Assembly (NCBI GenBank): GCA_946803585.1
Contig: CAMPEQ010000007.1
Span: 30,451 to 94,450 of the forward strand
Origin: an uncultured Actinomycetes bacterium
GTDB taxonomy: Bacteria; Actinomycetota; Actinomycetes; S36-B12; UBA10799
Length of the DNA stretch: 64,000 bases
Direction of reading: 5' to 3'
The notes beneath the pieces were generated by a model. The model saw only the letters and a program-made list of their open reading frames with translations, ran no database searches and was not told the origin of the DNA. This document shows, piece after piece, positions 1 to 64,000 of this stretch. Within the stretch, counting starts at the first letter, position 1, and the number at the start of each line of letters is the position of its first letter. The position numbers and the translations under genes are program-made.

Positions 1-1
1 C

Positions 2-349
2 ACCCTCGTCGTGGCTGACCTGAGTTTCATTTCACTGCGCACGGTTCTGCCCGCATTACGCAGGTCCTCGGCGCCCACGGCCGATCTCCTTTTGATGGTG
101 AAACCGCAGTTTGAAGTAGGCCGGGCAGCTGTTGGAAAGAGTGGGGTAGTGCGCGACCCGGAACTGCGAGCCGATGCTGTGCGTTCCGTTGCAGAATCAG
201 CGCTAGCTCTTGGGTTGGGGTGTGCAGGAATTGCTGCTAGCCCACTTCCTGGTCCGAGCGGAAACGTCGAGTTTTTCCTTTGGCTACACGTAGATGCGCC
301 TCCAATGGTGGAAGATGACCTGACGGTGGCGATTTCTACCGATACGTAG
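2..349 (+). CDS. tlyA: TlyA-family rRNA 2'-O-methyltransferase, C-terminal part (5' end outside window)
   Basis: The frame is open from the window edge. The tail ...LMVKPQFEVGRAAVGKSGVVRD...GPSGNVEFFLWL resembles the FtsJ-like C-terminal half of TlyA. It is followed by nadK-recN, as in other actinobacteria. Confidence 0.8.
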   Translation, partial: TLVVADLSFISLRTVLPALRRSSAPTADLLLMVKPQFEVGRAAVGKSGVVRDPELRADAVRSVAESALALGLGCAGIAASPLPGPSGNVEFFLWLHVDAPPMVEDDLTVAISTDT

Positions 350-401
350 TAATGGCAATGTGCTGATAGTTACGGCCTGAGTAGCAGGGGAGGTGTGAGC
401 A

Positions 402-1391
402 ATGGCAGCGAGTGACGACAATGTCGGCCAACGTCGCATTCTCATCGTTCCCCATAGCGGACGTGCTGATGCGAACGCAGTCACAGCCACGGCCGTCGAT
501 GGGCTGCGCGCGGCCGGTATCGACGTCTGCCTCCTGGCCGAGGATGCTCAGAAGCTTGGCCGCACAGATGTCACAGTCGTTCAGACCCGAGATGCCGCGC
601 TTGGTTGCGAACTCGTGATGGTCTTCGGTGGGGACGGGACGATCCTGCGGGCTGCCTATCTGGCTAGTGCCTACGATGTTCCACTTCTCGGTGTAAATCT
701 AGGCCACATGGGCTTTCTTGCTGAGTCCGAACCAGATGGGCTCAGCGATGTTCTCGCAGCAGCGATTGACCGTGATTACCAAGTCGAATCACGAATGGCG
801 CTTGAGCTGAGTGTGTTGACGCCTCAGGGAGATCGGAGCCTGGGCTGGGCGCTCAACGATGTCACATTAGAGAAGACCGAACGCGGCAGAATGGTGGAGT
901 TGGTACTGGCGATCGACAACGAGCCGTTGTCTTCCTGGGCTGCGGACGGAGTGGTCTGTGCGACTCCGACGGGCTCCACGGCGTATGCCTGGTCAGCTGG
1001 CGGCCCCGTCGTGTGGCCGGAGGTTGAGGCCCTCGTTGTTGTGCCCATTAGCGCTCACGCCTTGTTCAGCCGCCCGCTCGTGGTTAGTCCAAAGAGCGAG
1101 ATTGATATCGAGGTATTGGCTCAGTCCTCGCCAGCCTTGGCGTGGTGCGATGGGTCGCGCCAGATAGAGGTGCCACCGGGGTCTCGATTGGAAGTCAGAC
1201 GAAGTAAGGCTTCTGTGAAACTAGCGCGTCTTCACGACAGCAGGTTCGCTCGTCGACTCGTCGCCAAGTTCAACTTGCCAGTGGAAGGCTGGCGCGGCCG
1301 TGACGACTTTCGCGCTGGTTCGGTGATTGACGAGCCCGCCGACGCCGAGCCTGCCGGTCTCGGTCGAGACGCAGAGGATTCCGCACAATGA
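402..1391 (+). CDS. nadK: NAD kinase
   Basis: 329 aa with the VFGGDGTILRAA motif and the ATPTGSTAYAWSAGGP motif. ATGA overlap with the next gene. Confidence 0.9.
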   Translation: MAASDDNVGQRRILIVPHSGRADANAVTATAVDGLRAAGIDVCLLAEDAQKLGRTDVTVVQTRDAALGCELVMVFGGDGTILRAAYLASAYDVPLLGVNLGHMGFLAESEPDGLSDVLAAAIDRDYQVESRMALELSVLTPQGDRSLGWALNDVTLEKTERGRMVELVLAIDNEPLSSWAADGVVCATPTGSTAYAWSAGGPVVWPEVEALVVVPISAHALFSRPLVVSPKSEIDIEVLAQSSPALAWCDGSRQIEVPPGSRLEVRRSKASVKLARLHDSRFARRLVAKFNLPVEGWRGRDDFRAGSVIDEPADAEPAGLGRDAEDSAQ

Positions 1392-3148
1392 TCGAGTTCT
1401 TGCGACTTCGTCACTTAGGCATCATTGATGATGCGCAGATTGAACTACGCCAGGGACTAACCGTAATCACAGGTGAGACCGGCGCCGGAAAGACGATGGT
1501 CCTGTCTGCACTGAGCCTGCTTCTCGGTGGCAAGACGGTATCCGGGCTTGCTGCAGCGAAGGACACTGCGGTTCAGGGCGGGTGGCGGATCTCCGCTGAG
1601 AGTGAGCTGCTCGAGACGATGACTGAAGCCGGCATCCTGGTTGAGGATGGCGAACTGTTGGTAAATCGAACGATGCCTCACGAGGGTAGAAGTCGCTGTT
1701 CGGTAAACGGTACGGCGATCACAGCCAGCACGATGGCGGAGTGGTCACACGATCTAGTTGCGGTTCATGGTCAGGCTGAGCAGGGAATGCTGCGCCGGCC
1801 CGCTCGGCAGCGTGCCGTACTGGACCGGTTCGCGGCCGACACCATCAGCGCGGTCAAGGCCAAGTATGAGGACCTATTCGAGGTTGTTCGTCAGGTCGAT
1901 GCCGAGTACTCACAGGCGACGAACAATTACGATCAACAAAGGGCTGAGCTGGCGGTGCTGACAGAACAACTTGAGTTGATTGAGAAGGCCGCCCCTATTT
2001 CCGGTGAAGACGACCAGCTCGCCGAGGCTGCGGCACGGCTAGGAAATCTCTCGGAACTTCAAGCCGGGGCAAGCGCGGCCCTGAGTTCTATTAGCGGCGA
2101 TGACACAGGGGCTAGCGCGAGCGGCGGAGCAGTCGAGGAGGTACATCAGGCCCGACAGTCAATCGAGTCTCTGGCGGGGCTCGATCCTGAACTCGAGGCG
2201 ATCGCTAGTCAGATTCGGGAAGCCTCCGTCCTACTGAATGAGGTGGGCGTCGATCTCTCGCGGTACCTCGCTGACCTCGATGCCCAACCGGGAGAACTCG
2301 AGAGCATCCAAAGTCGGCGAGCGCAGTTGGCATCGCTGACTCGCCAGTTTGGTCCGAGCGTCGACGACGTCTTGGCATGGTCGCAGCGGGCTGCGATCAG
2401 AGTTGACGAGTTGACTCGCTCTAGCGACCTGACCGCGTTGGCATCGCGCCGCGAGGAACTCAGAGCGCAGCTAGGGGAGCTTGCCGCGGAGCTGTCTTCC
2501 CGCAGAGCCGATGCCGCGACCCGTTTTTGTCAGATGGTGACGACGGAGCTCCAGGGTCTTGCGATGCCACATGCGGTCCTACAGATCGAGATCCGGCATC
2601 GAGCGCCGAGTACATCCGACGACGGTCTGTCGGTACCGGGAATCGAGGGCACGGTGGCCTTTGGCATCTCGGGAATCGACGAGGTTGAGTTCATGCTTAA
2701 GGCTCACGCGAGTGCCGATCCCGCCCCGGTCTCACAAGCCGCATCCGGTGGGGAGCTATCGCGCATCATGTTGGCGCTCGAAGTCGTCTTGGCGGATAGC
2801 GCGAGCGCGCCGACGTTTGTCTTCGACGAGGTTGACGCCGGGGTAGGCGGCAAGGCAGCCGTCGAGATCGGTCGTCGACTAGCGAGGCTGAGCCGCAGCG
2901 CACAGATCCTCGTTGTCACTCACCTGCCGCAGGTTGCCGCGTTCGCGGACAACCACCTGGTGGTGTCTAAACAGCAAGACGGCCACGTCACCTCTTCCGG
3001 GGTCGAGGATCTCGATGAGGAATCCCGAGTACGGGAGCTCGCTCGCATGTTGGCTGGCCAAGAACAGTCTGAACATGCCGCGGCACACGCGCATGAGTTG
3101 CTTGACCTCGCCGCTCATGAAAGGGCGCGACACGCGCAGTCCAAGTGA
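1388..3148 (+). CDS. recN: DNA repair protein RecN
   Basis: 586 aa. Walker A GETGAGKT, long coiled-coil middle, signature ASGGELSRIMLAL, Walker B FVFDEVDAGVGG. Confidence 0.95.
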   Translation: MIEFLRLRHLGIIDDAQIELRQGLTVITGETGAGKTMVLSALSLLLGGKTVSGLAAAKDTAVQGGWRISAESELLETMTEAGILVEDGELLVNRTMPHEGRSRCSVNGTAITASTMAEWSHDLVAVHGQAEQGMLRRPARQRAVLDRFAADTISAVKAKYEDLFEVVRQVDAEYSQATNNYDQQRAELAVLTEQLELIEKAAPISGEDDQLAEAAARLGNLSELQAGASAALSSISGDDTGASASGGAVEEVHQARQSIESLAGLDPELEAIASQIREASVLLNEVGVDLSRYLADLDAQPGELESIQSRRAQLASLTRQFGPSVDDVLAWSQRAAIRVDELTRSSDLTALASRREELRAQLGELAAELSSRRADAATRFCQMVTTELQGLAMPHAVLQIEIRHRAPSTSDDGLSVPGIEGTVAFGISGIDEVEFMLKAHASADPAPVSQAASGGELSRIMLALEVVLADSASAPTFVFDEVDAGVGGKAAVEIGRRLARLSRSAQILVVTHLPQVAAFADNHLVVSKQQDGHVTSSGVEDLDEESRVRELARMLAGQEQSEHAAAHAHELLDLAAHERARHAQSK

Positions 3149-5557
<2,409 letters not shown>

Positions 5558-5577
<20 letters not shown>

Positions 5578-6577
5578 CCAGACCTCAGCTGGCAGCACCT
5601 CTGCCGAAGCTGAGTCGACCGAACCGACACTACTCACGGCCCAGATCGACTCGTACTTAAGCCACATTGCGGTGGAACGGGGTCTATCGGCAAATACCGT
5701 GGGCGCGTACCGGCGTGATCTACAGCGCTACGAGGCTTTTTGTCGCCGGGTCGGCGTTACCGATGCAGTCGAGATCGATCGACCTCTTGTTGCAGACTTC
5801 GCAACGTCGTTGGTACGCCCAAACTCCGACTCCCGAACCGCTGGACAGAATGGGCCGACAGTCCTCGCAGCAACCTCGGCTAGCCGGATCGTTAGTGCCG
5901 TCCGGGGTTTTCACCACTTCATGCTCGTCGAGAACGTCACGTCGGGAGATCCAGCGCACGAGGTCAAACCGCACGTCCCGGTCAGGCGATTACCAAAGGC
6001 ACTCAGCGTTGACGAGGTGTTAGCCATGTTGGCGGTGCCTTCGGCGGAGACAGCGGTTGGCCGCCGAGATCGGGCACTGCTGGAGTTCCTCTACGCCACC
6101 GGCGCCAGAATCAGCGAGGCTCTCGCTCTCGACGTCGACGATCTTGATCGTCAGGTTGGGATGGTCGTGGTTCGGGGTAAAGGAGGTAAACAGCGCTTGG
6201 TTCCCGTGGGTAAGTACGCACTGGCGGCAATCGAGGCATACCTCGTCCAGTCTCGACCGGAACTACTTGCTGCCGCAAAGAGCGGATCTGCTACCCCGGC
6301 ACTGTTCTTGAATCAGCGTGGTCGTCGGCTCTCGCGGCAGAGCGCGTGGCTGATCATCAAGTCGACTGCTGAGGTGGCCGACATATCTGCTGCCGTCTCG
6401 CCACACGCACTCCGGCACTCGTTTGCGACTCACCTGCTCGACGGCGGGGCGGACGTTCGCGTCGTGCAGGAACTTCTCGGCCACGCATCGGTTGCGACCA
6501 CGCAGATCTACACGATGGTGACGGTTGATCGCCTCCGAGAGGTATATGTCACCGCTCACCCGCGTGCCCTGTCCTGA
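5558..6577 (+). CDS. xerD: Tyrosine recombinase XerD
   Basis: N-terminal SAM-like domain and a catalytic domain with ATGARISEAL, HALRHSFATHLL and LLGHASVATTQIYT. I placed the start at ATG 5558; the ORF-track start 5501 would overlap the Nudix gene by 77 nt. Confidence 0.9.
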
Positions 6578-6607
6578 ATAGTGGCGATCTCCGCTTAACG
6601 TAGCTTC

Positions 6608-7525
6608 GTGAGCACGGAAGCCGACGTTATCGATCTAACCGATACTGATCTAGCGGATACGGCTGCCCTCGAAGCCCCTATTGATGCAGAAGCGATTACT
6701 GCCGAGCCGAGTGGTGGATTCGAAGTCCATCTCGAAGAGTTCGCAGGTCCCTTCGATGTGTTGCTCGGCCTCATCGCCAAGCACAAGCTTGAGGTCACCG
6801 AGCTCGCCCTGAGTCAGGTAACCGACGATTTCTGCGCCTACATTCGCGAGCAGGATGCTAACTGGGACTTGGCCGAGGCAACATCGTTCCTCGTTGTCGC
6901 TGCGACCCTGCTCGACCTCAAGGCAGCCAGACTGCTGCCTAGCGGAGAGGTCGACGACGAGGAAGACCTCGCATTGCTGGAAGCGCGGGATCTGCTGTTC
7001 GCTCGACTCCTGCAGTACCGGGCGTTCAAGGAGATGGCCGCAGTGTTTGGCCGACGAATTAGCGAGAACACCGGTCGTGTTCCGCGAACGATCGGGCTCG
7101 ATCCACAGTTTGCCAACTTGCTACCAGAGGTCGTCATCTCGATCAGTCCTGATCGGCTCGCTGAGCTGGCTTCGGCGGCGCTGGCCCCACCGGCTGATCC
7201 CACCGTCTCAATCGATCACATCCACGCGCCCGCGATCAGCGTCGCAGAGCAGACTGTTCTGGTGGCAGCTCGATTGGAGCGCGACGGTACCGTCACATTC
7301 CGCGGGCTCGTCAGCGATGTATCAGAAGTCGCCGTCATCGTCGCTCGATTCCTCAGTCTGTTGGAACTGTTCCGGCAAGGCCGAATCGCCCTCGATCAAG
7401 CTGGCGCACTCGGGGACCTACACATCCGCTGGACGGGGCAGCCCGAGGACTCGACCGTCAGCGACACAGCAAGCGAATTCGATGAAGACGACCGGTCAAC
7501 CGAGGAGACCCCCGCTGATGTCTGA
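6608..7525 (+). CDS. scpA: Segregation and condensation protein A (kleisin)
   Basis: 305 aa with FEVHLEEFAGPFDVLLGLIAKHKLEVTELALSQVTDDF, typical of ScpA. Adjacent to scpB. Confidence 0.9.
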   Translation: MSTEADVIDLTDTDLADTAALEAPIDAEAITAEPSGGFEVHLEEFAGPFDVLLGLIAKHKLEVTELALSQVTDDFCAYIREQDANWDLAEATSFLVVAATLLDLKAARLLPSGEVDDEEDLALLEARDLLFARLLQYRAFKEMAAVFGRRISENTGRVPRTIGLDPQFANLLPEVVISISPDRLAELASAALAPPADPTVSIDHIHAPAISVAEQTVLVAARLERDGTVTFRGLVSDVSEVAVIVARFLSLLELFRQGRIALDQAGALGDLHIRWTGQPEDSTVSDTASEFDEDDRSTEETPADV

Positions 7526-8351
7526 GCAATCCGTGCCGTTTGAATCAGCAGCGGCCCCAGAGGTAACGACAGATCCAGAAGGATCACCTGAGGTAGTTCT
7601 CGATGCCGGCGCCGCCAACGCCGATACCGCCACCCCCGACGCCGACGCCGACGCGAGTGTGCTGGTCGTGGATGTAGCTGAAGCCTCCGAAGTTGTCGAC
7701 GTGACTGAAGGTCGGCCGCAGACACCCGACTCTTTGGGCGAGCCCGACGACGAGACAGACGTCGGTGAGGTGGCAGCCGACGCCGACAACGACGCGCTCC
7801 CTCGACCACCGCTGGCGATGGCGTTGGAAGCACTACTCATGGTGACCGAGGAACCGATCTCCACACTTGAACTTGCCACGATCGTCGAAGAGCCCCCTGA
7901 CGATGTCGAGGACGTCCTGCAGGAGTTGGCCGCGGGATACCTGGAGCAGGGTCGCGGATTTGAATTGCGCCGACTCGGCGCTGGCTGGCGCTACTACTCG
8001 GCGGCTGCGTGCGCCGACGTGGTTCGGAAGTTCGCAACTGATGGACGGACTTCGAAGCTGAGCCAGGCTGCGCTCGAGACCATGGCCGTTGTTGCCTACA
8101 AGCAGCCCGTCAGTAGGGCACGTATCGGAGCGATCCGTGGGGTGAATGTCGATGGTGTGATGCGCACATTGTTGACTCGAGGTCTGGTGGCCGAGGCCGA
8201 GGTCGATGCGCAATCTGGTGCGGTGCTCTACGGGACCACTGAGTTCTTCTTAGAGCGGATGGGGTTGACCTCCCTCGAGGATCTGCCACCGATCGCTGAC
8301 CACCTACCCGACATGTCTGTCCTTGATGAATTCATCGAACCCCTCGCCTAG
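7518..8351 (+). CDS. scpB: Segregation and condensation protein B with acidic N-terminal extension
   Basis: The C-terminal ~180 aa carry ScpB winged-helix repeats (ALEALLMVTEEPIS, LSQAALETMAVVAYKQPVSRARIGAIRGVNVDGVMRTLLTRGLV). ATG 7518 overlaps the scpA stop by 8 nt. The 6855 start in the ORF track is an out-of-frame run through scpA. Confidence 0.9.
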   Translation: MSEQSVPFESAAAPEVTTDPEGSPEVVLDAGAANADTATPDADADASVLVVDVAEASEVVDVTEGRPQTPDSLGEPDDETDVGEVAADADNDALPRPPLAMALEALLMVTEEPISTLELATIVEEPPDDVEDVLQELAAGYLEQGRGFELRRLGAGWRYYSAAACADVVRKFATDGRTSKLSQAALETMAVVAYKQPVSRARIGAIRGVNVDGVMRTLLTRGLVAEAEVDAQSGAVLYGTTEFFLERMGLTSLEDLPPIADHLPDMSVLDEFIEPLA

Positions 8352-9108
8352 CGAGGAGCCAACCGGAATTCGGTTGCAGAAGGTTCTCGCCACGGCAGGT
8401 TTTGGAAGTCGCCGCAAGTGTGAGGAGCTCATCGAGAATGGTCGGGTCAGCGTTGCAGGGGTAACAGTCGACACTCAGGGCAAGCGGGTGGATCCAATGA
8501 CGGATGTCATCCGGGTCGATGGGAAGCGGATCGCCGCGCCGACGGGCACCGTCGTGATCGCAATGAATAAGCCGCGGGGAGTCCTCACCGCGATGTCCGA
8601 TGATCGTGACCGCCGCTGCGTGGGCGATTTGCTGCGCGAATCCGCTGTGGCGAGTTTGGGAACTGGCCTCTTTCACGTTGGCCGCCTCGATTCTGATACT
8701 GACGGTCTGTTGCTACTCACCAACGATGGTGACCTTGGACATCTGCTGACTCACCCCTCGTTTGGGGTACACAAGACTTACGTCGCCACCGTATCCGGCG
8801 AGATGCGCACGGCTGATGTCACGCGCATCGGCAAGGGCGTCTTGGTCGACGATCGAGTCGTCGATGTGACGAAGGCAAGGTTGCGGGGGAGTCGCTCGGG
8901 GGAGTCACTCATCGAGTTAACGATTCACGAGGGCCGCAAGCACATCGTCCGGCGGCTATTGGCTAACTCAGGATTTCCAGTGCTGACGCTGACGCGGACG
9001 AAGTTTGGCCCGATCGACGTCGCGGGGCTAGGGATAGGCGAGCTGCGAGTTCTTAACGACGCGGAGATCAGTTCGCTGTTCGATTCCGTCGAGACGCAGA
9101 CCCCCTGA
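8323..9108 (+). CDS. rluB: Pseudouridine synthase, RsuA/RluB family
   Basis: S4 domain (IRLQKVLATAGFGSRRKCEELI) followed by the catalytic motif HVGRLDSDTDGLLLLTNDG. Confidence 0.9.
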   Translation: MMNSSNPSPSEEPTGIRLQKVLATAGFGSRRKCEELIENGRVSVAGVTVDTQGKRVDPMTDVIRVDGKRIAAPTGTVVIAMNKPRGVLTAMSDDRDRRCVGDLLRESAVASLGTGLFHVGRLDSDTDGLLLLTNDGDLGHLLTHPSFGVHKTYVATVSGEMRTADVTRIGKGVLVDDRVVDVTKARLRGSRSGESLIELTIHEGRKHIVRRLLANSGFPVLTLTRTKFGPIDVAGLGIGELRVLNDAEISSLFDSVETQTP

Positions 9109-9230
9109 CCCTGTCTGCGGGTTGAACAACGCGCAAATACCCAGATCTCCTGACCCGCAGATGAGTACTCGTGACACTATTGGCCATTGTCGGCGCGAGC
9201 GATGCGCTGACGGGTGAGGAGGAGAGAACT

Positions 9231-9596
9231 GTGCCGATGCGGGCGATCAGGGGAGCAACCTGCCTTACTGCGGATGAGCAATCCGAGATGACGGAGTCAG
9301 TCGCCGAGATGCTTAGCGAGATTCTCGTACGCAACGGCCTGGCGGAGGAAGACATCGTCAGTGTGCTGTTCACCTCCACCCCAGACCTGGTGTGCGGTTT
9401 TCCCGCTTCTGCGGCTCGAACGATCGGCTTTCGCGATATCCCACTGATCTGCGCACAAGAGATCGACGTTCCCGGAGCGCTACCTCGGGTAGTTCGAGCA
9501 ATGGTCCACGCCGAGACAGATCGACCGCGCGCTGAGATCCAACACGTATTCCTGCGCGGCGCTCAAGTTCTGCGGGAAGATCTTAATCGTGAATGA
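9231..9596 (+). CDS. aroH: Chorismate mutase, AroH class
   Basis: MRAIRGATCLT...VSVLFTSTPDL...RVVRAMVH...HVFLRGA is collinear with B. subtilis-type AroH. GAGGAGGAG lies 6 nt before GTG 9231. ATG 9237 is an alternative start. Confidence 0.85.
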   Translation: MPMRAIRGATCLTADEQSEMTESVAEMLSEILVRNGLAEEDIVSVLFTSTPDLVCGFPASAARTIGFRDIPLICAQEIDVPGALPRVVRAMVHAETDRPRAEIQHVFLRGAQVLREDLNRE

Positions 9597-10710
9597 GCCC
9601 GCGGTGAGCGATCGCGAAGACCGTCAGGTCCTCGTTGTTGGGACGGGCCTGATTGGAACATCCATTGGTCTAGCGCTGAGTGCTGCCGGCTCTCAGGTCT
9701 GGCTTTCCGACCGCGATCCAAAGGCCTGCAAGGTAGCCAGCGAACGCGGTGCCGGTGACCCGCTTGCTGGCGACGCAAAACCGTCGCTGGTTGTTATTGC
9801 GGTGCCACCGCGGTCAGTCCCAGTTGTTGCCGCCGAGTACCTCACACTCTTTCCCGAGGCCACTGTCACCGATGCAGCGAGCGTCAAGACCATGCCCCTG
9901 ACACGGCTCGCAGAGATCGCGCCGAATCAACTCGATCGGTTCGTCGGTGGGCACCCGATGGCTGGGCGTGAGGTCGCTGGCCCACAGGCAGGTCGCTCTG
10001 ATCTATTCGAGGACAGGCTGTGGGTGATCACCCCAAGCGAGTCCAATGAGCCCGCAACGGTGGACGACGTTCGGTGGCTAGCGCGCACATGCGGGTCCCT
10101 CGTTGTCGAGCTGACTCCAGTCGAACATGATCGCGCGGTCGCACTGACATCACACGTTCCCCAGTTGCTGGCCTCCGTACTGGCAGCCCAACTTACTGAC
10201 GCCGATTCAGGTGATGTCGCGGTATCGGGACAAGGATTGCGCGACGTCACGCGTCTGGCTGACTCCGTGCCGGAGTTGTGGGCAGAAATTCTGGCGAGTA
10301 ATGCCCCGGACGTCCTGGCGGTCCTGCGGCGGGTTACTGCCGAACTCCAGCAGGTCGCCGAATCGTTGGAACGAGTTGCCCAAGCCGACTACAACCGCGA
10401 ACTGCCCGCTGACTTTGCACCAGTTCGGGAGGTACTTGAACGTGGCAATCAGGGCCGAAATGCACTGCCGGATAAGCACGGCGGGGCCGCGCATGACTAC
10501 GACGTCATCCCGGTTGTGGTTGACGATAAGCCGGGGGAGTTGGCACGCCTCTTTGCTGCCGCGGGAGAGGCCGACGTCAACCTCGAGGATGTTCGTATCG
10601 AGCACACAGTTGGCCGGTTACGGGCCATCATTGAACTCGATGTCGATCCGACGGCGAGCCCACGGCTGCGCAAGTTGCTTCAAGAGTCCGGCTGGCAGAT
10701 TCGCGGTTAG
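9589..10710 (+). CDS. tyrA: Prephenate dehydrogenase
   Basis: Rossmann motif VVGTGLIGTSIGLAL, catalytic region GGHPMAG, C-terminal ACT-like domain. Overlaps the aroH end. Confidence 0.9.
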   Translation: MNEPAVSDREDRQVLVVGTGLIGTSIGLALSAAGSQVWLSDRDPKACKVASERGAGDPLAGDAKPSLVVIAVPPRSVPVVAAEYLTLFPEATVTDAASVKTMPLTRLAEIAPNQLDRFVGGHPMAGREVAGPQAGRSDLFEDRLWVITPSESNEPATVDDVRWLARTCGSLVVELTPVEHDRAVALTSHVPQLLASVLAAQLTDADSGDVAVSGQGLRDVTRLADSVPELWAEILASNAPDVLAVLRRVTAELQQVAESLERVAQADYNRELPADFAPVREVLERGNQGRNALPDKHGGAAHDYDVIPVVVDDKPGELARLFAAAGEADVNLEDVRIEHTVGRLRAIIELDVDPTASPRLRKLLQESGWQIRG

Positions 10711-10766
10711 CCAGCGCGAGTGCCTCAGACCCTCACCTGCCAACCACGACCGTTAGGCTGACCCTC

Positions 10767-11477
10767 ATGTCTGAGGAACTAAAGCGGCGCCCTGCCTTTG
10801 TTGTTGCTGTTGACGGACCCTCAGGCTCCGGTAAGTCCAGCGTGTCTCGCGGGATTGCCACTATGTTCGGTTTCCGGTACCTCGACACCGGCGCGATGTA
10901 TCGCGCGGTTGCCTGGTGGCTGCTGCGCAACGATGTTGATGTCAACGACGCTCACGCTGTGGTTAGCCGCCTACCAGAGATTGAGATCGAGAATGGTACC
11001 GACCCGCTGCGGCCATTTATCGCCGTGAACGGAACGGATGTCTCTCGGGAGATCCGCGAGCAGTTCGTCACGAGTGCGGTCAGTGCGGTCAGTGCGGTTC
11101 CCGAAGTCCGAGCTGCGATGGTCCAGGCGCAGCGGGCTGAGGTGATTGCCGCCCGCGACGACCAAGCAGGAATCGTTGTCGAAGGCCGAGACATTGGGAC
11201 AAGTGTCTTGCCCGACGCGGATCTGAAGATCTTTTTGACGGCCGACAATGCCGCACGTGCCGCCCGTCGAGCGGCCCAGGACAACGATGAGGGCCGACAT
11301 GCGGAAGTAGCTCAAACGGCCGCCGACCTCGCGGCTCGAGATGCAGCTGACTCCTCCCGAACGGCCTCACCACTCGTGCAGGCACATGACGCAATAGAGA
11401 TTGATGCCACGGCGCTAGGTTTCGATGAGGTCGTTGCGGAAGTTGAGCGTCTGGTTCGAGATGGGCTGGGCCAATGA
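10767..11477 (+). CDS. cmk: Cytidylate kinase
   Basis: P-loop AVDGPSGSGKSSVSR and YLDTGAMYRA. Confidence 0.95.
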   Translation: MSEELKRRPAFVVAVDGPSGSGKSSVSRGIATMFGFRYLDTGAMYRAVAWWLLRNDVDVNDAHAVVSRLPEIEIENGTDPLRPFIAVNGTDVSREIREQFVTSAVSAVSAVPEVRAAMVQAQRAEVIAARDDQAGIVVEGRDIGTSVLPDADLKIFLTADNAARAARRAAQDNDEGRHAEVAQTAADLAARDAADSSRTASPLVQAHDAIEIDATALGFDEVVAEVERLVRDGLGQ

Positions 11478-12187
11478 CAACGACCACAGCCTTGGCCCTG
11501 CGGGTTCCCTCGGCTAGGGGCGCGGCGAATGGCCGCAATATTGGGCGGTTGCTGTTTCGAGGCCTGTATCGGCTCGATGTTCGCGGGGCTGAGCATGTTC
11601 CGCCACACGGTCGAGTGATCGTGGCGTGTAACCACATTGGTCTGCTCGACGGTGGTCTGCTGTTTAGCGCAGCGCCTCGGCCGTTGAACATCGTGGCAAA
11701 GTCCGAACTGTTCCAACCGCCACTCGATCGCCTTCTGCATAGTTCGGGCCAGATCCCGGTTGAGTACGAGGCGCCTGATCGCGCCGCAGTTCGCTCCGCA
11801 CTGGGGGTCCTCGAACGCGGTGGTGGCCTCGGGATCTTTCCTGAGGCGCATCGAGGGATTGGCGACTTTGGTCGGGCCCGGAACGGAATCGCCTACCTGC
11901 ACAGTCGAACAAATGCGCCAATAGTGCCCGCAGCAATGTTTGGCACACGCGAAACGGGAATGGGCAAGAACGATTTGCCCAAACTGCGCTCTCAGCTGAC
12001 GGTGGTCTTTGGTGAGCCGTTCTCTGTTGCGCCATACGGCGATATCGATCGACGATCGACACTGGCCGCTATGGGGGAATCAATCCGGCAAAAGCTAGCC
12101 GACCATTTGCAATACGCACTGGACCTCACCGGTGAGCAACTTCCAACAGACGACGTCTCAATCGGGGCAAAAGGAGTAACTCCATGA
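11474..12187 (+). CDS. 1-acyl-sn-glycerol-3-phosphate acyltransferase-like
   Basis: HX4D motif NHIGLLDG and FPEAHRG motif. ATGA overlaps with both neighbours. Confidence 0.85.
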
Positions 12188-13653
12188 GTTCCGAGGATTT
12201 CGTCGAGGACGAAGAGTCAGTTGCGACCTTTGATGTCGATGGAGATCAGGATGATCTCGCTGCGGCAGAGGCTGCAGCCCTCGCCGAGTTCGGTGACGAG
12301 GATGTTGTCGAGGATCTTGCGGTCGTGCCCGAGGAGATGCTTCCGGTCGCGGCAATCGTGGGCCGTCCAAACGTCGGCAAGTCAACCTTGGTCAATCGAA
12401 TCCTTGGCCGACGCGCTGCCGTCGTTGAAGATATTCCTGGCGTCACGCGCGATCGTGTTCGCTACGAGGCGGAGTGGGCCGGAACCAAGTTCTGGTTGGT
12501 CGATACCGGCGGGTGGGACCTGCGCAGTCAGGGCATGGCCTCACAGGTCAGCGAGCAGGCACGACGGGCCGCAATCGACGCCGATGTTGTGGTTCTCGTC
12601 GTCGACGCAACCGTTGGCATTACCGACGGAGATGCCGAAGCCGTCAAAATGTTACGCAAGAGCGGCACCCCGGTGCTCCTTGTCGCGAACAAGGTTGACT
12701 CCGCGCTGCTGGAGAGCGAAGCGGCAGCGCTTTGGTCCCTCGGCGCCGGCGAGCCGATATGCGTGTCCGCTCTTCACGGTCGAGGAAGCGGCGACCTACT
12801 CGAAGCACTGGTCAATACCTTCCCTGAAGAAGGCTCCGGGAAGGCAAGCGAAGAAGGTCCTCCCCGTGTTGCCTTACTCGGACGACCAAACGTCGGCAAG
12901 TCGAGTCTGTTGAACAAGCTGGCCGGCTCCCAGCGCTCAGTCGTTGATTCCGTGGCCGGAACCACCGTGGACCCGGTCGATGAGCTTGTCGAAATTGCTG
13001 GCCAAACCTGGCGCTTCGTGGACACGGCAGGGATCCGGCGCCGGGTTAAGACCGCAAGCGGCCCGGAGTGGTTTGCCAGCCTGCGCACCCAGACGGCGCT
13101 AGAACGTTCCGAAGTGTGCCTGGTGTTGTTCGATGCGAGCGAAGAGCTCAGCGAGCAAGACGTGCGCATTGTGTCCAAAGTGGTGGACTCCGGTCGGGCT
13201 CTAGTGTTGGTCATGAACAAGTGGGACCTCGTTGATGAGGACCGGCGGTACATGCTCGATCGGGAATACGACCGTGATCTACACCATGTGGACTGGGCTC
13301 CGCGAGTGAATATCTCGGCGAATACTGGTCGGCATCTGGACCGTCTTGCGGTGGCACTTGATGCCGCGCTCGATGGCTGGCAGACGCGAGTCTCAACCGG
13401 TCGTCTCAACCAGTTCCTTAAAGAGATCGTCGCGGCACATCCTCATCCGATCCGTGGTGGCAAGCAGCCGCGGATTCTTTTTGGAACTCAAGCCAGCGTC
13501 GCGCCGCCTACTTTTGTTCTCTTTACGACGGGATTTCTCGAGGCAAACTACCGTCGCTTCATCGAGCGACGCCTGCGTGAGGAGTTTGGATTCGAGGGCA
13601 GTCCGGTTCGGGTAGACATGCGAATCCGAGCCAAGCGCAAACGTCGAAAGTAG
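12184..13653 (+). CDS. der: Ribosome-associated GTPase Der (EngA)
   Basis: Two GTPase domains ([17 protein letters not shown] and [17 protein letters not shown]) plus a KH-like C-terminus. Acidic N-terminal extension of ~55 aa. Confidence 0.95.
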
Positions 13654-13681
13654 TGGTGCGATACCCTACGGATGCTTGTCG

Positions 13682-13755
<74 letters not shown>

Positions 13756-13771
13756 CAGGTGTTTTAGCAGG

Positions 13772-13820
13772 TGAGAGGCTATTTCCTAATTCGGGAGATG
13801 GCCTCTCATTCTGTTTCTGT
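13772..13820 (+). terminator. Putative intrinsic terminator after der/tRNA-Pro
   Basis: Hairpin TGAGAGGC..TTTCC-taattcg-GGAGA..GCCTCTCA (8 bp, 2x2 internal loop, 5 bp) followed by the T-rich TTCTGTTTCTGT. Confidence 0.45.
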
Positions 13821-14014
13821 CCAAACCCTGTCCAAACACGCAGTAACCGGTGGCGTGAACGGGCCGTCAGATCCCGCCCAGCAGCGGGGCTGTTTCGTGA
13901 TCGATCCTGGCGAGGTGCACACGAACCCGCGAGAAGGGTTACTGCCTTGTGCGTCCCATCAGGGCTTGAGTGAGGCTCTCTCAGTGCCGCGGGCTATACA
14001 AACTGGGCGCGACG

Positions 14015-14605
14015 CTATGGCGAACCTGTGCGCGACCTGACGCCCGCGGGTGGGCTGCTCACCGGGCAACTGCAGCGATTGGCAGGACAAGCACAAGCCG
14101 TCGCCTTCACTAGTTTGAGCTGCGGCGTACCGAGACCGGCTGTTGAGTTTGGAAGCTCGGTCAACGCAGTGTCACACCAGCCGACCAGATTTGGGACATC
14201 GATAGAGTAGGGGGAGTCTGCGCTGTGTGGGGCGATGTTGGAACGAGCGCGCCGCAAAACTGCTTCTGCCCCCGCCGTATTGCCGCGCTTAGCGTGGGTG
14301 ATTGCAACCGCGATCTGTGCGAGTCCCTGCCAAAGGCTACGTTCTGTGGCTGGGGCCGACTTCCAGGCAAACTCGAGTACTTCGTGAGCTTGGAACGGGC
14401 GTCCATGACGCAGTAGGTCCTGCGCAAGGTCAAGAGCCTCTTCGGGTTGGAGGTCGATGACTTCAGGTAGAGGATCGACTCCGACTGCGTCTCGGGCAAG
14501 CGGTCGACCAAGTTCATCTCTTGGCCGGGAGCTGAGTGGACGTCCATTGACGTCTCTGTCACGGTCCACTCGGTAGCTCACTTTCGCTCCTAGTTGTCGC
14601 CCCAT
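14015..14605 (-). CDS. DUF309-domain protein
   Basis: The core FQAHEVLEFAWKSAP...WQGLAQIAVAITHAKRGNTAGA matches the DUF309 signature. The C-terminus is Cys-rich (CACPANRCSCP). Confidence 0.7.
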   Translation of the reverse strand: MGRQLGAKVSYRVDRDRDVNGRPLSSRPRDELGRPLARDAVGVDPLPEVIDLQPEEALDLAQDLLRHGRPFQAHEVLEFAWKSAPATERSLWQGLAQIAVAITHAKRGNTAGAEAVLRRARSNIAPHSADSPYSIDVPNLVGWCDTALTELPNSTAGLGTPQLKLVKATACACPANRCSCPVSSPPAGVRSRTGSP

Positions 14606-14805
14606 TTATTGGGCAGGAAGAGGCTGGCGACGCGATTAATCCATCTCAGGATATGTCAATCTCAGAGGTATCGCAGGTATCGCGCTCGGACGGCATCATC
14701 ACTTGCTGAACCTAATCCGGCGCCTTCCTGGTTGTTGCTGCAACATGCGCCATCCGGCCCTTCGTTGGTGATGACTGGCGGGCGCAAGCGCCCTGCGCGC
14801 TCGAG

Positions 14806-15552
14806 CTATCGATATTCGGGGTTGGGGTAGTCGAATCTGCAGCCTGCGTCCCACTCAGACCTCTGGTTACCGTGAGCGGGCAACCCACCAGAACTCTTGA
14901 GCAGGTTCGCCATATGCATGAGGTTCCAGGTCATGAACGTCGTGTTGCGGTTGGTGAAGTCGTTGTCTAGTCCGCCACCGGGGGAGTCCAGGTAGGACGG
15001 TCCGGGGCCCGCCTCGCCGATCCAACCGGCATCGGCCTGCGGCGGGATCGTGTAGCCGACGTGCTGGAGTGCGTACAGGATTCCCATGGCGCAGTGTTTG
15101 ATCCCGTCTTCGTTTCCGGTCACCAGGCATCCACCGACTTTGCCGTAGAAGGCGTATTGGCCTTCGGTGTTGAGGTTGCCCGATTCTCCGTAGAGGCGCT
15201 CGATCAGTTGGGTGGCGACACTGGACTTTTCTCCGAGCCAGATGGGGGTTCCGACGACCAGAATGTCGGCTTCCTTCACAACCTGGTACATCTGCGGCCA
15301 GTCATCGACGTCCCACCCGTGATCGGTCATGTCCGGGTAGACACCCGTAGCGATCTGGTGGTCAATAGCTCGGTATTCGCTGACCTCAACCCCGTTTGCT
15401 TTCATGATTGCGATTGAGCGATCCATCAGTGCCTGGGTATTCGATACCGACGGCGAACGCTTCAACGTGCAGTTGATGTACACCGCTGTCAAGTTCGAGT
15501 AGTCGCCGGGGAAAGTGCTGCAAAGCTGCTCATCGCGCTCAGAAACGCTCAT
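14806..15552 (-). CDS. Flavodoxin-like NAD(P)H-dependent FMN reductase family protein
   Basis: NCTLKRSPSVSNT...ADILVVGTPIWLGEKSS...GNEDG is typical of the flavodoxin-like fold reductases. ATG 15552 is preceded by GGAGG. The ORF-track start 15714 runs into the DUF427 gene. Confidence 0.8.
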   Translation of the reverse strand: MSVSERDEQLCSTFPGDYSNLTAVYINCTLKRSPSVSNTQALMDRSIAIMKANGVEVSEYRAIDHQIATGVYPDMTDHGWDVDDWPQMYQVVKEADILVVGTPIWLGEKSSVATQLIERLYGESGNLNTEGQYAFYGKVGGCLVTGNEDGIKHCAMGILYALQHVGYTIPPQADAGWIGEAGPGPSYLDSPGGGLDNDFTNRNTTFMTWNLMHMANLLKSSGGLPAHGNQRSEWDAGCRFDYPNPEYR

Positions 15553-15592
15553 TGAAACCTCCAAAATAGGGACTCTCTCCACGACTGGGTCG

Positions 15593-15883
15593 TCATGGCG
15601 ATTGGACGATCTGAATGACCGGTGAGAACGCAACGTGGTCACGAATGCCACGAATCCAGATCGGTGGGTGCGGGTAGAACCAGGCGACGTTCTTGACTTG
15701 TTCGCCGTCAACATTGAGGTGGTAGTAGGACGCGAGACCCTTCCAGTAACAGGGAGTGCGGAGGCGGGATGTTTCCAGCAGATTTTGATTCACCGCGTCA
15801 GGCGGGAAGTAGTGGTTGCCTTCCACAACACGGGTCGCGTCAGCCTCGGCGAGGACTGTGTCATTCCAGACTGCACGGATCAA
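15593..15883 (-). CDS. DUF427-domain protein
   Basis: 96 aa with VVEGNHYFPPDAV...RTPCYWKGLASYYHL...NVAWFYPHP (DUF427 pattern). TTG start with GGAGG 5 nt upstream. Confidence 0.8.
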   Translation of the reverse strand: MIRAVWNDTVLAEADATRVVEGNHYFPPDAVNQNLLETSRLRTPCYWKGLASYYHLNVDGEQVKNVAWFYPHPPIWIRGIRDHVAFSPVIQIVQSP

Positions 15884-15924
15884 GGCGCCTCCATATAGTG
15901 AATGTCAGGTCGGGCTGCTAGTTG

Positions 15925-15953
15925 CGAAACCCAGGTGGGGCGGCGTTCATTCC
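15925..15953 (-). promoter_or_regulatory. Candidate ECF-type promoter (tGGAAT-N18-GTTTCG) in front of the DUF427/FMN-reductase genes
   Basis: On the minus strand, GGAAT sits at 15953-15949 and overlaps the anti-sigma stop codon. An 18-nt spacer separates it from GTTTCG at 15930-15925, 41 nt upstream of the DUF427 TTG. The same motif occurs at three other sites nearby. Confidence 0.5.
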
Positions 15954-16234
15954 ATCTCTTGGGTGAGGTTTCGGCCGAAGTCGACGAGGTCGGCTACGGC
16001 TTGGGAATCTGCTGGTTCACTGAACTGCGTCGCCAGGCTTTCCTTGATTGCCCGGTATGTTTCGGCCTCTAATCCGCAGCGTTTACACGCCTCGAGGTGA
16101 CGCAGCACGCGGGTGTGGGTTTGTTCATCCGTTTGACCGTCTAGGACGGATTGCAGTAGTCGCGTTGCCTCCCGGCAGCTTGCGACATCTTTGTCACCGA
16201 CGAGGCGACGCCACATGGACAGTTGACTAGTCAT
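15947..16234 (-). CDS. Zinc-associated anti-sigma factor (ZAS, RsrA/RshA-like), cytoplasmic
   Basis: 95 aa with no TM segment. HxxxCxxC motif (RHLEACKRCG) plus an upstream Cys (VASCREA). 4-nt overlap with the sigma gene. Confidence 0.8.
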   Translation of the reverse strand: MTSQLSMWRRLVGDKDVASCREATRLLQSVLDGQTDEQTHTRVLRHLEACKRCGLEAETYRAIKESLATQFSEPADSQAVADLVDFGRNLTQEME

Positions 16235-16782
16235 GACGGGATCCCTTCATGGAGTGCGGTCCGTTTGGCCACCACGCGGTCACGAATCTTTCGCCGAGCC
16301 CGGTGAAGTCTGCTCATCACGGTTCCTTCCGGAATCCCTAGGTAGGCGGCAGCCTCGGCGTAGGACAACCCATCAATATCGACGAGGACTATGACCTGGC
16401 GAGAGTCCTCGGATACTTCGGATAAGGCGGCGGCTACGACGTCATCTAGCTCTGTACGCATCACATGGTCCTCGGCTGAGAGTCCTTCGTCGGCATGTCG
16501 TTCGCGGGTAGTGTTTTCGGTTAGGTCAATCGGTTCAGGGCGCCGACGGCGGTGATTGTTGTAGTTGGCGTTGCGCATGATGGTGAGCAGCCACGACCGT
16601 GGGTGTCTCCCATCGAAGGTGTCCAGCGAACGCCACGCACGCAACAGCGTGTCCTGAACAAGGTCGCTAGCGTCAGCCGGTTGCGCCGTTAACGACTGTG
16701 CCACCCGAAGGAGGACCGGGACTTCTGGCAATACATCCCGTTCGAAGACCGCTCGAGCGTCACGTCGTTGAGGTTGTCCCAC
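16231..16782 (-). CDS. ECF (sigma-70 family group 4) RNA polymerase sigma factor
   Basis: 183 aa. Region 2 has DASDLVQDTLLRAWRS. Region 4 has LSYAEAAAYLGIPEGTVMSRLHRARRKIR. GTG start. Confidence 0.9.
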   Translation of the reverse strand: MGQPQRRDARAVFERDVLPEVPVLLRVAQSLTAQPADASDLVQDTLLRAWRSLDTFDGRHPRSWLLTIMRNANYNNHRRRRPEPIDLTENTTRERHADEGLSAEDHVMRTELDDVVAAALSEVSEDSRQVIVLVDIDGLSYAEAAAYLGIPEGTVMSRLHRARRKIRDRVVAKRTALHEGIPS

Positions 16783-16787
16783 CTAGA

Positions 16788-16818
16788 GGAAACCCGGTAG
16801 CCATATGCCCGTATTCCC
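16788..16818 (-). promoter_or_regulatory. Candidate autoregulatory ECF promoter (GGGAAT-N19-GTTTCC) of the sigma gene, probably leaderless
   Basis: On the minus strand, GGGAAT is at 16818-16813 and GTTTCC at 16793-16788. The GTT core ends 8 nt before the GTG start at 16782. Confidence 0.55.
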
Positions 16819-16861
16819 AAACTGAGGATCCCATTTCCGAGGGAGAATTTCTTTCAGAGTT

Positions 16862-16892
16862 GGGAAGGTTCGGCGGCGTCCGGGGGGTTTCC
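16862..16892 (+). promoter_or_regulatory. Candidate ECF promoter (GGGAAG-N19-GTTTCC) for the Met-rich membrane protein / ccdA / tlpA unit
   Basis: On the plus strand, GGGAAG is at 16862-16867 and GTTTCC at 16887-16892, ~50 nt before ATG 16944. It mirrors the motif on the other strand. Confidence 0.55.
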
Positions 16893-16943
16893 AGCCCAGA
16901 ACGACATGACCACCCACGCCAACAAGAGGAGACACACGACAGC

Positions 16944-17411
16944 ATGGCAAACACAACAACAGTCGCACCCAAAACGACATCGACCACAACCGAGACAAGC
17001 ATCGGCCAAGCGGCTATCTACGGCGCGCTCGGCGGCATCGTTGGGGGCATGGTCTTCGGAATGATGATGAGCATGCTCGGCATGATCGAAACGATCGCGA
17101 TGCTCGTGGGCAGCGAAGCGCTCATCGTCGGGTGGGCAGCACATATGGCCATATCCGTCTTTATCGGCGCAACCTTTGGAGTGATTGCAAGGGCTCAGCT
17201 CACCAGTTGGGGAACAGGTATCGGGATTGGCGTTGCCTACGGCATGTTCTGGTGGGTGCTCGGGGCCCTCGTTCTGATGCCAGCAAGACTAGGTATGCCC
17301 GTTTTTCAATTCAACACGATGGCGTGGCAGAGCCTGATGGGGCATATGGTCTTTGGGCTCGTCATGGGTGCGGGCGCTGTAGCACTGGCCCGTCAATCCA
17401 GTAGGAACTAG
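16944..17411 (+). CDS. Methionine-rich small integral membrane protein (about 4 TM), function unknown
   Basis: ATG 16944 is preceded by AAGAGGAG. 155 aa with 16 Met by my count (GMVFGMMMSMLGMIETIAML...). The ORF-track start 16698 lies inside the sigma gene region. Confidence 0.7.
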   Translation: MANTTTVAPKTTSTTTETSIGQAAIYGALGGIVGGMVFGMMMSMLGMIETIAMLVGSEALIVGWAAHMAISVFIGATFGVIARAQLTSWGTGIGIGVAYGMFWWVLGALVLMPARLGMPVFQFNTMAWQSLMGHMVFGLVMGAGAVALARQSSRN

Positions 17412-17431
17412 CTCCTTGCGTCCTTGACCGA

Positions 17432-17483
17432 GAGCAGGTGTGTTGAACCGCTACCCGACGTAGTGGGTTCAACACACCTGCTC
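17432..17483. repeat. Perfect 18-bp inverted repeat (hairpin, 16-nt loop) between the membrane-protein gene and ccdA
   Basis: GAGCAGGTGTGTTGAACC (17432-17449) and GGTTCAACACACCTGCTC (17466-17483). There is no U-tract downstream. Confidence 0.8.
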
Positions 17484-17540
17484 GCTATGACGGTCCGGGA
17501 CCTACTGCTCTGTTACTCAACGTTGCCCGATGGGGAATCG

Positions 17541-18464
17541 ATGGAAATTGCTGTTCTCACAACTGCTCTGACTGCTGGGATGTTGGCCGCCTTCAATCCG
17601 TGCGGTTTCGCGCTACTGCCCGGTTACCTTGCACTATTTCTCAGCGATTCGACGAATCAACGTCCTGGTAGCGCGGTCCGCCGCAGCCTACGGGTGAGTG
17701 CATCCATGACTGCCGGGTTTATTGCCGTCTTCACATTCGTCGGGCTGCTGATCTCGGCGCTGTCTTGGCAGATCACCGCGTACACCCCCTACTTAACCTT
17801 GGCAGTCGGGCCAGTTCTCGTGGTGCTAGGAATGTACCTACTTTCTGGTCGCGATTTGAAGTTCGGGATTCCTCGGATGAAAGGACGCGTTGGGTCCTCG
17901 GCGGCCGGAATGTTCATGTATGGCATGACATACGCGATCGTTTCACTGTCGTGCACATTGCCGATCTTCCTCGTCGCTGTCGTCGGGGCCACGCGGACCT
18001 CGAGCTTCGCAGCCGGACTCTTCACCGTTGTGGTGTACGGCCTGGGCATGGGCCTGGTCATCACCGCGTTGACCTTCGCTGTCGCACTGGCTCGTGACGG
18101 CTTTGTCGCAGGTAGTCGAAGGATGGTCCGCTACGTTAACCGCATTTCCGGTGCCCTCCTCGTGCTGGCAGGTGCCTACCTCGCGTGGTACGGCTTCGCG
18201 GAAGTACAGGTCCTGCGTGGAGACTCCGAGGCAAGCTTGCCTGAGATTGGTGGCCAGATAGCGGCCACCTTCACATCGATAATCGACCAAGAGAACCTGT
18301 TCGTCGTTGTCGCGGGGGCGCTGACCATTATCGGTACCTGCGCAGTCGCCATCATTTTGATTAACCGTCGTAACAGCAAGCAATTACCTTCATCAAATCC
18401 AGACGATCTCGCACCAGAGACTGCGCTGGACGAATCACAAACCTCCCAGTTAGGACAGTCATGA
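17541..18464 (+). CDS. ccdA: Cytochrome c biogenesis protein CcdA / DsbD-family thiol-disulfide transporter
   Basis: Conserved membrane cysteines in AAFNPCGFALLPGYL and VSLSCTLPIF, with a multi-TM profile. I placed the start at ATG 17541, downstream of the hairpin. Confidence 0.85.
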   Translation: MEIAVLTTALTAGMLAAFNPCGFALLPGYLALFLSDSTNQRPGSAVRRSLRVSASMTAGFIAVFTFVGLLISALSWQITAYTPYLTLAVGPVLVVLGMYLLSGRDLKFGIPRMKGRVGSSAAGMFMYGMTYAIVSLSCTLPIFLVAVVGATRTSSFAAGLFTVVVYGLGMGLVITALTFAVALARDGFVAGSRRMVRYVNRISGALLVLAGAYLAWYGFAEVQVLRGDSEASLPEIGGQIAATFTSIIDQENLFVVVAGALTIIGTCAVAIILINRRNSKQLPSSNPDDLAPETALDESQTSQLGQS

Positions 18465-19042
18465 GAATCAGTGCGCGTCAACTTTCGATCACAGCGGCCC
18501 TCACACTTGCCGGAGTGGGACTTGCGGCGTGTGCAGGGGCTACCGATGCCCAGGTGTCGCCTCAGCCGCCGATCCCGACCGTGACCGCGCCCTCGCCGGT
18601 TGCCCCGGCAGCTCCGCAGTCCGCTGTGCCTGCTGCGCAAGCGATCTTGCCTGCTGTCACGGTTCGCGAGGTGAACAGCGGCAATTCTGTTGATCTTGCC
18701 TCGCTCACCGAGGCTGGGACTCCGACGCTGGTCTGGGCGTGGGCGCCTCACTGCCCGTACTGCAACGCCGAGGCACCCAAGTTGCAGAAGTTCGCGAGTG
18801 AAAACGTCGGCAAAATCAACGTTGTCGGTGTCGGAACACAGGATAGCTTTGGCCAGGCCGAAGACTTCGTAGCCAAACATGACCTGACCACGCCCACCAT
18901 GGTGTGGGACGAGAGCTTCGAGTCATGGACGACCATGGGGATTACTTCCATGCCGACGTGGATCCTGATAGGGGCAGACGGAGAACTCGTACTGCGTCAC
19001 TCTGGGCAGTTCCCGGAATCAGACATCGCTTCGCAAATCTAA
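18461..19042 (+). CDS. TlpA/ResA-like thioredoxin-fold lipoprotein (thiol-disulfide oxidoreductase)
   Basis: Lipobox LAGVGLAAC and CxxC active site WAPHCPYC. ATGA overlap with ccdA. Confidence 0.85.
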   Translation: MRISARQLSITAALTLAGVGLAACAGATDAQVSPQPPIPTVTAPSPVAPAAPQSAVPAAQAILPAVTVREVNSGNSVDLASLTEAGTPTLVWAWAPHCPYCNAEAPKLQKFASENVGKINVVGVGTQDSFGQAEDFVAKHDLTTPTMVWDESFESWTTMGITSMPTWILIGADGELVLRHSGQFPESDIASQI

Positions 19043-19098
19043 GCCTAGAACGAGACAGCAGGCATTGGTCGTGCAATCCAACCCAGGTCGCTGCGTGT

Positions 19099-19127
19099 GG
19101 AAGGAATCAGTCAGTCACCGGGTTTCC
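19099..19127 (+). promoter_or_regulatory. Candidate ECF promoter (tGGAAG-N18-GTTTCC) in front of the mycoredoxin gene
   Basis: GGAAG at 19099-19103, an 18-nt spacer, GTTTCC at 19122-19127, ~90 nt upstream of ATG 19219. Confidence 0.5.
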
Positions 19128-19218
19128 CTGGGGAATCGGAATCATATTCCGCCGCTACCCGCGGTATTGAAGACACGCTGCAGAACCTCAACTAGTCCAC
19201 GTCGGAAAGGCGCCACCA

Positions 19219-19473
19219 ATGAACCCTCAGCTCACTGTGTACTCAACGCGATGGTGCGGGTACTGCCTCCGTCTCAAATACCAACTAAAACGAGCGGGCA
19301 TTCCGTACACCGAGATCGACATTAACAAGGACCCTGCTGCTGCCGCCGCGGTTGAACGATTCAACGGAGGTAACCGAACTGTGCCGACGGTGGTTTTGGC
19401 TGATGGCACTGCCCTGACCAACCCGTCGCTGGCCGATCTCCAGCGAGCGCTTTCTTCCGACGCTCGTGGCTGA
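19219..19473 (+). CDS. Mycoredoxin / glutaredoxin-like protein
   Basis: 84 aa. The N-terminal TVYSTRWCGYCLRLK (CGYC) and the RTVPTVVL motif are typical of mycoredoxin-type glutaredoxins. Confidence 0.85.
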   Translation: MNPQLTVYSTRWCGYCLRLKYQLKRAGIPYTEIDINKDPAAAAAVERFNGGNRTVPTVVLADGTALTNPSLADLQRALSSDARG

Positions 19474-19500
19474 GGACATCCGAAATCGGACGGCTCGGTC

Positions 19501-20865
19501 GTGACAGATAGTCCAGATCTGCTGGTCATTGGCGGTGGCACGGCCGGGCTTTCCGCTGCACGAACTGCTCGACGGTTCGGGCGCTCGGTGGTGATGGTGA
19601 CGGACGGAGAACCGGGCGGAGATTGCACATTCACGGGCTGTGTTCCGTCGAAGACGTTGCTCGCTAGCGGGCGCCTGCCGTTTGCTGAGGCGATCAGCCG
19701 CGTGCACGCCACTGTTGACGAGATCGCCGCAACAGAGAACTCTGATGTGCTTCGGGCCGAAGGTATTGACGTAGTTGTTGGGCGTGCAGACGCGCGTGCG
19801 CGGGATTGCGTTGAGGTTGATGGTCGTGTGCTTACGCCAGAGTCGTTGGTCATCGCCACAGGTAGTGGTCCGGTAATACCGCCGATTCTCGGGATTCGCG
19901 ATGTCGCCTATCTGACGAACGAGAACCTGTTCGAGCTCACGGAACTACCTGAGCATCTGCTAGTCGTGGGTGGCGGAGCAATCGGGGTCGAAATGGCTCA
20001 GGCATTTATCCGCCTTGGCTCGCGAGTGACTATCCTTGAAGCCGGTGCCAGGCTGATTGGCAAGGAAGAGCCTGAAGCATCCGCTGTTGTTGGCGAGGTG
20101 CTGGGCCGTGACGGAGTTGACGTGTATCTGGACACCACCATCTCCGAAGTTGCCCGAACGGGGACGGTGATTACGGCCACGACTAGCAGAGGCGACATCC
20201 ACGCCAGCCACCTGCTTGTCGCCGCTGGACGTCAAGCCCGGGCCTGCGGGTGTGACGCTTTAGGGATAGTCCGCAGTGAGCGTGGTGCAATCAGGGTGGA
20301 CGCGCGGATGCGCACCAGTGTTGCTGGGGTGTACGCGGCCGGTGACGTGACTGGGCGCTTGGCGTTCACTCACGCCGCCGATGAGATGGGACGGGTGGCG
20401 GCCACTAACGCGCTACGTAAACTCCCGCTTCGATTCAAGGAACACGCTATTCCGTGGGTGACCTTCACCAGTCCAGAAGTGGCTCGTGTCGGTCTGACGG
20501 AAAGCCAAGCAGCTCAGCACACTCGCGGTGCCCGCGTCGTCGAACTTCCAATGGCAGACGTCGATCGCGCCCGAACGTCCGGACACACCGACGGGTTCAT
20601 CAAAATCATCGTCGGCCCACGAACGATCTTGCGTAACGCCGGTGGAGGCAGGGTGCTCGGAGCCACGATCGTCGCTGATCGAGCTGGCGAAATGATCGCC
20701 GAACTTGCCCTTGCTATCCGAACAACCATGTTCACCGGGAGACTGGCCCAATCGTCCCATGCCTATCCCACCTGGTCAGTCGGCGTGCAGCAAACTGTCG
20801 GCCAGATTTTTGGGGTTGGTGACCGTAAACCGCGGCCCGCCCGAAAGGAGTTCCACCGTGCCTGA
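19501..20865 (+). CDS. FAD-dependent pyridine nucleotide-disulfide oxidoreductase (glutathione/mycothione reductase-like)
   Basis: GGGTAG FAD motif, redox-active GGDCTFTGCVPSK, second Rossmann motif VVGGGAIGVEMAQ, and a C-terminal dimerisation domain with HAYPTWS. Confidence 0.9.
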   Translation: MTDSPDLLVIGGGTAGLSAARTARRFGRSVVMVTDGEPGGDCTFTGCVPSKTLLASGRLPFAEAISRVHATVDEIAATENSDVLRAEGIDVVVGRADARARDCVEVDGRVLTPESLVIATGSGPVIPPILGIRDVAYLTNENLFELTELPEHLLVVGGGAIGVEMAQAFIRLGSRVTILEAGARLIGKEEPEASAVVGEVLGRDGVDVYLDTTISEVARTGTVITATTSRGDIHASHLLVAAGRQARACGCDALGIVRSERGAIRVDARMRTSVAGVYAAGDVTGRLAFTHAADEMGRVAATNALRKLPLRFKEHAIPWVTFTSPEVARVGLTESQAAQHTRGARVVELPMADVDRARTSGHTDGFIKIIVGPRTILRNAGGGRVLGATIVADRAGEMIAELALAIRTTMFTGRLAQSSHAYPTWSVGVQQTVGQIFGVGDRKPRPARKEFHRA

Positions 20866-21736
20866 CCAGGTGACGCGCATTGTCGTCGATTCCGGCGCGC
20901 AAATGACGCCCGTGCTGCGCGAACGGTTCAAAGCAGAGGTGGTTCCGGTCGGTATCGTGGTCGACGGAGTGGCCTACAGCGAGGGCGAGGATATCGACCT
21001 CGCGAAGATCAGCGAAGTGCTCGCGCGAGGTGCCACGGTCAGCACCTCGACACCGAGCCCCGGAGACTTCCTCCGAGCATATGAGCGCTGCGCCCGAGAC
21101 GGGGCGACCCAGATCTTGTCGGTGCATACCGGCGGCACGCTGTCGTCCACGGCCAGTACCGCGCGGCTGGCTGCCGCCTCTGCTGAGATTCCAGTAGTCG
21201 TCGTTGATACCGGCACCGCCTCATTCCCGGTGACGATGAGCGCGTGGAGTGCTGCGGACGCATTGGCTGCCGGTGCCACTCTGAAACGGGCAATGACAAT
21301 CGCAATGGCTACTGCTGCGGCCATCGATAGCGTCTTCATTTTGGGTGCGCCTGAGCTTGCTGCCCGCGGGGGGCGTCTCATCGATCGCGATGCAATCGAA
21401 GGGACAGCGGTCGTCGCGTTCACTGACGGCGAGATGAAGGTCGTTGGTCATGTCAAAAGTCCCGAAGACGCGATCGCTGCCATGGCGGACTATGTTCAAG
21501 CGCGGAGCGACGGTGAGCTCCTACGAATCGGAGTGGGTCACATTGGTGCCTCCGAGTTGGCCGCCACCTTGGCCGACGTGCTGGAATCCCGGCAAAGGGT
21601 TGAGAACCTCGTTCACTACGACATCGGTCCTTCTATCGCAGTCCACACCGGACTAGGAACAGTCGGCTGCGTCTTTCACAAGAGCCAGCCCATTCAGGGC
21701 ACCTTCACGGTGCCGGTACGCGAGAATCTCCTCTAG
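20858..21736 (+). CDS. DegV-family fatty-acid-binding protein (FakB-like)
   Basis: IVVDSGAQM... with a DegV-like length and profile. GTG 20858 is preceded by AAAGGAG and overlaps the upstream stop by 8 nt. Confidence 0.8.
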   Translation: MPDQVTRIVVDSGAQMTPVLRERFKAEVVPVGIVVDGVAYSEGEDIDLAKISEVLARGATVSTSTPSPGDFLRAYERCARDGATQILSVHTGGTLSSTASTARLAAASAEIPVVVVDTGTASFPVTMSAWSAADALAAGATLKRAMTIAMATAAAIDSVFILGAPELAARGGRLIDRDAIEGTAVVAFTDGEMKVVGHVKSPEDAIAAMADYVQARSDGELLRIGVGHIGASELAATLADVLESRQRVENLVHYDIGPSIAVHTGLGTVGCVFHKSQPIQGTFTVPVRENLL

Positions 21737-21762
21737 ACATCCGAAGCCGCTTGAATCGTTGT

Positions 21763-22470
21763 ATGAAGGGATCCATGAACGGCACGAGCGTTGCGCGCCT
21801 TCGCCTAGATCGCCATGCTGCAGGGCCTGCTGTTCTGCTTAGAATCGCAACCGTTGCCGGGGGATACTTGCTGGGCTCGCTACCCGCTGCAGATGGCGTT
21901 AGTGCGATCGCCGGTGCGAATATTCGTGCGTCCGGAACAGGGAATCCTGGCGCGCTCAACACCGCAGTCGTCGCGGGGAAGCGCTGGGCGAGCGTTGTCG
22001 CAGGACTAGACATCAGCAAAGGCTGGTTGGCGTCGGCGATCGGGGCACACGTCTCACCCGCGACCGCCAATGCCGCCGGTGTCGCCGCCGTCGTCGGCCA
22101 CATATTTCCTATTTGGTCTGGCGGGCGCGGGGGTAAGGGTGTGGCGACGTCTTTCGGGGTGGTGCTGGGAACCTTTCCTGCCTACGCGGTCCCCGACCTC
22201 GCGATCGCCGCGGCTTTCGCGAAAGCCACGGCCAACCCAGTGCGTGCGAATCAGTTGGCAAGTGCGGCCTGGACGGGGGCAGCCACGCTTTGGTGGTGGC
22301 GAGCGTGGCCCAATCTGTGGGGGCCGAGGCCGACGATCGCGCTGCCGTTGAGCGCACTGTTAACCAGCGTCCTGTTGGCATGGCGAATGAATCAGCCCGA
22401 CTCAGTCAGTGGCGGCGACCGTTGGGCGAAGGCAACGTTTGGTTGTCCGCAATCGAACGGACCGTCATGA
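21763..22470 (+). CDS. plsY: Glycerol-3-phosphate acyltransferase PlsY (acyl-phosphate dependent)
   Basis: GYLLGSLP, IRASGTGNPGALNT and SGGRGGKGVATSFG motifs. The start is ambiguous (TTG 21751, ATG 21763 or ATG 21775). Confidence 0.85.
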   Translation: MKGSMNGTSVARLRLDRHAAGPAVLLRIATVAGGYLLGSLPAADGVSAIAGANIRASGTGNPGALNTAVVAGKRWASVVAGLDISKGWLASAIGAHVSPATANAAGVAAVVGHIFPIWSGGRGGKGVATSFGVVLGTFPAYAVPDLAIAAAFAKATANPVRANQLASAAWTGAATLWWWRAWPNLWGPRPTIALPLSALLTSVLLAWRMNQPDSVSGGDRWAKATFGCPQSNGPS

Positions 22471-23699
22471 AGTGGGCAGTTATCGGCGCCGGCTATAGCG
22501 GCATCGCCGCCGCCGCTGCGATGCTGGCAGAGGGAATCGACGTCGATGTGCTGGATAAGCGCGCTGATGTTGGAGGTCTGTGGCTAGACGGTGTCTATCC
22601 CTCAGTCCGGTTGATCACCACAAAGGACCGCAGCGCCTACCCGGATCGGCCGATGGCCAGCTCCGGAGTCTTTCCGTCGAGCACCGAGATGCTGACGTAC
22701 CTGCACGACGTTGCAGTTGACGCCGGTGTGCGCGACCGCCTCATCAATCGCGATGTCAGTTCCGTGACTCCAACTGGGGACCACTGGGATGTTGACGGGG
22801 AACGATACGCCGGGGTAGTGCTGGCCACCGGATTGTTTAGTGAGCCACACCTTCCTCATTTACCCGGCGATTCGACAATCCCGTCCCTACATACAAGTGC
22901 ATACCGAACCGTAGGGGACCTTGGCGACAATGTCCTCGTCGTGGGGATGGGGAACTCGGGGGCTGATGTCGCCCACGACTGTGTTAAGGCGGGAAAGCGC
23001 GTCACCATCGCAGTTCGGCGCGGGCGCCACATCATACCCAAGCGAATCCTCGGTCGACCTGTCGTCGATATGGAGCGGCCCCGGTTTCTACCAGACTTGG
23101 CGACCCGGGTCGCAATGGATCTATCCGCCAGAACTATCTCAGCGTTCTGGCGACGTGGGCGCCTGGCCAAGCCACGCCATCTTTTTCTCGCGGAAACACC
23201 GGTCATCCATTCAGCGCTCCTCCCGCTCATTAGCAACGGCTCCATCGTGGTTCGTCCGGGCGTCGCGCGCTTCGATGGACGGGTTGCGGAGTTCGCTGAT
23301 GGATCATCAGAACGCTTCGACACCATTGTCTGGGCAACTGGCTACCGCTATGACCTGCCCGTAGATCGCCGACTCGTCGATGGCTCGACTGCTGGCTACG
23401 GGGCTTCTGGACTGTCACTTGTTGGCGGCGTGTGGTCGCCGATCACGCCTGGTCTCGCCTGTGTTGGCTATCGGGAACCTCGCAACGGTCGCGGTCCCTA
23501 TCTGCACGCTGCAGCCGGCCTGACCGCTGCCGGTGCTCGCGCTCAAAGCCAGACACTCGAACCGATCGGTGCGCTGCTAGCTGAAACTGCCGCGCCAACC
23601 GCGAAGACCCTCATTGACGACGGCCCCGAAATTCGCCGCGTTCAACGGCTCACGGATGCGGCGAGAACAATCGCTGCCTCACCGCCAAAGCGGGGTTGA
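22467..23699 (+). CDS. Flavin-containing monooxygenase-like NAD(P)/FAD-dependent oxidoreductase
   Basis: Two dinucleotide motifs (VIGAGYSGIAAA...DVGGLW and VVGMGNSGADVA). ATGA overlap with plsY. The ORF-track start 22290 lies inside plsY. Confidence 0.8.
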   Translation: MKWAVIGAGYSGIAAAAAMLAEGIDVDVLDKRADVGGLWLDGVYPSVRLITTKDRSAYPDRPMASSGVFPSSTEMLTYLHDVAVDAGVRDRLINRDVSSVTPTGDHWDVDGERYAGVVLATGLFSEPHLPHLPGDSTIPSLHTSAYRTVGDLGDNVLVVGMGNSGADVAHDCVKAGKRVTIAVRRGRHIIPKRILGRPVVDMERPRFLPDLATRVAMDLSARTISAFWRRGRLAKPRHLFLAETPVIHSALLPLISNGSIVVRPGVARFDGRVAEFADGSSERFDTIVWATGYRYDLPVDRRLVDGSTAGYGASGLSLVGGVWSPITPGLACVGYREPRNGRGPYLHAAAGLTAAGARAQSQTLEPIGALLAETAAPTAKTLIDDGPEIRRVQRLTDAARTIAASPPKRG

Positions 23700-23937
23700 G
23701 TTCGCTCCGAATCCGAATCGCGGACTGGGCAAGGCGACACCCATCGAATTCGAGGCGCTACATAAAGCCGCACTCGCGGCATTGTCAAGAAGTCGACCAC
23801 GAGTCAACGAAGGCCTGGGCAGACCCGTCAGAGATTCGTCTGCTCGCATGAGCAGTGGATTGGCCCGGAGGAGGGAATTCTTTAGACTCCATGGCGTAGG
23901 GAAGCGCAGTTTCAGAATCGAACGGCGGCGGTCCGGC

Positions 23938-25056
23938 CTACTCGAACAAGACCTTCACGGGCAGCGAGTAGAAATCGCCGTAGCCATCGAAAGCACTATT
24001 TAGGCGCTGGACTTCGCCGGTAGTGGGCATCCATCCTCCGAGTGGTTGGACACGGATAGCGATCGACCGAGTATTCATCGTGCGCTTCCAGGTTGCTTTC
24101 ACTGCGCCATCGATCACGACGGTGCTCCGGAACACCCCGTTGCCTCCCGGGATCACGGCGGCCATGACGTCGCTATCAGCCATGAGGGTCCTAGTTTTGT
24201 AGCCGAGTAGGTATTCGTCGAATCCTGGCAGGATGTTCAGGTACGGCTCCGGATGCTTCGTCGGTTCCGTCGCGGGAAGTTGCTCGAGGAGTGCCGTTGG
24301 GCAGTGCATGAGAGTGTCATTGACTATGACGTCGGTCAGTTCTGAGCCGAGCGCCGCGAGAGCGGCCTTTGTATCGGCTGCCAGCAAGGACGTCCAGCCA
24401 GCAAAGTCCTTGCGGGTTGCGGGTCCGTGACTTCGGAAGAACCGCCTAGCTAATGTCTGGAGAGCCTCATTGCGATTCAGTTTCACTTGGGAAGGAAGCC
24501 ACCGCTCGGCGCTAGCGAATGTCTGTTGTTTGTCGATTTGTGGACCGATGACGATCGCCCCGGTTTGTGCCCCGTGCCAGAGGTAGTGGTACCCGCGCTG
24601 CCCACTAGTCTCCAGACCGGCCGAAGAGAGAACCTCGAGGCATTGAGATCTGGTGAGCAGTTCGTCATCCGTCAACGCATCGATAAGGGCCCGCCGTGCG
24701 GTATCGATCTGATGTTCGTCAATGCCGAGTTGCTCCCACCGCTTCGCCACTCCCTTCAGCGCCAGCGACCCCGTCAGTTCCAGCATCCAGGTCACATCTT
24801 TGGGTGGGACGAAGTGAATCGTGCCGCGCATCGGCCACGTTCGGATGATCTGGCGATCATGGGTGGCTTTATCCACGTCGGTGTCGCTGAGGTGGGGGAG
24901 GCGGGTGCCAAATGACCAGTGGCCTGAGGCGACATCCTGGGCCTGCATCGCACCAAACCACTCGACAACGCCCGCAGGATCAGTGAAGCTATGGTCGCGC
25001 AGTAAGAGCGCCCGTTGCCGAAGATTCAGCGCCTGTGTTTCGGTAAGTTGTTCCAC
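23938..25056 (-). CDS. Winged-helix HTH_42 (AlkZ/YcaQ family) DNA glycosylase-like protein
   Basis: LNLRQRALLL..., FGAMQAQDVASGHWSF and IIRTWPMRGTIHFVP are collinear with the crosslink-repair glycosylase family. The start is probably GTG 25056 or TTG 25059, just downstream of the SnoaL gene stop. The 25278 start in the ORF track overlaps that gene. Confidence 0.8.
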   Translation of the reverse strand: MEQLTETQALNLRQRALLLRDHSFTDPAGVVEWFGAMQAQDVASGHWSFGTRLPHLSDTDVDKATHDRQIIRTWPMRGTIHFVPPKDVTWMLELTGSLALKGVAKRWEQLGIDEHQIDTARRALIDALTDDELLTRSQCLEVLSSAGLETSGQRGYHYLWHGAQTGAIVIGPQIDKQQTFASAERWLPSQVKLNRNEALQTLARRFFRSHGPATRKDFAGWTSLLAADTKAALAALGSELTDVIVNDTLMHCPTALLEQLPATEPTKHPEPYLNILPGFDEYLLGYKTRTLMADSDVMAAVIPGGNGVFRSTVVIDGAVKATWKRTMNTRSIAIRVQPLGGWMPTTGEVQRLNSAFDGYGDFYSLPVKVLFE

Positions 25057-25108
25057 CAAATCAGGATAGATGTGAGATCCGGCTGTGGTGGGAAAGTTAC
25101 CGGTCGCT

Positions 25109-25492
25109 TCAGAACATCCCGTTCTCGTTCGCTGATGTATCCGGAATGACCTGAAGAACATCCCAGTGCTCGACGATCTTCCCCTGCTCATCGAAGCGGA
25201 AGATGTCAATCCCGGCATAGTCGTGGTCCCCGGGCCACTGCTGAAAGCAGTGCAACACGACGCAGTCGCCTTCGGCAATGGCTCGCTTCACCTCAACATG
25301 CTTGCCGGGCCATTCCTTGGCCATACGGTCGAAGTAGTCAACGAATGCCTCTTTACCGTCACCAACATCGGGGTTGTGTTGACGGTATTCGTTCCCGACG
25401 TACAGGTCCACTGCTTCCCGAGGTCGGCTCTCGTTGAACATCAGGTCGTAGAAGGCGATTGCGTTCTTCCTATTTTGCTCCAGGTCGGCCAT
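25109..25492 (-). CDS. SnoaL-like / NTF2-fold protein
   Basis: [14 protein letters not shown]...YRQHNP...VLHCFQ...[21 protein letters not shown] is typical of the SnoaL-like polyketide cyclase fold. ATG 25492. Confidence 0.8.
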
Positions 25493-25564
25493 TGGGTGCT
25501 CATCCCTTTCTAAGTCCATGGGTGGGTTATTCGGTGGCAAGTACTGGTAGAAAGGGCGGCGTTC

Positions 25565-26212
25565 CTAGACCCGGCCGGTCTCGTGGGCCCATATCGCAAC
25601 CTCGACACGGTTACGAGCGCCGAGCTTTCGCATGAGGCTGGCGAGGTGTGCTTTGACGGTACTTGGGGTGATGTAGAGCTCGCTTGCAATCTCGCTGTTC
25701 GTGCGACCTTGCGCGACCGGCAAGAGGACTTCTTCTTCGCGAGCGGTGAGCGGTTCTATCGGCTGCCTCGGTGGTGAGGTTTGGGCGTGGGCGAAGGTTG
25801 CCAGCAGTCGTACCGTCACGCTAGGGGCGATTAGTGCGTCACCGTCGGCGGCGGCGTGAATGGCTTGAGTCAGCAGAGTAGGTCCAGCATCTTTGAGTAG
25901 GAACCCACGGGCGCCTGCCTTAAGGGCTCCGTGAACATACTCGTCGAGGTCGAACGTGGTGATCACCACGATCGGCAGTGGGTCGGTGACATCGGGACCG
26001 GCAAGCAGGCGGGTGGCTTCGATGCCGTCCATAAGCGGCATTCGGATATCGAACAGCCCAACGTCGGGCCGTAACTGGTGGGCGAGGGAGACTGCTTCAC
26101 GCCCGTCAGCAGCAGCTCCGATGACCTCAATGTCGGGTTGGGCGTCGAGCAGCATCGTCAGTCCGGTGCGCACGATGGGCTGGTCGTCGGCGACCAGCAC
26201 CTTGATACTCAT
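25565..26212 (-). CDS. Two-component response regulator, NarL/LuxR family
   Basis: REC domain (VLVADDQPIVR...DVGLFDIRMP) plus a LuxR HTH (LTAREEEVLLPVAQGRTNSEIASELYITPSTVKAHL). Confidence 0.9.
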   Translation of the reverse strand: MSIKVLVADDQPIVRTGLTMLLDAQPDIEVIGAAADGREAVSLAHQLRPDVGLFDIRMPLMDGIEATRLLAGPDVTDPLPIVVITTFDLDEYVHGALKAGARGFLLKDAGPTLLTQAIHAAADGDALIAPSVTVRLLATFAHAQTSPPRQPIEPLTAREEEVLLPVAQGRTNSEIASELYITPSTVKAHLASLMRKLGARNRVEVAIWAHETGRV

Positions 26213-27357
26213 CGAGACATCCCGGTCCGGGGGAGCGTCGCCTCTACTCGCCAGGCCTGCTCGGCGGTGGGTCCCGCGTAGAAGGTGCCACCGAGCAGTG
26301 AAGCCCGTTCCTGCATACCGACTAAGCCGTAGCCGATGCGATCGCGGCTGACACCGCCGGATGAGCCGTCGTTGTCGATGGTCACCCGTACCTCCTTGTC
26401 ATCACCAACAACGGTGACACTGACCTGGGTTGCTTGGCGAGCATGCCTTCGAGCATTGGTGATGGACTCTTGCGTGAGGCGGTAGATCGCGGCCTCGACG
26501 GCCGGGCTGAGATCGTCGAACTGGCCCACAACCTCGACCGTGACGCAGGGACGCGCTCGATCATCGGTTGCGAGTTGCTCGACCTCGGCCAGCCCAGGCT
26601 GCGGCGCAAGCGCGGCCTCCGGTGAAGTCCGGAGGACGCCGACGATCGCGCGCAGCTCGTTGAGGGTGCGAGTCGCGGCCTCCTCGATGACAGCGAAGGC
26701 CGCGTCGGCGCGCTCCGGGTGGGTTACCGCAACAGCTCGTCCTGCTTGGGCCTGGATGGCAATACCTGATACGTGATGGGCGACGGTGTCATGGAGTTCG
26801 CGCGCAAGCTGTTCGCGTTCGCGGGCCTTGGCCTGGTCAATATCGCGGATGCGCACCCTCGTTCCGTAGCGGACCGCGGCGCCGAGCGTGGCGGCGAATA
26901 GGAAGAACGCGTACCCAGCGACGGTTTCTGCCACAGTCATTGGGTCGGCGAGATATGTGACGCCGAGCCACAGCAAGATAATTCCGAGGCCGCAGACGGC
27001 CTCTCGACCTGAGCCCCAACGGAATAGAGCGTAGGCCAGGATTAGCGTCGCAGAAATGCTGGAGAGCAGCTGGCCCTGCGATTCGGTGAGAATCCTGACG
27101 ATATCGATGATCGTCAGGATTCCGAACGCGACGACAACCGCGAGAAGTGGATGAGTTCGGCGCCACAGCAACGGGACGAGCACGGCGAGGACCATGAGCA
27201 ATAGCAGCGGGCGCGGTGCAAGGTCATGGCGAAAGGCCGCCTCACCAAGAGACCAACAAGTCAGTACTGCAACCAAAACCCAGTCTCGTGGACCAAGTCT
27301 TGGGGGATTCGCCGGTCGAGGTTCGCCCCAGAGCGATTGAAGTGTGTTGGCGGCCAC
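26209..27357 (-). CDS. Sensor histidine kinase (HisKA_3 type) with polytopic N-terminal domain
   Basis: H-box LARELHDTVAHHVSGI and a C-terminal HATPase_c (DNDG...GYGLVGMQERA). GTG start. 4-nt overlap with the regulator gene. Confidence 0.9.
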   Translation of the reverse strand: MAANTLQSLWGEPRPANPPRLGPRDWVLVAVLTCWSLGEAAFRHDLAPRPLLLLMVLAVLVPLLWRRTHPLLAVVVAFGILTIIDIVRILTESQGQLLSSISATLILAYALFRWGSGREAVCGLGIILLWLGVTYLADPMTVAETVAGYAFFLFAATLGAAVRYGTRVRIRDIDQAKAREREQLARELHDTVAHHVSGIAIQAQAGRAVAVTHPERADAAFAVIEEAATRTLNELRAIVGVLRTSPEAALAPQPGLAEVEQLATDDRARPCVTVEVVGQFDDLSPAVEAAIYRLTQESITNARRHARQATQVSVTVVGDDKEVRVTIDNDGSSGGVSRDRIGYGLVGMQERASLLGGTFYAGPTAEQAWRVEATLPRTGMSR

Positions 27358-27518
27358 CAGGTCAGTCTAGGCAATCTTCGTGGTCGGCGTATTCACCAAA
27401 AGTACAAGAGATCAGGTATTCAAACGGTCAAGGCCAAAACCGGCTCCAGGCTGATGTGCCAAGCGCTGTCGCCCGTCAAAGTGGAGGTACCAACCCGATC
27501 ACAGCAAGGAGCAGTCCG

Positions 27519-27968
27519 ATGAGTAAGCCTGAAGGTCCGCCCAGTCCACTCGAGAACCTGCACGTCCCAGTGCAGCTGAAGCTCGCGGCAGCGTGGATCA
27601 GCTTCATGTTCCTCTATATTTACGTCGACTACCTATCCCTCTACAAGCCCGGATTCATCGATGAACTACTGGGCGGTACTGTCCATGAGTTCGACATCGG
27701 CCCAACCTTTGTTGCGATGGCGATCACGCTGATGGCTATTCCGATCCTGATGATCCTGCTCTCCACGACACTGCCAGCCCGCTTCAACAGGACTCTTAAC
27801 ATCGTCGTCGCAGCGCTCTATATCCCGGTCTCGATCTACAACGCGGCGGGGGAGTCCTGGAGTTACTCCTACTTCTATGGCCTATCAATTGGTCTCGAAG
27901 TACTGCTACTTGGCTTCATCTTGCGCTGCGCCTGGAGTTGGCCCCGAGGTAGCGCCAGGAGGAGCTAG
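27519..27968 (+). CDS. Small integral membrane protein (about 4 TM), divergent from the two-component system
   Basis: ATG 27519 is preceded by AAGGAG. 149 aa, with hydrophobic segments AAWISFMFLYIYV, FVAMAITLMAIPILMILL and others. Confidence 0.7.
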   Translation: MSKPEGPPSPLENLHVPVQLKLAAAWISFMFLYIYVDYLSLYKPGFIDELLGGTVHEFDIGPTFVAMAITLMAIPILMILLSTTLPARFNRTLNIVVAALYIPVSIYNAAGESWSYSYFYGLSIGLEVLLLGFILRCAWSWPRGSARRS

Positions 27969-28003
27969 CGCCAGAAGATGGAGAGGCTTAGGTGATGGCA
28001 GAC

Positions 28004-28039
28004 TCAGGTGTACCGAGCTATCGAACTCGGTACACCTGA
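28004..28039. terminator. Bidirectional hairpin between convergent genes
   Basis: 14-bp perfect stem TCAGGTGTACCGAG / CTCGGTACACCTGA with an 8-nt loop. The 3' arm overlaps the last codons of the Gly-rich gene. Confidence 0.6.
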
Positions 28040-29139
28040 ACGACCTTGAAGGCTGAGGTCTTGTTCTTGATCTTCTTGGCCTTCCACACTAGTCGCACCT
28101 TCTTACCTCGCGCTGGGGCCTTGTACACGATCTTGCCGTGAGCCTTCTTGGTGTATTTACCCTTTGGGGAGTGGCGAACCTTCACCTTTCGGTCGGCGCT
28201 TGTTCGGCAGTTCTTCTTGAGCAGGGTTACCCGCTTGTGCGCCACAAGTTTCTGAGGAACTGCGACACAACTCTTAAGCGGAAGCTGCTTCTTCGACGTA
28301 GAAATCTCGACGCGGCCCGACCCGGATGCGTTCGCTATGCCATAAGAGCCAGTAGAAGCGAAGCGGTGTAGGAAGCTCGACCCTCCGCCACCGCCGCCAC
28401 CATCGTTGATATTGGTTCCACCCCCACCGCCACCGAAGTAGCCAGCGCCACCCCCGCCTGCAGCGCCGGGACCGCCCAACCCGCCATCGCTGCCGGATCC
28501 AGATCCGCCATCGCTATTTGATCCGTTGCCACCGGCGCCGGCCGCAGCCTGGGTACCTGCGTGCCCACCAGATAGGGCACCTCCGGCACCTGCTCCGCCG
28601 CTGGATCCGGTGGGATCGCCGCCGGCGCCACCGCTACCTGTCGATGCGAAGTTCACCACTCCAGCTCCGCCGCCTCCACCACCGGCTACGACCCGCCGCT
28701 TGCCGTTCACCTCCACCTGGCTGAGTCCTCCACCGCCACCGCCGAACGCACTTCCGCCGCCGCCTCCGCCGAACCCGCCTGGAGGGACCGCGCCGATTCC
28801 AGGCGCGCTAGCACCCGTACCTCCGACGAGGATCTGGAGTTGGTCGCCCGGTGAGACTCCAAGTGTCGCAAGCACTCGCGAACCATGTCCGCCAAGCCCG
28901 ATCTGGCCCCCTATGGCTACCACTGCTCCGTTTCCGCCACTACCTCCGCTGACAGTCAGGTTGACCGAATAGACCCCATCTGGCACCGCATAGACATAGT
29001 TCCCGGATTCCGCAAAACCCTGGCCGCCGGCAGCAGTAGCGGAAGGTGTAGCAAGTGCGACCGATCCGCCGAACGCAGTTGCACACGCGACCCCGAAAGC
29101 GAGCAGGCGTCGGCCGCTTGGCGCATTGTGGTTGATCAT
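28018..29139 (-). CDS. Secreted glycine-rich protein with lysine-rich C-terminal tail
   Basis: Signal peptide (RRLLAFGVACATAFGGSVALATPSATA). N-terminal NYVYAVPDGVYSVNLTVSGGSGGNG...PGDQLQILVGGTG module, long GGx tracts, and a last ~90 aa with 23 Lys by my count. Confidence 0.75.
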   Translation of the reverse strand: MINHNAPSGRRLLAFGVACATAFGGSVALATPSATAAGGQGFAESGNYVYAVPDGVYSVNLTVSGGSGGNGAVVAIGGQIGLGGHGSRVLATLGVSPGDQLQILVGGTGASAPGIGAVPPGGFGGGGGGSAFGGGGGGLSQVEVNGKRRVVAGGGGGGAGVVNFASTGSGGAGGDPTGSSGGAGAGGALSGGHAGTQAAAGAGGNGSNSDGGSGSGSDGGLGGPGAAGGGGAGYFGGGGGGTNINDGGGGGGGSSFLHRFASTGSYGIANASGSGRVEISTSKKQLPLKSCVAVPQKLVAHKRVTLLKKNCRTSADRKVKVRHSPKGKYTKKAHGKIVYKAPARGKKVRLVWKAKKIKNKTSAFKVVQVYRVR

Positions 29140-29194
29140 CTCGCCATTCTCTGGTCATCCATCCGCGCGCGCAACGCCATCCGTGTTCTTGTCA

Positions 29195-29224
29195 CTCGGA
29201 TGCTCGGATGCTCGGATGCTCGGA
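29195..29224. repeat. 8-bp tandem repeat CTCGGATG x3.75
   Basis: CTCGGATGCTCGGATGCTCGGATGCTCGGA, read directly. It lies 56 nt upstream of the Gly-rich gene start. Confidence 0.9.
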
Positions 29225-29271
29225 ACTGTCGAAGCGACGATTGGGGCAAGTGGGCCACAGCCTAGAGTGCC

Positions 29272-29688
29272 CTAGCCCACGCCTAGGACCTCCGCCAATC
29301 TCGTCGGATTCTCGACCACAATCGAACACTCCCAAGGTTCAGTCCCGCTCGCGATCCCGATGCCCTCGTACGGAGTCGCCCGGATTCCGTAGCGAGCCAG
29401 ATCAATGCAGATGGCTTCCAGCGCTTCGCAAATTGGCTCAACCGGTGAGAGCGTTGCGGCCGCAGAGGCGTCGAAAGATCCCCAGCGATCGGGGTGTCGT
29501 GCCAGTGATTCCTTGGCATTGCGAAAGAGCTCCAGGACGGCTGGACTCAAATGCTGAGGTTCTATCAGGGACTCGATTGGATCAAACGAGCGAAGGATCA
29601 CGTGGTCGGCTATCTCGCCCGCGCAGTCAGGCACTTGTGCGTCAAGCCAGTTGGTGAGTTGTAGGTGGTTGTCTGTTGGTATTGCCAT
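29272..29688 (-). CDS. Hypothetical cytoplasmic protein (138 aa), no family recognised
   Basis: Clean ORF with genome-typical codon bias, directly upstream of and co-oriented with the Gly-rich gene. I saw no TM segment or signal peptide. Confidence 0.55.
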   Translation of the reverse strand: MAIPTDNHLQLTNWLDAQVPDCAGEIADHVILRSFDPIESLIEPQHLSPAVLELFRNAKESLARHPDRWGSFDASAAATLSPVEPICEALEAICIDLARYGIRATPYEGIGIASGTEPWECSIVVENPTRLAEVLGVG

Positions 29689-29771
29689 TCCGGATTCATC
29701 CCTTCAAGTGGTGATGCCTGAGGCTATGTGCGGAGACCGACAGTCTGGCTAGCCGAAGGGCAGACCTGATC

Positions 29772-31577
29772 GTGGATACTTTGATTCCTATGGACACTGC
29801 ACAGATAACGATTGCCCTCGGAACGATTGTCGTATTTGGAGTTGGCGCGCAGTGGCTTGGGCGCAAGACCGGGATCCCCTCCATCGTCTTACTACTGCTC
29901 GCTGGAATCTTGGCCGGTCCCGTGACCGGGTTAGTCGATCCAGACGAACTTCTCGGCGCAACGCTGGATCCAGCCGTGACCTTGGCCGTTGGCCTACTGC
30001 TCTTCGACTCAGGATTTGCTCTGCGATTCCGAGATTTCACGGAGGGCCGCAGCGTGGCCTACACCCTCGTGTCGGTGGGAATGTTGATCACCTGGGCCGT
30101 TGGTTCAGTCGCTTCGTACTTCATTTTCGATCTTTCGCTGGCTGTAGCCGCACTGCTTGGCGCTGTGCTGGTGGTCTCAGGTCCCACCGTTGTGGGGCCG
30201 ATTCTGAAGATGGCTCGGCCCAGCCGAACTACCGGAAAGATCCTGGAGTGGGAAGGCACAATGCTCGATCCCATCGGAGCGACGCTGGGAATCGTGGTGC
30301 TGACAGCAATCACGACGACGTCAGAGCACCCACTGCTCGGAGCTATCGGGCTAACCCTCGCGACCGCACTGGTCGGGATAGCAATCGGTGTCGCGTGTGC
30401 AGTTCTGCTTGTCCTGGCGATTCGCTACTTCGCGATGCCAGATGATCTGGAGGTCCCCGTTGCCTTCATGTTCGCCGTGTTGGCCTTCTCGGCGGCTAAC
30501 GTACTGTTCTCTGAGGCCGGGCTGTTTGCGACTCTGACGCTCGGCTTAGTACTTGCCAACCAGAAGTACGCCTACGTCGCAAGAATCGAACGGTTCCAAG
30601 CCAGTATCGGGACGTTGGTGATTGCCACTCTCTTCATCGTGTTGGCGGCAACTATCGACCTCGCGGCTTTGACAGAAGTTCTTCTGCCGTCCGCGTTACT
30701 GCTTGCCGTACTGGTACTGGTCGCCCGGCCGTTGGCGGTCTTCCTTTCAACACTTCGATCAGGACTAGAACCTCGGTCGCGCGGCTTCATCGCGTCGGTA
30801 GCGCCGAGGGGTATCGTCGCGGCCTCGACAGTGTCCTTCTACGCGATCACGCTGGCCGACAACGACATTGCCGCTAACCAAATCGTTCCGATCACCTTCG
30901 CGATCATCATTGGAGCCGGAATCGTCTATGGATTCGGATCCCCCGCGATGTCCAGGATCCTCGGGGTGAGCCAGGGGACGCCCAAGGGTGTTGCGCTCGT
31001 GATGCCGGTCCGAGACGCACACCCAGTGGCCGCTGCGCTAACAGAGGCGGGCGTACCCGTGTTGGTGTCGGACAATGACGTGAGCGATGTTGGTGCGTCG
31101 GAACATCGAGGCTACGAGATTATTGGAGCGGAGTTTGATGACGAGGCAATGGCGGCCAAACTCGAGGACATTGGAATCGGGACCGCGGTGATTGGAACCG
31201 GACTAGGTGAGCGCGATCTCCTCGCAATGACCCTAATTGGGAGCGACTTGGGAATGCGAAATGTCTATTACCTCCCACGCCATGCTCAGGGGCATGGGTC
31301 CGGCGTAGACGAACGCTGGCGAGCCCAAACCCCTGCGAGCCACATCGCATTTGGTCCAACGATGACCCGCGGAAAGTTGGTGGAACTGATTCATGGGGGA
31401 GCGGACTTGCAGTGGTACTCCGCAGATGCTGATCTCTCGGAGTTGCCGACTGGGACGACGCCGCTCTTCATCGTGACAAGCCAGGGTCGCGCGGTCATCG
31501 CAAATCAGGCCAGTATTGGGAAAGCACGCGGAACTGCAGGTGAGCGCGTTCTGTGCCTGCACCCCACCGCGCCGTGA
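29772..31577 (+). CDS. CPA1-type Na+/H+ antiporter with C-terminal cytoplasmic RCK/TrkA-like extension
   Basis: About 400 aa of Na_H_exchanger-type TM helices (LLLLAGILAGP..., WEGTMLDPIGA) followed by ~200 soluble aa. The start is GTG 29772 or ATG 29790. Confidence 0.85.
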   Translation: MDTLIPMDTAQITIALGTIVVFGVGAQWLGRKTGIPSIVLLLLAGILAGPVTGLVDPDELLGATLDPAVTLAVGLLLFDSGFALRFRDFTEGRSVAYTLVSVGMLITWAVGSVASYFIFDLSLAVAALLGAVLVVSGPTVVGPILKMARPSRTTGKILEWEGTMLDPIGATLGIVVLTAITTTSEHPLLGAIGLTLATALVGIAIGVACAVLLVLAIRYFAMPDDLEVPVAFMFAVLAFSAANVLFSEAGLFATLTLGLVLANQKYAYVARIERFQASIGTLVIATLFIVLAATIDLAALTEVLLPSALLLAVLVLVARPLAVFLSTLRSGLEPRSRGFIASVAPRGIVAASTVSFYAITLADNDIAANQIVPITFAIIIGAGIVYGFGSPAMSRILGVSQGTPKGVALVMPVRDAHPVAAALTEAGVPVLVSDNDVSDVGASEHRGYEIIGAEFDDEAMAAKLEDIGIGTAVIGTGLGERDLLAMTLIGSDLGMRNVYYLPRHAQGHGSGVDERWRAQTPASHIAFGPTMTRGKLVELIHGGADLQWYSADADLSELPTGTTPLFIVTSQGRAVIANQASIGKARGTAGERVLCLHPTAP

Positions 31578-31580
31578 TGG

Positions 31581-33314
31581 TTACGGAAGGATCGGCTGCC
31601 AGAAGTCATAACGCTGGGTAGGAATCAGCTGACCAGTGCTGACAGGCGAATCCCACACCACGTAGTCGCTGCCAGTCACTTCGGTGATCTTTGGGTACCC
31701 GAGGCCTTGACTCGGGTTCTTGGCGAAGTTCGCCCAGGCCTGGGTCATTAGGTCTCCTAGTTTGCGCTCCTCATCGGTGACGGTCTGAGCCGGGACGAAC
31801 TCACCCTCGGCATTCTTTGCCAGGAAATTGGAGAAGACGTAGGGCATCTCGGTGGTATGGCAAATATTCTGCGACGGTGGGTTGCAACGCAACATACCGG
31901 CGAAGTTGAAGCCCGAGTCCTTGACGAAGTGATATCCGAATGACGGCAAACCAGCGGCCTGCATTGCCGGTAGTGCCTTTGACGCGGCTTTCATATTCGC
32001 TGCGGCAACGGCATAGTCGGTTTGTAGTTGACCGAGCGCCTGGCTCGCCGAGGTCATCCCGGCAATCGGAAACGGCTCGTAAGCGGATGGGTTGTAGAGC
32101 TCCTTGCCATCCTCGCTGTAACTCTTGATCTTCTTTAGGTTCTTAGCGCCGAACGTCACGGTCATCGCCTGGTCAAACTGTGCTGGGGTCATGGTAGAAG
32201 GCGCGGGTAGGAAGAAGACCCCTTCATTATGATTGACTCCGAATGCGTAGGGCTTGGGATCGTTGCCAGGGTGGTAGCCCTCGATCGGCTGGCCCGTGAT
32301 TGGTGCGACATCAACGGTAGGCGCCCAAGACATCCCTAACGTCATCCCCAGGGTGAGCAAGCCTGTGAGACCGCCTGAGGGCAATGTGAGGTTCTGTGAC
32401 TGGGCGACTTGTTCAGTCGTCAGGGAACGGAGCCACTCGCCACTTGCTGGACATGGATCGGACCCTGAGTAGGCACCGCACAGCAGGTCGACAAAATCCC
32501 TTCCGTACTCCGAGGCTTTTGCTGCGGAGTTGAACGGCGGACTCATGATATTTGATTCCATGATCGCGGCCTGGAACAAATCGTTGCTCTCTGGCACGGA
32601 GAACAGGTGTAGACCAGTCGACATGGCCCCAGCGCTCTCGCCGAAGAGGGTTATCTGCTGGGGATTGCCTCCGAAGTTGCCGATGTTGTCCTTGGCCCAC
32701 TTCATTGCCAGTTGCTGATCCTGGATTCCGAAGTTCCCGCCGATACCGGCTTGCTCGTCGGTGTAGCGCAGATAGCCCAGCGACCCGAGCCGGTAGTTCA
32801 TTGTGACGAGAACGACGTCTTGGTTCACGAGGGCGGTTCCCTCCATGACTGGCTCACCGCCCTGTCCCACGATGAAACCTCCACCGGGAATCCAGACCAT
32901 CACCGGTAGGTCGGTCTTCGTGCTGTCAGATGGCCGGTAGACGTTGAGATACAGGCAGTCCTCGCTGCCGGCAAATCCTGAGAGCTCGCCAGAAGGCTGA
33001 ATGCACTGGTCGCCGAGTTGGGTGGCTTGAAACGGGTCGCCAGGAAGCGAGTCCAGTGCGACTGGCGGTTTCCACCGCAGATCATCGACCGGAGGTTTGG
33101 CAAATGGGATACCGAGGTAGGCATGGGATTGTTGGTTCTGTGCGTTCGTTGCGACGATCCCGCAGAGCTTTCCTGTGTTGACCTCAATCACCGCGACAGC
33201 TGAGTCGCATTCCGGCGGTTGTGTTGAGGAGCTATCAGTCGAGCCGTCGGAGCTCTGCGAACACGCTCCCGCAGTCAACACGACAACCGCCAAGGCGGCT
33301 AGAAGCCTCTTCAT
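31581..33314 (-). CDS. Carboxylesterase/lipase type B family lipoprotein
   Basis: Lipobox LTAGAC, nucleophile elbow FGESAGA, and upstream GGGF oxyanion region (VWIPGGGFIVG). ATG 33314 is preceded by GGAAGGGA. Confidence 0.9.
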   Translation of the reverse strand: MKRLLAALAVVVLTAGACSQSSDGSTDSSSTQPPECDSAVAVIEVNTGKLCGIVATNAQNQQSHAYLGIPFAKPPVDDLRWKPPVALDSLPGDPFQATQLGDQCIQPSGELSGFAGSEDCLYLNVYRPSDSTKTDLPVMVWIPGGGFIVGQGGEPVMEGTALVNQDVVLVTMNYRLGSLGYLRYTDEQAGIGGNFGIQDQQLAMKWAKDNIGNFGGNPQQITLFGESAGAMSTGLHLFSVPESNDLFQAAIMESNIMSPPFNSAAKASEYGRDFVDLLCGAYSGSDPCPASGEWLRSLTTEQVAQSQNLTLPSGGLTGLLTLGMTLGMSWAPTVDVAPITGQPIEGYHPGNDPKPYAFGVNHNEGVFFLPAPSTMTPAQFDQAMTVTFGAKNLKKIKSYSEDGKELYNPSAYEPFPIAGMTSASQALGQLQTDYAVAAANMKAASKALPAMQAAGLPSFGYHFVKDSGFNFAGMLRCNPPSQNICHTTEMPYVFSNFLAKNAEGEFVPAQTVTDEERKLGDLMTQAWANFAKNPSQGLGYPKITEVTGSDYVVWDSPVSTGQLIPTQRYDFWQPILP

Positions 33315-33355
33315 CTGAGCGTTCCCTTCCCTAGGCGTCATTGGCACTCAACTTG

Positions 33356-33835
33356 CTAGCTGTAGTCCTCGCACTTCGCGGTGATCGCCGAGGTCTGGGC
33401 CTTGCACACGTCGAAGAAGGTCTTCTTTCCTTTTGCTGCCCCGGCATCGATCGATACATAGCCACAGTTCTTCTTACGCATGGTGACGCCCCACCCACTT
33501 CCGGCTCCGGCGCCGAGATTGGTCGCTCCGCCGCCCCACGTAGTTGTCCTATAGCCGCGAGCCTTGCCCGCCTTCTTGTAGTAGCGAACTATTGAGTAGG
33601 GGCTGTTTTTCTTGGTTTTGTACGACTTATAACGCACCCCGTCGGACCGAGACTTACCGATCATCTTTACCCCAACGGGGACCGAAGGAACCGAGCAGCT
33701 ACTCGAGATATCACCTCGAGGATCGGCCTGTATCGCCGAGGTAGTGGACGGTACTGCGATACCAACGCCAAAGAGCGCAACTGCCGCGGACGCCGCGATC
33801 AATGGACGTCGGGTGAGGTTCCCAGCCGGTGTCAT
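33356..33835 (-). CDS. Small secreted Lys/Gly/Cys-containing protein, function unknown
   Basis: Signal peptide (RRPLIAASAAVALFGVGIAVPSTTSA). The mature ~125 aa has four Cys and many Lys. Confidence 0.6.
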   Translation of the reverse strand: MTPAGNLTRRPLIAASAAVALFGVGIAVPSTTSAIQADPRGDISSSCSVPSVPVGVKMIGKSRSDGVRYKSYKTKKNSPYSIVRYYKKAGKARGYRTTTWGGGATNLGAGAGSGWGVTMRKKNCGYVSIDAGAAKGKKTFFDVCKAQTSAITAKCEDYS

Positions 33836-33880
33836 GAGTGCAAATATTGCAGAGCGCGTAGGCGAACGCAGATCAAGTCC

Positions 33881-35176
33881 ATGATCGTCGTAGCTGGGTC
33901 GAATCAGCAGGCCTTGCGCCGCTATCGTTCGTGCGTGGAGGCAGAACAGATCCTGGTCGGAATCGCGATCATCGTTGGACTTGCTGTGGTCTGTCAGTTG
34001 TTAGCCCCGACATTGCGGACTCCGGCGCTGGTCATACTCCTTCCGGTCGGGTTTGTTGCAGGAATACTCTTCCCCTCAGCCAACGCCGCTGAGATCCTCG
34101 GCGACGCGTTTTCCCCCATGGTAAATGTTGCGGTTGGCCTCATCCTCTTTCACGGCGGGCTTGAACTCGTCGAGGAACGAGTTGACCGACCGGATAAGAA
34201 GGTCATCCGTCGACTGGTGATGTTCGGGGCCCTGATTACGTGGGGATGCGCCGGACTCGCGGCGTACGCATTCCTCGGACTACCTTCCCAGCTCGCAGTC
34301 CTACTAGGGGCGATCGTCATCGTTTCTGGCCCCACCGTCGTCGCTCCGTTGTTGGCGTTCGCTCGCCCGCAGATGCGCATCCGCAAGATCCTTGCGTGGG
34401 AAGGGACGCTCATTGATCCGGTGGGCGCGCTCATCGCGGTGATCGTGTTTCAGGGGGTCCAGCTCACCTCAGAACCCAGTTTTGGGGACGCGATCATCAG
34501 CTTCCTCACGAGTGTCACAATTGGAGTGGCCGGCGGGCTCGTCGGGCTCGCCTGTATCTGGGTGGGAATGCTGCTGGCAGGGCCCAGCAAGGTCCTCGGA
34601 ACACAGGTGTTGCTTGGTGCCGTCATCGCGACGACCGCGTTCACTGATGCCATCTCTGATGACTCAGGGCTCGTAGCGGCCGTCATCATGGGGATGATTG
34701 CGCCACTGATGGATCGAGAGAAGTTGGCAGCAGTAAAGCCATTCTTCGATACGGTTGTGAGCTTCTCGATCGGCGTGCTCTTCATCTCGATTTCAGCACT
34801 TGTCAGTCCAGATTCCCTACACGGAATTGTTCTTCCCGGGCTGGGGATTGTGGCGCTACTGGTGCTTATCGTGCGGCCGCTCTCAGCCTTCATCCTCACA
34901 TTCGGGACAACCCTGACAAATCGCGAACGGCTGTATATCGGCTGGATGGCCCCACGTGGGATTGTGGCGGCCGCGACCGCGGCTAGCTTCAGCGCGACGC
35001 TGATCACGGCCAACGTCGCTGGAGCTGAGAAGTTGCTCCCGGCCACCTTCGTGATTATCGCGGGGACAGTACTTTTCTATTCGGCGACCGCCGTTCCAAT
35101 GGCGAAGCTCCTCAAAGTTCGAGACGACGAAGAAGAAGAGGACTTGGCCGACCTACCGCCGAGTTCGGTCGAATGA
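33881..35176 (+). CDS. CPA1-type Na+/H+ exchanger family protein
   Basis: 431 aa, polytopic. It shares blocks with the 29772 gene (VSGPTVV.P.L, ILAWEGTLIDPVGA, APRGIVAA). Confidence 0.85.
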   Translation: MIVVAGSNQQALRRYRSCVEAEQILVGIAIIVGLAVVCQLLAPTLRTPALVILLPVGFVAGILFPSANAAEILGDAFSPMVNVAVGLILFHGGLELVEERVDRPDKKVIRRLVMFGALITWGCAGLAAYAFLGLPSQLAVLLGAIVIVSGPTVVAPLLAFARPQMRIRKILAWEGTLIDPVGALIAVIVFQGVQLTSEPSFGDAIISFLTSVTIGVAGGLVGLACIWVGMLLAGPSKVLGTQVLLGAVIATTAFTDAISDDSGLVAAVIMGMIAPLMDREKLAAVKPFFDTVVSFSIGVLFISISALVSPDSLHGIVLPGLGIVALLVLIVRPLSAFILTFGTTLTNRERLYIGWMAPRGIVAAATAASFSATLITANVAGAEKLLPATFVIIAGTVLFYSATAVPMAKLLKVRDDEEEEDLADLPPSSVE

Positions 35177-35905
35177 GCTAGCAACGTTCGAGAGGAATAC
35201 GTTGATGAGTCGCGATCCCAGCGCCGCGACTGCGGCAAAGCCGCGCTCGTACTCACCTTGGAGGTCTTGGGGCGACACATCATCAGGTAGGTCATGAAGC
35301 ATCGTTGGTTCTCGGAGCCAGTGCGCAAGCACACTAGGGGAGACCTCGATATGGAACTGGATGCCGATTGCCGATTTGAATCGAAAGGCTTGGACTTCGC
35401 AGGTATCCGATGCTGCGAGAACTTCTGATCCGACTGGCGCGGTAACGCTGTCGCTGTGCCAGTGCAAGACCTCCAACTGCTGCCCGCCAACTCCTAGCTC
35501 AGCGCTATCGGTCGTCAACTGAATCGAGCCGATACCGATTTCACGCGCCTGACCTGAGATCAGTCGCGAACCCAGCGCGGTCGCTAGGAGTTGATGACCC
35601 AAGCAGATTCCGAGGACAGGAATGCCGTGGGAGATCGCCAACAAGGAAAGCTCGCGTTCGTGGGCCAGAGCCGGGTGAGCATCGTCATCAAGCGCTCCCA
35701 TCGGGCCACCCATGAACACGAGCCCGTCGTACGCGTCGAGCACCTTAGAGGGACGCGACTCGCTAACGACTCCCATGTCGAGGATGTCGACCGAAAAGCC
35801 GCGCGACTGCGCTAGTTCTGCCACGAGTCCCGGTTCTTCCCAAGCCACATGCTGGATGATCAATAGTGCGGGTACCAAGTCGACTCCTCTCAAAGCGCTA
35901 GGCAC
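35153..35905 (-). CDS. Class I glutamine amidotransferase-like protein
   Basis: GATase1 nucleophile elbow GICLGHQLLA and FHIE near the C-terminus. Its 3' end overlaps the 33881 gene convergently by 24 nt. Confidence 0.85.
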   Translation of the reverse strand: MPSALRGVDLVPALLIIQHVAWEEPGLVAELAQSRGFSVDILDMGVVSESRPSKVLDAYDGLVFMGGPMGALDDDAHPALAHERELSLLAISHGIPVLGICLGHQLLATALGSRLISGQAREIGIGSIQLTTDSAELGVGGQQLEVLHWHSDSVTAPVGSEVLAASDTCEVQAFRFKSAIGIQFHIEVSPSVLAHWLREPTMLHDLPDDVSPQDLQGEYERGFAAVAALGSRLINVFLSNVASSFDRTRR

Positions 35906-36072
35906 GAACTGTCAGCGCCGCCTTCCTAGGTTGGTGTGCGACACATAGCGTGGCGGTCGGAATTCTACGGAAGCTCCGATAGCGTGGCGGCTTAGGGGAA
36001 ATACGTGGGCGCGCATCCGTTCTGGTAGCTCACGGTCTTCACAGATGCGCCACGTGACGGGAGAGGGCAGGG

Positions 36073-36987
36073 ATGAAGCGGGGACTACAGGCATTCTTCG
36101 GGGCGGTTCTACTGGTGATGGGGTTAGTCGCAGCTAGCGGCGGTGGCTTCCTCGCTGTTCTTGTGGGACCTGAAGGGGAGATCTCGACACCCGCCGGTGC
36201 GGTTGCCGGGGAGGGGTACGCCCTGGTCCTCAACGAGTTCTCGATAGATACTGCTGGCGATCCGAACACCGTGCGCAGTTTTGCCGACTTCCAAGTCGGA
36301 GCAGAGTCGACTGAGAACGAGCGCATCTTCATGGGGATTGCCCCAGCCGCTGAAGTTAATCGTTACTTGGCCAGTAGCGCCCGCGATGTTGTCTCTGATA
36401 TTTCTGGAGGAACCGCGCGAATTGTGCCAATCCCAGGTGCCATTGAGCCTGGAGATCCGGCGGACGAGACGTTCTGGGACGCGCAGGCTGAAGGGGCGAA
36501 TCCAGTCCTTTCCCTCGAGCAATCCGGCGTCAGTCAGTCCTTGGTCATCATGAACTCCAACGCGAGCGAAGGCGTAAGCGTCAACTTGACCCTTGGCCTG
36601 GTATCTGCGGCGCTGTTCCCGATCGGACTAGGTCTGCTGATTATTGGTGTCCTGCTACTGCTGCTAGGTGTGCTGCTGATCATCAAGGCTTCTCGTGGCC
36701 GCAAGGTGGACGTAACTGACAACACGGCCGCGACGGCAGTACCTGCTCCGGTGCCGACATCTGCACAGTTCGTGACAGCGGGCGCAGCCACCCAGACAAT
36801 CCCTCCAGTTCAAGGAACGCAACCTCAATCAACGGAGATGACGAGCCCGCCGAGTTTTACGCGGCCAACGGATCCCGCGAGTCCGGGAGGCGCACCTGCA
36901 CCCGCGTCGGCACCTGCGGCTGACCAGCCGGGTGAGGCAGACGGGAAACCAGAGGCGTCACCCAAAGAACCCCCGGCCGGATCGTAG
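36073..36987 (+). CDS. Membrane protein with N- and C-proximal TM segments and Pro-rich tail, function unknown
   Basis: TM at FFGAVLLVMGLVAASGG, a second TM cluster at LFPIGLGLLIIGVLLLLLGVLLII, and a Pro/Ala-rich C-terminus. Confidence 0.65.
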   Translation: MKRGLQAFFGAVLLVMGLVAASGGGFLAVLVGPEGEISTPAGAVAGEGYALVLNEFSIDTAGDPNTVRSFADFQVGAESTENERIFMGIAPAAEVNRYLASSARDVVSDISGGTARIVPIPGAIEPGDPADETFWDAQAEGANPVLSLEQSGVSQSLVIMNSNASEGVSVNLTLGLVSAALFPIGLGLLIIGVLLLLLGVLLIIKASRGRKVDVTDNTAATAVPAPVPTSAQFVTAGAATQTIPPVQGTQPQSTEMTSPPSFTRPTDPASPGGAPAPASAPAADQPGEADGKPEASPKEPPAGS

Positions 36988-36992
36988 CGACT

Positions 36993-37607
36993 GTGGAGGT
37001 TCAAGAGACCGAGGTTCAAACGGACCGGGTTCTGACTGTTCCCAACCTGCTGTCCTTCGCCCGGTTACTCGGTGTACCGCTGTTCCTGTGGCTGATTTTG
37101 GTGCCGGAAGCCGACGGCTGGGCGATCGTCGTGCTGATCTTTGCGGGGGTATCGGACTACCTCGATGGGAAGATCGCGCGTCGGTGGAACCAGATCAGTC
37201 GGGTGGGACAGATCCTCGACCCGCTTGCCGACCGTCTCTATATCTTGGCAACCTTGATCGGCCTCCTACTACGCGGGCTCATCCCTTGGTGGCTTGTAGC
37301 CGTGCTGGTAGGCCGCGACATCATCATGGGAATTGTCCTATTCATCATTAAGCGGCGAACCGGTCTCGTGGGACTGCCGGTTCACTTCATCGGTAAGGCA
37401 GCGACTTTCTGCCTGCTCTACGCCTTCCCTCTCATTTTGATGGGGGCTGGCGATGGACCAATCTGGACCGTTTGTTTGGTTTTCGGTTGGGCATTCGCGT
37501 TGTGGGGGACTGGGCTGTACATCTGGGCCGCAGTGCTCTACCTAGAACAAGCGGCCCGAATTCTCAAGCAACGGCCAGCAGTTGGCCGACCGTCTCCCGC
37601 TAGCTAG
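36993..37607 (+). CDS. CDP-alcohol phosphatidyltransferase (PgsA/cardiolipin-synthase-like)
   Basis: Signature DYLDGKIARRWNQISRVGQILDPLADR (D-x2-DG-x2-AR-x8-G-x3-D-x3-D). Confidence 0.85.
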   Translation: MEVQETEVQTDRVLTVPNLLSFARLLGVPLFLWLILVPEADGWAIVVLIFAGVSDYLDGKIARRWNQISRVGQILDPLADRLYILATLIGLLLRGLIPWWLVAVLVGRDIIMGIVLFIIKRRTGLVGLPVHFIGKAATFCLLYAFPLILMGAGDGPIWTVCLVFGWAFALWGTGLYIWAAVLYLEQAARILKQRPAVGRPSPAS

Positions 37608-37616
37608 GATGCAGCC

Positions 37617-37994
37617 ATGATTCCTGATCACTTGCGCTACACCAACGAACATGAGTGGGCACTACTGACCGAGACCGGCAATGTGCGATTCGGCGTCACC
37701 CACCACGCCCAAGGCGCCCTCGGTGACATTGTCTTCGTCACGTTGCCCGAGGTGGGCACTGTGCTTGAGGTCGGTCAGAGTTGCGGAGAGATCGAATCCA
37801 CCAAGAGCGTGTCAGAGATCTTCGCACCAATTACCGGTGAGGTTGTCGCGCGTAACGACGCGGTTGAGACATCACCCGAGTCGATTAATGCGGACCCATA
37901 CGGCAACGGCTGGCTCGTTGAGATCGCTCCGTCAGACTCAGAACAGCTCGATGCGCTGCTTAGTGCTGCAGCGTACGAGGCGTCGCTGTCCTAA
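37617..37994 (+). CDS. gcvH: Glycine cleavage system protein H
   Basis: 125 aa with the lipoyl-lysine motif GEIESTKSVSEIFAP. Confidence 0.95.
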   Translation: MIPDHLRYTNEHEWALLTETGNVRFGVTHHAQGALGDIVFVTLPEVGTVLEVGQSCGEIESTKSVSEIFAPITGEVVARNDAVETSPESINADPYGNGWLVEIAPSDSEQLDALLSAAAYEASLS

Positions 37995-38057
37995 CTATCC
38001 ACAACAATGTGGAAAATGAGTTGACCGGCGTCACCCTTAACCATAGGTTTAGGCCTT

Positions 38058-38558
38058 GTGACCGATATTTGCACATCCTGCGGAAAGCCGCTGACCCCAG
38101 GCGCAAAGTTCTGCGCTGAATGCGGTGCTGTTGTTGTCGCTATGCCAAGCTCGCCCGATGTCACGGGCACGATTCACGCGCTCGGCACCACAGCGGACTC
38201 CGGTCCGTTAACTCCTATTCAAGAGCCCGAGCGCGAGTCGGTGGAACCTGGGACCTATGCGTTGCTGATTGTTCGCGGACCAGCAGCGGGGGATCGCATC
38301 GAACTAGTCGGTGAGGAGATGATCGCGGGTCGGTCGCCTGAAGCAGAGATATTCCTCGATGACATTACGGTCTCGCGGCAACACGGGCGGTTCGAGAAGG
38401 CTGGTTCAACGTGGCGACTCGTCGACTGTCAGAGCCTGAACGGTACCTACGTCAACCGAAACAGGGTGGACACCATCGAGCTGAACCATGGTGATGAGAT
38501 CCAGATCGGCAAGTACCGATTTCACTTCTTAGGCGGATCCGTACGAGGTGACGTGTAA
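38058..38558 (+). CDS. FHA-domain protein with N-terminal zinc-ribbon (GarA/OdhI genomic position)
   Basis: CTSCGKPL...CAECG zinc ribbon. C-terminal FHA domain (AGRSPEAEIFLDDITVSRQHGRF...SLNGTYVN). Confidence 0.85.
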   Translation: MTDICTSCGKPLTPGAKFCAECGAVVVAMPSSPDVTGTIHALGTTADSGPLTPIQEPERESVEPGTYALLIVRGPAAGDRIELVGEEMIAGRSPEAEIFLDDITVSRQHGRFEKAGSTWRLVDCQSLNGTYVNRNRVDTIELNHGDEIQIGKYRFHFLGGSVRGDV

Positions 38559-39311
38559 ATGGGCGCCGAAGCCGTCGAGGACCGGATGACGATTGGTGTT
38601 GTCCTATCGATTCTCGAAGATGAGTTCCCGACAATGGACGTCACGATCTCGAAGATTCGGTTCCTTGAGGCAGAAGGCCTGGTTGAACCTGCACGGACTC
38701 CAACGGGGTACCGCAAGTTCTCCCCGGCCGATGTCGACCGGTTGCGCTACACCCTCACGATGCAGCGTGACCACTTCTTGCCATTGAGAGTTATTCGCGA
38801 GCACCTCGACAAGATCGACCGTGGCTTTGTTCCCGCACTGGTGACAGAAAGCGAGCCGTCAGTTCCCGAAGCGGGGACAGCAAGCGATTCAGTGCGGGCT
38901 CCTAGGGTGCGCCTAGACGATCGCGATCGAGTCGTCTCCATGTCGGCCGAGAGCCTGGCTCAAGAATCCGGACTCACTCCGGCAGAGATTAGCAATCTGC
39001 GGCGGATGGGCGCCATCAGCGTTGACGATAAGACCGACGAATATGGCATGAGCTCGCTGGAGATCGCCCGAAGCGTCGCTCGGTTGCAGCGTTACGGGAT
39101 CGAGGCCAAGCACTTGAGTCGGGTATTTACGGCGGCAGATCGTCAAACTGAGCTCGTTGCCGGGCTTATCCGGCCGCAGATTGCTCGACGGCCGGCCAGC
39201 GACGAGCAATCTCAGGAAGCCCTCGATCAGGCCGACGAGATGGCACGGGAGCTGCTGCAGTTACAGAGCATCGCGATGAGTGTCGCGCTCCAGAATGAGT
39301 TTGAGATCTAG
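38559..39311 (+). CDS. MerR-family transcriptional regulator (FtsR / Rv1828-like)
   Basis: N-terminal MerR HTH (MTIGVVLSILEDEFPTMDVTISKIRFLEAEGLVEPARTPTGYRKF). The start abuts the FHA gene stop. Confidence 0.85.
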   Translation: MGAEAVEDRMTIGVVLSILEDEFPTMDVTISKIRFLEAEGLVEPARTPTGYRKFSPADVDRLRYTLTMQRDHFLPLRVIREHLDKIDRGFVPALVTESEPSVPEAGTASDSVRAPRVRLDDRDRVVSMSAESLAQESGLTPAEISNLRRMGAISVDDKTDEYGMSSLEIARSVARLQRYGIEAKHLSRVFTAADRQTELVAGLIRPQIARRPASDEQSQEALDQADEMARELLQLQSIAMSVALQNEFEI

Positions 39312-39377
39312 CCCTGGCCTTTGCCGCAATCGTGCGTGGGCATGGATCTGTTACCTCGCGCCGCGTAGAGTGTCAGC

Positions 39378-39866
39378 GTGATTGACGTTGAGGTCGTTGG
39401 CGTTCGGGTGGAGATGCCGAGCAATCAACCGGTACTGCTCTTGCGAGAACGGTCAGGGACTCGCTTTCTGCCGATTTGGATCGGGGCAGTCGAGGCAACG
39501 GCAATTGCATTCGCTCAGCAAGATGTTGAGCCACCACGACCATTGACTCACGACTTGCTCTGCCAGGTCTTGGCGACGTTTGAGCACCCAATTACTGCGG
39601 TACACATCGATCGACTCGACGAGGGTGTGTTCTACGCCAACCTGGTGTTCGCCGATGGGATGACGATCAGCGCACGCCCATCTGATGCGATTGCGATTGC
39701 GTTGCGAGTTGGCGCCCCAACGCTGGTCAGCGAAGAGGTATTCGACACAGCGGGTGTCGAAACACCGGAGGTTGAAGAAGAAGTAGAGGTCGAGGCATTT
39801 CGAGAGTTCCTCGACAATGTCTCTCCCGAAGATTTCGGCGGCGAAGACCCGTACCGCGGCAACTAG
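39378..39866 (+). CDS. Bifunctional nuclease family protein (DUF151)
   Basis: VVGVRVEMPSNQPVLLLRE...FLPIWIG..EA.AIA...PRPLTHDL pattern of DUF151. Confidence 0.85.
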   Translation: MIDVEVVGVRVEMPSNQPVLLLRERSGTRFLPIWIGAVEATAIAFAQQDVEPPRPLTHDLLCQVLATFEHPITAVHIDRLDEGVFYANLVFADGMTISARPSDAIAIALRVGAPTLVSEEVFDTAGVETPEVEEEVEVEAFREFLDNVSPEDFGGEDPYRGN

Positions 39867-40003
39867 GCCAGTCTGCCTATTTTGTCGGCCCTCCCTGGAT
39901 CTCATGAGGAACAGTCGAGCTCCGGCCCATCGTCCTCTAACTCTCAACTTTAGCTTTAGGGTTTGAGAAAACTTGGAAAGTTTCGTGTTCGGTGCGTGGC
40001 GGG

Positions 40004-40032
40004 TTGACGGTAGGTTGTGAGTTCCCTACGTT
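40004..40032 (+). promoter_or_regulatory. Candidate housekeeping-type promoter for the second MerR gene
   Basis: TTGACG (40004-40009), a 17-nt spacer, TACGTT (40027-40032), ~40 nt upstream of the TTG 40072 start. Confidence 0.45.
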
Positions 40033-40071
40033 TCTCATTGGGTGTTAAACGCTGTTTGGTTGGAGGAACCG

Positions 40072-40662
40072 TTGATCGAGTCAGAGTCAAGTGGCGTACA
40101 GGGCCCAAATGTGGCGTCTGGAACATCTCACCAAGAGACGCTGTTCGAGACCTCGGGAGACAGCCTTTCGCCCGATATCGGCTACCGCGGACCAATCGCG
40201 TGCAGCGCCGCCGGGATCACTTACCGTCAGCTGGACTACTGGGCGCGCACTGGTTTGATCGAGCCAAGCATCCGTTCCGCTAGTGGATCTGGCTCGCAGC
40301 GCCTCTACAGCTTCCGCGACATCCTTGTTCTCAAGGTCATCAAACGACTCCTTGACACGGGAGTTTCGCTTAACAACATCCGTACTGCCGTCGACCATTT
40401 ACGAGGCCGGGGAGTAGATGACCTCGCTGAAATCACCCTGATGAGCGATGGGGCGAGCGTCTACGAATGCACTTCTGAGCAAGAGGTGATCGACCTCGTA
40501 CGCGGTGGCCAAGGTGTGTTCGGAATCGCTGTAGGCAGAGTCTGGCGTGAAATCGAAGGAAGTCTCGCCGAGTTGCCCGGTGAGAGGATTGATGGCGGCG
40601 AGAGCGACTCAACCGAGTTCTCAGACGAGCTCGCTCAGCGTCGCGCACTTCGCACGGGCTGA
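40072..40662 (+). CDS. MerR-family transcriptional regulator (Rv1830-like)
   Basis: YRGPIACSAAGITYRQLDYWARTGLIEPS...GSGSQRLYSFRDILVLKVIKRLLDTGVSL. TTG 40072 follows GGAGGA by 4 nt. The ORF-track GTG 40042 is an alternative start. Confidence 0.85.
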   Translation: MIESESSGVQGPNVASGTSHQETLFETSGDSLSPDIGYRGPIACSAAGITYRQLDYWARTGLIEPSIRSASGSGSQRLYSFRDILVLKVIKRLLDTGVSLNNIRTAVDHLRGRGVDDLAEITLMSDGASVYECTSEQEVIDLVRGGQGVFGIAVGRVWREIEGSLAELPGERIDGGESDSTEFSDELAQRRALRTG

Positions 40663-40821
40663 TTCGCTGGCATTGGCCGCAACCTGCATCCGATACGAAG
40701 CCGGCTAGCTGTTCTCGGAAGTTTTTGTGCCGATGGCATCAGTCCAGGGTTTGGCACAGGTACCGTTTACCTCGGGCGTCCGCGCTAAGCGGGTCATGAC
40801 GAGCGAAAAGGCACAGTAAAC

Positions 40822-43680
40822 GTGAGCACGCAGTATCAAGATCGCCATATCGGCGCAGACGAGGCAGCAAGCCAGCAGATGCTGGAGACGCTCGGCTACG
40901 ACTCGCTCGCCGAGCTCATCTCGGCAGCAGTTCCGGAATCTGTTCGTTCCCACGACTACCAGTCCGTTATTCCGCCAGCAGCAACGGAGGCAGAACTCCT
41001 ATCGGAGCTAACGTCGCTTAGTAACCGCAACGAGGTCCGCGTTCCGATGATCGGTCGGGGCTATTACCGCGCGCACACCCCGGCAGTTTTGCGCCGGAAT
41101 GTGCTGGAGAACCCCGCTTGGTATACCGCATATACGCCGTATCAACCAGAGATCTCCCAGGGTCGACTCGAAGCGCTCTTGGTCTTCCAGACGATGGTCG
41201 CCGACCTCACCGGTTTGGCGACCTCAAATGCCTCGCTCCTCGATGAGTCAACGGCGGCGGCCGAGGCCATGGCGATGGCTCGGCGAGTTAGCAAGAACTC
41301 GTCCAACAGGTTCCTCGTCAGCGAGGACACGCACCCCCAGACGATCGCCGTATTGCGAACCCGCGCTGAACCGATCGGCCTCGACATCGTTTTGTTTAGC
41401 CCAGCAGATTCCCTCGACAATGTGGAGTTCTTTGGCGTCTTGTTTAGCTACCCGGGAACATCCGGCGCGGTGTCAACACAACTGGCAGCTCAGGCGAAGG
41501 CGGCCCACGACCAGGGCGCGATCGCCGCAGTGACGAGCGATCTGTTGGCCTTGACCCTACTTACCCCACCGGGGGAGTTGGGGGCCGACATTGTTGTCGG
41601 TTCAGCTCAACGGTTCGGAATCCCGCTTGGGTTCGGTGGACCACACGCTGGCTTCATGGCAGTTCGTGAGGGGCTACAGCGGAACTTGCCCGGACGTCTC
41701 GTCGGGGTCAGTACCGATTCTTCCGGCAATCCGGCTTACCGATTGGCGCTACAAACCCGCGAGCAGCACATCCGACGCGAACGAGCCACCAGCAACATCT
41801 GCACATCGCAGGTTCTACTCGCGGTCATGAGTGCCTTCTACGGTGCCTATCACGGTCCCGACGGTCTGCGTGAGATCGCGGAAGGCGTGAACCGGCGCAC
41901 GCGCTCCCTGGTTTGGCAGTTGGACCAGCTTGGTGTGGCAGCAACAACGCGGTACTTCTTTGACACGGTGACCTTTCGCTTGACCGGAGCTGCCGAGCAA
42001 GCAGTCAAGGCAATTGCCCACGCCGGTATTGACGTGTTGGCTCTAGATTCCGACCATTTCAGCGTCTCAGTAGATGAAACGACGACCGATGCCCATATCG
42101 CGAGTATTGGCGCGGCGGTCGCACAGGTTGTGGGGGAGTCGGCACCCGCGGCACCAAAGGAGTTTGGCCAACTCGCGGAGTCGATTCCCGAGCAAGCGCG
42201 CAGGACTAGCGAGTTCATGATCCACCCGTGGTTTCACCAGTACCGAAGTGAGACTGCGATGATGCGCTGGCTGCGACGACTTGCCGACGCCGATCTCGCT
42301 CTGGACCGCACAATGATTCCGCTGGGATCGTGCACGATGAAGCTGAACGCGGCGGCCGCGATGGAGCCGATCTCGCTACCAGGTTTTGCCGGTATCCATC
42401 CGTTCGCGCCGATCGACACCGTGACGGGTTACCACGAGCTAATTGAGCGATTGGCGACCTGGCTGGCGGATATTACTGGCTACGCCAAGGTCAGCCTGGC
42501 GCCCAATGCGGGATCCCAGGGCGAGTTTGCGGGATTGATGGCGATACGCGGCTACCTTCGCAGCCTCGGGCAGGAAGACCGCGACGTTTGCTTGATCCCC
42601 GCAAGTGCGCACGGGACGAATGCGGCGAGCGCAGCGATGGCCGGGATGCGGGTCGTAGTGGTGGCCTGCGACGACACCGGTGGTGTTGATCTCGAGGACT
42701 TGCGGACTAAAGTTGATGAGCATCGCACTGATCTCGCTGCGGTGATGGTCACCTATCCGTCGACCTATGGCGTCTACGAAGACACAATCTCAGAGGTATG
42801 CGAACTGGTTCATGCTGCGGGTGGTCAAGTCTACGTGGATGGAGCCAACCTCAATGCCCTCGTTGGCGTGGCGCGTCCTGGCACCTTTGGTGCGGATGTC
42901 TCCCATCTAAATCTGCACAAGACCTTTTGTATCCCGCACGGTGGTGGTGGGCCGGGGGTTGGGCCCGTCGGCGTAGGGGAGCACCTGATGCCCTTCCTGC
43001 CCAGCCACCCTCTCGATGCTGCCGATGGTCGCCCAGGATCGGTGGGCGCAATCACCAGCGCACCATTTGGTAGTGCAGGTATTCTCCCGATTCCGTACGC
43101 CTACATTCGGATGATGGGTCCGGCCGGTCTCCTGGCGGCGACCCAGAATGCAGTGCTAGCGGCGAACTACGTCGCACACCGACTCTCAGCGCATTTCCCG
43201 ATTCTGTACACAGGTAGCGAGGGGCTGGTCGCACATGAGTGCATTCTGGACTTCCGCGAAATTACCCGCGAAACAGCGGTATCCGTCGACGACGTCGCGA
43301 AACGCCTAGTCGATTACGGTTTTCACGCCCCAACCATGTCGTTCCCCATCGCGGGCACTCTCATGGTTGAACCGACAGAGAGCGAAGACCTGGCAGAACT
43401 CGATAGATTCTGTGACGCCATGATTGCCATCCGGGAAGAGATTGCTCAAGTCGCAGTGGGAGCTTGGGATATTTCGGATTCGCCACTGCGAAATGCCCCC
43501 CATACGGCCGCTGTGCTACTAGCTGATGAGTGGGATCGGCCGTACAGCAGGCAGTTGGCGGCATACCCGGCTGCGCATCTTCGTCACGACAAGTACTGGC
43601 CGCCGGTCGGGCGAATCGATGGCGCATATGGCGACCGGAACCTGATGTGCTCGTGCCCACCGATTGAATCGTTTACCTGA
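40822..43680 (+). CDS. gcvP: Glycine dehydrogenase (decarboxylating), P protein
   Basis: 952 aa single-chain P protein. The PLP lysine region is [19 protein letters not shown]. Confidence 0.97.
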
Positions 43681-45280
43681 CGTGGAGTCCTACGCATTCC
43701 CGCTGATTCTTGTTGCGATTAGCGTTGGAGCGATCTGCCGTTATCGCAACATCAACCCGGCGCTGCCACTTATCGCGGCTGGATTGATTTTTGAGTTCAT
43801 TTTTCCAAAGACTCTGGGAGATCTGCCTGATCCAGAAGTCATCTTGACGTTGATCCTTGCCCCGCTCGTGTTTGCCGCGGGATTGTCGAGTTCTGCGGTC
43901 GACTTGCGTAAAGTCGGTCGCCGGATCCTGCTGTTGGCAGTTGGATTAGTCGCGATCACCACAATCGTCGTCGGGTTGCTGGTCTCCGCTTCATTTGCAG
44001 CTCTATCGTTCGCCGCGGCCTGTGCCCTTGGCGCGGTATTAGCCCCGACGGATGCTGTTGCGGCTGCGGTCGTGGCGGCTCGTAGCGGACTACCCCGTCG
44101 AGTGACCCTCGTTATCGAGGGGGAGAGCCTTGTCAACGACGGTACCGCCCTCACAATCCTGCGGGTAGCGGTGTTGGCGGTAGTCGCTGGGTCGGTCACC
44201 CTAATGCAGAGCACCGGGATTCTGCTCGCAGCAGTCGTCGGGGGAATCGCAATCGGGGCAATTGGCGGGTTCTGCGTCTCGTGGCTGATGCGTGCAAGTC
44301 GCCAAGCCATTGTTGCCAACGCGATCCTGCTGCTTACTCCGTTTGCGCTCTACGAGATCTCCGAAGAGATTGGTGGCTCCGGGCTACTGACGGTCGTTGT
44401 GGCAGGGGTATGGATCTCGCACTCGAATGCGATCAAGGGAAACCCCAAGACCCGGCTCCAGGGTGATTCCATCTGGTCGTTGATTACCTTTCTACTCGAG
44501 AGTTTCGCCTTCGTCCTCGTTGGTGCGGAGTTCCTCGATAGCTACTCGCGCCTGGACAATCCGAATCTGCTGAACCTCGTCCTCATCGCGGTCGGTTTGA
44601 CGCTCCTGCTGATGGTTATCAGGTTCCTATTCATGGCCCTGTGGTTCCTAGTAGGGCCGAAAGTACGGCCCGAACTGTTTGCCAATCGCAAGGGAGCAGC
44701 GAAGGAATTCGTGGCGATCGGACTGTTGGGTGTTCGCGGACCAGTGTCAGTGCTCGCGGCCTTCTCGATTCCACTCACCGTTGACAGTGGCGAACCATTC
44801 CCCGGTCGTGACCTCATCCTCATCTTGACCTTTGGGGTTGTCACGCTTTCGCTCATAATGAGCCACTTCTCTGAGCCCATCATTCGCAGGCTCAATCTCT
44901 CCACGAGTAAGGACCAGGCAGTTGAGGACAAAGCGCGCCTCACCATCGCTAAGGCGTCATTGCGGCGTCTCGACGAGATCGCCGTTGAGGCAGACGAGAA
45001 CGGCAGCAGTATCGACACCGCCGCGTTCAATGACTTGCGAGCAATAGCGGTGGCGAGGATCGAGACCCTGCACGCCGTGGCTGATCCCGAGGCGCAGTTG
45101 GCGGACGAGTCTGAGATTTGGATGTCTCGCCGCGACATTCGACAATCAATGCTCAACGCGGAGCGCGAGGCGCTGAACCGTCTGCGCAGTGAGCGACGTG
45201 CTCCAGGGGAGGTTCTCAAGGATCTGACTCGAGAACTCGACATCCGACAGGAAGTTCTCGGCGATCCAGGCACAAGCTAG
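43664..45280 (+). CDS. NhaP-type (CPA1) Na+/H+ antiporter with cytoplasmic C-terminal coiled region
   Basis: Polytopic N-terminal ~400 aa ([27 protein letters not shown]) typical of NhaP. The start is TTG 43664 or GTG 43682, at the gcvP stop. Confidence 0.85.
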
Positions 45281-45290
45281 GGTTCGATAT

Positions 45291-45761
45291 ATGGGTATGG
45301 ACTTGGAAGCAGTCAGAGTTGGATTTCCGCAAGCGGTTCCGATGGTGGGAACGCTCGGACTTGAGTTTGTCGAACTCGATGAACAAACCGCCACTATGCG
45401 GCTACCTGACCAGTCGGTCTTCCACAACCACGTGGGCGGACCGCACGCGGGCGCTATGTTCACCTTGGGGGAGTCGGCAAGTGGCGCGTTAGTGCTTGCA
45501 AACTTCGGTGACCGGCTCGCGGACGCGACGCCATTGGCAGTCGAATCCAAGATTCGTTACCTCAAGCTTGCGATGGGTCCGGTAACCGCAACAGCACGGA
45601 TGGTTCGGCGCGGCGAGGAAGTGCTTGCCGAGCTCGATGCTGGTGGCCGCCCGGAGTTCTTCGTTGAGATTGAGATCAACGACGCGGCGGGGGCGACAAC
45701 TGGCGAGATGTCGATTGTGTGGACGCTGAAGCCCAACCGAAAGCCGGATTCATCTAGCTAG
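45291..45761 (+). CDS. Hotdog-fold thioesterase (PaaI/DUF4442-like)
   Basis: 156 aa with VPMVGTLGLEFVELDE...HNHVGGPHAGAMFTLGESASG, typical of PaaI-type hotdog proteins. Confidence 0.75.
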   Translation: MGMDLEAVRVGFPQAVPMVGTLGLEFVELDEQTATMRLPDQSVFHNHVGGPHAGAMFTLGESASGALVLANFGDRLADATPLAVESKIRYLKLAMGPVTATARMVRRGEEVLAELDAGGRPEFFVEIEINDAAGATTGEMSIVWTLKPNRKPDSSS

Positions 45762-45793
45762 GGGATTTCCCATTCTGCGGGTGTTTCACGCCG

Positions 45794-47017
45794 TTGAATC
45801 GCCAAAGAAGCGTCTTAGGATTTCCTCTGATGTCGTCTTTCTTTGGGGTAGAGCGCGTGCGGGGAACACTTGGCCGACTGGCCGCAGTAGCGGTGTGTAG
45901 CGCGATTGCGCTCGGGGGATCCGCGACAGTTGCCTCCGCTTCACCTCCGCCGAGTCCGACCGCCTCGGCTACCGCTCAAGCCGCCCAGGGTGCTTCTGTG
46001 CCCCTGCCCAAGATGCGGAATTGGACGTGGATCGTCGCGGATGCCGACACTGGCGCTGTGCTTGGGGGTCGGGACTGGAAGTGGCCGCTTCCTCCGGCGA
46101 GCACAATGAAGACGCTGACAGCTCTGACCTTGGTTGATCGGCTGCAACTCGATTCCGAGTACGTTGTGCGCAAGGATGAGGCAGAAGCTGAGGGAAGTAG
46201 CGTTGGTATAGAGGCGGGCTCGTCGTATCAGGTCAGTGACCTGTTCAACGGAATGCTGATGCCTAGCGGCAACGACGCGGCGGCGGCTCTTGCCGGTGCC
46301 TACGGGGGACTAGACCGGACCACCGAGGCAATGAACGCCGAGGCGCAACGCCTAGGCGCGGAGCAAACCGTTGCCAAGAACACTAGTGGTCTCGATGAGC
46401 CAGACCAGATGTCGAGTGCCTACGACCTGGCGCTGATCATGCGAGAATCCCTAAAGAACCCGGAACTTCGCCGGATCTACCTCCAGCACGATGTTCAGTT
46501 TCCAGCTGAACAACCGAAGAAGCCCGACGAGGAGCGCAAGAGCTACACAATCTGGACGGAGAATCGACTCGTTCTGAACTATCACGACGGGGCGTTGGCT
46601 GGGAAGACCGGATTCACTTCTCAAGCAGGACGCACATTCGTCGGCGCGCTCGAACGGGACGGACGCACGTTGATCGTTGCACTTATGCGTTCGGCAGAGA
46701 ACACCGAAGCTGCTGCGACTAGAGCATTGGACTGGGCATTCGACAACTATGACGACCTCGTGCCCATCGACCAACTTGTTGAAGCTGGTCCAAAGCCAGA
46801 GGTATCTGCTCAACCCGCTGTTACCTACGGCGAAGGGGGAGTGAGTAACCTCGCGGAGATTTCACCGGATGCCATTGCCACGAGCGGCTCCAAGACAACA
46901 CCTCTGCTCCTCGCGGTAGTTCTCGCCGGAATCGCGGGCGGAATTATTTGGCGACGACGCGTGGTTGCGGCTGCAAATGAGCGTCGACGCACCCGTCCAC
47001 CTCGCGCAGAGAGCTGA
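45794..47017 (+). CDS. D-alanyl-D-alanine carboxypeptidase (PBP5/DacB-like), C-terminal TM anchor
   Basis: SxxK (PASTMKTLTAL), SxN (MPSGNDAA) and a KTG-like motif (GKTGFTSQAG). Signal peptide and C-terminal TM. The start may be ATG 45830. Confidence 0.85.
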   Translation: MNRQRSVLGFPLMSSFFGVERVRGTLGRLAAVAVCSAIALGGSATVASASPPPSPTASATAQAAQGASVPLPKMRNWTWIVADADTGAVLGGRDWKWPLPPASTMKTLTALTLVDRLQLDSEYVVRKDEAEAEGSSVGIEAGSSYQVSDLFNGMLMPSGNDAAAALAGAYGGLDRTTEAMNAEAQRLGAEQTVAKNTSGLDEPDQMSSAYDLALIMRESLKNPELRRIYLQHDVQFPAEQPKKPDEERKSYTIWTENRLVLNYHDGALAGKTGFTSQAGRTFVGALERDGRTLIVALMRSAENTEAAATRALDWAFDNYDDLVPIDQLVEAGPKPEVSAQPAVTYGEGGVSNLAEISPDAIATSGSKTTPLLLAVVLAGIAGGIIWRRRVVAAANERRRTRPPRAES

Positions 47018-47089
47018 TTTGCTCGCAGCGTGCTGCTACACGGGAACGTCCAAGTTCTAGCTGGTCTCTGGTTGGTGAGTAGGACGTAT

Positions 47090-48670
47090 CTACTGGGGCG
47101 AATCATCGTCGTATGTTTCTCGTGGCATCCGGTTGTGGCCGCCACGCGCGGATAGGTCGGAGATGCCCTCCTCGACTAGTGGTTCGACTGATTGCTCGAG
47201 CCACACTGCAATCCCAAAGTGCGAATGCACCGATGGGTGCCGTGTCTGCTGGCAGTGCTTGATCACTAACGCAGCAGTCACGCCCGCAAGCGCAATGACG
47301 ACGGCCAAGCCGATCGCCATGACGGCGAATGAGACGCTGAACGCCTCAGCTCTTCCCGTACCAGCACTGGTTTGGGTCTGGGTAACTCGCGCAATCACGA
47401 CGGTCGAGATTGACAATCCGACTGCGTACCAGAACTGCCCGATCATGGGCCTTGATGAGGAGACCACCCCAAGGTGTTGAGCGTCGGCCTGGGCAAGCAC
47501 GAGAGCGCCGTACGGAATCGAGGGGAGGATGACACCGAAGCCGCAAATGGCTAGCGCCGGGACATACGCCCATATCGAGTCAGGCTGGCCGAGGGCAGTA
47601 ACAGCGAAGATCAAGAGACCGACGATCAGCGTCACCGTTCCGAGTCCAACCGCTGCGCTCTCGCTCATCCGACCGCTTCCGACCAGGCGCCCAACGATGA
47701 CAATCCCCGCGATCATGGCAAAGAGGTAGGGGAGTTGAGCAGTTGCGACTCCCATACCGCTCAGGCCGTTCTCGAACTGGAACAAATTGCTAAAGGAAAG
47801 TAGTAGCGCACCATTTCCAAGGTTGAAGACGAGGCCTGCCAGAATCGCCGCCGCAAATATGGGCTTGCGAAACAGCCCAACGGGAAACATTGCCGCCTCG
47901 CCTCGATGATGCTCGTAGACGACAAAGGCAACGAGAAGGCCGCAACCGAGGGCGATAGGGCCGAGTGACTGGGGGGCCGTAAGGCTCTCAGTGGCACTAG
48001 ATACTCCGTATAGGAGCCCGATGATTCCGAAGGCTAGTAGCAATTGAGCTACGACATCCCAGTCCTCGTTGGTTGTGATGCTGCGGCGGTCGCGGGGGAG
48101 AACTAGCAGCGTCACTGGGATCGCGATCATTGAAAAGATCGGGATCAATAGGAACGCAGTGCGCCAATCCAAGCCCACGAGGGATGCACCCGAGAACGAC
48201 AAGATCAGGCTGACCGAGAGAGCAGATCCGCCCCACACAGCAATCGCACCTGCGATACCGGCGCTACCTTTGGCGAACTGTTTGATGTAGGCAAAACTCG
48301 CTCCATAGACTGCTCCTAGGCCAATTCCTGCTGCTGCGCGTCCCGCGATGAAGATCCACGAATCGATCGCTACGAATACCAGGAGGTCACCAAGAGCAGT
48401 GACTATCAGCGCCGCGATCAGTACTTTGCGTCGGCCGAGTCGGTCGGCGAACATCCCTGTCGTGATGACAGTGGCCGCTAGCATGAAGGTGCTGACACTG
48501 GCTGCTAAGGCCACAAGAGAGCCCATTCCCAGTGAGCTTCCAGCGGTCAGCAGTGCACTAGAGCTTATGTTTGGATCGGCGTATTGCAGACCAGCCAAGA
48601 AACCCAGGAACATCAACGCAAGGACATGGGAGTTTCCGGACCTGGTGCCTGCGACCCTCGTCTGATTCAA
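47090..48670 (-). CDS. MFS transporter (DHA2/EmrB-like, about 14 TM)
   Basis: 526 aa, polytopic, with MFS motif A-like GMFADRLGRRKV. Confidence 0.85.
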   Translation of the reverse strand: MNQTRVAGTRSGNSHVLALMFLGFLAGLQYADPNISSSALLTAGSSLGMGSLVALAASVSTFMLAATVITTGMFADRLGRRKVLIAALIVTALGDLLVFVAIDSWIFIAGRAAAGIGLGAVYGASFAYIKQFAKGSAGIAGAIAVWGGSALSVSLILSFSGASLVGLDWRTAFLLIPIFSMIAIPVTLLVLPRDRRSITTNEDWDVVAQLLLAFGIIGLLYGVSSATESLTAPQSLGPIALGCGLLVAFVVYEHHRGEAAMFPVGLFRKPIFAAAILAGLVFNLGNGALLLSFSNLFQFENGLSGMGVATAQLPYLFAMIAGIVIVGRLVGSGRMSESAAVGLGTVTLIVGLLIFAVTALGQPDSIWAYVPALAICGFGVILPSIPYGALVLAQADAQHLGVVSSSRPMIGQFWYAVGLSISTVVIARVTQTQTSAGTGRAEAFSVSFAVMAIGLAVVIALAGVTAALVIKHCQQTRHPSVHSHFGIAVWLEQSVEPLVEEGISDLSARGGHNRMPRETYDDDSPQ

Positions 48671-48812
48671 CTCACACGACCCTCAGTTCTGGCTGGCCCG
48701 CCGGACCCCTTAGAACCAACCTACTCGCTGTTCACGAGAGGTTGCGCGCAGAAAATTCCCGTCACAAGTCCGGTTGGCTCACCAGGTCGAACTTTGGATA
48801 GATGGCTAGGTT

Positions 48813-49496
48813 CTAGCAGCAAGCGTCGGAGCAGGATGACTCTGCCGAATTGTCCACTGTTATGGGGCCGCAGCAGTTCTTCCCGCGCCATGCATCAAGA
48901 CCCTCCTTCGCAGCGACGGCAGCGATGATCAGGGCCGCGATGGGATCGGCCCACCACCAGCCGAGCCAACCATTGAGCACCAATCCAAGGAGTAGCACCG
49001 CGGACAGGTAGGTGCAGAGCAGGGTTTGGGTGGAGTCCGCCACCACAGTCGCTGAACCAAGCGCGCGCCCCGTTCGGCGCTGAGCAAGGGATAGGAGGGG
49101 CATGATCGCCAGAGATGCGATAGCTAATCCGATTCCTACCAGTGATTGCTCGGGTCGATGCTGTTGGAACAGCGCCAACACTGCATCCACAGCGACATAG
49201 GCGGCTAGAGCAAGGAAGGAAAGCGCAATCATGCGCAAGGCCAGCTTCTCACGTGACTCGGGTACTCGGTGACGGAACTGCCACAAGATGATCAGTCCGC
49301 TAGCGACCTCAACAATGGAATCTAGCCCGAAGCCGATCAGTGCGCCGGAGCCCGCGACCGTGCCCGCCGCAATGGCGATCCCTGCCTCGACGATGTTGTA
49401 TGAGACGCTGGCGCCAGCGAGAAGTTGCGCACGCCGCCCGAGTTTGACTCGATCTTCAGTCGGAGACAACTGCCGATCATCCGTTGAGGTGCTCAC
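48813..49496 (-). CDS. Cation diffusion facilitator family metal efflux protein with Cys-rich C-terminus
   Basis: Six-TM CDF core (SVSYNIVEAGIAIAAG..., FGLDSIVEV). The tail is GKNCCGP...SSCSDACC. GTGA overlap with the ArsR gene. Confidence 0.85.
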   Translation of the reverse strand: MSTSTDDRQLSPTEDRVKLGRRAQLLAGASVSYNIVEAGIAIAAGTVAGSGALIGFGLDSIVEVASGLIILWQFRHRVPESREKLALRMIALSFLALAAYVAVDAVLALFQQHRPEQSLVGIGLAIASLAIMPLLSLAQRRTGRALGSATVVADSTQTLLCTYLSAVLLLGLVLNGWLGWWWADPIAALIIAAVAAKEGLDAWRGKNCCGPITVDNSAESSCSDACC

Positions 49497-49867
49497 AGTG
49501 CTTGCTCTCCATAGATGGGGCAGAGCGACACCGCATTGCCGGTTGCTCCTAGTAGCGTTTCGGCCGCTTGAAGTAGATCGATCAGTTCCGGCCGCGCCAG
49601 CGAGTACACCGACGCCCTACCTTGTGCGCGCACGCTGACTAGGCCGCAATCGCGCAAGCATGCCAGGTGCGCTGACACCGTAGATTGAGCCAGACCAAGA
49701 TGCGTGGTCAGCTCCACTACTTTGTGATCGCCGCCTGCCAGGTGGCGGACGATCCTTAGCCTGGTGGGGTCACCCAGACTACGGAAGAGTGCACCAGCGG
49801 CTGATACATCGTCGAAGGTTTGTTGGTCTTTGAAGTCCGACCTCGTACCCGTCTCATTCATCGCCAT
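49493..49867 (-). CDS. ArsR/SmtB-family metalloregulator (CmtR-like cysteine pattern)
   Basis: HTH region LGDPTRLRIVRHL...LAQSTVSAHLACLRDCGLV. Cys residues in the CLRDC motif plus a C-terminal LCPIYG. Confidence 0.9.
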   Translation of the reverse strand: MAMNETGTRSDFKDQQTFDDVSAAGALFRSLGDPTRLRIVRHLAGGDHKVVELTTHLGLAQSTVSAHLACLRDCGLVSVRAQGRASVYSLARPELIDLLQAAETLLGATGNAVSLCPIYGEQAL

Positions 49868-49873
49868 TTATCG

Positions 49874-49903
49874 ATGATAGCGCTTGATGGCTGTGAATGT
49901 CAC
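49874..49903 (-). promoter_or_regulatory. Candidate promoter of the arsR-CDF operon, leaderless
   Basis: On the minus strand, GTGACA is at 49903-49898 and TATCAT at 49879-49874, with an 18-nt spacer. The -10 element ends 6 nt before ATG 49867. TATC-gat-GATA dyad overlaps it. Confidence 0.5.
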
Positions 49904-50199
49904 GACCCGTCAGGATGCGGCAGATCGCTCTAGCAGGTGTCGCTAAGAGAGGGTCCGTAAGAAACCTTGTGGGTGAGTCTTCTGTCTGATTTCCACAGCT
50001 AGCCGCTGTGGGCTGGAGAAGATAAATCATGGAGGAGAAGAGCAGTAGGAATGAGTCGGTGTCGGGAGTTGTGATCCCCGCATCGCTACCTCGACCGTTT
50101 TCCCCTGCTCCGTCCAACCCACCCACGGACACCGCATCGCCCGCAGACAATAAGGGCCCTAATGTGCCGCCGCAACCTCCTTGGGCCAGCGGGGTGGCA

Positions 50200-50898
50200 A
50201 TGATCAGCTTCAGATGCCTGAGGTCACTACGGTCGACACTGATGAAGCCACAAACCGCCGCGGTTGCCCTCGTCCCACTGGTCACGCTCTGCGTTTCGCT
50301 TGCGCCAGCAGCGGGCGCGGCCTCGGCGGCAGACGGTGCGACGGCGGTGGTTGGGCAGTGCCCGTCGAGTGTGTTTGTGATCGGTGACTCGCTGACGGAT
50401 GCTTCGCGTGGGGGAGCGGGCAAGTACGTTCCCCGGGTGTTTTCTCGGATGGGGATCCACGCCAGTGTGTATGGCCGAAATGGTCTCTCCACTCGGGGTG
50501 CGCTGAATGAGAGGTTCCGGGCGGGGTTCGGCTCGAAGCAGGCAAAAGCAGCGCCGGTGTGGATTGTTGCGCTGGGAACTAACGACCAAGCCCGCTACGG
50601 TTTCGGCACCAATGTTCGTGCGGTGATGCGCCTGGCGAACAAGCTGGACAAGCAGGTGTGGTGGGTGAACACCTCTCGGCCGCGGGGCTGGCAGGAGGGG
50701 CCGGGCGGGCCGGTCAATCGGATCTTGCGTAAGGAATCGAAGCGATACACAAACCTGCGGATCATCAACTACCGCAAACTCGTCAAACAACAACCACGCC
50801 TACTCGCCGGTGATCGCGTCCATATGACGACCCGGGGTTCGAAGTGGCGCGCCCGACTCTACGCTTCACCATTTCACGGATGTGTCCCCACGAGTTAG
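50200..50898 (+). CDS. Secreted SGNH/GDSL-family hydrolase
   Basis: Signal peptide followed by block I VFVIGDSLTD. ALGTND and a late D..H (GDRVHMT). The start is ATG 50200 or 50242. The Pro-rich N-terminal part of the ORF-track model is unlikely to be coding. Confidence 0.75.
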   Translation: MISFRCLRSLRSTLMKPQTAAVALVPLVTLCVSLAPAAGAASAADGATAVVGQCPSSVFVIGDSLTDASRGGAGKYVPRVFSRMGIHASVYGRNGLSTRGALNERFRAGFGSKQAKAAPVWIVALGTNDQARYGFGTNVRAVMRLANKLDKQVWWVNTSRPRGWQEGPGGPVNRILRKESKRYTNLRIINYRKLVKQQPRLLAGDRVHMTTRGSKWRARLYASPFHGCVPTS

Positions 50899-50990
50899 CG
50901 TCATCCGCAGAGTCCGATCCGAAATGCGCAGCGCTCCAGACACGACCGTAGGAGCCACAGGTGGGTCCGGATAGCGCACTAATCGAATCG

Positions 50991-51054
50991 ATTGCATGAG
51001 ATGCGATATCAACCTTCAAGTTGACATGATATATCTTATCGGTGCTTTTGTACG
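50991..51054 (+). repeat. Copy 1 of a ~62-bp palindrome-rich element (upstream of phd/relE)
   Basis: ATTGCATgagATGCGATATCA-7nt-AGTTGACATGATATATCTTATCGGTGCTTTTGTACG. Roughly three quarters of positions match copy 2 by hand alignment. Confidence 0.8.
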
Positions 51055-51103
51055 TCACCGTTTGATATGTACGTTCTCGCACATTGTTGCTACCCTGGCA
51101 ACT

Positions 51104-51364
51104 ATGTCCGAGATCAGCGTGACCGAAGCGCGCACCAAACTGGCCGACGTCGTCGACGACGCCCGCGTCAGTCACACACCTGTCTATCTGACCAGGCGAG
51201 GGAAACGAATCGCCGCCGTCGTCGATGCCGATGACCTTGACCAGCTACTCAGAGACGCCGAGGATGCGGCCGATATTGCGGCAGCGGCACAGGCGCGCGA
51301 CGGCCTCGCGGGCGGCGATGTCTCCATCCCGTGGGACGAGGTCAAAGCCGATCTCGGAGTGTAA
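51104..51364 (+). CDS. Type II antitoxin, Phd/YefM family
   Basis: 86 aa. The N-terminus ISVTEARTKLADVVDDARVSHTPVYLTRRGKRIAAVV is the Phd/YefM fold signature. Confidence 0.85.
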   Translation: MSEISVTEARTKLADVVDDARVSHTPVYLTRRGKRIAAVVDADDLDQLLRDAEDAADIAAAAQARDGLAGGDVSIPWDEVKADLGV

Positions 51365-51368
51365 GGCT

Positions 51369-51632
51369 GTGCGCTACACCGTTGAGTTGACACCATCGGC
51401 AGCCCGCCGTCTCAAGAAGTTGGACCCTGCCGCCCGTGCACGGATCCGCGGCACTATCGAACTTCTGCACGACAATCCGCGCCCGCCAGCAGCAACCCAA
51501 CTCGTCGGTGGTGGCGGTGAGTGGCGGGTCCGGACCGGCGACTACCGCGTCATATACGACATCGACGACCACATCGTCCGGATCCTCGTTGTGGCCATCG
51601 GCCACCGAAAAGACATCTACCGACGACGCTAG
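51369..51632 (+). CDS. Type II toxin, RelE/ParE family
   Basis: GTG start 4 nt after the antitoxin stop. 87 aa with ...WRVRTGDYRVIYDIDDHIVRILVVAIGHRKDIY, a typical RelE/ParE C-terminus. Confidence 0.85.
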   Translation: MRYTVELTPSAARRLKKLDPAARARIRGTIELLHDNPRPPAATQLVGGGGEWRVRTGDYRVIYDIDDHIVRILVVAIGHRKDIYRRR

Positions 51633-51634
51633 CC

Positions 51635-51829
51635 GACACGATCGTGTCCGACATGCTGGCCTGGCAGAACCGGCCCCTGGACGCGGCGTATCCGGTCATC
51701 CTCATCGACGCGATCGTCATCAAAGTTCGGGAAGGCCAAGTAGCTAATCGCCCCGTCTATGTGGCCCTGGGAATCACCATGGACGGCCAACGAGACGTCC
51801 TGGGCATGTGGATGGGGCCATCGGGAGAG
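51635..51829 (+). pseudogene. Internal fragment of an IS256-family (mutator-type) transposase
   Basis: TIVSDMLAWQNRPLDAAYPVILIDAIVIKVREGQVANRPVYVALGITMDGQRDVLGMWMGPSGE matches the central WQxRPL...DA...KVR...G...DG.RDVLG.W block. Only ~65 codons are present, with no start and both ends missing. Confidence 0.75.
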
Positions 51830-51831
51830 AT

Positions 51832-51893
51832 ATTGCATCAGATGCAATATCAGGTCGTTTAGTTGACATAATGTACATTATCGGCACTTTACG
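51832..51893 (+). repeat. Copy 2 of the ~62-bp palindrome-rich element
   Basis: ATTGCATcagATGCAAT is a perfect 7-3-7 dyad. It is followed by AGTTGACATAATGTACATTATCGGCACTTTACG, which contains the perfect 14-bp palindrome ATAATGTACATTAT (51868-51881). Confidence 0.8.
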
Positions 51894-52172
51894 AATGGAC
51901 CACTGCATGCCCGCAATCAGGATGAGCGGTGTCTGAGGCACGTAGCTATTGAACGTCGATCGACGATATTGTTGGGGCGCTCTGCGTTGGTGGCCTTGAG
52001 GTTGCGGCCACTCTTGGCGTACCTCTGATCATGCTGTCGTTGGCGATTCCGCTGCAACTGGTGCTCCTGTATGCCCTCGCGCATAGTTCTAAATCGAAGA
52101 CAGGACTGCGCGAATTTTCGTCGAAAGATCTGGGTTCGGCTTAGGTTCGCCTCGATCCAACGTAGTCTCGAA

Positions 52173-54137
52173 ATGATGTCTGCTCTTCGAAGTCACAAGT
52201 CTCTGCGCAATTTTGTCACCAGTTCACTCGTTCTAGGAGTGATCGCGACGACGATTGTTGACTCCCCCGCCAGTGCCATCGAACCTCAAATTGGTTTACC
52301 GACGGCCGCACTCTCGTCGCCAATTACAGCGGATGACCCGCTCTACGCGGAACCGGATCCCGGTGTTCTGCCGGAATTCAGTGAACCAGGAATTCCACAA
52401 AGTAGGGCTCAATCGTCAAGGGCCGCCAGCCAGTGCCAGTACGGCACATGGGCAGCAAACGACAAGGACGAGGCAGACGCCAAGAGGATGATGGCGGGTT
52501 GGGCACGCGTCGGACACTATGGGACTTTTCGGCTGAAGAAGAACCCCAACTGGCGCCACACCAACGCGCTCGATTACAGCGGGAACGGCCACATGCACTC
52601 CTTGGATTGGGCACTTCCCCTGCTGCGCCACGGCTTGCGCGCGGGAAAGCAAAAGATGGTCAAGCGCTTCTACAAAATCGTTCTGGACTGGATCAAGGAC
52701 AATCCGCCGAATAACCCGCGGCAGTGGAAGGCATACGGCCAGATCGAGTCCGGTTTCCGCATGATCACGCTGACATGTGCGCTAGCCGGGCCTGTTCCAA
52801 CTAAGAAGAAACGTAAGAAGATCGTCAAGTCCATGAAGCTCCAGGCAACCGTGGCACAGAAGCGATGGGTGAACTACAACAATGTGTCGTTCCTGCAAGC
52901 TGCTGGAATCTTTGCCGTCGGATGTGCCCTTGGTCAGAAGAAGACGCTGAAAAAGGGTAAGAAGTTGATGGGTAAGAACTCGAAGAAGATGATTGCCAAA
53001 GATGGGTCTGTTCGAGAGGGCTCGTTGCTCTACGCCCGCAACACCTATCTGTGGACCGGCCAAGAGATTGCCCGAATGCGCGCGTGCGGGAAGGCGCCTG
53101 GTCCTAAGCTGCGTCGGTCCGAACGGATAGCCGACTTCCTCGCTCAGGGAGCGAGACCTGATCGACGCTACGAAGCCCTCGGTGATGGTGGAACCAAGAA
53201 GGTTAAGAAAGCCGAAACCCCGGCGGGTTCGCTACTGCGGTACGTGGCAACGAAGGGCGCTGACGGTTCCCGACCGCAGAGTTTGTACCGGACATACTCG
53301 TCAGGGTTCATCTTTGGCCACTCAGGTTTTGGCCAAGAGCGCAAGTACGCCAAGGAGACCTACTACTCCGTTCGGACCGGACCTGGCCCGGCGTCGGAGT
53401 ACCACGCACATTACGACGCGGCGGCACTGACGGTCGCATCGCGAGGCGACCAGCTGCTGTTCGATACCGGGCCGTACCGTTACATCAAGAACTCGAAGGC
53501 GACCTACATTCGCAGTCGGAGCGCTCACAACAACGTCAATATCGACGGCCTATCCGCTGGTGGGCCACGTCCAACAGTTACTGCCGCCGCATCATCGGTG
53601 GCCGGTGACTTCACCTCAATCGTCGACGGCGCGTACGCGAACACACACCTCCAGCGAACAATTTGGTACGACCGGATCGGCGACTTCTTTATCGTCATGG
53701 ACGACGTCGGGCCAGCTAGCCCCGCAACGTTCTACGCCAACTGGAATCTTGGTCGATATCGGACAGTGGTGATCGACGGCCAGAGCGCAGCAACCGAGGG
53801 CACGGGAGCGAACGTTTCGATTATCAACGTAGCGAGCCCAGTCACGCTATCGAGTGCGGCGGGCAGCAAAGACCCTTGGCGCGGATGGAACTCCACGGAG
53901 TACGGCGAGTTGGTGGCTTCACCGACATTGCGAGCGGCCGCAGCCAGTCCCACAACCCGGCTCGTCACCGTGATCGTTCCCCGATCGGCCGGGGTAGCTG
54001 CCGACACGGTCAGCGCGACCGGTGATCTGACCGCGACGGGCGCGGTGGTGACGACGGTCGTGAATGGCGTTGAGTACAGCCGTTCGATCTCCACGACAGG
54101 TGTGACATCGATTGATGTAGAGCCTGAACTACCCTAG
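52173..54137 (+). CDS. Secreted heparinase II/III-like (alginate-lyase-fold) protein
   Basis: Signal peptide (VLGVIATTIVDSPASA). N-terminal alpha/alpha-toroid-like region (HSLDWALPLL...) and C-terminal Hepar_II_III block (YHAHYDAAALTVASRGDQLLFDTGPYRY...RSAHNNVNIDG). I placed the start at ATG 52173. Confidence 0.8.
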   Translation: MMSALRSHKSLRNFVTSSLVLGVIATTIVDSPASAIEPQIGLPTAALSSPITADDPLYAEPDPGVLPEFSEPGIPQSRAQSSRAASQCQYGTWAANDKDEADAKRMMAGWARVGHYGTFRLKKNPNWRHTNALDYSGNGHMHSLDWALPLLRHGLRAGKQKMVKRFYKIVLDWIKDNPPNNPRQWKAYGQIESGFRMITLTCALAGPVPTKKKRKKIVKSMKLQATVAQKRWVNYNNVSFLQAAGIFAVGCALGQKKTLKKGKKLMGKNSKKMIAKDGSVREGSLLYARNTYLWTGQEIARMRACGKAPGPKLRRSERIADFLAQGARPDRRYEALGDGGTKKVKKAETPAGSLLRYVATKGADGSRPQSLYRTYSSGFIFGHSGFGQERKYAKETYYSVRTGPGPASEYHAHYDAAALTVASRGDQLLFDTGPYRYIKNSKATYIRSRSAHNNVNIDGLSAGGPRPTVTAAASSVAGDFTSIVDGAYANTHLQRTIWYDRIGDFFIVMDDVGPASPATFYANWNLGRYRTVVIDGQSAATEGTGANVSIINVASPVTLSSAAGSKDPWRGWNSTEYGELVASPTLRAAAASPTTRLVTVIVPRSAGVAADTVSATGDLTATGAVVTTVVNGVEYSRSISTTGVTSIDVEPELP

Positions 54138-54141
54138 AGCT

Positions 54142-54969
54142 GTGAACGCATCGGCTGGCCGGGACAGCGCACACCCGTTTCTGGCGATACCGGGGCCTAT
54201 CGGGTTAGCACACCGAGGCGGTGGCCGCGAGGCTCCTGAGAACTCACTCACGGCATTCCGTAACGCTCACAAGCTAGGGTTTCGCTACTTTGAGACCGAT
54301 GTTCGTGCCACCGCAGATGGCAAAGTCATGGTCTTTCACGATGCGACTCTTAGCCGCGTGACCGGGCGGGTTGGTCGCATCAGCGCGCTGCCGTATAGCG
54401 AGGTTCGGCGCGCGAAGATTGGCGGTGTCGACGAGATCATGCGGCTTGAGGAGCTCTTCGAGGAGTTCCCTGAGACCAACATCAATATCGATGTCAAGGA
54501 CGACAGAACCGTCGAACCGTTCTTAGCGATGATGCGCGGTAGCGCCTATGCGGATCGGGTATGCGTCGCGTCTTTTAGTAATTCACGGTTGCGGTCTATT
54601 CGTCGTGAGCTCGGTGGATCCATTGTTACTGCCCTTTCCCCCAATGAGGTTGCGGCCCTGGCAGCATCATCTCGAATGGGTCCGATCGCGAGGCGGCTCT
54701 CAGGTCTTGTTCTGTCCGACTCGGCTAAGTGCGTGCAGGTGCCGGTCAAGCAAAGCGGAGTGCCAATCGTCACGAAGCGATTTGTCGACACCGCGCATAG
54801 AAAGGGCCTAGTCGTTCACGTATGGACGATCAATGATGAGGACGAGATGCGTCGCCTGTTAGACCTAGGTGTTGATGGCATCGTGACTGATCGCCCAACT
54901 GTGTTCAATCGACTCCTGGCGAAGCGGAACGAAGCGAGGGCGCTACCCTCGAAACCCGTACTCAATTGA
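54142..54969 (+). CDS. Glycerophosphodiester phosphodiesterase family protein
   Basis: GLAHRGGGREAPENSLTAF...FETDVRATADGKVMVFHD, the GDPD catalytic motifs. Confidence 0.9.
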   Translation: MNASAGRDSAHPFLAIPGPIGLAHRGGGREAPENSLTAFRNAHKLGFRYFETDVRATADGKVMVFHDATLSRVTGRVGRISALPYSEVRRAKIGGVDEIMRLEELFEEFPETNINIDVKDDRTVEPFLAMMRGSAYADRVCVASFSNSRLRSIRRELGGSIVTALSPNEVAALAASSRMGPIARRLSGLVLSDSAKCVQVPVKQSGVPIVTKRFVDTAHRKGLVVHVWTINDEDEMRRLLDLGVDGIVTDRPTVFNRLLAKRNEARALPSKPVLN

Positions 54970-55067
54970 CATCGAAGAAACTGCCTGACAAGACGGCACC
55001 GATGTGCAGCTGGGTACGTCCAACAGAAAGAAAGAAATGCTGAATGAGGTTTCGGACAACCTTGTCT

Positions 55068-55093
55068 GGGAATAACAGCCAACAAGTCACGTT
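55068..55093 (+). promoter_or_regulatory. Candidate SigR/SigH-type promoter upstream of rbpA
   Basis: GGGAAT (55068-55073), a 17-nt spacer, GTTG (55091-55094), ~70 nt before the rbpA start. Confidence 0.4.
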
Positions 55094-55163
55094 GTGGAGT
55101 TAGCACCACGACATTAAGTGTGAGCAGAGAAAACAACCAGACGACAGCGTCTGAGGGCGAAAG

Positions 55164-55553
55164 GTGACAGATATGAGCGACGGAGCACTGCGCGGTTCGC
55201 GTCTTGGAGCAACGAGCTACGAGACAGACTCCCACGTTGAAATGGCCCCACGTCAGCCAGTTTCCTACGACTGCCCCAACGGCCACGTAACGACAATGCC
55301 GTTCTCCCTCGAGGCGGAGGTCCCACTGGTGTGGGAATGCCGCTGCGGGTCAGAAGCGCTTCTGCGCGATGGTGATCGACCGGAGCCAAAGTACGTAAAG
55401 CCAGCCCGTACTCACTGGGACATGCTGATGGAGCGTCGTACCAAAGAGGACCTACAGGTTCTGCTTGATGAGCGACTAGATCTTCTCCGCAGCGATCGGG
55501 CAACTGTCAGCGCTGGCCGTCCAAGCGCACCGCGCCGTAAGAAGAGCGCCTAG
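55164..55553 (+). CDS. rbpA: RNA polymerase-binding protein RbpA
   Basis: LRGSRLGATSYETD..., zinc/core region YDCPNGH...WECRCG, and sigma-interaction helix ARTHWDMLMERRT. The start is GTG 55164 or ATG 55173. Confidence 0.9.
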   Translation: MTDMSDGALRGSRLGATSYETDSHVEMAPRQPVSYDCPNGHVTTMPFSLEAEVPLVWECRCGSEALLRDGDRPEPKYVKPARTHWDMLMERRTKEDLQVLLDERLDLLRSDRATVSAGRPSAPRRKKSA

Positions 55554-55561
55554 TACTAGCA

Positions 55562-55606
55562 CAAATGAGCCCGTGCACCCCAAATCTGGGGGCACGGGCT
55601 CATTTG
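55562..55606. terminator. Bidirectional terminator hairpin between rbpA and fxsA
   Basis: 19-bp stem with one bulge (CAAATGAGCCCGTGCaCCCC / GGGGGCACGGGCTCATTTG) and a 6-nt loop. It lies between convergent genes. Confidence 0.7.
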
Positions 55607-55667
55607 CAATTTCGAACGCGATTCGGTGCCGTGGCCCAGGAAGCAATAGCTCGGCCAATAGTGGTTG

Positions 55668-56225
55668 CTAGTCGTCCGAGGTAGTGCTGTCGGGGAGCTC
55701 TCCGCGCGGACCCCTTGGGGTATCGGGATGCTGCTGTTCGCGCGTATCAGCATCCGGGTCGGCATCCTCGCGGTGAATAACGTCGCCAGCGACGACATCC
55801 CCAGGTACCACCCTGGTGACGGTCGCACCGTCAACGTTGGTCTTGATTACTGACATGTTCTTACCACGTGCCCAGCGAACGAACCAGAGTGCTGCACCCC
55901 GTCGGGCAAGCGTGCGAACCGGTGGGATCAGCAGGATTAAGCCGATCACGTCCGTGACAAAACCGGGGGTTGTAATCAGTGCGCCCGCCACGAACTTGAT
56001 CCCCGAGTCACCGACCTCTGAACCGTCTGCGGGCTGCTGGTGTTCGCTTGCGGTTCGTAGACTCTGAGCTGCCTGGATCCCGGCGTTTTGTATGACGACT
56101 AGGCCCAACACGAAGAATGCAACAGTTAAGCCAATGACCAACAGCCACCCAATAAGTGACGCGAGCCAAATCGCGACAACGAGCTCGATGAAGACGTAGA
56201 CCAAGAAGACGATGAAGCCGCGCAA
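55668..56225 (-). CDS. fxsA: FxsA-family membrane protein
   Basis: N-terminal TM pair and the conserved ITTPGFVTDVIGLILLIPPVR motif. Confidence 0.85.
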   Translation of the reverse strand: MRGFIVFLVYVFIELVVAIWLASLIGWLLVIGLTVAFFVLGLVVIQNAGIQAAQSLRTASEHQQPADGSEVGDSGIKFVAGALITTPGFVTDVIGLILLIPPVRTLARRGAALWFVRWARGKNMSVIKTNVDGATVTRVVPGDVVAGDVIHREDADPDADTREQQHPDTPRGPRGELPDSTTSDD

Positions 56226-56226
56226 G

Positions 56227-57069
56227 TTAGGCGCCGATCTCTCGTTGCGATTGTTGCTTAGTCAGCGCACGGGTTTGTTTGATCCGAGATCGTCCTTGCT
56301 TTGTTACTCGCTCGCGGACGCCCCATACGGTCACTTTCCAAAGCGCCTCGGTCACGATGGATTGGCTCATCTTTGAGGTACCGATCTCGCGTTCGGTGAA
56401 CTGAATTGGTACCTCAACGACCCGCAGACCGGCTTGGATGACGCGATATGCGAGGTCGACTTGAAAAATATATCCAGCGCTGCCTACTCCGTTGAGGTCT
56501 ATCGCCCGCAAAGTACTCGCGCGGTAAGCGCGGTAGCCACCTGTGGCATCCCTCAATGGCAGCGCCAGGGCCACTCGGGTGTACCAGTTACCTCCGCGTG
56601 AGAGGATCTCGCGGCTCTTCGGCCAGTTCTGGACTGATCCCCCTGGTACCCAGCGCGACCCTAGGACGAGGTCGGCATCTCGGAGGGCGTCAAGTAACAG
56701 CGATAGTTGTTCTGGACGGTGGCTTCCATCGGCGTCCATCTCGATCATGACGTCATAGCCGTTAGCAAGCGCCCACTCGAATCCCGCAAGGTAGGCCGCG
56801 CCTAGTCCCTCTTTCCCTTGTCGGTGCAGGACGTGAATCTGTTCGTCGGCCGCGGCTAGCTCATCGGCGATATCGCCCGTGCCATCGGGACTGTTGTCAT
56901 CAGCGACGAGAATGTGGACCTCGGGGATCGCAGCACGCACCCGGTCGGTAATGAGTCGAACGTTCCCGCTCTCGTTGTAGGTGGGGACTATAACCAGGAT
57001 CTTTCCAAGGTCGCTGAAGTCAGTCTCCGGCGATGATCCTGGCGCGGGTTCAGACGCGGAGTCGGTCAA
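56227..57069 (-). CDS. ppm1: Polyprenol-phosphate mannosyltransferase (GT2, Ppm1-like)
   Basis: GT2 motifs VIVPTYNES, VADDNSPDGT, EMDADGSH. Sits directly downstream of lnt, as in the mycobacterial lnt-ppm1 arrangement. Confidence 0.85.
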   Translation of the reverse strand: MTDSASEPAPGSSPETDFSDLGKILVIVPTYNESGNVRLITDRVRAAIPEVHILVADDNSPDGTGDIADELAAADEQIHVLHRQGKEGLGAAYLAGFEWALANGYDVMIEMDADGSHRPEQLSLLLDALRDADLVLGSRWVPGGSVQNWPKSREILSRGGNWYTRVALALPLRDATGGYRAYRASTLRAIDLNGVGSAGYIFQVDLAYRVIQAGLRVVEVPIQFTEREIGTSKMSQSIVTEALWKVTVWGVRERVTKQGRSRIKQTRALTKQQSQREIGA

Positions 57070-57100
57070 CGTAGGCCCTTCGATCTAGATGGTGAGTTTC

Positions 57101-58780
57101 TCACTCTATCTCGTGAGACGGGTGCGAAGTCCCGCTGCCGGTCGTTTTCGGCGCCCGATCCTCTCGAGGTCGGATTCGTCGGGCTCTGAGCGCCACTACG
57201 ACCGCTACGGCCGTTGCCAAGAGGAGGAGCCATTCGGGTACGGCGCCAACCCTCGTAGCGATCGTCTGCGAATCCCGCAGTGGGATATCCCCCACTAGTT
57301 GGCTCGCTGTCAACAGGGGTGCCTGCTGGCTGACGGTGCCGTCTGGGGAGAGGATCGCCGTCACGCCAGAGGTAGATGCGATGAGGACAGATCGACCATG
57401 CTCGACCGCTCTGATCGCTGACATGGCAGCTTGCTGCTCTGGTTGTGCTGCTCCCCCGGGGCCGACGAACGAGTAGGTAGCGTTGTTGGTTTGCACGGCA
57501 ATCGCCCGTCCGCCCGCACGGACGCCGTCGCGAACGACCTCGTCGTAGGCGATCTCAAAGCAGATTACGTCGGCGATTCTGGCGGGTCCCACTTGGAGCA
57601 CTCCGGGTTCAGGACCTGCCGCGAAGTCGAATGGAATCCGTTCGAATCTGGTGATGAAGCGTTGAAGAACCGACCGCCCAGGTAGGTACTCTCCGAAAGG
57701 CACCGGATGTTGTTTGACGTAGAACTCGCTTGGTCCAGTTTGTGGCTGCCAGACAATCCCGACGTTCCATAGGGTCGTTGGGTCGGTGGGATTGCGCGTG
57801 ACGGCGCCAACAAGAATCGGGACGCCGATATCGTCAGCGGCGGAGCTAATGGCGGCTGCTGCGCTCTGATCGCTGAGCGGGTCGATATCGGTTGAGTTCT
57901 CCGGCCAGATCACCAGCTCCGGTGCTTGAAGCTCCCCCGAGCGAACCTTGGCGGCTAGCTCGTGCGTCCCAGCAACGTGATTATCGAGAACGGCACGACG
58001 CTGTGACATCGCGTTGAGACCCGAATTCGGGACACTGCCCTGGACTAGGGCGACGACTGCGCTCGCCGGGCCATCGGCGGTCTCACCAGCAGTGGGCCGT
58101 GGAATAGCGAGCCCAATGGTCCAGATTCCGATTGCTCCAACGAGTGCGAGGGCTAGCACCCGGAGGTGACGCGGCTGGTTTTCGTCCCCGGACGGCCGTG
58201 GGCTCTGGAAGCCGGAGCGCCTGCGCAGGAACTCAAGTGCAGCCCAGGCGATGAGTCCACCGCTGAGGGCAACGGCTGCGGTGATCAGCGGCGCGCCAGC
58301 GACACTGGCCAAGCCCAGCGTCGGGCTATCTGACTGGCTGAACGCCAGGCGCCCCCAGGGGAAGCCACCAAGCGGGTACCGGTCGCGCAAAGCCTCTTGG
58401 GTGACCCAAACGCCGGCAATCCAGAGCGGCCAATACGGAAGTCGAATGATGATCCGGGTCAGCACTCCAACGAGGCCTAGCCAAAGCGCGCAGTAGATCG
58501 CTAGCGCAATCCAAGCATCGGCACCTAGGACAGTCATCCATCGTAAGAGGATTCCGAAGAAGAGCAGGCCAGCGATGAATCCGAGCCCGAACGCCCCTCG
58601 AAGCCGTACGGTCGTGCCAGTCGCAAGGGTAATGAGAGCGACCCCCACCGGAGCGAGCACACCGAAACCGAAGGGCGGGAAGGCCCCGGCAAGTAGCACT
58701 CCCCCGATGACGACGGCGGCCCATCGCCAGCCGGTGCCGGGACTACGCCACCGGCTGGTGGGAGCAGCCCGGCTACTCAC
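57101..58780 (-). CDS. lnt: Apolipoprotein N-acyltransferase
   Basis: Polytopic N-terminal half plus a C-terminal CN-hydrolase domain (WPENS..., ADVICFEIAY). Confidence 0.9.
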   Translation of the reverse strand: MSSRAAPTSRWRSPGTGWRWAAVVIGGVLLAGAFPPFGFGVLAPVGVALITLATGTTVRLRGAFGLGFIAGLLFFGILLRWMTVLGADAWIALAIYCALWLGLVGVLTRIIIRLPYWPLWIAGVWVTQEALRDRYPLGGFPWGRLAFSQSDSPTLGLASVAGAPLITAAVALSGGLIAWAALEFLRRRSGFQSPRPSGDENQPRHLRVLALALVGAIGIWTIGLAIPRPTAGETADGPASAVVALVQGSVPNSGLNAMSQRRAVLDNHVAGTHELAAKVRSGELQAPELVIWPENSTDIDPLSDQSAAAAISSAADDIGVPILVGAVTRNPTDPTTLWNVGIVWQPQTGPSEFYVKQHPVPFGEYLPGRSVLQRFITRFERIPFDFAAGPEPGVLQVGPARIADVICFEIAYDEVVRDGVRAGGRAIAVQTNNATYSFVGPGGAAQPEQQAAMSAIRAVEHGRSVLIASTSGVTAILSPDGTVSQQAPLLTASQLVGDIPLRDSQTIATRVGAVPEWLLLLATAVAVVVALRARRIRPREDRAPKTTGSGTSHPSHEIE

Positions 58781-59597
58781 CTATCACCGACAGCTGCATA
58801 CCGGTCATTGTTGCCCACAGAGTTGGTAGTGACGCATCCGGTGAGAGGTCTGGTAGCGGTGGCGTTCCCGCACGAACATCAGTGGACCACGCCGCAATCC
58901 GATCATCAGGAAGTTGTACGACCAGATCATCGCAACGCCAGAGGTTGAGGCGGGCAAATGACCCCACCGCTGCCTCTCCTGCTTCGGGAGCGCCGAGGAT
59001 TCGCCAACCTGCTCTCGTCGCCGCGTTGAAGGCGGCACGGCCCGAGATTCCGCCTGGTCCCCCGTAGACGGCGTGTCGAACCGCTCCCCAGATATCAAGG
59101 TCAGCACCGAACGAACCAAAAGCGAACGGGACGCCAGCTTGGGCCAACTCGGTCAGCAACGTCGGTTCCGTCGTCGTCGGGAGGACGGCGATCTCGCGGC
59201 GACTGAGCATCTCGCTAATCGCGACGGATATGGGTTGCTCGAGAATGCCATCATGGCGAGACGTAGCCCTCGGAGCTTTGAGTCTCACTGCCGCTGGCTC
59301 GGCACCCCTAGTGAACTCGTAGGGAACGAGTTGTTCCTCAACTCTGAAGAAGGCAGCGCCGACCTCAGCTGAGAGGTTCCGCATGACGCCAGCATTCGCA
59401 TCCATGAATGCTGGGGCGATGAAGGCGCCCTGGCAATCGATAACGGTGTCATCAGCGAGTAGCTGACCGGAGAGCCCCTCCTCATCGCCAATCCAGGCAA
59501 TTATCCCCTCATCAACAATTACTGTCGTCGAAAACGGGAAACGCTGCGAATACACGACGCCGGCAGTCAGTACAATCCGGCCCAAGGCTAAGGTCAC
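58773..59597 (-). CDS. Short amidohydrolase-like protein lacking the HxH metal motif
   Basis: The N-terminus VIVDEGIIAWIGDE...VIDCQGAFIAPAFMDANAG aligns to the amidohydrolase composite-domain start, but DANAG replaces DxHxH. The C-terminus FNAATRAGWRILG...GSFARLNLW is amidohydrolase-like. Only 274 aa. Confidence 0.6.
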   Translation of the reverse strand: MTLALGRIVLTAGVVYSQRFPFSTTVIVDEGIIAWIGDEEGLSGQLLADDTVIDCQGAFIAPAFMDANAGVMRNLSAEVGAAFFRVEEQLVPYEFTRGAEPAAVRLKAPRATSRHDGILEQPISVAISEMLSRREIAVLPTTTEPTLLTELAQAGVPFAFGSFGADLDIWGAVRHAVYGGPGGISGRAAFNAATRAGWRILGAPEAGEAAVGSFARLNLWRCDDLVVQLPDDRIAAWSTDVRAGTPPLPDLSPDASLPTLWATMTGMQLSVIGE

Positions 59598-59615
59598 ACC
59601 CCCAATCCTGTCAGG

Positions 59616-60845
59616 ATGTCTCGCATGTCCCCCGATGCCCTCCTCGCTTCCGGAGGAGACTCAGTCGCAACGTCCCTTGTGGGGTTCGGCGCGCTGCTGC
59701 TCGGACTCGGCATTCTGGCTCGTCTTGCGGCAGTTGTCGGGGTCTCCCCTATCCCGCTATTCCTTATCGCGGGGCTGGCGTTCGGAGAGGGCGGATGGTT
59801 CGTTCTCGGCGTTGACGAGAACCTCGTCGCGGTGACCGCTGAGATCGGGGCAGTCATGCTCCTTCTTCTGTTAGGGCTTGAGTACTCGGGTCGCGAGCTT
59901 GTAGCGACGATGAAACATCAGTGGCGCTCAGGTATTTACGACATCGTGCTGAACTCGCTGCCTGGTGTGGCGTTCGGGCTCTTGCTGGGATGGGGTCTGC
60001 TCGGTGCAGTGGCGCTCGGTGGTGTCACTTACATCTCGAGTTCGGGCATCGTGGCACAGGTTGTTCGAGACTTGAAGTGGCGGCGGAAGGCAGAGGTCCC
60101 CGGGGTAGTCGGACTACTTATCGTCGAGGACATCGTGATGGCGCCCTATCTGCCTATCGTGACGGCGATTGCTACGGGTGCAGGCCTCGTGACTGGACTC
60201 ATCAGTGTCGGTGTTGCACTCACGGTGGTTGGATTCGTGCTGCTGCTGTCGGTGAAGCGGGTCCATTTCATCAATCGACTTCTCGACGCGAATCAGCCTG
60301 TCGCATTACTGTTGACCATCTTCGGCGCCACGATTCTGGTCGCCGGGTTCGCTACCCTGTTCGACTTCTCGTCGGCAGTCGCTGCATTCCTTGTGGGCCT
60401 TCTCTTCACCGGTGAGGTCGCTGAGGCCGCGCGAGCTCGTTTGGCACCACTGCGGGATCTCTTTGCTGCCGTCTTCTTTGTCTTCTTCGGCTTGTCAACC
60501 AATCCTGCTGATATCCCGGCCGTCTTCCCAGTCGCGCTCGCACTAGCCGCTGTGGGTGTCGCAACGAAGCTGCTGACTGGGCGAATCGTTGCAAAGCGCG
60601 CCGAGTCAAGCGAGCGTGGCAAGTGGCGAGCTGGCACCATCTTGATTGCCCGCGGTGAGTTCAGTGTCGTCATCGCCGGAATCGTCGCGGTTTCTCCGCT
60701 TGCCCCACCAAAGCTGGCGCCGCTGGTTACCACCTATGTGCTGATAACCGCTGTCGTCGGACCTGTATTGGCCCGTCTGGCGGAGCCATGGAGTAACTGG
60801 CGTGAGACACGTAAGGGCGACGGGTCGGTTCCTGCCACCACCTAA
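59616..60845 (+). CDS. CPA2-type cation/proton antiporter (Kef-like membrane domain, no RCK domain)
   Basis: 409 aa, polytopic, with LLLLLGLEYS and RGEFSVVIAG blocks typical of Na_H_exchanger/KefB membrane domains. Confidence 0.85.
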   Translation: MSRMSPDALLASGGDSVATSLVGFGALLLGLGILARLAAVVGVSPIPLFLIAGLAFGEGGWFVLGVDENLVAVTAEIGAVMLLLLLGLEYSGRELVATMKHQWRSGIYDIVLNSLPGVAFGLLLGWGLLGAVALGGVTYISSSGIVAQVVRDLKWRRKAEVPGVVGLLIVEDIVMAPYLPIVTAIATGAGLVTGLISVGVALTVVGFVLLLSVKRVHFINRLLDANQPVALLLTIFGATILVAGFATLFDFSSAVAAFLVGLLFTGEVAEAARARLAPLRDLFAAVFFVFFGLSTNPADIPAVFPVALALAAVGVATKLLTGRIVAKRAESSERGKWRAGTILIARGEFSVVIAGIVAVSPLAPPKLAPLVTTYVLITAVVGPVLARLAEPWSNWRETRKGDGSVPATT

Positions 60846-60866
60846 CGCAGCGGCGCGAACAGGGAG

Positions 60867-62018
60867 TTAGGACCTGAGTAGATTCCGAGCGATAACATGC
60901 CGCTGAATCTGGTTCGTACCTTCCACGATTTGTAAGACCTTCGCCTCACGGAAGTAGCGCTCGGCGGGAAAGTCCTGCACATAGCCCGCCCCACCGAGGA
61001 TCTGCACGGTGTCGATAGCTACCTGCATACACATGTCGGTGGCAGCGAGCTTCGCCATCGCCGCCTGAGTCGAGTAGGGCAATCCAGCGTCTTTACGTCG
61101 TGCTGCGCTCAGATAGAGGGCGCGAGCCGACTCAATTGCTGTCGCCATGTCAGCAATCATGAACCCGATGCCCTGGAAGTCACTGATTGCTCGTCCGAAC
61201 TGCTGGCGCTGCTGCGAGTATCGGATCGCTTCATCGAGGGCTGACTGGGCCAACCCGACTGCACAGGCCGCAATGCCTAGTCGTCCAGCATCGAGGGCCG
61301 CGAGTGCGATCGTGAGCCCTTGACCCGGATCCCCGATCATTCGGTCTTCGGTAAGAACAACCTGATCCAATATGACCTGTGCAGTTGTGGAGGCGCGCAT
61401 CCCCATCTTGTTCTCAGGCGCCGCCGCGCTGAGGCCTGGGCTGTCACCTGGGACTAAGAAGCAGCTGATACCAGCGTTGCGATCAGGGGACGTGCGAGCC
61501 ATCACCGTATAGAAATCAGCGACTCCTCCGTGAGTGATCCAAGCCTTAGTCCCGTTGAGTTCAAATCCATCCGCAGTGCGCTGGGCGTTCGTGGTCAGCC
61601 CCGCTGCATCCGATCCGCTCTGGGCCTCTGACAGGCAGTAGGCGCCCAATAGGTCCCCGCCCAGCATCGAGGGCAGCCAGCGCTGCTGTTGATCGGCCGT
61701 GCCAAAGTTCGCGAGCGCGTGGGCAGAAAGAGTATGAACGCTGACACCAAGGCCAACTGCTAGCCACGCTCGAGCGAGCTCCTCGACTACCTGCAGGTAG
61801 ACGGTGTAGGGAAGGCCAGCACCACCGACCTCAACGGGGTACGGAAGTCCAAGAACCCCAACCTGGCCGAGGGTACGAAAAACCTCACGCGGGAAGGTCT
61901 CGGTCTGCTCGAACTCATCGGCGAGGGGTCGCAGTGTTTGGTCTGCCACCTGCTCCACGACGCGTAGAAGCTCACGGGCCTCATCATCGGGCAACTCTCG
62001 TTCTATCGACGGTGCCAC
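60867..62018 (-). CDS. Acyl-CoA dehydrogenase
   Basis: 383 aa with YCLSEAQSGSDAAG, KAWITHGG, and the C-terminal catalytic region ILGGAGYVQDFPAERYFREAKVLQIVEGTNQIQ. Confidence 0.9.
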   Translation of the reverse strand: MAPSIERELPDDEARELLRVVEQVADQTLRPLADEFEQTETFPREVFRTLGQVGVLGLPYPVEVGGAGLPYTVYLQVVEELARAWLAVGLGVSVHTLSAHALANFGTADQQQRWLPSMLGGDLLGAYCLSEAQSGSDAAGLTTNAQRTADGFELNGTKAWITHGGVADFYTVMARTSPDRNAGISCFLVPGDSPGLSAAAPENKMGMRASTTAQVILDQVVLTEDRMIGDPGQGLTIALAALDAGRLGIAACAVGLAQSALDEAIRYSQQRQQFGRAISDFQGIGFMIADMATAIESARALYLSAARRKDAGLPYSTQAAMAKLAATDMCMQVAIDTVQILGGAGYVQDFPAERYFREAKVLQIVEGTNQIQRHVIARNLLRS

Positions 62019-62086
62019 TACATCTCCGGATCTACTGTGGGTGCTTGCTAAGGGAAGGAAACCGCTGCGCAGGACTGAGGTGCGCT

Positions 62087-63211
62087 CTAGGAATCGCCTT
62101 CGACGATCAGCAGCTCACGGGGGCGATCGTTACACAGGATTGGACCGTCTGGCCCACAGACGACAATGTCTTCGATCCGTGCACCAGCGACGCCTTCTCG
62201 ATAAAAGCCTGGTTCGATACTGAAGGCGTTGCCTTCCACCAGCTTGTGAGGGTTGCCCGCCACCATGTACGGCTCCTCGTGGGTTTCCAACCCAATCCCA
62301 TGGCCGATTCGATGGAGAAAGAAATCGCCGAGGTCTGCCGCTGTCAGCGCATTCCTTGCGATGGCGTCGACCGATTCGCAGCTCACACCTGGTTTGACCG
62401 AAGCGGTCGCCCGCAGTTGTGCAGAAAGTAGCTCGGCGTATTCACTTGCGAAGTCTGCCGAGGGCTCCCCCATCGAGTAGGTGCGGGTCGAGTCACTGCA
62501 GTACCCCGTGGCCGTGGTTCCACCAATATCGATGACGACAACGTCACCATCCTGGAGCCGTCGATTGCTCGGGAGATGATGCGGACTGGCGCTATTGGGT
62601 CCGGCCGCCACAATCACAAAATCGGCCTGTTCATGCTCGACAGCGATGGCCTCGGCAATACGCGAGGCGATTTCCCGCTCGGTGCGTCCTACCTTGAGGA
62701 ACTGCGGAACTTGTTCATGAACTCGATCAATCGCTGCGCCGGCCGCCTGAAGTTCGATGATCTCTGCCGCGGACTTGACCATGCGTAACTCGTTCATGAC
62801 TGGCCCGGCCGGTACTTGGTGGGCTTTGGGCATGTGCTCGCGAAGGTAGTAAGCCTTAATCGCCCACATGCGATCGTCAACCGCAACGCGACGGGCAGTC
62901 GTGAGGACAGAGGCGGCTAGTTGATAAGGATTCTCGGTCTCTTCCCACGGGATGAGTTCGATATCGAGCTCGCTGAGCGGGCTAGCGAGCGCGGTACCGC
63001 GCTCTAGAGTTGGGATGATCAGTCGATTGGGGCCGTTTGCAGAAACGACGAGACAAGTCAGCCGCTCTGACGCGTGGGCGTGGTACCCGACGAGATACCG
63101 CAAGTCTGGACCTGGCGTAATCAACAGCGCGTCGATCTCTAACTCGCGGCATCGTGCTGCAGCCCGATCCAACCGGGATTGGTACTCGGCGATATCGAAG
63201 TATGAACTCAC
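62087..63211 (-). CDS. M24-family Xaa-Pro dipeptidase (PepE-like)
   Basis: Creatinase-like N-domain plus metal ligands in DVVVIDIGGTTATGYCSDSTRT, HRIGHGIGLETHE, SIEPG and ARIED. GTG start. Divergent from the 5'-3' exonuclease gene, as in the mycobacterial Rv2089c/Rv2090 pair. Confidence 0.9.
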   Translation of the reverse strand: MSSYFDIAEYQSRLDRAAARCRELEIDALLITPGPDLRYLVGYHAHASERLTCLVVSANGPNRLIIPTLERGTALASPLSELDIELIPWEETENPYQLAASVLTTARRVAVDDRMWAIKAYYLREHMPKAHQVPAGPVMNELRMVKSAAEIIELQAAGAAIDRVHEQVPQFLKVGRTEREIASRIAEAIAVEHEQADFVIVAAGPNSASPHHLPSNRRLQDGDVVVIDIGGTTATGYCSDSTRTYSMGEPSADFASEYAELLSAQLRATASVKPGVSCESVDAIARNALTAADLGDFFLHRIGHGIGLETHEEPYMVAGNPHKLVEGNAFSIEPGFYREGVAGARIEDIVVCGPDGPILCNDRPRELLIVEGDS

Positions 63212-63260
63212 ATCCGAAGGCTATCGCCATGACTGGCATCCATCGCGCACAATGTCACCT

Positions 63261-64000
63261 ATGGCTACCAAACGGTTGATGGTTCTCGATACCGCGTCCC
63301 TGTACTTCCGCGCGTTCTATGGGGTTCCGTCTTCGATTATGGCTCCGGATGGGACACAAATAAACGCCGTGCGCGGACTCCTCGACTTCATTAGTCGGCT
63401 TGTGGAGGATCACCAGCCAACGGATCTGATCGCTGCCTGGGACGACGACTGGCGACCAGACTTTCGCGTGGCCGCAATCCCGACCTACAAGGCTCACCGC
63501 GTTGTTGAGACGCCGGACACTGACGGCTCGGATGACGGCGAGGACGTGCCGGACGAGTTGGGACATCAGGTTCAGCTAATTATCGAGGTTCTTGAGCTGA
63601 TTGGGATCGCGAGGCTCGGCGCACCCGGCTACGAGGCAGACGACGTGATCGGATCACTCGTCGCACAGTCGGACTACCCGGTCCTCGTCGTGACCGGTGA
63701 CAGAGATCTATTTCAACTCGTCGATGATTCCCGCCCGGTTCGGGTCCTCTACACCGCGGCCAAGGGTGTGGGCAACGCAGAGGTCATCGACGATTCCGCG
63801 ATCCGCGAACGCTATGGGGTTGGCGCCCATCAGTACGCGGACTACGCGCTACTACGCGGTGACACATCCGATGGATTGCCGGGAGTTCGCGGTATCGGTG
63901 AAAAGACAGCATCCGCGATGATTAGCGAGTTCGGCGATATCGATTCGCTGGTTGCTGCCGTTCAGGCAGGTAACAGCGGAGTGAAGGCCGGCGCGCAACG
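63261..64000 (+). CDS. 5'-3' exonuclease (FEN/PIN-like, Rv2090-like stand-alone type), 3' end outside window
   Basis: Not in the ORF track because there is no stop in the window. My own translation from ATG 63261 gives LMVLDTASLYFRAFYGVPSSIMAPDGTQINAVRG...WDDDWRPDFRVAAIPTYKAHR...VVTGDRDLFQL...LRGDTSDGLPGVRGIGEKTA. Confidence 0.8.
   Translation, partial: MATKRLMVLDTASLYFRAFYGVPSSIMAPDGTQINAVRGLLDFISRLVEDHQPTDLIAAWDDDWRPDFRVAAIPTYKAHRVVETPDTDGSDDGEDVPDELGHQVQLIIEVLELIGIARLGAPGYEADDVIGSLVAQSDYPVLVVTGDRDLFQLVDDSRPVRVLYTAAKGVGNAEVIDDSAIRERYGVGAHQYADYALLRGDTSDGLPGVRGIGEKTASAMISEFGDIDSLVAAVQAGNSGVKAGAQ

Follow-up and report, generated by a model that had tools for sequence, protein, structure and literature searches.

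A thiol-redox gene cluster with SigH-type promoters interposed between tRNA-Pro(GGG) and pgsA in an uncultured actinomycete

SigR-RsrA of Streptomyces coelicolor and SigH-RshA of Mycobacterium and Corynebacterium are pairs of an ECF sigma factor and a small soluble ZAS anti-sigma factor acting on thiol-redox targets. The N-terminal Cys of RsrA is the one required for redox sensing (PMC4960319), and the published SigH consensus reads GGAAY-N18/19-GTT (PMC5430705). tRNA-associated islands and integrative elements, in turn, lie on the 3′ side of a tRNA and interrupt conserved synteny. Here we analyse a stretch of 64,000 nucleotides (the window) in which a block of thiol-redox and lipid genes including an ECF sigma factor follows tRNA-Pro(GGG), and which an earlier note had taken for a possible old, domesticated island carrying its own sigma factor and regulon. 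With a probability of roughly 60%, we consider the locus as a whole to be best explained as a native thiol-stress cluster, module 1 of a mosaic spanning ~22 kb, relocated with the involvement of insertion sequences and equipped with its own SigH-paralogue regulon.

Gene content of the block

All genes that the earlier note had listed are confirmed by Pfam and NCBIfam (Table 1). The FMN reductase is probably co-transcribed with DUF427. The pairing of the Met-rich membrane protein with CcdA is conserved in three relatives (L082, L083, L167), and the hairpin separating the two genes here has a predicted RNA fold of -62 kcal/mol (z = -5.7). The Cys residues of CcdA lie within the sequences NPCGF and LSCTLP. 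Further downstream, the PlsY-like protein scores 86, short of the 137 required for the NCBIfam equivalog, the FMO gene starts within the last 4 nt of plsY and its product is 78% identical to the L081 orthologue; a fusion of disulfide reductase and DegV exists as well (P0180). A tRNA-Pro(CGG) called by ARAGORN at 14461-14532 is a false positive, lying antisense within DUF309 and having no Rfam match.

Table 1. Features of the locus in window coordinates
Feature	Position	Strand	Evidence or remark
der (EngA)	12184..13653	+	ORF; tblastn match in 91/91 der loci
tRNA-Pro(GGG)	13682..13756	+	ARAGORN; Rfam 63.7 bits
Terminator-like hairpin 3′ of tRNA-Pro	13770..13810	+	18-bp stem, T-rich tail; kept in L161
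Direct repeat TGTCCAAAC x2	13818..13838	+	left junction of interposed segment
DUF309 protein	14015..14605	-	PF03745, 73 bits; true start possibly 14497
Flavodoxin-like NADPH-dependent FMN reductase	14806..15552	-	PF03358 (FMN_red), 36.4 bits
DUF427 protein	15593..15883	-	PF04248, 94 bits
SigH-type promoter, DUF427: GGAATGAACGCCGCCCCACCTGGGTTTC	15926..15953	-	upstream of DUF427
Small soluble ZAS anti-sigma factor, 95 aa	15947..16234	-	Pfam zf-HC2
ECF sigma factor	16231..16782	-	Pfam sigma-70 regions 2 and 4
Autoregulatory SigH-type promoter: GGAATACGGGCATATGGCTACCGGGTTTC	16789..16817	-	ends 6 nt before sigma GTG start
Divergent SigH-type promoter, memb-ccdA-tlpA: GGAAGGTTCGGCGGCGTCCGGGGGGTTTC	16863..16891	+	motif match
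Met-rich membrane protein (memb)	16944..17411	+	no Pfam family
Hairpin between memb and ccdA	17432..17483	+	perfect 18-nt arms; very stable
CcdA/DsbD-type membrane thiol-disulfide transporter	17541..18464	+	Pfam DsbD_TM 24.3 bits, just under 27.1 cut-off
TlpA/ResA-like secreted thioredoxin-fold lipoprotein	18461..19042	+	CPYC motif; Pfam Redoxin 52.4 bits; NCBIfam DsbE/ResA-like
SigH-type promoter, mrx: GGAAGGAATCAGTCAGTCACCGGGTTTC	19099..19126	+	upstream of mrx
Mycoredoxin (mrx)	19219..19473	+	CGYC active site; TIGR02200 95.8 bits, cut-off 89.5
Class-I flavoprotein (pyridine-nucleotide) disulfide reductase	19501..20865	+	MerA/LipDH-like; CTFTGC redox centre
DegV/FakB-like fatty-acid-binding protein	20870..21736	+	TIGR00762 161 bits, cut-off 99.7; start approximate
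PlsY-like acyl-phosphate:glycerol-3-phosphate acyltransferase	21751..22470	+	PF02660, 110 bits
Flavin-containing monooxygenase-like protein (FMO)	22467..23699	+	Pfam FMO-like, 82 bits
IS3-family scar	23717..23827	+	last 21 transposase codons (23719-23781), diverged terminal inverted repeat
Module 2 of interposed segment	23938..35905		Pfam
Right anchor: hyp, pgsA (CDP-OH_P_transf), gcvH, FHA (GarA-like), MerR	36073..39311	+	synteny resumes

Synteny break and origin of the interposed DNA

The left anchor der closes a conserved run, recN-pyrG-nudix-xerD-scpAB-rluB-CM-PDH-cmk-plsC-der, and tRNA-Pro(GGG), found in the same position 3′ of der in many relatives, is its ancestral neighbour. In 39 of 52 related loci from several orders pgsA-gcvH-FHA-MerR begins 2-225 bp after der(-tRNA-Pro), so that, as read from these loci, the ancestral order is der-tRNA-Pro-pgsA-gcvH-FHA(garA)-merR. 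The claim of the earlier note that the block interrupts conserved synteny at the tRNA therefore holds. The pgsA side resumes at 36.07-39.3 kb with 53-84% amino-acid identity to L165, and the gap between der and the pgsA side is 23.3 kb compared to 7.7 kb in L165 and 3.7 kb in L168. The ~22 kb interposed between the tRNA flank and the pgsA side (13.84-36.07 kb; 13,838-36,072) are a mosaic with the flagged 10-kb block as first module; the gene content described for this block stands, its right boundary at 23,699 does not, the interruption reaching ~36,072. Module 2 encodes an AlkZ-like glycosylase, SnoaL, a LuxR response regulator with histidine kinase, DUF6326, a Gly-rich protein, two Na+/H+ exchangers, a carboxylesterase and a GATase, with no mobility gene found by Pfam.

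An ancestral arrangement, in which the block always followed der-tRNA-Pro and was deleted in the relatives, is very improbable. It would agree with the native composition of the block and with YIM 96077, where a DUF427-reductase-FMN_red cluster lies ~10 kb or less from the same scpAB...der run, but is largely refuted by the direct der-(tRNA)-pgsA adjacency in the 39 loci. None of the 91 der loci searched has a block gene downstream of der, cluster-bearing relatives have the cluster elsewhere and an IS scar sits on the block edge. Even less probable is an assembly artefact, i.e. a chimeric contig joined at the tRNA or the scar: such repeats are typical misassembly sites and the contig of the nearest species representative breaks within der, but two sources yield three contigs, the longest of 565 kb, with the same reductase and sigma proteins, no shift in composition marks the junctions, the 110-bp degenerate solo scar is too short and diverged to mislead an assembler, and ancestral synteny picks up at 36 kb in the correct orientation.

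At the left junction the interposed segment begins 80 nt 3′ of tRNA-Pro, past a hairpin for which every relative has its own counterpart at this position, and blastn homology to L161, a 91% relative, stops at 13837, just past the TGTCCAAAC repeat. This repeat, noted earlier, is present; its conservation in L161 assigns it to the tRNA flank and rules it out as a scar of the block. Every relative with a der 80-91% identical carries different cargo 3′ of tRNA-Pro, mobile elements included, i.e. Suf genes, IS256 with a chromate transporter, a methyltransferase and others, MPAB with IS605 TnpB, or an HTH_17/Prim-Pol cassette with or without IS3, which makes the site a plasticity hotspot.

The transposase-tail remnant suspected at the far end is an IS3-family scar of ~110 bp, which forms the right edge of the block and the seam of modules 1 and 2. 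Its local score of 70 exceeds a null of 41.8 +/- 3.2 (max 50) as well as the best score in 0.96 Mb of real DNA, 49. Present as a solo copy, the scar has 14 identities over the last 21 transposase residues and a terminal inverted repeat resembling that of an intact IS3 directly 3′ of tRNA-Pro in L170, differing from the family in having no second end and no intact ORF. No IS trace was found at the left junction.

Composition speaks for native DNA, contrary to what an island would predict: GC is flat across the block, tetranucleotide z-scores are 0.2-1.1, and neither the codon-usage log-likelihood (-1.201 vs -1.204, p = 0.42) nor GC3 (0.649 vs 0.651, p = 0.63) separates it from the rest of the window. 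Orthologous clusters occur in other chromosomal contexts in relatives (L081-083, L167, L174/175), in one of them adjoining canonical sigH-rshA (sigH-rshA-aroA), and the block genes therefore look native to the lineage, not foreign. Identity ladders, which are not tied to whole genomes, run in parallel for der (100/91/81/75), sigma factor (100/92/86/76/73/69) and reductase (100/77/66/57).

These data also bear on a classical island, i.e. an old integrase-borne entry at the tRNA-Pro 3′ end that acquired host composition and lost integrase and att sites. The start of the segment close to the tRNA, the split synteny, the occupation of this site by a Prim-Pol/HTH_17 cassette and IS elements in sibling genomes and the IS3 scar on the block edge fit such an origin. 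We nonetheless regard it as unlikely. The lack of an integrase and of a second tRNA end, seen in the earlier note, is confirmed: there is no integrase or excisionase in 13.8-36 kb, the only tyrosine recombinase in the window being the housekeeping XerD (5501-6577), and no copy of at least 11 nt of the tRNA or its 3′ flank in the 64 kb, which leaves the suggested search for an attR remnant empty. None of seven relatives examined shows a tRNA duplication, the junction lies outside the tRNA, beyond its terminator and the conserved repeat, and composition, codon usage and the core-genome contexts of the same cluster in relatives argue against foreign entry.

We propose instead that the space from the tRNA-Pro(GGG) terminator to pgsA is permissive and that the mosaic may have grown there, breaking up the ancestral order, and that module 1, a thiol-stress cluster native to the actinomycete lineage and not integrase-carried foreign DNA, was most likely relocated or assembled here via recombination involving insertion sequences. 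Module 1 was probably moved by insertion-sequence activity; the survival of a single IS end, with no IS trace on the left, counts against this route. Among the close relatives compared none has the same block after der/tRNA-Pro, and because those compared downstream of the tRNA reach only ~74% nucleotide identity, we infer the timing and route of arrival.

Sigma factor, promoters and regulon

The sigma factor scores 105 bits with TIGR02947 (cut-off 252), has Mtb SigH as best PDB match (89 bits) and shares 32% identity with a relative's canonical SigH; the anti-sigma factor, whose start overlaps the sigma stop by 4 nt, reaches 28 bits with the RsrA model TIGR03988 (cut-off 62.5). Relative L174 has genuine versions of both, a SigH of 322 bits and an RsrA equivalog of 82 bits, and judged by these scores the window pair is a SigH/RshA paralogue, not an orthologue. 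The anti-sigma ligands C20, H46, C50 and C53 have the spacing of C11, H37, C41 and C44 in RsrA; H46, C50 and C53 are the same in all 29 sequences compared, C20 in 27 of them.

The motif GGAA-N17/18-GGGTTTC, which fits the published consensus, occurs at four sites (0.03 expected), all within the block and correctly oriented before four transcription units. The position of the autoregulatory site predicts a leaderless or near-leaderless sigma transcript. Across 81 homologous loci the motif is ~30-fold enriched, with 136 sites in 0.79 Mb of reductase loci compared to 4.6 +/- 1.6 in shuffles and 0-1 sites in 1.39 Mb of der loci. Counted by downstream gene, distinct sites in other loci precede the disulfide reductase 21 times, the ECF sigma factor 13 times, DUF427 eight times and mycoredoxin six times, and DUF427 is a recurrent regulon member. 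Of the island originally proposed, the sigma factor with its regulon in cis is thereby supported, through four promoters whose motif recurs independently in other loci, while the classical tRNA-integrating element is not. Since the motif is of the general SigH type, the canonical SigH and not the local paralogue could read the four promoters: the L081 reductase operon has the motif with only canonical SigH nearby. In two cultured-organism loci with reductase homologues neither a sigma gene nor the motif was found.

The preferred reading of a self-contained regulon would work as follows. The SigH-paralogue sigma factor would be held by the cytoplasmic zinc anti-sigma factor with its RsrA-type Cys-His-Cys-Cys ligands, and thiol oxidation would form a disulfide involving Cys20 and free the sigma factor to act on the four promoters. 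These would drive its own operon with the anti-sigma factor; DUF427 and the FMN reductase; the membrane protein, CcdA and the TlpA-like lipoprotein, exporting reducing power; and mycoredoxin, disulfide reductase, DegV, PlsY and FMO, restoring cytoplasmic thiols and renewing phospholipids.

Comparison with known systems

The block reductase shares with the MerA core/dihydrolipoamide dehydrogenase family the FAD/NAD(P)H two-dinucleotide fold with dimerisation domain and the CxxxxC redox centre; MerA cores are its best PDB matches (207 bits) and MerA/PRK06370-type proteins its closest matches. In contrast to MerA it has neither a C-terminal Cys pair nor an NmerA domain, and it stays below the curated cut-offs for MerA, Lpd, Mtr and GR. 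The earlier designation as a GR/Mtr-like disulfide reductase does not hold for the Mtr family (175-190 bits vs mycothione reductase cut-offs of 501-636). Adjoining mycoredoxin and lying under a SigH-type promoter, it is suggested to act on a thiol-disulfide substrate and not on Hg(II).

As in the CcdA-TlpA/ResA extracytoplasmic reducing pathway, the gene for a DsbD-type transmembrane protein, which has two Cys embedded in the membrane, precedes that for a secreted thioredoxin-fold lipoprotein with CxxC; unlike there, both genes share an ECF stress promoter with an unclassified Met-rich membrane protein and are unlinked to cytochrome c maturation genes (ccsAB).

From tRNA-associated islands and integrative elements the segment differs by the absence of an integrase and of an att duplication of the tRNA end, by a junction past the tRNA terminator, by native composition and by cargo with chromosomal orthologues elsewhere in relatives. 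It resembles them in its location on the 3′ side of a tRNA within interrupted synteny, in site content varying among relatives and in mobile-element genes and scars at the site. We regard the locus as a neat though rather ordinary example of genome plasticity.

Compared to SigR-RsrA and SigH-RshA the window pair is paralogous, and a related genome has a canonical SigH as well, beside aroA-rsgA; the promoters have an extended -10 element (GGGTTY), the regulon lies largely in cis around the sigma gene, and the conserved core targets are the MerA-like reductase and DUF427, not the classical trxBA/mtr set. The pair shares with these systems co-transcription of the ECF sigma factor with a small soluble ZAS anti-sigma factor of the pattern C-x25-H-x3-C-x2-C, an autoregulatory promoter of the GGAAY-N18/19-GTT type, thiol-redox targets (mycoredoxin, disulfide reductase, flavin reductases) and Mtb SigH as best solved relative of its sigma factor.

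Interruption of conserved synteny downstream of der

With der as an anchor, we collected 80 loci from species-representative genomes; protein look-ups added another 11 from closer relatives. The upstream run recN-pyrG-nudix-xerD-scpA-scpB-rluB-CM-PDH-cmk-plsC-der is conserved among the relatives' loci, and tRNA-Pro(GGG) stands straight after der in many lineages and is therefore its ancestral neighbour. None of the fetched der loci carries genes of the block, i.e. the flagged cluster at 13756-23699, downstream of der. The comparison with relatives called for in the earlier note shows other genes following: in 39 of the 52 loci that extend 9 kb or more beyond der, pgsA-gcvH-FHA(GarA-like)-MerR begins 2-225 bp after der(-tRNA-Pro). 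These genes are also present in the window (Table), with 23.3 kb between the end of der and the start of pgsA, so that conserved synteny does not just end at the tRNA, as the earlier note had it, but resumes 22 kb later. The break after der and tRNA-Pro(GGG) is real, while its right boundary has to be moved from 23,699 to ~36,072; the interposed segment, from ~13,838 to 36,072, measures ~22 kb, about double the flagged block.

Its second module (23.9-36 kb) encodes an AlkZ-like glycosylase, SnoaL, a two-component system, DUF6326, a Gly-rich protein, two Na+/H+ exchangers, a carboxylesterase and a GATase, and contains no mobility genes according to Pfam. The Gly-rich protein (373 aa) matches the ALK/LTK glycine-rich domain PF12810, a family unusual for bacteria. 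An intergenic 8-nt tandem repeat, CTCGGATG, in at least 3-4 copies is located between its gene and the small ORF that precedes a Na+/H+ exchanger gene.

Table. Positions of features in the window.
Feature	Position (nt)	Strand	Support or remark
tRNA-Pro(GGG)	13682-13756		ARAGORN and Rfam agree
Terminator, 18-bp stem	13770-13810		after tRNA-Pro(GGG); within L161-homologous DNA
DUF309	14015-14605	minus	Pfam/NCBIfam
Flavodoxin-like FMN reductase	14806-15552	minus	Pfam/NCBIfam
DUF427	15593-15883	minus	Pfam/NCBIfam
Motif site	15953-15926		upstream of DUF427 + FMN reductase
zf-HC2 anti-sigma, 95 aa	15947-16234	minus	Pfam/NCBIfam
ECF sigma factor	16231-16782	minus	Pfam/NCBIfam
Motif site	16817-16789		upstream of sigma operon
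Motif site	16863-16891		upstream of memb-ccdA-tlpA
Met-rich membrane protein (memb)	16944-17411	plus	without family
Inverted repeat (hairpin)	17432-17483	plus	between memb and ccdA
CcdA/DsbD_TM protein	17541-18464	plus	Pfam/NCBIfam
TlpA/ResA-like redoxin	18461-19042	plus	Pfam/NCBIfam; lipoprotein with CPYC
Motif site	19099-19126		upstream of mrx-DSR-degV-plsY-FMO
Mycoredoxin (mrx)	19219-19473	plus	above curated cut-off
Class-I flavoprotein disulfide reductase (DSR)	19501-20865	plus	Pfam/NCBIfam
DegV	~20870-21736	plus	Pfam/NCBIfam
PlsY	21751-22470	plus	Pfam/NCBIfam
Flavin-containing monooxygenase (FMO)-like protein	22467-23699	plus	Pfam/NCBIfam
IS3 sequence	23719 to ~23,827		last 21 codons and one inverted repeat
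Gly-rich protein	28018-29139	minus	PF12810
8-nt tandem repeat	29195-29224		intergenic
pgsA-gcvH-FHA-MerR	36,073-39,311		conserved synteny resumes

A tRNA-adjacent gap

An insertion beside a tRNA 3' end that splits a conserved gene order, here by 22 kb, is a hallmark of a genomic island, and the earlier note had proposed an old, domesticated one. The other hallmarks are absent. No tyrosine or serine recombinase was found by Pfam among the ORFs of 13.8-36 kb, the sole match to recombinase probes in the window being the housekeeping XerD (5.5-6.6 kb) upstream of the block. Nowhere else in the 64 kb is there a match of at least 11 nt to the tRNA or its 3' flank, i.e. the suggested search for an attR remnant returned nothing, and blastn-short with the tRNA plus flank across the window gave chance 8-10-mers only; both results agree with the earlier inspection by eye, which had seen neither an integrase nor a second tRNA 3' end. 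Flanking direct repeats over 13.6-36.2 kb are limited to imperfect chance pairs, none of them credible, and none of seven relatives has a duplicated tRNA 3' end. The TGTCCAAAC x2 repeat was considered as an att scar and ruled out: the DNA homology to the relative's locus L161 (74% nucleotide identity) spans the tRNA, the terminator and this repeat before ending at ~13,838, so that the repeat, found nowhere else, is part of the conserved tRNA flank. A second ARAGORN call, tRNA-Pro(CGG) at 14461-14532 on the plus strand, was considered as an island boundary and rejected; it lies antisense within the DUF309 ORF, has no Rfam match at the gathering threshold and is very likely a false positive.

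The composition, for which the earlier note had proposed GC and codon-usage profiles, does not set the block apart either. GC is flat along the window (0.58-0.63), the 5-kb windows of the block deviate from the remaining window in tetranucleotide distance by z = 0.2-1.1 compared to up to z = 2.2 for upstream core segments, and among curated genes neither the synonymous-codon log-likelihood (-1.201 in the block vs -1.204 in the rest, p = 0.42) nor GC3 (0.649 vs 0.651, p = 0.63) differs. The identities of the sigma factor (100/92/86/76/73/69/~60%) and of the reductase (100/77/66/57%) among homologues fall in parallel to those of der (100/91/81/75%), as vertical descent predicts, these ladders not being tied to whole genomes. 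The block genes look native and relocated.

Mobile DNA has left a trace at the right edge of the block, where a transposase-tail remnant had been suspected at 23700-23780. Pfam and plasmid tblastn gave no match for this tail, and its identity was confirmed only via an IS3 element in the relative L170: the intact L170 transposase ends ...RALGKLTPVEFETLYTAAAAA, and window positions 23719-23781 read RGLGKATPIEFEALHKAALAA. The local alignment score of 70 compares to 41.8 +/- 3.2 (maximum 50) in 60 shuffles, real control DNA (0.96 Mb) reaches at most 49, and the DNA similarity runs on through the terminal inverted repeat to ~23,827. Of an intact IS3 element with OrfA/OrfB and two inverted repeats, only the final 21 codons and a single, diverged inverted repeat are left, with no second IS end within the window; this is a remnant. 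The scar begins 18 nt past the FMO stop codon, making the boundary drawn in the earlier note a genuine seam within a 22-kb mosaic.

Within the clade whose der is 80-91% identical, the cargo after tRNA-Pro differs in every genome. It consists of small hypotheticals followed by Fe-S/Suf genes in L161-163 (der 91%), an IS256-type transposase followed by chromate transporters in L164 (81%), a methyltransferase, MPAB and a peptidase with pgsA after 7.7 kb in L165/166 (80%), MPAB plus IS605 TnpB with pgsA after 3.7 kb in L168 (81%), and an HTH_17 + Prim-Pol cassette in L169-171 (80%), L170 also harbouring the intact IS3. In each relative an own terminator hairpin directly follows the tRNA and the cargo begins past it. 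Probes for IS256, TnpB, Prim-Pol and HTH_17 from these relatives detected no remnant in the window, the IS3 tail being the sole exception. The cassette shared by the three sibling MAGs L169 (11882-15842), L170 (5455-9415) and L171 (4917-8878), composed of HTH_17, Prim-Pol and small hypotheticals directly after tRNA-Pro(GGG), resembles a small satellite or integrative element, though no integrase or tRNA-end duplication is visible. In the nearest species-representative genome (L001, JBLHZE010000061.1; der 91-94%) the contig stops inside der, which fits an assembly break at a variable, repeat-prone region after the tRNA.

Taken together, the earlier reading holds as to a tRNA-adjacent synteny break, a site collecting mobile DNA, an IS scar and a regulon of its own; a foreign, integrase-borne island is not supported, integrase, att duplication and deviant composition being absent here. 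The locus provides a clean, well-bounded case of a tRNA-adjacent gap collecting IS elements and relocated native operons without an integrase, and cautions that a tRNA-flanked block is not automatically a horizontally acquired island.

Gene content and homologous clusters

Every gene that had been listed for the block was borne out by Pfam and NCBIfam. The mycoredoxin scores 95.8 bits against TIGR02200 (cut-off 89.5), with a CGYC active site visible in the translation. With regard to FakB(DegV)-PlsY exogenous fatty-acid incorporation, DegV passes its domain model (161 vs 99.7) and scores 55.7 against the FakB1 equivalog (cut-off 350); PlsY passes in Pfam with 110 bits and reaches 86 for the NCBIfam equivalog (cut-off 137). 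No FakA gene was seen near DegV/PlsY. A perfect 18-nt inverted repeat between memb and ccdA folds as a 23-bp hairpin (RNA dG -62 kcal/mol, z = -5.7), which may serve as an attenuator within the operon, as a processing site or as a palindrome for protein binding.

The disulfide reductase, previously described as GR/Mtr-like, is not Mtr-like at the family level, staying with 175.5 bits (TIGR03452, cut-off 635.65) and 189.7 bits (PRK07846, cut-off 501) far below both mycothione reductase models. By family and by solved structure it is closest to mercuric reductase (MerA) cores and PRK06370-type oxidoreductases. It also falls below the curated MerA cut-off (346 vs 454 bits), and its translated C-terminus, ...GVGDRKPRPARKEFHRA, contains no Cys and hence not the MerA-type C-terminal Cys pair, which in MerA passes Hg(II) to the active site. 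In the 723-aa protein P0180, from a 77-kb ENA contig, a disulfide reductase with 62% identity is fused to a DegV domain; unless a gene-calling artefact, this fusion points to a functional connection of the reductase with the fatty-acid-binding DegV.

A metagenome scan with the reductase and later look-ups revealed homologous clusters in relatives, all in neighbourhoods unrelated to der (L081-083, L167, L174/L175). In L082 and L083, P-DUF427-memb-CcdA and P-ECF-antisigma-DSR-DegV-PlsY lie on opposite strands, with 58-77% amino-acid identity; L167 has the same set, partly fragmented, and L081, L174 and L175 have DSR-DegV-PlsY-4HBT-FMO. In the L167 MAG (GCA_038906695.1, 9500-16300) ECF, PlsY and FMO match only as fragments or across several frames, and an inserted Fic-domain gene separates DegV from mycoredoxin; this cluster appears decayed, which could reflect pseudogenisation or assembly error. 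In L174/L175 the operon (10001-14594) lies 3 kb downstream of a canonical SigH + RsrA-equivalog pair (6054-7081), which adjoins aroA and rsgA; an IS200/IS605 pair (Y1_Tnp + TnpB) is found 2.5 kb past FMO.

The sigma family extends to cultured Streptomyces (60%). The reductase loci L172 and L173 of cultured organisms have neither sigma gene nor promoter motif, showing that the link between reductase and sigma factor is not universal. The cluster in L173 (Actinobacteria bacterium YIM 96077, CP033729.1, 4326-9076) comprises DUF427, a reductase paralogue, the reductase, ADH, FMN_red and MarR, with no ECF gene or promoter motif nearby. Only ~3 kb separate it from parA-scpA-scpB-rluB-CM downstream, which is again the conserved run leading up to der.

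The sigma/anti-sigma pair and its candidate regulon

The ECF sigma factor and the ZAS anti-sigma factor, encoded by genes overlapping by 4 nt, remain below the SigH/SigR equivalog TIGR02947 (105.5 vs 251.55 bits) and the RsrA equivalog TIGR03988 (28.3 vs 62.5 bits), respectively. The L174 pair exceeds both cut-offs, with 322 bits for SigH and 82.2 bits for the RsrA-type anti-sigma factor (RshA), and the window sigma factor is 32% identical to the L174 SigH. A canonical SigH-RshA system is therefore present in the clade and the window pair is a paralogue. Its anti-sigma factor is soluble, co-transcribed and carries CHCC ligands including the N-terminal Cys: all 29 distinct homologues are 89-107 aa long, H46, C50 and C53 are present in 29/29 and C20 in 27/29. 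A PDB search with the anti-sigma factor gave no meaningful match. From these features we infer that the pair is a putative RsrA-like zinc/thiol switch.

The motif GGAA-N17/18-GGGTTTC occurs at four sites in the 64 kb (0.03 expected), all within the block, correctly oriented and just upstream of a transcription unit (Table). At the sigma operon it ends 6 nt before the GTG, implying a leaderless or nearly leaderless transcript. Since the pattern was derived from the window itself, it was tested on independent DNA: 81 reductase loci (0.79 Mb) contain 136 sites compared to 4.6 +/- 1.6 in dinucleotide shuffles, a 30-fold enrichment, and 86 der loci (1.39 Mb) contain one site with about 8 expected. 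Among 115 distinct sites the downstream gene is a reductase homologue in 21 cases, sigma in 13, DUF427 in 8 and mycoredoxin in 6. The suggestion that the block carries its own sigma factor and regulon gains support from the four promoters and from the enrichment in independent loci.

This is consistent with a model according to which thiol oxidation would release the paralogous sigma factor, which would amplify itself and induce three gene groups, canonical SigH possibly reading these promoters as well. Mycoredoxin (CGYC), the MerA-like disulfide reductase, the FMN reductase and DUF427 would act as cytoplasmic reductants, CcdA and the CPYC lipoprotein together with the Met-rich membrane protein would export reducing equivalents, and the DegV-PlsY-FMO module would serve phospholipid renewal, the P0180 fusion reinforcing the link between reductase and DegV. 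More broadly, the pair may constitute a second, uncharacterised thiol-stress circuit in Actinobacteria parallel to SigH-RshA, with the MerA-like reductase, mycoredoxin and DUF427 as core regulon, which would form a new pathway by which low-molecular-weight thiols or mycoredoxin are recycled, and with lineage-specific wiring to CcdA/TlpA export and to DegV/PlsY phospholipid renewal from free fatty acids; we regard this full reading as tentative, with a probability of roughly one in four. A widespread SigH-paralogue sigma/ZAS pair, occurring also in cultured Streptomyces such as Streptomyces cupreus, with a recognisable motif and conserved targets (MerA-like reductase, mycoredoxin, DUF427) offers a testable entry to such a circuit and a way into the function of DUF427 and of this MerA-like reductase subfamily.

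Compared to known systems, the anti-sigma spacing C-x25-H-x3-C-x2-C is that of the RsrA zinc ligands C11, H37, C41 and C44, and in RsrA it is the N-terminal Cys on which release of the sigma factor upon oxidation depends (PMC4960319). The promoters upstream of the sigma operon and its targets match, at sequence level, the published SigH consensus GGAAY-N18/19-GTT (PMC5430705), of which the block motif is a version with an extended -10 element. The system is a predicted SigH/RsrA-type ECF-ZAS redox switch.

Follow-up and report, generated by a model that had tools for sequence, protein, structure and literature searches.

Gene content around the ECF sigma factor

On the minus strand of the window (the whole 64,000-nucleotide stretch of DNA that was analysed), a gene for an ECF sigma factor is followed by genes for its anti-sigma factor, for a DUF427 protein and for a flavodoxin-like FMN reductase. 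The sigma factor (183 aa, 16231..16782, GTG start, apparently leaderless) scores 105 with the general sigma70-ECF model, against a cut-off of 42.9, and its stop codon overlaps the ATG of the anti-sigma gene by 4 nt. That second gene (15947..16234) encodes a soluble zinc-binding (ZAS) anti-sigma of 95 aa (zf-HC2, 34 bits against a cut-off of 22.2) with the ligands C20, H46, C50 and C53, and the ligand pattern C-x25/26-H-x3-C-x2-C recurs in 79 of 79 anti-sigma orthologs. The DUF427 protein (PF04248, 96 aa, 15593..15883, TTG start) clears the Pfam threshold of 22.1 with 94 bits, its nearest solved structure being 3djm, and the FMN reductase (PF03358, the NADPH-dependent FMN reductase family; 248 aa, 14806..15552) scores 37 bits against 24 and matches PDB 5mji at E 3.4e-39. 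Labels of the type L001-L169 denote individual sigma loci from other genomes; in an alignment with two of these, L081 and L168, the TTG of the window DUF427 gene stands opposite the ATG of the relatives, confirming the start of DUF427. The cysteine of a C-x-W-K-G motif (CYWKG or CPWKG) is conserved between the window DUF427 protein and its homologs in L010, L014, L081 and L084-L086, and may serve in redox chemistry or metal binding.

Divergently, on the plus strand, lie genes for a 154-aa protein with four transmembrane segments (4-TM; 16947-17411), a DsbD_TM/CcdA-like protein, a redoxin/ResA-like protein and a mycoredoxin (19219-19473; TIGR02200, 95.8 against a cut-off of 89.5).

The nearest solved structure to the sigma factor is Mycobacterium tuberculosis SigH (5zx2, E 3.8e-24). 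Against the SigH_actino model TIGR02947 the sigma factor reaches 105.5 bits, under the equivalog cut-off of 251.55, and the anti-sigma reaches 28.3 bits against the RsrA model TIGR03988, again under the equivalog cut-off (62.5). Orthologs of the sigma factor are present in Streptomyces genomes, and Streptomyces also has SigR, which indicates a paralogue family and not the SigH/SigR orthologue. Judged by sequence, then, the window protein is a SigH/SigR paralogue. Some ZAS proteins are not redox sensors.

A candidate promoter overlaps the anti-sigma stop codon

Where the anti-sigma gene ends, the minus strand reads ...GAG ATG GAA TGA ACGCCGCCCCACCTGGGTTTCGCAACTAGC..., and two blocks in this reading have the layout of an ECF promoter. 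The -35 element TGGAATGA (15947..15954, minus strand) has its GGAAT core at 15953-15949, with a T ahead of it at 15954, and covers both the last anti-sigma codon, GAA, and the TGA stop at 15949-15947. The extended -10 element TGGGTTTCGC (15924..15933, minus strand) has the core GGGTTTC at 15932-15926, with GTT at 15930-15928. The original prediction, which had described GGAAT overlapping the stop codon, an 18-nt spacer, GTTTCG at 15930-15925 and a further 41 nt (15924-15884) to the TTG of a DUF427 gene (15883-15881) with a GGAGG of its own, agrees base for base with the sequence; the GGAGG Shine-Dalgarno is found at 15892-15888 on the minus strand. Written in the convention used for SigR, the site is tGGAATG-16 nt-GGTTt and fits the SigH/SigR-type arrangement of -35 and -10. 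The -35 sequence TGGAATGA occurs a second time at 15868-15861 (minus strand), inside DUF427 (Trp-Asn-Asp codons) and with no -10 behind it, so that the -35 is uninformative by itself.

Searching the window with the loose motif GGAAT-N17-19-GTT returned 5 matches against 3.78 expected, and at least 5 matches occurred in 35 of 100 shuffles; in that form the motif is therefore no more frequent than chance. Its matches at 32533, 46940 and 55069 lie within genes or face none, score below 11 bits with the family matrix described below, and were rejected. Close to the sigma gene, all three copies have the -10 extension GGGTTTC in common, and the extended pattern GGAAK-N16-17-GGGTTTC has 4 matches in the window against 0.02 expected, all 4 facing a gene start. 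The fourth of them, in front of the mycoredoxin gene, had no part in defining the pattern. Because the pattern had been drawn from three of its own four matches, we built an independent matrix from other genomes.

The comparison set comprised 80 Actinomycetota loci (from Streptomyces, Acidimicrobiia, Nanopelagicales and Mycobacteriales MAGs) with sigma orthologs that are, among the matches listed, 52-61% identical to the window protein. The pattern GGAA-N-SGTT was found within 240 nt 5' of the sigma gene in 60 of the 80, against an estimated ~2 expected from base composition. These 60 sites give the family consensus GGAATG-N15/16-cGGGTT(C/T)CC, in which several positions are conserved though the search pattern did not demand them: T (55/60) and G (49/60) after GGAA, GG before GTT, and C at +2. 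G follows GTT in only 3 of the 60. The matrix was trained on those 60 ortholog promoters only, with no site from the window.

Applied to the window, the matrix ranked the sigma factor's own promoter first (GGGAATA-N-CGGGTTTCC, 16820-16787, minus strand, 21.7 bits), as the predicted autoregulatory promoter of the sigma/anti-sigma operon, and the DUF427-facing junction site second (15956-15924, minus strand, 21.2 bits). The mycoredoxin-facing copy (GGAAGG-N-CGGGTTTCC, 19096-19128, plus strand), 90 nt 5' of its gene, scored 19.3 bits and the divergent copy before the 4-TM/CcdA-like/ResA-like operon (16860-16893, plus strand) 16.0 bits; the next-best score anywhere in the window was 12.7 bits. From 200 Markov shuffles, the chance expectation per window is 0.015 sites of at least 21 bits and 0.46 sites of at least 15 bits, which scales to ~8e-6 sites of at least 21 bits in the 65-nt junction. 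The -10 block of the junction site begins with T, a rare letter at that position among the family sites (3/60).

Conservation at the same junction in relatives

Closer relatives of the window locus were obtained by exact-protein look-up. L081 and L168, with sigma factors 86% and 85% identical to that of the window, have the same order of sigma, anti-sigma, site and DUF427; their sites score 21.2 and 24.0 bits respectively and overlap the anti-sigma stop codon, and the gap between anti-sigma and DUF427 is about 64-80 nt. The two blocks and their spacing are kept as well in L169, a near-identical contig of 752 nt. In L010, where the sigma factor is 57% identical, the gene order is again shared and the site (19.0 bits) is wholly intergenic.

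An alignment of three lineages shows how unevenly the region is conserved. The -35 block GGAATGA is invariant at 7 of 7 positions and the -10 block GGGTT at 5 of 5, against 2/14 in the spacer, 14/60 in the 5'UTR (which carries a 16-nt indel) and 34/57 in the 3' coding region of the anti-sigma gene. Conserved -35 and -10 blocks around a diverged spacer are what a promoter of two blocks should leave in such an alignment. Since the -35 is coding sequence there, the anti-sigma C-terminus (Glu-stop) could account for part of its conservation. For the -10, a non-coding block, coding constraint gives no explanation, nor does it for the site in L010, which is fully intergenic.

Position of the predicted transcription start

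The distance between the motif and the sigma gene proved to be nearly fixed. Counting from the last T of GTT to the first in-frame start codon of the sigma gene, 35 of 57 orthologs have a distance of exactly 9 nt and 48 of 57 one of 9-12 nt, and the window GTG at 16782 (minus strand) conforms to the same 9-nt rule. With the start codon held at this distance, sigma mRNAs would be leaderless and begin nine nucleotides after that T. The fixed spacing also shows the motif to be placed as a directional promoter would be. Carried over to the junction site, the rule predicts a start at A15919 (minus strand), 9 nt past the last T of GTT, and a 36-nt 5'UTR for DUF427 (15884..15919) that contains the GGAGG at 15892-15888. 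A start had originally been forecast at 15915-15920, and the predicted A15919 falls within that range.

Plausible read-through into DUF427 and the FMN reductase

We found no terminator-like site (a GC-rich hairpin with a T-run) in the 63-nt junction between the anti-sigma and DUF427 genes. A sigma-70 promoter and terminator scan of 14500-17600 called no promoter and left the junction empty, the junction RNA folded into no stable structure when compared with shuffles (z = +0.67), and Rfam at E <= 0.1 gave no family at the junction, its sole match being the tRNA at 13682-13755. ARAGORN called a second tRNA, a tRNA-Pro (cgg) at 14461-14532 on the plus strand, within the 5' part of an opposite-strand DUF309 ORF; as the tRNA at 13682-13755 is the only one that Rfam gives, this call is doubtful. 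A hairpin at ~14793-14780, considered as a terminator after the FMN reductase gene, was no better than shuffles (z = -0.39) and was rejected. With no terminator in the junction, read-through from the sigma mRNA start at 16782 is plausible, and an internal promoter would act in addition to it, much as had been proposed.

The FMN reductase gene has no promoter copy of its own: the best matrix score in the 40-nt gap behind DUF427 is -1.4, so that the gene would depend on co-transcription with DUF427. An FMN reductase gene adjoins the sigma gene in only one other locus, L038, where the protein is 67% identical and its gene, directly behind the anti-sigma gene, lacks an internal site (best score -3.1). 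Read-through is evidently the sole route to the FMN reductase there. The L038 arrangement is independent support, from another lineage, for the FMN reductase as part of the sigma factor's transcription unit.

Recurrent predicted targets across orthologous sigma loci

In 600 kb drawn from 85 non-redundant sigma loci, 172 sites reached 15 bits or more with the matrix, against ~64 expected (60 training sites and ~4 chance sites, the latter scaled from the window shuffles). To read the downstream genes we left out wrong-frame ORFs that had been picked automatically in GC-rich loci. The sites most often precede DUF427 or the 4-TM protein (14), Pyr_redox_2 disulfide oxidoreductases (13), a second small ZAS-like protein (13) and CcdA/ResA (11), followed by DUF3179 (5), AhpC/TSA (3), ArsM-like methyltransferases (3), radical SAM proteins (3), mycoredoxin (2) and VTT (2). 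Equivalents of the divergent promoter before the 4-TM operon are found in L081, L084, L087 and L168. The recurrent co-targets, among them MerA/Mtr-like disulfide reductases, CcdA/ResA and ArsM-like methyltransferases, may point to a defence against thiol, electrophile or metal(loid) stress.

DUF427 is present in 16 of the 85 sigma loci, and in every relative with a sigma identity of at least 69% whose contig extends far enough. Of 17 DUF427 genes, 8 have a site scoring 15 bits or more directly 5' of them, compared with ~2% of control ORFs (sigma genes removed); sites before DUF427 near orthologous sigma factors are weak or absent in L013, L020, L046 and L071. We also scored a control set of 80 unselected metagenome DUF427 genes, 45-60% relatives from many phyla. 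Only 4 of these 80 carry a site, and one of the four adjoins an orthologous sigma gene, so the link to DUF427 is specific to lineages with this sigma factor. In L086 (239-991, minus strand) DUF427 is fused to the 4-TM protein in a single 250-aa product, whose 4-TM part is 72% identical to the protein encoded at 16947-17411 of the window, with an 18.0-bit site ahead of the gene; the fusion suggests that DUF427 and the 4-TM protein work together. Our literature search returned nothing tying DUF427/NTP_transf_9 to any sigma factor, nor a function or regulator for the family.

Other features of these neighbourhoods recurred. In L087 a 21.3-bit site lies upstream of a glutaredoxin-family gene and is equivalent to the mycoredoxin site of the window. 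A second ZAS-like small protein (~100 aa) is encoded divergently from the sigma gene in 12 loci (L007 3814-3781, minus strand; L013, L037, L023, L011 and others), and the sites driving these divergent proteins score very high, up to 27.9 bits. Sigma and divergent promoters stand back to back in many orthologous loci, with -35 regions (GGAA/TTCC) that share a few bases in L009, L023, L032, L040 and L049 (~3920-3950); in the window they are ~40 nt apart. Several neighbourhoods have a soft-metal or metalloid flavour (L081 5187-6681; L086 3483-4837; L043, L046 and L058), with ArsM-like methyltransferases behind 25-26-bit sites, a weak MerT-like membrane protein and adjoining MerR/ArsR-type regulators. 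In L085 and L086, Pyr_redox_2 (MerA/Mtr-like) enzymes are fused into the operon after the anti-sigma gene.

Which sigma factor, and is there initiation at all?

Taken together, we consider it quite probable that the junction site works as an internal promoter and that the ECF sigma factor, whose gene lies two genes upstream, recognises it. The sigma-dependent internal promoter proposed at the outset is thus supported computationally: the site matches the autoregulatory promoter of the sigma family, and its blocks are conserved in three independent relatives with the same gene order. Read-through in addition to it is plausible, given a junction devoid of terminators or unusual structure and the arrangement in L038. 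The suggestion that both downstream proteins belong to the regulon is borne out for DUF427 by its repeated linkage to the sigma factor and the frequent site of its own; the FMN reductase would join it solely through inferred co-transcription.

The promoter could be real and yet be used mainly, or also, by another ECF sigma factor of the SigH/SigR/SigE type. The published consensuses, GGGAAT(G/C)-16-(C/G)GTTG for S. coelicolor SigR and (G/T)GGAA(C/T)A-16-(C/G)GTT for M. tuberculosis SigH (PMC3489674), are close to the junction site, the adjacent sigma factor is a paralogue, and the genome may also encode a canonical SigH at another locus; since this class of motif is common to canonical SigH and SigR, the cognate sigma factor is not assignable from sequence alone. 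Such cross-talk is nonetheless unlikely. The extended -10 GGGTTyC is specific to the autoregulatory promoters of the paralogue family, and the junction site matches it. The rarity of G after GTT in that family, set against the GGTTG of SigR, means that the junction site, with GTTT, fits the paralogue better than canonical SigR. High-scoring sites moreover cluster around this sigma gene, at more than the number expected in the 600 kb scanned.

It is also conceivable that nothing initiates at the junction, that DUF427 and the FMN reductase are reached only by read-through from the promoter at 16787-16820, and that the motif is there by chance or through coding constraint. The loose motif is not enriched and its -35 lies inside coding sequence and a stop codon, the junction has no terminator, and the FMN reductase of L038, with no site, shows that read-through alone can suffice. 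We regard this as very unlikely in the light of three observations: a site of 21 bits is hardly to be expected by chance in so short a junction; three lineages keep the non-coding GGGTT unchanged and at one spacing, amid surroundings that are 14-23% conserved; and the site in L010 is entirely intergenic, beyond the reach of coding constraint. That the two blocks are instead operator half-sites or part of an RNA element is highly improbable, for although the -10 of about half of the family sites reads GGTTCC and gives a GGAA...TTCC inverted repeat, the window site reads GTTTCG and has no such repeat, the strict orientation of the motif towards the downstream gene and its fixed 9 nt to leaderless start codons rule out a palindromic operator, and the unremarkable fold of the junction and the lack of an Rfam match there speak against an RNA element.

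A model for the regulon

On the reading that the junction site is an internal promoter of the adjacent sigma factor, the small cytoplasmic zinc-binding ZAS anti-sigma would hold the sigma factor inactive. If RsrA and RshA are a guide, thiol-reactive stress may oxidise or alkylate the Cys/His zinc site of the anti-sigma and so free the sigma factor, and sigma-bound RNA polymerase would then initiate at four promoters close by, all of the form GGAAT(G)-N15/16-GGGTTyC. The first would be that of its own leaderless sigma/anti-sigma operon, providing positive feedback, and two more would serve the divergent 4-TM/CcdA/ResA operon and the mycoredoxin gene. At the fourth, the junction site, a transcript begun near 15919 would carry a 36-nt leader containing GGAGG ahead of DUF427 and, by co-transcription, the FMN reductase. 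These two genes would probably be fed by both read-through and internal initiation, and with both in play their products can exceed the stoichiometrically coupled regulator pair. A promoter built into the last codon and stop of the regulator gene would in this way uncouple effector output from the ratio of sigma to anti-sigma.

Should transcription indeed start at the junction, a thiol-stress ECF regulon would count DUF427 and the FMN reductase among its direct members. The DUF427 family occurs widely; its structure is solved, its function is not known, and it would gain a testable thiol-stress context. Tentatively, and with slightly less than even confidence, we extend this to a widespread ZAS regulon of SigH/SigR paralogues in Actinomycetota, with a leaderless, autoregulated operon, promoters of the form GGAATG-N15/16-GGGTTyCC, and DUF427 as signature effector with the 4-TM protein as its partner, at times as a fusion. 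Were this broader picture true, it would provide the first physiological context for PF04248, in protecting the cell from thiol-reactive, electrophile or soft-metal(loid) stress. The promoter model, combined with a start at GTT + 9 nt, is usable for predicting the regulon of the paralogue across Actinomycetota. The general picture of ECF signalling is unchanged; what the site would bring is mainly a regulatory context for DUF427.

Comparison with known systems

The closest parallels are SigR of S. coelicolor and SigH of M. tuberculosis and C. glutamicum, whose promoters, like those described here, combine a -35 GGAAT with a -10 GTT at equal spacing. SigR/RsrA and SigH/RshA are likewise encoded in autoregulated sigma/anti-sigma operons; RsrA and RshA, like the window anti-sigma, are small and soluble and carry C-x25-H-x3-C-x2-C; and the targets of SigR and SigH are thiol-redox proteins, as here (mycoredoxin, thioredoxin-like proteins and pyridine-nucleotide disulfide oxidoreductases). 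Unlike SigR, with GGTTG, the window family has the extended -10 GGGTT(C/T)C. It is further set apart from SigR and SigH by the leaderless window sigma gene, with its start codon 9 nt past GTT, and by its signature targets, DUF427, the 4-TM protein and CcdA/ResA. For DUF427 itself, the structure 3djm from Rhodobacter sphaeroides represents the PF04248 family, of which the window protein is a clear member (E 2.8e-6); its tie to a ZAS/ECF regulon and its fusion to the 4-TM protein come from the present analysis.

A precedent for the junction site itself is PrshA, a SigH-dependent internal promoter in the sigH-rshA operon of C. glutamicum, with a start located by primer extension (Busche et al. 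2012, PMC3489674). PrshA resembles the junction site in being a promoter for the operon's own sigma factor inside the sigma/anti-sigma cluster that adds a second, shorter transcript. The two differ in position and output: PrshA lies 5' of the anti-sigma gene and raises anti-sigma levels for shut-off, whereas the predicted junction promoter, placed where the anti-sigma gene ends, would serve the downstream effectors only.

Follow-up and report, generated by a model that had tools for sequence, protein, structure and literature searches.

The closest described counterparts of the locus analysed here are the SigR-RsrA pair of Streptomyces coelicolor and the SigH-RshA pairs of Mycobacterium and Corynebacterium (ECF12-type, responding to thiol/disulfide stress). 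In these systems, as in ours, the sigma gene is followed by the gene of a small, soluble CHCC anti-sigma factor, the promoter core reads GGAAT-N18-19-GTT, the sigma gene stands under a promoter of its own type, and the targets belong to thiol-redox metabolism, including mycoredoxin, flavin and disulfide reductases and thioredoxin-fold proteins. Autoregulation by ECF sigma factors, ZAS anti-sigma factors and leaderless mRNAs are all well known in Actinomycetota. A tie between an ECF sigma factor and CcdA-TlpA-type thiol-disulfide exchange in the envelope, as we find here, is known from the SigK-RskA regulon of M. tuberculosis (DipZ, Mpt53, Mpt70/83); RskA, however, is a membrane anti-sigma factor that lacks a ZAS motif, and SigK recognises an unrelated promoter motif.

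The published consensus of SigR promoters is GGAAT-N18-19-GTT (PMC9205884), while promoters of C. glutamicum SigH follow GGAAt-N18-19-GTT, where position -31 accepts any base (PMC10012870), and have a -10 element reported as t/cGTTgaa. C. glutamicum SigE, whose recognition overlaps that of SigH, uses GGAAC-N17-18-cGTT and requires the C at -31 (PMC10012870). Among the anti-sigma factors, the CHCC residues of RsrA are C11, H37, C41 and C44; proteins of this type have their fourth ligand 23-26 residues N-terminal to the His and need the N-terminal Cys for redox sensing, while HHCC-type proteins have no oxidation response (PMC4960319).

In the 64-kb stretch of uncultured actinobacterial DNA that we analysed (the window), an ECF sigma gene on the minus strand and the gene of a Met-rich membrane protein on the plus strand are separated by 161 bp (16783-16943). 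For this gap, an earlier note had proposed a divergent pair of identical ECF-type promoter motifs, an autoregulated leaderless sigma mRNA and, together with two further copies of the motif, a compact regulon of four transcription units. Re-reading the sequence reproduced every coordinate given for the two motifs, as well as their strands, the N19 spacers, the size of the gap and the GTT that ends 8 nt before the GTG start. In all likelihood, the two motifs are genuine promoters recognised by the adjacently encoded sigma factor, and we assign a probability of about 0.8 to the reading that both back-to-back promoters are served by this ECF sigma factor of the minus-strand side and belong to a redox circuit of four units. 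The uncultured stretch would thereby become a readable circuit of one sigma factor, one redox-type anti-sigma factor and four transcription units (Table 1).

Table 1. Probable promoters, genes and proposed transcription units of the locus, in window coordinates.
Feature	Position	Strand	Description
Transcription unit C	14806-15883	minus	DUF427 + FMN reductase-like
NAD(P)H-dependent FMN reductase-like protein	14806 to about 15564	minus	Pfam FMN_red
DUF427 protein	15593-15883	minus	Pfam NTP_transf_9
Promoter C	15925-15953	minus	-35 GGAAT 15953-15949, 18-nt spacer to GTT; upstream of DUF427 gene
Promoter C, extended -10 element	15932-15925	minus	GGGTTTCG
Anti-sigma gene	15947-16234	minus	95 aa; Pfam zf-HC2; overlaps sigma stop codon
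ECF sigma gene	16231-16782	minus	183 aa, GTG start; Pfam Sigma70_r2, Sigma70_r4_2
Promoter A	16788-16818	minus	-35 GGGAAT 16818-16813, N19, GTTTCC 16793-16788; predicted to drive sigma gene
Promoter A, extended -10 element	16795-16788	minus	GGGTTTCC
Promoter B	16862-16892	plus	divergent from A; -35 GGGAAG 16862-16867, N19, GTTTCC 16887-16892
Promoter B, extended -10 element	16885-16892	plus	GGGTTTCC
Transcription unit B	16944-19042	plus	three genes under promoter B (predicted)
Met-rich membrane protein	16944-17411	plus	155 aa; no significant family match; weakly DUF1440-like
CcdA/DsbD-type thiol-disulfide transporter	17541-18464	plus	start uncertain; Pfam/NCBIfam
TlpA/ResA-like secreted thioredoxin	18461-19042	plus	Pfam/NCBIfam
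Promoter D	19099-19127	plus	-35 GGAAG 19099-19103, 18-nt spacer to GTT; upstream of mycoredoxin gene
Promoter D, extended -10 element	19120-19127	plus	GGGTTTCC
Transcription unit D	19219-20865	plus	mycoredoxin + disulfide oxidoreductase
Mycoredoxin	19219-19473	plus	TIGR02200 95.8 bits, cut-off 89.5
Pyridine-nucleotide disulfide oxidoreductase	19501-20865	plus	MerA/RclA/mycothione-reductase superfamily; Pyr_redox_2, Pyr_redox_dim

Promoters A and B are identical in their -10 block and spacing and differ at the last base of the -35 element (T in A, G in B), so that the claimed identity of the pair holds for the former and not for the latter. The two further copies lie at 15953-15926 on the minus strand (promoter C) and at 19099-19127 on the plus strand (promoter D). 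GGGTTTC is present in all four sites; the -35 element is GGAAT at A and C and GGAAG at B and D, and the spacer is N19 at A and B and N18 at C and D. All four thus carry the sequence features of SigR/SigH-class promoters, GGAA(T/n), a spacer of 18-19 and GTT, whereas, set against SigE-CseE of C. glutamicum and SigE-RseA of M. tuberculosis, they have T or G at -31 and not C.

At promoter A, 5 nt separate GTTTCC from the GTG at 16782. The letters directly 5' of this codon read CTCTAG, whose TAG is in frame and rules out a longer sigma protein, and the 8 nt between GTT and GTG contain no purine-rich stretch and leave no room for a ribosome-binding site. As the T of GGAAT corresponds to -31 in mapped C. 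glutamicum SigH promoters (PMC10012870), counting through N19, GTT and the 8 nt places the predicted +1 on G16782 of the GTG or on an adjacent base, which would yield a leaderless mRNA. For promoter B, the predicted +1 is A16898 or G16899, with a leader of ~45 nt and a ribosome-binding site, GAGGAG (16927-16932), ahead of the ATG at 16944, and for promoter D it is predicted near 19133-19134. A scan of positions 14500-21000 with the sigma-70 consensus found no promoter, and as the sole Rfam match was a tRNA, the leaders hold no known RNA element. Just past promoter D, where the predicted mycoredoxin leader begins, GGAATC stands twice in tandem and GGAAT-CAT-ATTCC forms a small palindrome (19132-19150), with no matching GTT at promoter distance downstream.

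The sigma factor has the composition of an ECF (group 4) protein, with sigma regions 2 and 4 only (Sigma70_r2, E = 3e-18; Sigma70_r4_2, E = 1e-17) and a length of 183 aa, within the range of about 180-200 aa expected for the group, and scores 105 bits against the general sigma70-ECF model TIGR02937 (cut-off 42.9). Its best match among solved structures is M. tuberculosis SigH (E = 4e-24), to which HMMER aligns it over residues 8-170 with 88.7 bits (∼35-38% identity by eye); SigE is weaker in the same search (E = 4e-17). Against the equivalog model SigH_actino (TIGR02947), it reaches 105.5 bits and thereby fails the cut-off of 251.55. On these scores, it is a member of an uncharacterised paralogous family and not a SigR/SigH orthologue, plausibly a non-SigR subgroup of ECF12 (Staron 2009; Casas-Pastor 2021). 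The main text of the ECF classification paper (PMC7826278) describes no group with this gene context, the literature on DUF427 in connection with sigma factors and on SigH/SigR paralogues yielded nothing on this sigma family, and the window encodes no further paralogue of the sigma factor.

The anti-sigma factor encoded directly downstream is likewise SigR/RsrA-like without being orthologous. It consists of a single domain without a TM segment, and carries the signature C-x25-H-x3-C-x2-C (C20, H46, C50, C53) in which C20 precedes H46 by 26 residues, in agreement with the definition of CHCC-type ZAS proteins, HxxxCxxC with a Cys 23-26 residues N-terminal to the His (PMC4960319). These four candidate zinc-ligand residues, which place the protein in the RsrA type, are invariant in 74 of 74 anti-sigma homologues (median length, 98 aa), in support of the ZAS partner that had been proposed for the sigma factor. 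With 28.3 bits against a cut-off of 62.5, it fails the RsrA equivalog model (TIGR03988), and among solved structures it has no match at E < 0.4. The class assignment of the earlier note, SigR/SigH, therefore stands for the motif, whose four sites fit the consensus, and for the mechanism, but not for orthology, as both proteins fall short of the respective cut-offs (105 vs. 251 bits and 28 vs. 62.5). Given that the Cys lies 26 residues before the His, as in the RsrA arrangement, and given the gene content of the locus, oxidation of thiols is the best inference for the signal to which the anti-sigma factor would respond.

To place the locus in its evolutionary context, we collected 80 loci (L001-L080) from a scan of one genome per species, with sigma homologues 47-61% identical to that of the window and from Acidimicrobiia, Streptomyces, Mycobacteriales, Nocardioides, Pseudonocardia and Nitriliruptoria, among others. 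Five metagenomic contigs (L081-L085), with homologues 69-86% identical, were added for a total of 85 loci; the nearest relatives are metagenomic. Immediately ahead of the sigma gene, 57 of the 85 loci carry a motif of the form GGAAN-N17-20-GTT. In 47 of those 57, the first in-frame start codon follows GTT after 8 nt (33 cases) or 9 nt (14 cases), the 8 nt of the window being the modal value. The close starts (n = 55) are GTG in 42 cases and ATG in 12, and a recognisable motif upstream of the sigma gene is absent in about a third of the homologous loci. The 769 kb spanned by the 85 loci contain 134 copies of the strict motif, compared to about 10 in dinucleotide-shuffled sequence. The conservation of the motif and of its distance to the start codon argues for the autoregulated leaderless sigma mRNA that had been proposed for the window, and supports, from the geometry of the sites, a leaderless and autoregulated mRNA as a conserved design of the sigma family. 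Predicted to be strictly leaderless across the family, the sigma mRNA would set it apart from SigR/SigH.

Twenty-six of the 85 loci have another site, divergent and no more than 300 nt away from the sigma gene. The divergent architecture of the window recurs in Georgenia sp. AZ-5 (L052); other cultured carriers of the sigma family are Pseudonocardia hydrocarbonoxydans NBRC 14498 (L042), Nocardioides rubriscoriae DSM 23986 (L075), Rhodococcus marinonascens NBRC 14363 (L058) and Streptomyces acidicola K1PN6 (L039). In seven distant loci (L007, L011, L019, L021, L052, L055 and L063), the divergent gene also starts 8-9 nt after GTT, and leaderless target genes besides the sigma gene itself seem, from such spacings, to be common in the regulon.

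When the regions upstream of the sigma gene are aligned between the window and L081-L085, only the four promoter blocks and the GTG are conserved. Near-identical counterparts of promoter B stand in L081, L082 and L083, and the likeness extends to the downstream AGCCCAGAAC, within which the predicted +1 falls, while in L084 the divergent neighbour is an unrelated gene and the second promoter has decayed. The arrangement of promoter C after the anti-sigma gene recurs in L081 (6829) and L082 (972), and orthologues of promoter D, GGAAGGAA...GGGTTyCC, precede the oxidoreductase gene of L081 (2691) and that of L083 (9749). Two smaller features accompany these sites. The last codon and the stop of the anti-sigma gene (GAA TGA, 15947-15953) share bases with the -35 GGAAT of promoter C, an overlap kept in the closest relatives (L081, 6829-6835; L082, 972-978). 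The membrane-protein/DUF427 promoter has its -10 element immediately followed by a conserved AGyCCAGnAC (16893-16902 in the window), which contains the predicted start A16898/G16899 and is found again in L081 (5891-5882), L083 (3985-3976 and 6935-6944) and L084 (2438-2429); this sequence may reflect a preference in the initiation region or serve as another regulatory site.

In close relatives in which the locus is rearranged, the motif precedes the same gene families as in the window, namely DUF427, the 155-aa membrane protein with ccdA and tlpA, the disulfide oxidoreductase and mycoredoxin, in line with the compact regulon of four units put forward in the earlier note. The trio of membrane protein, ccdA and tlpA adjoins the sigma gene in L081, L083 and L084. 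Across the 85 loci, the genes that follow sites other than that of the sigma gene encode the oxidoreductase (9), DUF427 (8-9) and DUF3179 proteins (5), followed by AhpD-like CMD (3) and peroxiredoxin/redoxin (2) proteins, and also include ccdA, tlpA and mycoredoxin. In 37 of the 85 loci, no more than 5 kb separates the oxidoreductase gene from the sigma gene, and L084 and L085 have it in the sigma/anti-sigma operon itself.

The sites are further characterised by what surrounds GTT. In an unbiased count, for which GGAAN, GTT and a start codon following at 7-10 nt were the sole requirements, the base preceding GTT is G in 88% (-1) and the one before that G in 80% (-2), while the first base after GTT is C or T in 82% (+1) and the second C in 90% (+2). 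The resulting extended -10 element, cGGGTTyCC, is on these frequencies specific to the sigma family and differs from the GTTg/GTTgaa of SigR/SigH. It bears directly on the strongest rival to our reading, in which the sites are genuine ECF promoters read mainly or also by a canonical SigH/SigR encoded outside the window, and the locus belongs as a sub-branch to the general thiol-stress regulon instead of forming a regulon of its own. The core of the motif cannot be told apart from the SigR/SigH consensus GGAAT-N18-19-GTT (PMC9205884, PMC10012870), related ECF sigma factors overlap in recognition, as C. glutamicum SigH and SigE, which share promoters (PMC10012870), and mycoredoxin, flavin reductase and disulfide reductase are typical targets of thiol-stress regulons; with nearly the same core and G tolerated at -31 (PMC10012870), a canonical SigH/SigR could read some or all of the sites. 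However, the motif accompanies the sigma family's own gene in the 57 loci described above, mostly at the 8-9 nt spacing, and the GG before and yCC after GTT, as opposed to the t/cGTTgaa of C. glutamicum SigH, suggest a separate specificity. In addition, Streptomyces genomes (L011, L021, L035 and L039) carry the sigma family besides SigR, and the two have therefore been maintained as distinct systems. We consider this rival improbable, though the most serious of those weighed.

Much less probable still is a reading of the motif not as a promoter but as an operator to which a dimeric regulator would bind. GGAA...TTCC forms a loose inverted repeat, as the outer four bases of the two blocks are mutually reverse-complementary (the reverse complement of GTTTCC being GGAAAC), but the half-sites lie ∼24 bp apart from centre to centre and are asymmetric (GGAAT vs. 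GGGTTyCC), their orientation toward the downstream gene and the 8-9 nt to the start codon are constant, and no regulator gene co-occurs with them except the sigma/anti-sigma pair.

That the matches arose by chance in GC-rich intergenic DNA has a negligible probability, for although the -10 heptamer GGGTTTC by itself is not enriched in the window (10 matches vs. 7.2 expected), the bipartite GGAAK-N16-17-GGGTTTC occurs 4 times vs. 0.02 expected, the four sites come out on top with a weight matrix trained independently of them, and their orthologues are conserved where the surrounding DNA is not. All four matches to the bipartite pattern are intergenic and each faces its downstream gene; the stricter GGAAK-N19-GTTTCC has 2 matches in the window vs. 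0.08 expected. The matrix was trained on L001-L080 only, that is, on unrelated genomes with the sites of the window left out, and yields scores of 24.6 bits for A, 21.6 for D, 19.4 for C and 18.3 for B, followed by 12.9 bits for the fifth-ranked site of the window; the maxima of 10 random windows are 12.8-18.1 bits. Site B barely exceeds the upper of these values, and is backed mainly by orthologous conservation.

Weaker candidates elsewhere in the window were rejected. A match at 26901 on the plus strand lies within a minus-strand ORF, and neither it nor a palindromic pair at 160/187 has the GG before GTT or scores above 12.6 bits. An origin of the four sites from a repeat element was likewise dismissed, since only the GGAA and GGGTTTC blocks are common to them and their spacers are unrelated, so that they are not copies of such an element.

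We return to the reading in which the local sigma factor serves all four units. In the resting state, the sigma factor would be held by its small, soluble, zinc-binding CHCC anti-sigma factor, and thiol/disulfide stress or a related oxidant would oxidise the cysteines of the latter and free the sigma factor, which would then guide RNA polymerase to GGAA(T/G)-N18-19-GTT promoters with the extended -10 element cGGGTTyCC. Transcription from promoter A, starting at or within 1-2 nt of the GTG, would give a leaderless sigma/anti-sigma mRNA and positive feedback, a transcript that would first amplify the response and later reset it. Promoter B would express the membrane protein-ccdA-tlpA unit, exporting reducing power to the cell envelope, promoter C the DUF427 protein and FMN reductase, and promoter D the mycoredoxin and the disulfide oxidoreductase. 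The flavin and disulfide reductases, with mycoredoxin, would act in the cytoplasm, and the DUF427 protein and the membrane protein would be further products of the response. From the sequence we infer that it is the local sigma factor, and not a paralogue, that reads the sites, as well as the exact starts and the redox signal.

The circuit, though well supported, is an ordinary case of known bacterial control and involves no new mechanism. What also differs from SigR/SigH is the regulon that can be seen, which is small and local and comprises CcdA/TlpA, DUF427, a DUF1440-like protein and a MerA/RclA-like oxidoreductase, while theirs includes trxBA, mycothiol synthesis and proteases. The DUF427 protein, the DUF1440-like Met-rich membrane protein and the MerA/RclA-like oxidoreductase would thereby gain a regulatory context. 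Tentatively, and with rather more doubt than confidence, one might go further and see in the locus a representative of an uncharacterised ECF/CHCC-ZAS module that is spread across Actinomycetota in parallel to SigR/SigH, insulated from it by cGGGTTyCC, amplifying itself through an obligatorily leaderless mRNA, and charged with a task of its own, the supply of reducing power to the envelope by CcdA-TlpA and the detoxification of a specific oxidant by the MerA/RclA-like oxidoreductase, DUF427 and the DUF1440-like membrane protein.

Several minor observations concern individual genes. In L085 (239-991, minus strand), DUF427 is fused to the 155-aa Met-rich membrane protein, a fusion that, at the level of sequence, links two genes of unknown function of the putative regulon; the fusion and the membrane protein of the window both have weak matches to DUF1440 below the cut-off (E = 0.004-0.006). 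Outside the circuit, the window contains a confirmed tRNA-Pro (ggg) at 13682-13756, and ARAGORN calls a second tRNA-Pro (cgg) at 14461-14532 on the plus strand that Rfam does not confirm at gathering score. As this call overlaps the 5' part of a DUF309 ORF on the opposite strand, either the tRNA call or the start of the ORF is wrong.

The promoter model GGAAt-N18-19-cGGGTTyCC, with a start codon 8-9 nt after GTT, is usable in many Actinomycetota, where it can predict regulon members and correct over-extended sigma gene calls. Examples of the latter are the database entries P0002, P0004-P0008, P0018 and P0117 and the calls at L083 4047 and L084 5031, which extend too far upstream; in their surplus N-terminal residues, 'MEC...PGF-QxV', the -35 (ATGGAATGC) and -10 (CCGGGTTTC) elements have been translated, and their true start is probably the GTG 8-9 nt after GTT. 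Streptomyces sp. CC53 carries two copies of the sigma family, and in four Streptomyces second copies (L035, L036, L060 and L062), GGGGGGTCC replaces GGGTTCC upstream of the sigma gene, which may reflect a diverged -10 element or a loss of autoregulation.

Follow-up and report, generated by a model that had tools for sequence, protein, structure and literature searches.

GENE CONTENT OF THE LOCUS

The window, as we call the whole 64-kb stretch of DNA analyzed here, contains a plus-strand gene for a mycoredoxin (19219-19473). The 84-amino-acid product carries a CGYC active site, matches PF00462, and scores 95.8 bits on the TIGR02200 model against a cutoff of 89.5. A ribosome-binding site, GGAAAGG (19204-19210, plus strand), was read from the sequence 8 nt before the ATG, and its position is kept in the related locus L086. 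Next on the same strand is a gene for an FAD-dependent pyridine-nucleotide disulfide oxidoreductase with a CTFTGC redox center (19501-20865), hereafter the reductase, which was assigned by domain match and scores below every NCBIfam equivalog cutoff. Genes for DegV, PlsY, and a flavin monooxygenase follow it, all on the plus strand. Among 5.8 billion proteins, the nearest homologues of the reductase and the mycoredoxin are 77 to 82% identical; no mycoredoxin relative above 82% identity was found in the databases searched, and the mycoredoxin cluster is a singleton.

The gene order downstream of the mycoredoxin gene is conserved beyond the window. The series reductase, DegV, PlsY, (4HBT thioesterase), and flavin monooxygenase, which spans 19501 to 23699 here, recurs in the related loci L081 to L085 and L001, and this synteny ties the disulfide reductase to genes of lipid metabolism (fatty acid binding by DegV and the acyltransferase PlsY).

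Upstream of the mycoredoxin gene, the plus strand encodes a 156-amino-acid membrane protein that belongs to no known family, a CcdA/DsbD-type membrane protein, and a TlpA/ResA-like thioredoxin-fold protein. Diverging from these on the minus strand are the genes for a sigma factor and an anti-sigma factor, a DUF427-like gene, and an open reading frame (ORF) that looks flavoprotein-like, as judged from its sequence only. Homologues of the DUF427-like gene in related loci have the PF04248 domain. Between 14806 and 15883 on the minus strand, the DUF427 ORF (15593-15883) shares about 120 nt with the longest version of the ORF that follows it (14806-15714); this second gene probably starts at an internal methionine, around MSVSERDEQ. 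Farther away, a plus-strand tRNA gene (13682-13755; RF00005, 63.7 bits) lies just past a der/engA-like GTPase ORF (12184-13653).

A SigH-LIKE SIGMA FACTOR AND ITS ZINC ANTI-SIGMA FACTOR

The sigma factor gene (16231-16782, minus strand) lies 2.3 kb upstream of the mycoredoxin promoter described below and encodes a SigH-like extracytoplasmic function (ECF) sigma factor with the domains Sigma70_r2 (PF04542) and Sigma70_r4_2 (PF08281). It overlaps, at 16231-16234, the gene for a 95-amino-acid zinc anti-sigma factor (15947-16234, minus strand), which was recognized by a zf-HC2 domain (PF13490; 34.1 bits). The best solved relative of the sigma factor is SigH from Mycobacterium tuberculosis (5zx2; E value of 3.8e-24), and the anti-sigma factor found no match in the PDB. 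The sigma factor reaches 105.5 on the SigH_actino model (TIGR02947; cutoff, 251.55), and the anti-sigma factor reaches 28.3 on the RsrA model (TIGR03988; cutoff, 62.5). Because both scores fall below their cutoffs, we regard the pair as a SigH/RshA-like paralogue rather than an orthologue, and redox control of the pair is proposed by analogy.

The analogy draws on the spacing of cysteines and a histidine. Like the RsrA/RshA ZAS proteins, the local anti-sigma factor is small and soluble, is encoded by a gene that overlaps the sigma gene, and has an H-x3-C-x2-C arrangement plus a cysteine 26 residues before the histidine. Its C20 and H46-x3-C50-x2-C53 correspond to C11, H37, C41, and C44 of RsrA (PMC3177212). 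The flanking residues agree in part with the proposed redox sensitivity signature (LEAC-KRC-GLE against FEEC-SPC-LEK), and the redox sensitivity of the local protein is putative.

Orthologues of the sigma/anti-sigma pair (about 50 to 92% identity) adjoin the reductase gene in at least 15 loci from Actinomycetota and Acidimicrobiales. A more distant sigma factor (32% identity) with a 111-amino-acid zf-HC2 partner occurs at positions 2120 to 3081 of L081 to L083, loci that also contain an EPSP-synthase gene. This setting resembles what we take, from mycobacterial gene order, to be the sigH neighborhood; the distant pair may be the true SigH/RshA of that clade and a possible source of cross talk at GGAA-N-GTT promoters.

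A PREDICTED ECF PROMOTER 5' OF THE MYCOREDOXIN GENE

The TlpA-like gene stops at 19042, which leaves a gap of 176 nt before the mycoredoxin ATG at 19219. Within this gap, on the plus strand, lies the two-box element GGAAGG (19099-19104)-N17-GTT (19122-19124). The -35 hexamer is kept as TGGAAGGAA in L086, L088, and L129, and the GTT is the core of a longer -10 element, GGGTTTCC (19120-19127), as evidenced by an alignment of 10 promoters and by the enrichment analysis described below. A GGAATC sequence that overlaps the -35 hexamer (19103-19108, plus strand) belongs to a conserved extended -35 box, GGAAGGAAnC, and is no independent site; it would not serve as a -35 box of its own because it lies only 13 nt from the GTT. 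In promoters of the SigH/SigR type, transcription usually starts 6 to 8 nt past the -10 GTT, and the usual distance would place the start here at 19130-19133 (plus strand).

For M. tuberculosis SigH, the experimentally defined consensus is GGAAYR-N17-18-GTT (PMC4803200). The arrangement in the window (hexamer, 17 nt, and GTT) equals the experimental optimum of that sigma factor (PMC4803200), and the deviation is at position 5 of the -35 box, which is G here and C or T in the consensus. A promoter scan of the 176-nt gap found no promoter of the sigma-70 type, and by eye there is no TANNNT hexamer in it.

A sequence-only reading of the window had described a GGAAG box, an 18-nt spacer, GTTTCC, a GGAATC tandem, and a GGAAT-cat-ATTCC inverted repeat in a 176-bp gap, and each of these can be read off the sequence at the positions given. 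It had also called the element the fourth copy of a motif, and four correctly oriented copies do surround the local sigma and anti-sigma genes. Its GTTTCC turned out to be part of a real extended -10 element, as evidenced by a GG-TT-C core that is unchanged in the 10 aligned promoters. Finally, its proposal of a thiol stress promoter in front of a mycoredoxin and disulfide reductase pair is supported by the gene identities, the SigH-type spacing, the nearby sigma/anti-sigma genes, and the conservation of both boxes.

DISTRIBUTION OF THE MOTIF WITHIN THE WINDOW

The loose motif GGAA-N17-20-GTT has 31 matches in the window against 21.7 expected, which is no enrichment, and it was therefore replaced by the specific GGGTT form. 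This strict motif, GGAA-N15-18-GGGTT, has 6 matches in the window against 1.46 expected, a count that none of 100 shuffles reached. Four of the six fall between 15.9 and 19.1 kb, in a 3.3-kb island where about 0.08 would be expected (Poisson P of ~1e-6), and these four are intergenic or at a gene end. The other two are antisense within long ORFs, as expected of chance matches.

Each of the four island copies points at a gene start. One lies before the DUF427 gene (motif at 15928-15953, minus strand; gene start at 15883) and has analogous copies before DUF427 in L084 and L091/L092. A second, predicted to be autoregulatory, precedes the sigma gene (16791-16817, minus strand) and is conserved in L086; a third precedes the membrane-protein/CcdA/TlpA-like operon (16863-16889, plus strand) and is conserved in L086 and L088. 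The fourth is the element before the mycoredoxin gene.

The geometry of the copy before the sigma gene (16782-16817, minus strand) bears on the sigma mRNA itself. The -10 GTT ends 9 nt before the annotated GTG start, a distance which suggests that the sigma mRNA is probably leaderless or that the true start codon lies further downstream; the geometry in L086 is identical. Divergent, back-to-back pairs of ECF motifs, whose -35 boxes are separated by anything from a few to about 45 nt, occur at 16791-16889 in the window and in L010, L011, L036, L047, L084, and L129. The gene units of the island appear to have one promoter copy each, and gene order is shuffled between genomes.

CONSERVATION OF THE PROMOTER IN RELATED LOCI

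The comparison set, 1.19 Mb in total, consisted of loci that encode homologues of the reductase, of the mycoredoxin, or of the membrane protein. The strict motif was defined on the window alone, without use of these loci, and its background in them is 0.042 per kb per strand. For 10 of 25 sigma orthologues and 13 of 67 reductase orthologues, the motif lies within the 220 nt before the gene; with duplicate loci removed, P is ~6e-11 and ~9e-11, respectively. In L084, it is also upstream of that locus's own mycoredoxin gene. A metagenome scan with the membrane protein yielded more sigma-island loci and no further mycoredoxin promoters.

The closest relatives are L086/L087, with 92% identity in the sigma factor and 82% in the mycoredoxin. 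In L086/L087, L088, and L129, both boxes of the mycoredoxin promoter are kept, as TGGAAGGAA[T/A/C]C and CCGGGTT[T/C]CCC, whereas most of the 10-nt spacer core has been replaced. Across the 10 aligned promoters from the island and its relatives, the GG-TT-C core of the -10 element is invariant, and most copies read GGGTTTCC.

These data bear on whether the element before the mycoredoxin gene is a promoter at all. The loose motif is common, and the element could be a chance match; the mycoredoxin gene would then depend wholly on transcripts that begin at the 16863 promoter and read through the membrane-protein/CcdA/TlpA operon. Such read-through is possible because a scan detected no terminator between the TlpA-like and mycoredoxin genes; the sole terminator-like site lies inside the mycoredoxin gene. 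However, four relatives retain both boxes although the spacer between them has diverged, and chance would supply only a small fraction of the four strict motifs observed in the island. We consider a chance match very improbable and hold with high probability that the promoter before the mycoredoxin gene is real. The element at 19099-19127 is most likely a stress-responsive promoter of the SigH/SigR class, a prediction made from its sequence and its conservation.

A second question is which sigma factor reads it. The ECF reclassification paper mentions ECF12, the group of SigR and SigH. The local system shares with SigH of M. tuberculosis and SigR of Streptomyces coelicolor the two-box arrangement GGAA(Y)R-N17-18-GTT, a sigma gene that is likewise cotranscribed with a small zinc anti-sigma gene and autoregulated (here by prediction), and what would be a thiol redox regulon. 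The mycoredoxin Mrx2, for instance, belongs to the SigH regulon of M. tuberculosis (PMC9841431). The local system differs from SigH/SigR in that its sigma and anti-sigma factors fall below the SigH_actino and RsrA cutoffs, half of the island -35 boxes are GGAAGG rather than GGAAYR, and the predicted regulon is a compact island around an FAD disulfide reductase rather than trxBC.

Given these likenesses, the promoter could instead be read mainly by a true SigH orthologue, a housekeeping thiol stress sigma factor encoded outside the island. The boxes fit the SigH consensus (PMC4803200), and L081 to L083 have the motif before the reductase gene with no paralogous sigma gene nearby, although the distant sigma/zf-HC2 pair is present in that locus. 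Overlap between ECF sigma regulons is also documented in Corynebacterium (PMC10012870). Against a true SigH stands the tight clustering of the motif near the sigma gene here and near its orthologues elsewhere, autoregulatory copies included. The local -10 element, GGGTTTCC, is also longer and more specific than SigH's plain GTT, and in L084, L085, and L091 the sigma, anti-sigma, reductase, and DegV genes form one operon. A leading role for an outside SigH is unlikely, though it deserves more weight than the other alternatives considered here, and we infer that the local sigma factor acts at the promoter, with a redox trigger and a start site near 19131.

THE LEADER AS A PROBABLE REMNANT OF A LOST REDUCTASE GENE

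The sequence between the promoter and the mycoredoxin gene is best understood by comparison with related loci. In L088 and L129, the promoter (GGAAGGAA) is followed by a gene of 450 to 456 codons for a second reductase of the Pyr_redox_2 family, here called red2, and then directly by the mycoredoxin gene. The red2 product is 34% identical to the window's reductase. In L130, the order is red2, mycoredoxin, one reverse-strand gene, reductase, and DegV, which is the order of the window plus red2. A red2 homologue in L131 was set aside, as it lies in an unrelated context.

In the window, the leader retains the 3' end of red2 as a relic at 19142-19207 (plus strand), as evidenced by tblastn, a nucleotide alignment, and a four-way alignment. 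In the tblastn comparison, residues 434 to 455 of the L088 red2 product match 19142-19207 with 54.5% identity over 22 amino acids. A local nucleotide alignment of the leader with the red2 3' end scores 43, against 14.6 ± 2.2 for shuffled sequence, and none of 1,000 shuffles reached 43. Positions 19160-19195 still encode RGIEDTLQNLN*, and the stop codon of the relic occupies the same column of the four-way alignment as those of L086 and L129. The relic is not translated, because no start codon precedes its frame.

The state of red2 in L086 is intermediate. There, red2 is an internally deleted pseudogene: the promoter and the ribosome-binding site of red2 survive, together with ten codons from the N-terminal end and the final ~24 codons. 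This pseudogene (L086:1541-1786; also in L087) keeps the ribosome-binding site, MKFVDAVVIG, and ...IYAYPTFHRGIADARWSLH*. L086/L087 also have no main reductase gene between the mycoredoxin gene and DegV, and this lineage therefore appears to have lost both reductases of the island. The three stages form a clear record of decay: red2 is whole in L088 and L129, lacks its interior in L086, and is reduced to a relic in the window.

Alignment of the leader with the red2 3' end identifies the leader, by sequence comparison, as gene loss debris, and the mycoredoxin gene is, on the same comparison, the heir of the red2 promoter. Promoter-proximal gene remnants, or pseudogene-derived 5' leaders, are not a defined family, and yet this description fits the leader better than any regulatory model: codons and the stop of a lost gene are likewise recognizable, and L086 supplies an intermediate.

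A short sequence at 19120-19129 of the window, CGGGTTTCCC, resembles CGGGTCCCC at L088:4894-4903, about 100 nt before the red2 stop in the relatives. It is tempting to imagine that this microhomology was used for the deletion of red2, and the idea is speculative because the bases just past the junction do not align.

THE GGAATC TANDEM AND THE DYAD

Two repeats lie close to the predicted start of transcription. The first is the tandem GGAATC GGAATC (19132-19143, plus strand), a lineage-specific sequence located where the promoter meets the gene relic. The second is the dyad CGGAAT-cat-ATTCCG (19137-19151), which has 6-bp arms and a 3-nt spacer and is one pair longer than the previously described GGAAT-cat-ATTCC (19138-19150). 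The right arm of the dyad (T-ATTCC) matches the Tyr-Pro codons TAT-CCC of red2, and the tandem falls in the poorly alignable stretch between the promoter and the relic. Directly after the conserved CCC of the -10 element, the four aligned sequences have nothing in common, and alignment showed the tandem and dyad to be absent from L086/L087, L088, L129, and L084.

Neither repeat is rare for this DNA. Inverted repeats with perfect arms of 6 bp or more and 3- to 8-nt loops occur at 0.21 per 100 nt in the window, or about once per 500 nt, and exact tandem duplications of 5- to 8-nt units also occur at 0.21 per 100 nt. GGAATC itself is found 74 times in the window against 37 expected from dinucleotide-preserving shuffles, probably as an effect of codon usage, and this twofold overrepresentation makes extra copies anywhere less surprising. 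Under random placement, three GGAATC sequences within 41 nt have a P of ~0.014, which is nominally unusual, and two a P of ~0.76; the tandem is probably the product of one mutational event.

It had been proposed that the extra GGAAT copies provide alternative -35 registers. None of them has a GTT 17 to 20 nt downstream, and within 19000-19300 only the pair at 19099-19124 has such spacing, so alternative registers are ruled out. The same reading had also suggested that the copies act as a decoy, or that a second regulator uses them as its operator. Neither suggestion is supported: the repeats are absent from relatives, the dyad is unique in the window, and the leader is best explained as the remnant of a gene.

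As an operator, the dyad, at about +7 to +21, could bind a second, dimeric regulator that blocks or modulates the ECF promoter. It is a perfect 6-bp palindrome directly past the predicted start, and 198 of 200 shuffles fold less well than the 17-nt stretch 19136-19152, which shows that the symmetry is locally real. An operator would be expected to recur, however, and the 64-kb window holds no further copy of the dyad. Its three matches in the 1.19 Mb of related loci adjoin neither a mycoredoxin gene nor a copy of the promoter motif, the one in L093 being inside a sigma homologue. The lack of the dyad in the relatives, the ordinary frequency of such palindromes here, and the origin of the right arm in codons of red2 count against an operator too, and no candidate regulator gene was found adjacent. 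We consider an operator improbable.

As RNA, the dyad could act as a hairpin near the 5' end of the mRNA, one that guards against 5'-end-dependent RNases or tunes the translation of mycoredoxin. It would lie no more than about 6 nt from the 5' end if transcription starts near 19131, and its free energy is -4.7 kcal/mol. Nonetheless, the stem is weak, and the leader as a whole folds no better than shuffled sequence, and indeed somewhat worse (z of +0.92), with sub-fragments forming a weak 6-bp hairpin at most. The ribosome-binding site is ~55 nt away and free in the predicted minimum-free-energy fold. The hairpin is not conserved in relatives, and an Rfam scan of 12 to 24 kb at an E value of ≤1 returned only the tRNA, with no family match in the leader. 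A role for the hairpin is about as doubtful as one for an operator.

A last proposal is that the three GGAATC units and the dyad, clustered at +1 to +20, are a recently evolved, lineage-specific control element. In one variant, region 4 of the ECF sigma factor, while still bound, would grip the downstream GGAAT copies anew and so pause the polymerase or slow promoter escape, as an ECF analogue of sigma-70-dependent promoter-proximal pausing. In another, the GGAAT copies would titrate the sigma factor by soaking up its free form. Some room for a function of the tandem or dyad that arose recently in this lineage is left because no genome above 82% mycoredoxin identity is available for comparison, and the proposal of such a control element strikes us as highly improbable. 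Most likely, the tandem and dyad have no conserved function, and we infer their neutrality.

A PROPOSED MODEL AND ITS IMPLICATIONS

Taking the promoter, the sigma factor, and the leader together, we favor as probable a joint reading in which a promoter of the SigH/SigR class is served by the local sigma factor and followed by a leader that remains from the deletion of red2. RNA polymerase together with the local SigH-like sigma factor, whose gene is 2.3 kb upstream, would most likely read the element at 19099-19127. The zinc anti-sigma factor would hold the sigma factor inactive until thiol oxidation frees it, and transcription from about 19131 would then cover the mycoredoxin and disulfide reductase genes and probably DegV. 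On this model, red2 once stood between the promoter and the mycoredoxin gene and was deleted; the ~88-nt leader would be what remains of it, and the tandem and dyad would be part of the scrambled deletion junction.

The findings here leave the current understanding of ECF sigma factors unchallenged. The promoter is of a well-known kind, and the conserved module of sigma factor, zinc anti-sigma factor, and FAD reductase, together with the decay record, adds slightly to its interest. The case also carries a caution for readings made from sequence only, in that box-like repeats beside a promoter can stem from the loss of a gene and need not reflect regulatory design.

For the biology of these bacteria, our analysis assigns a predicted, compact regulon to an uncharacterized SigH-like sigma/anti-sigma pair. 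Its putative members are the mycoredoxin, two families of FAD disulfide reductases, CcdA/TlpA-like thiol-disulfide proteins, DUF427, and a small membrane protein. Among uncultured Actinomycetota, Acidimicrobiia included, the pair is widespread, and the signature GGAA[T/G]-N16-17-GGGTTTCC could be used to predict its regulon in metagenome-assembled genomes.
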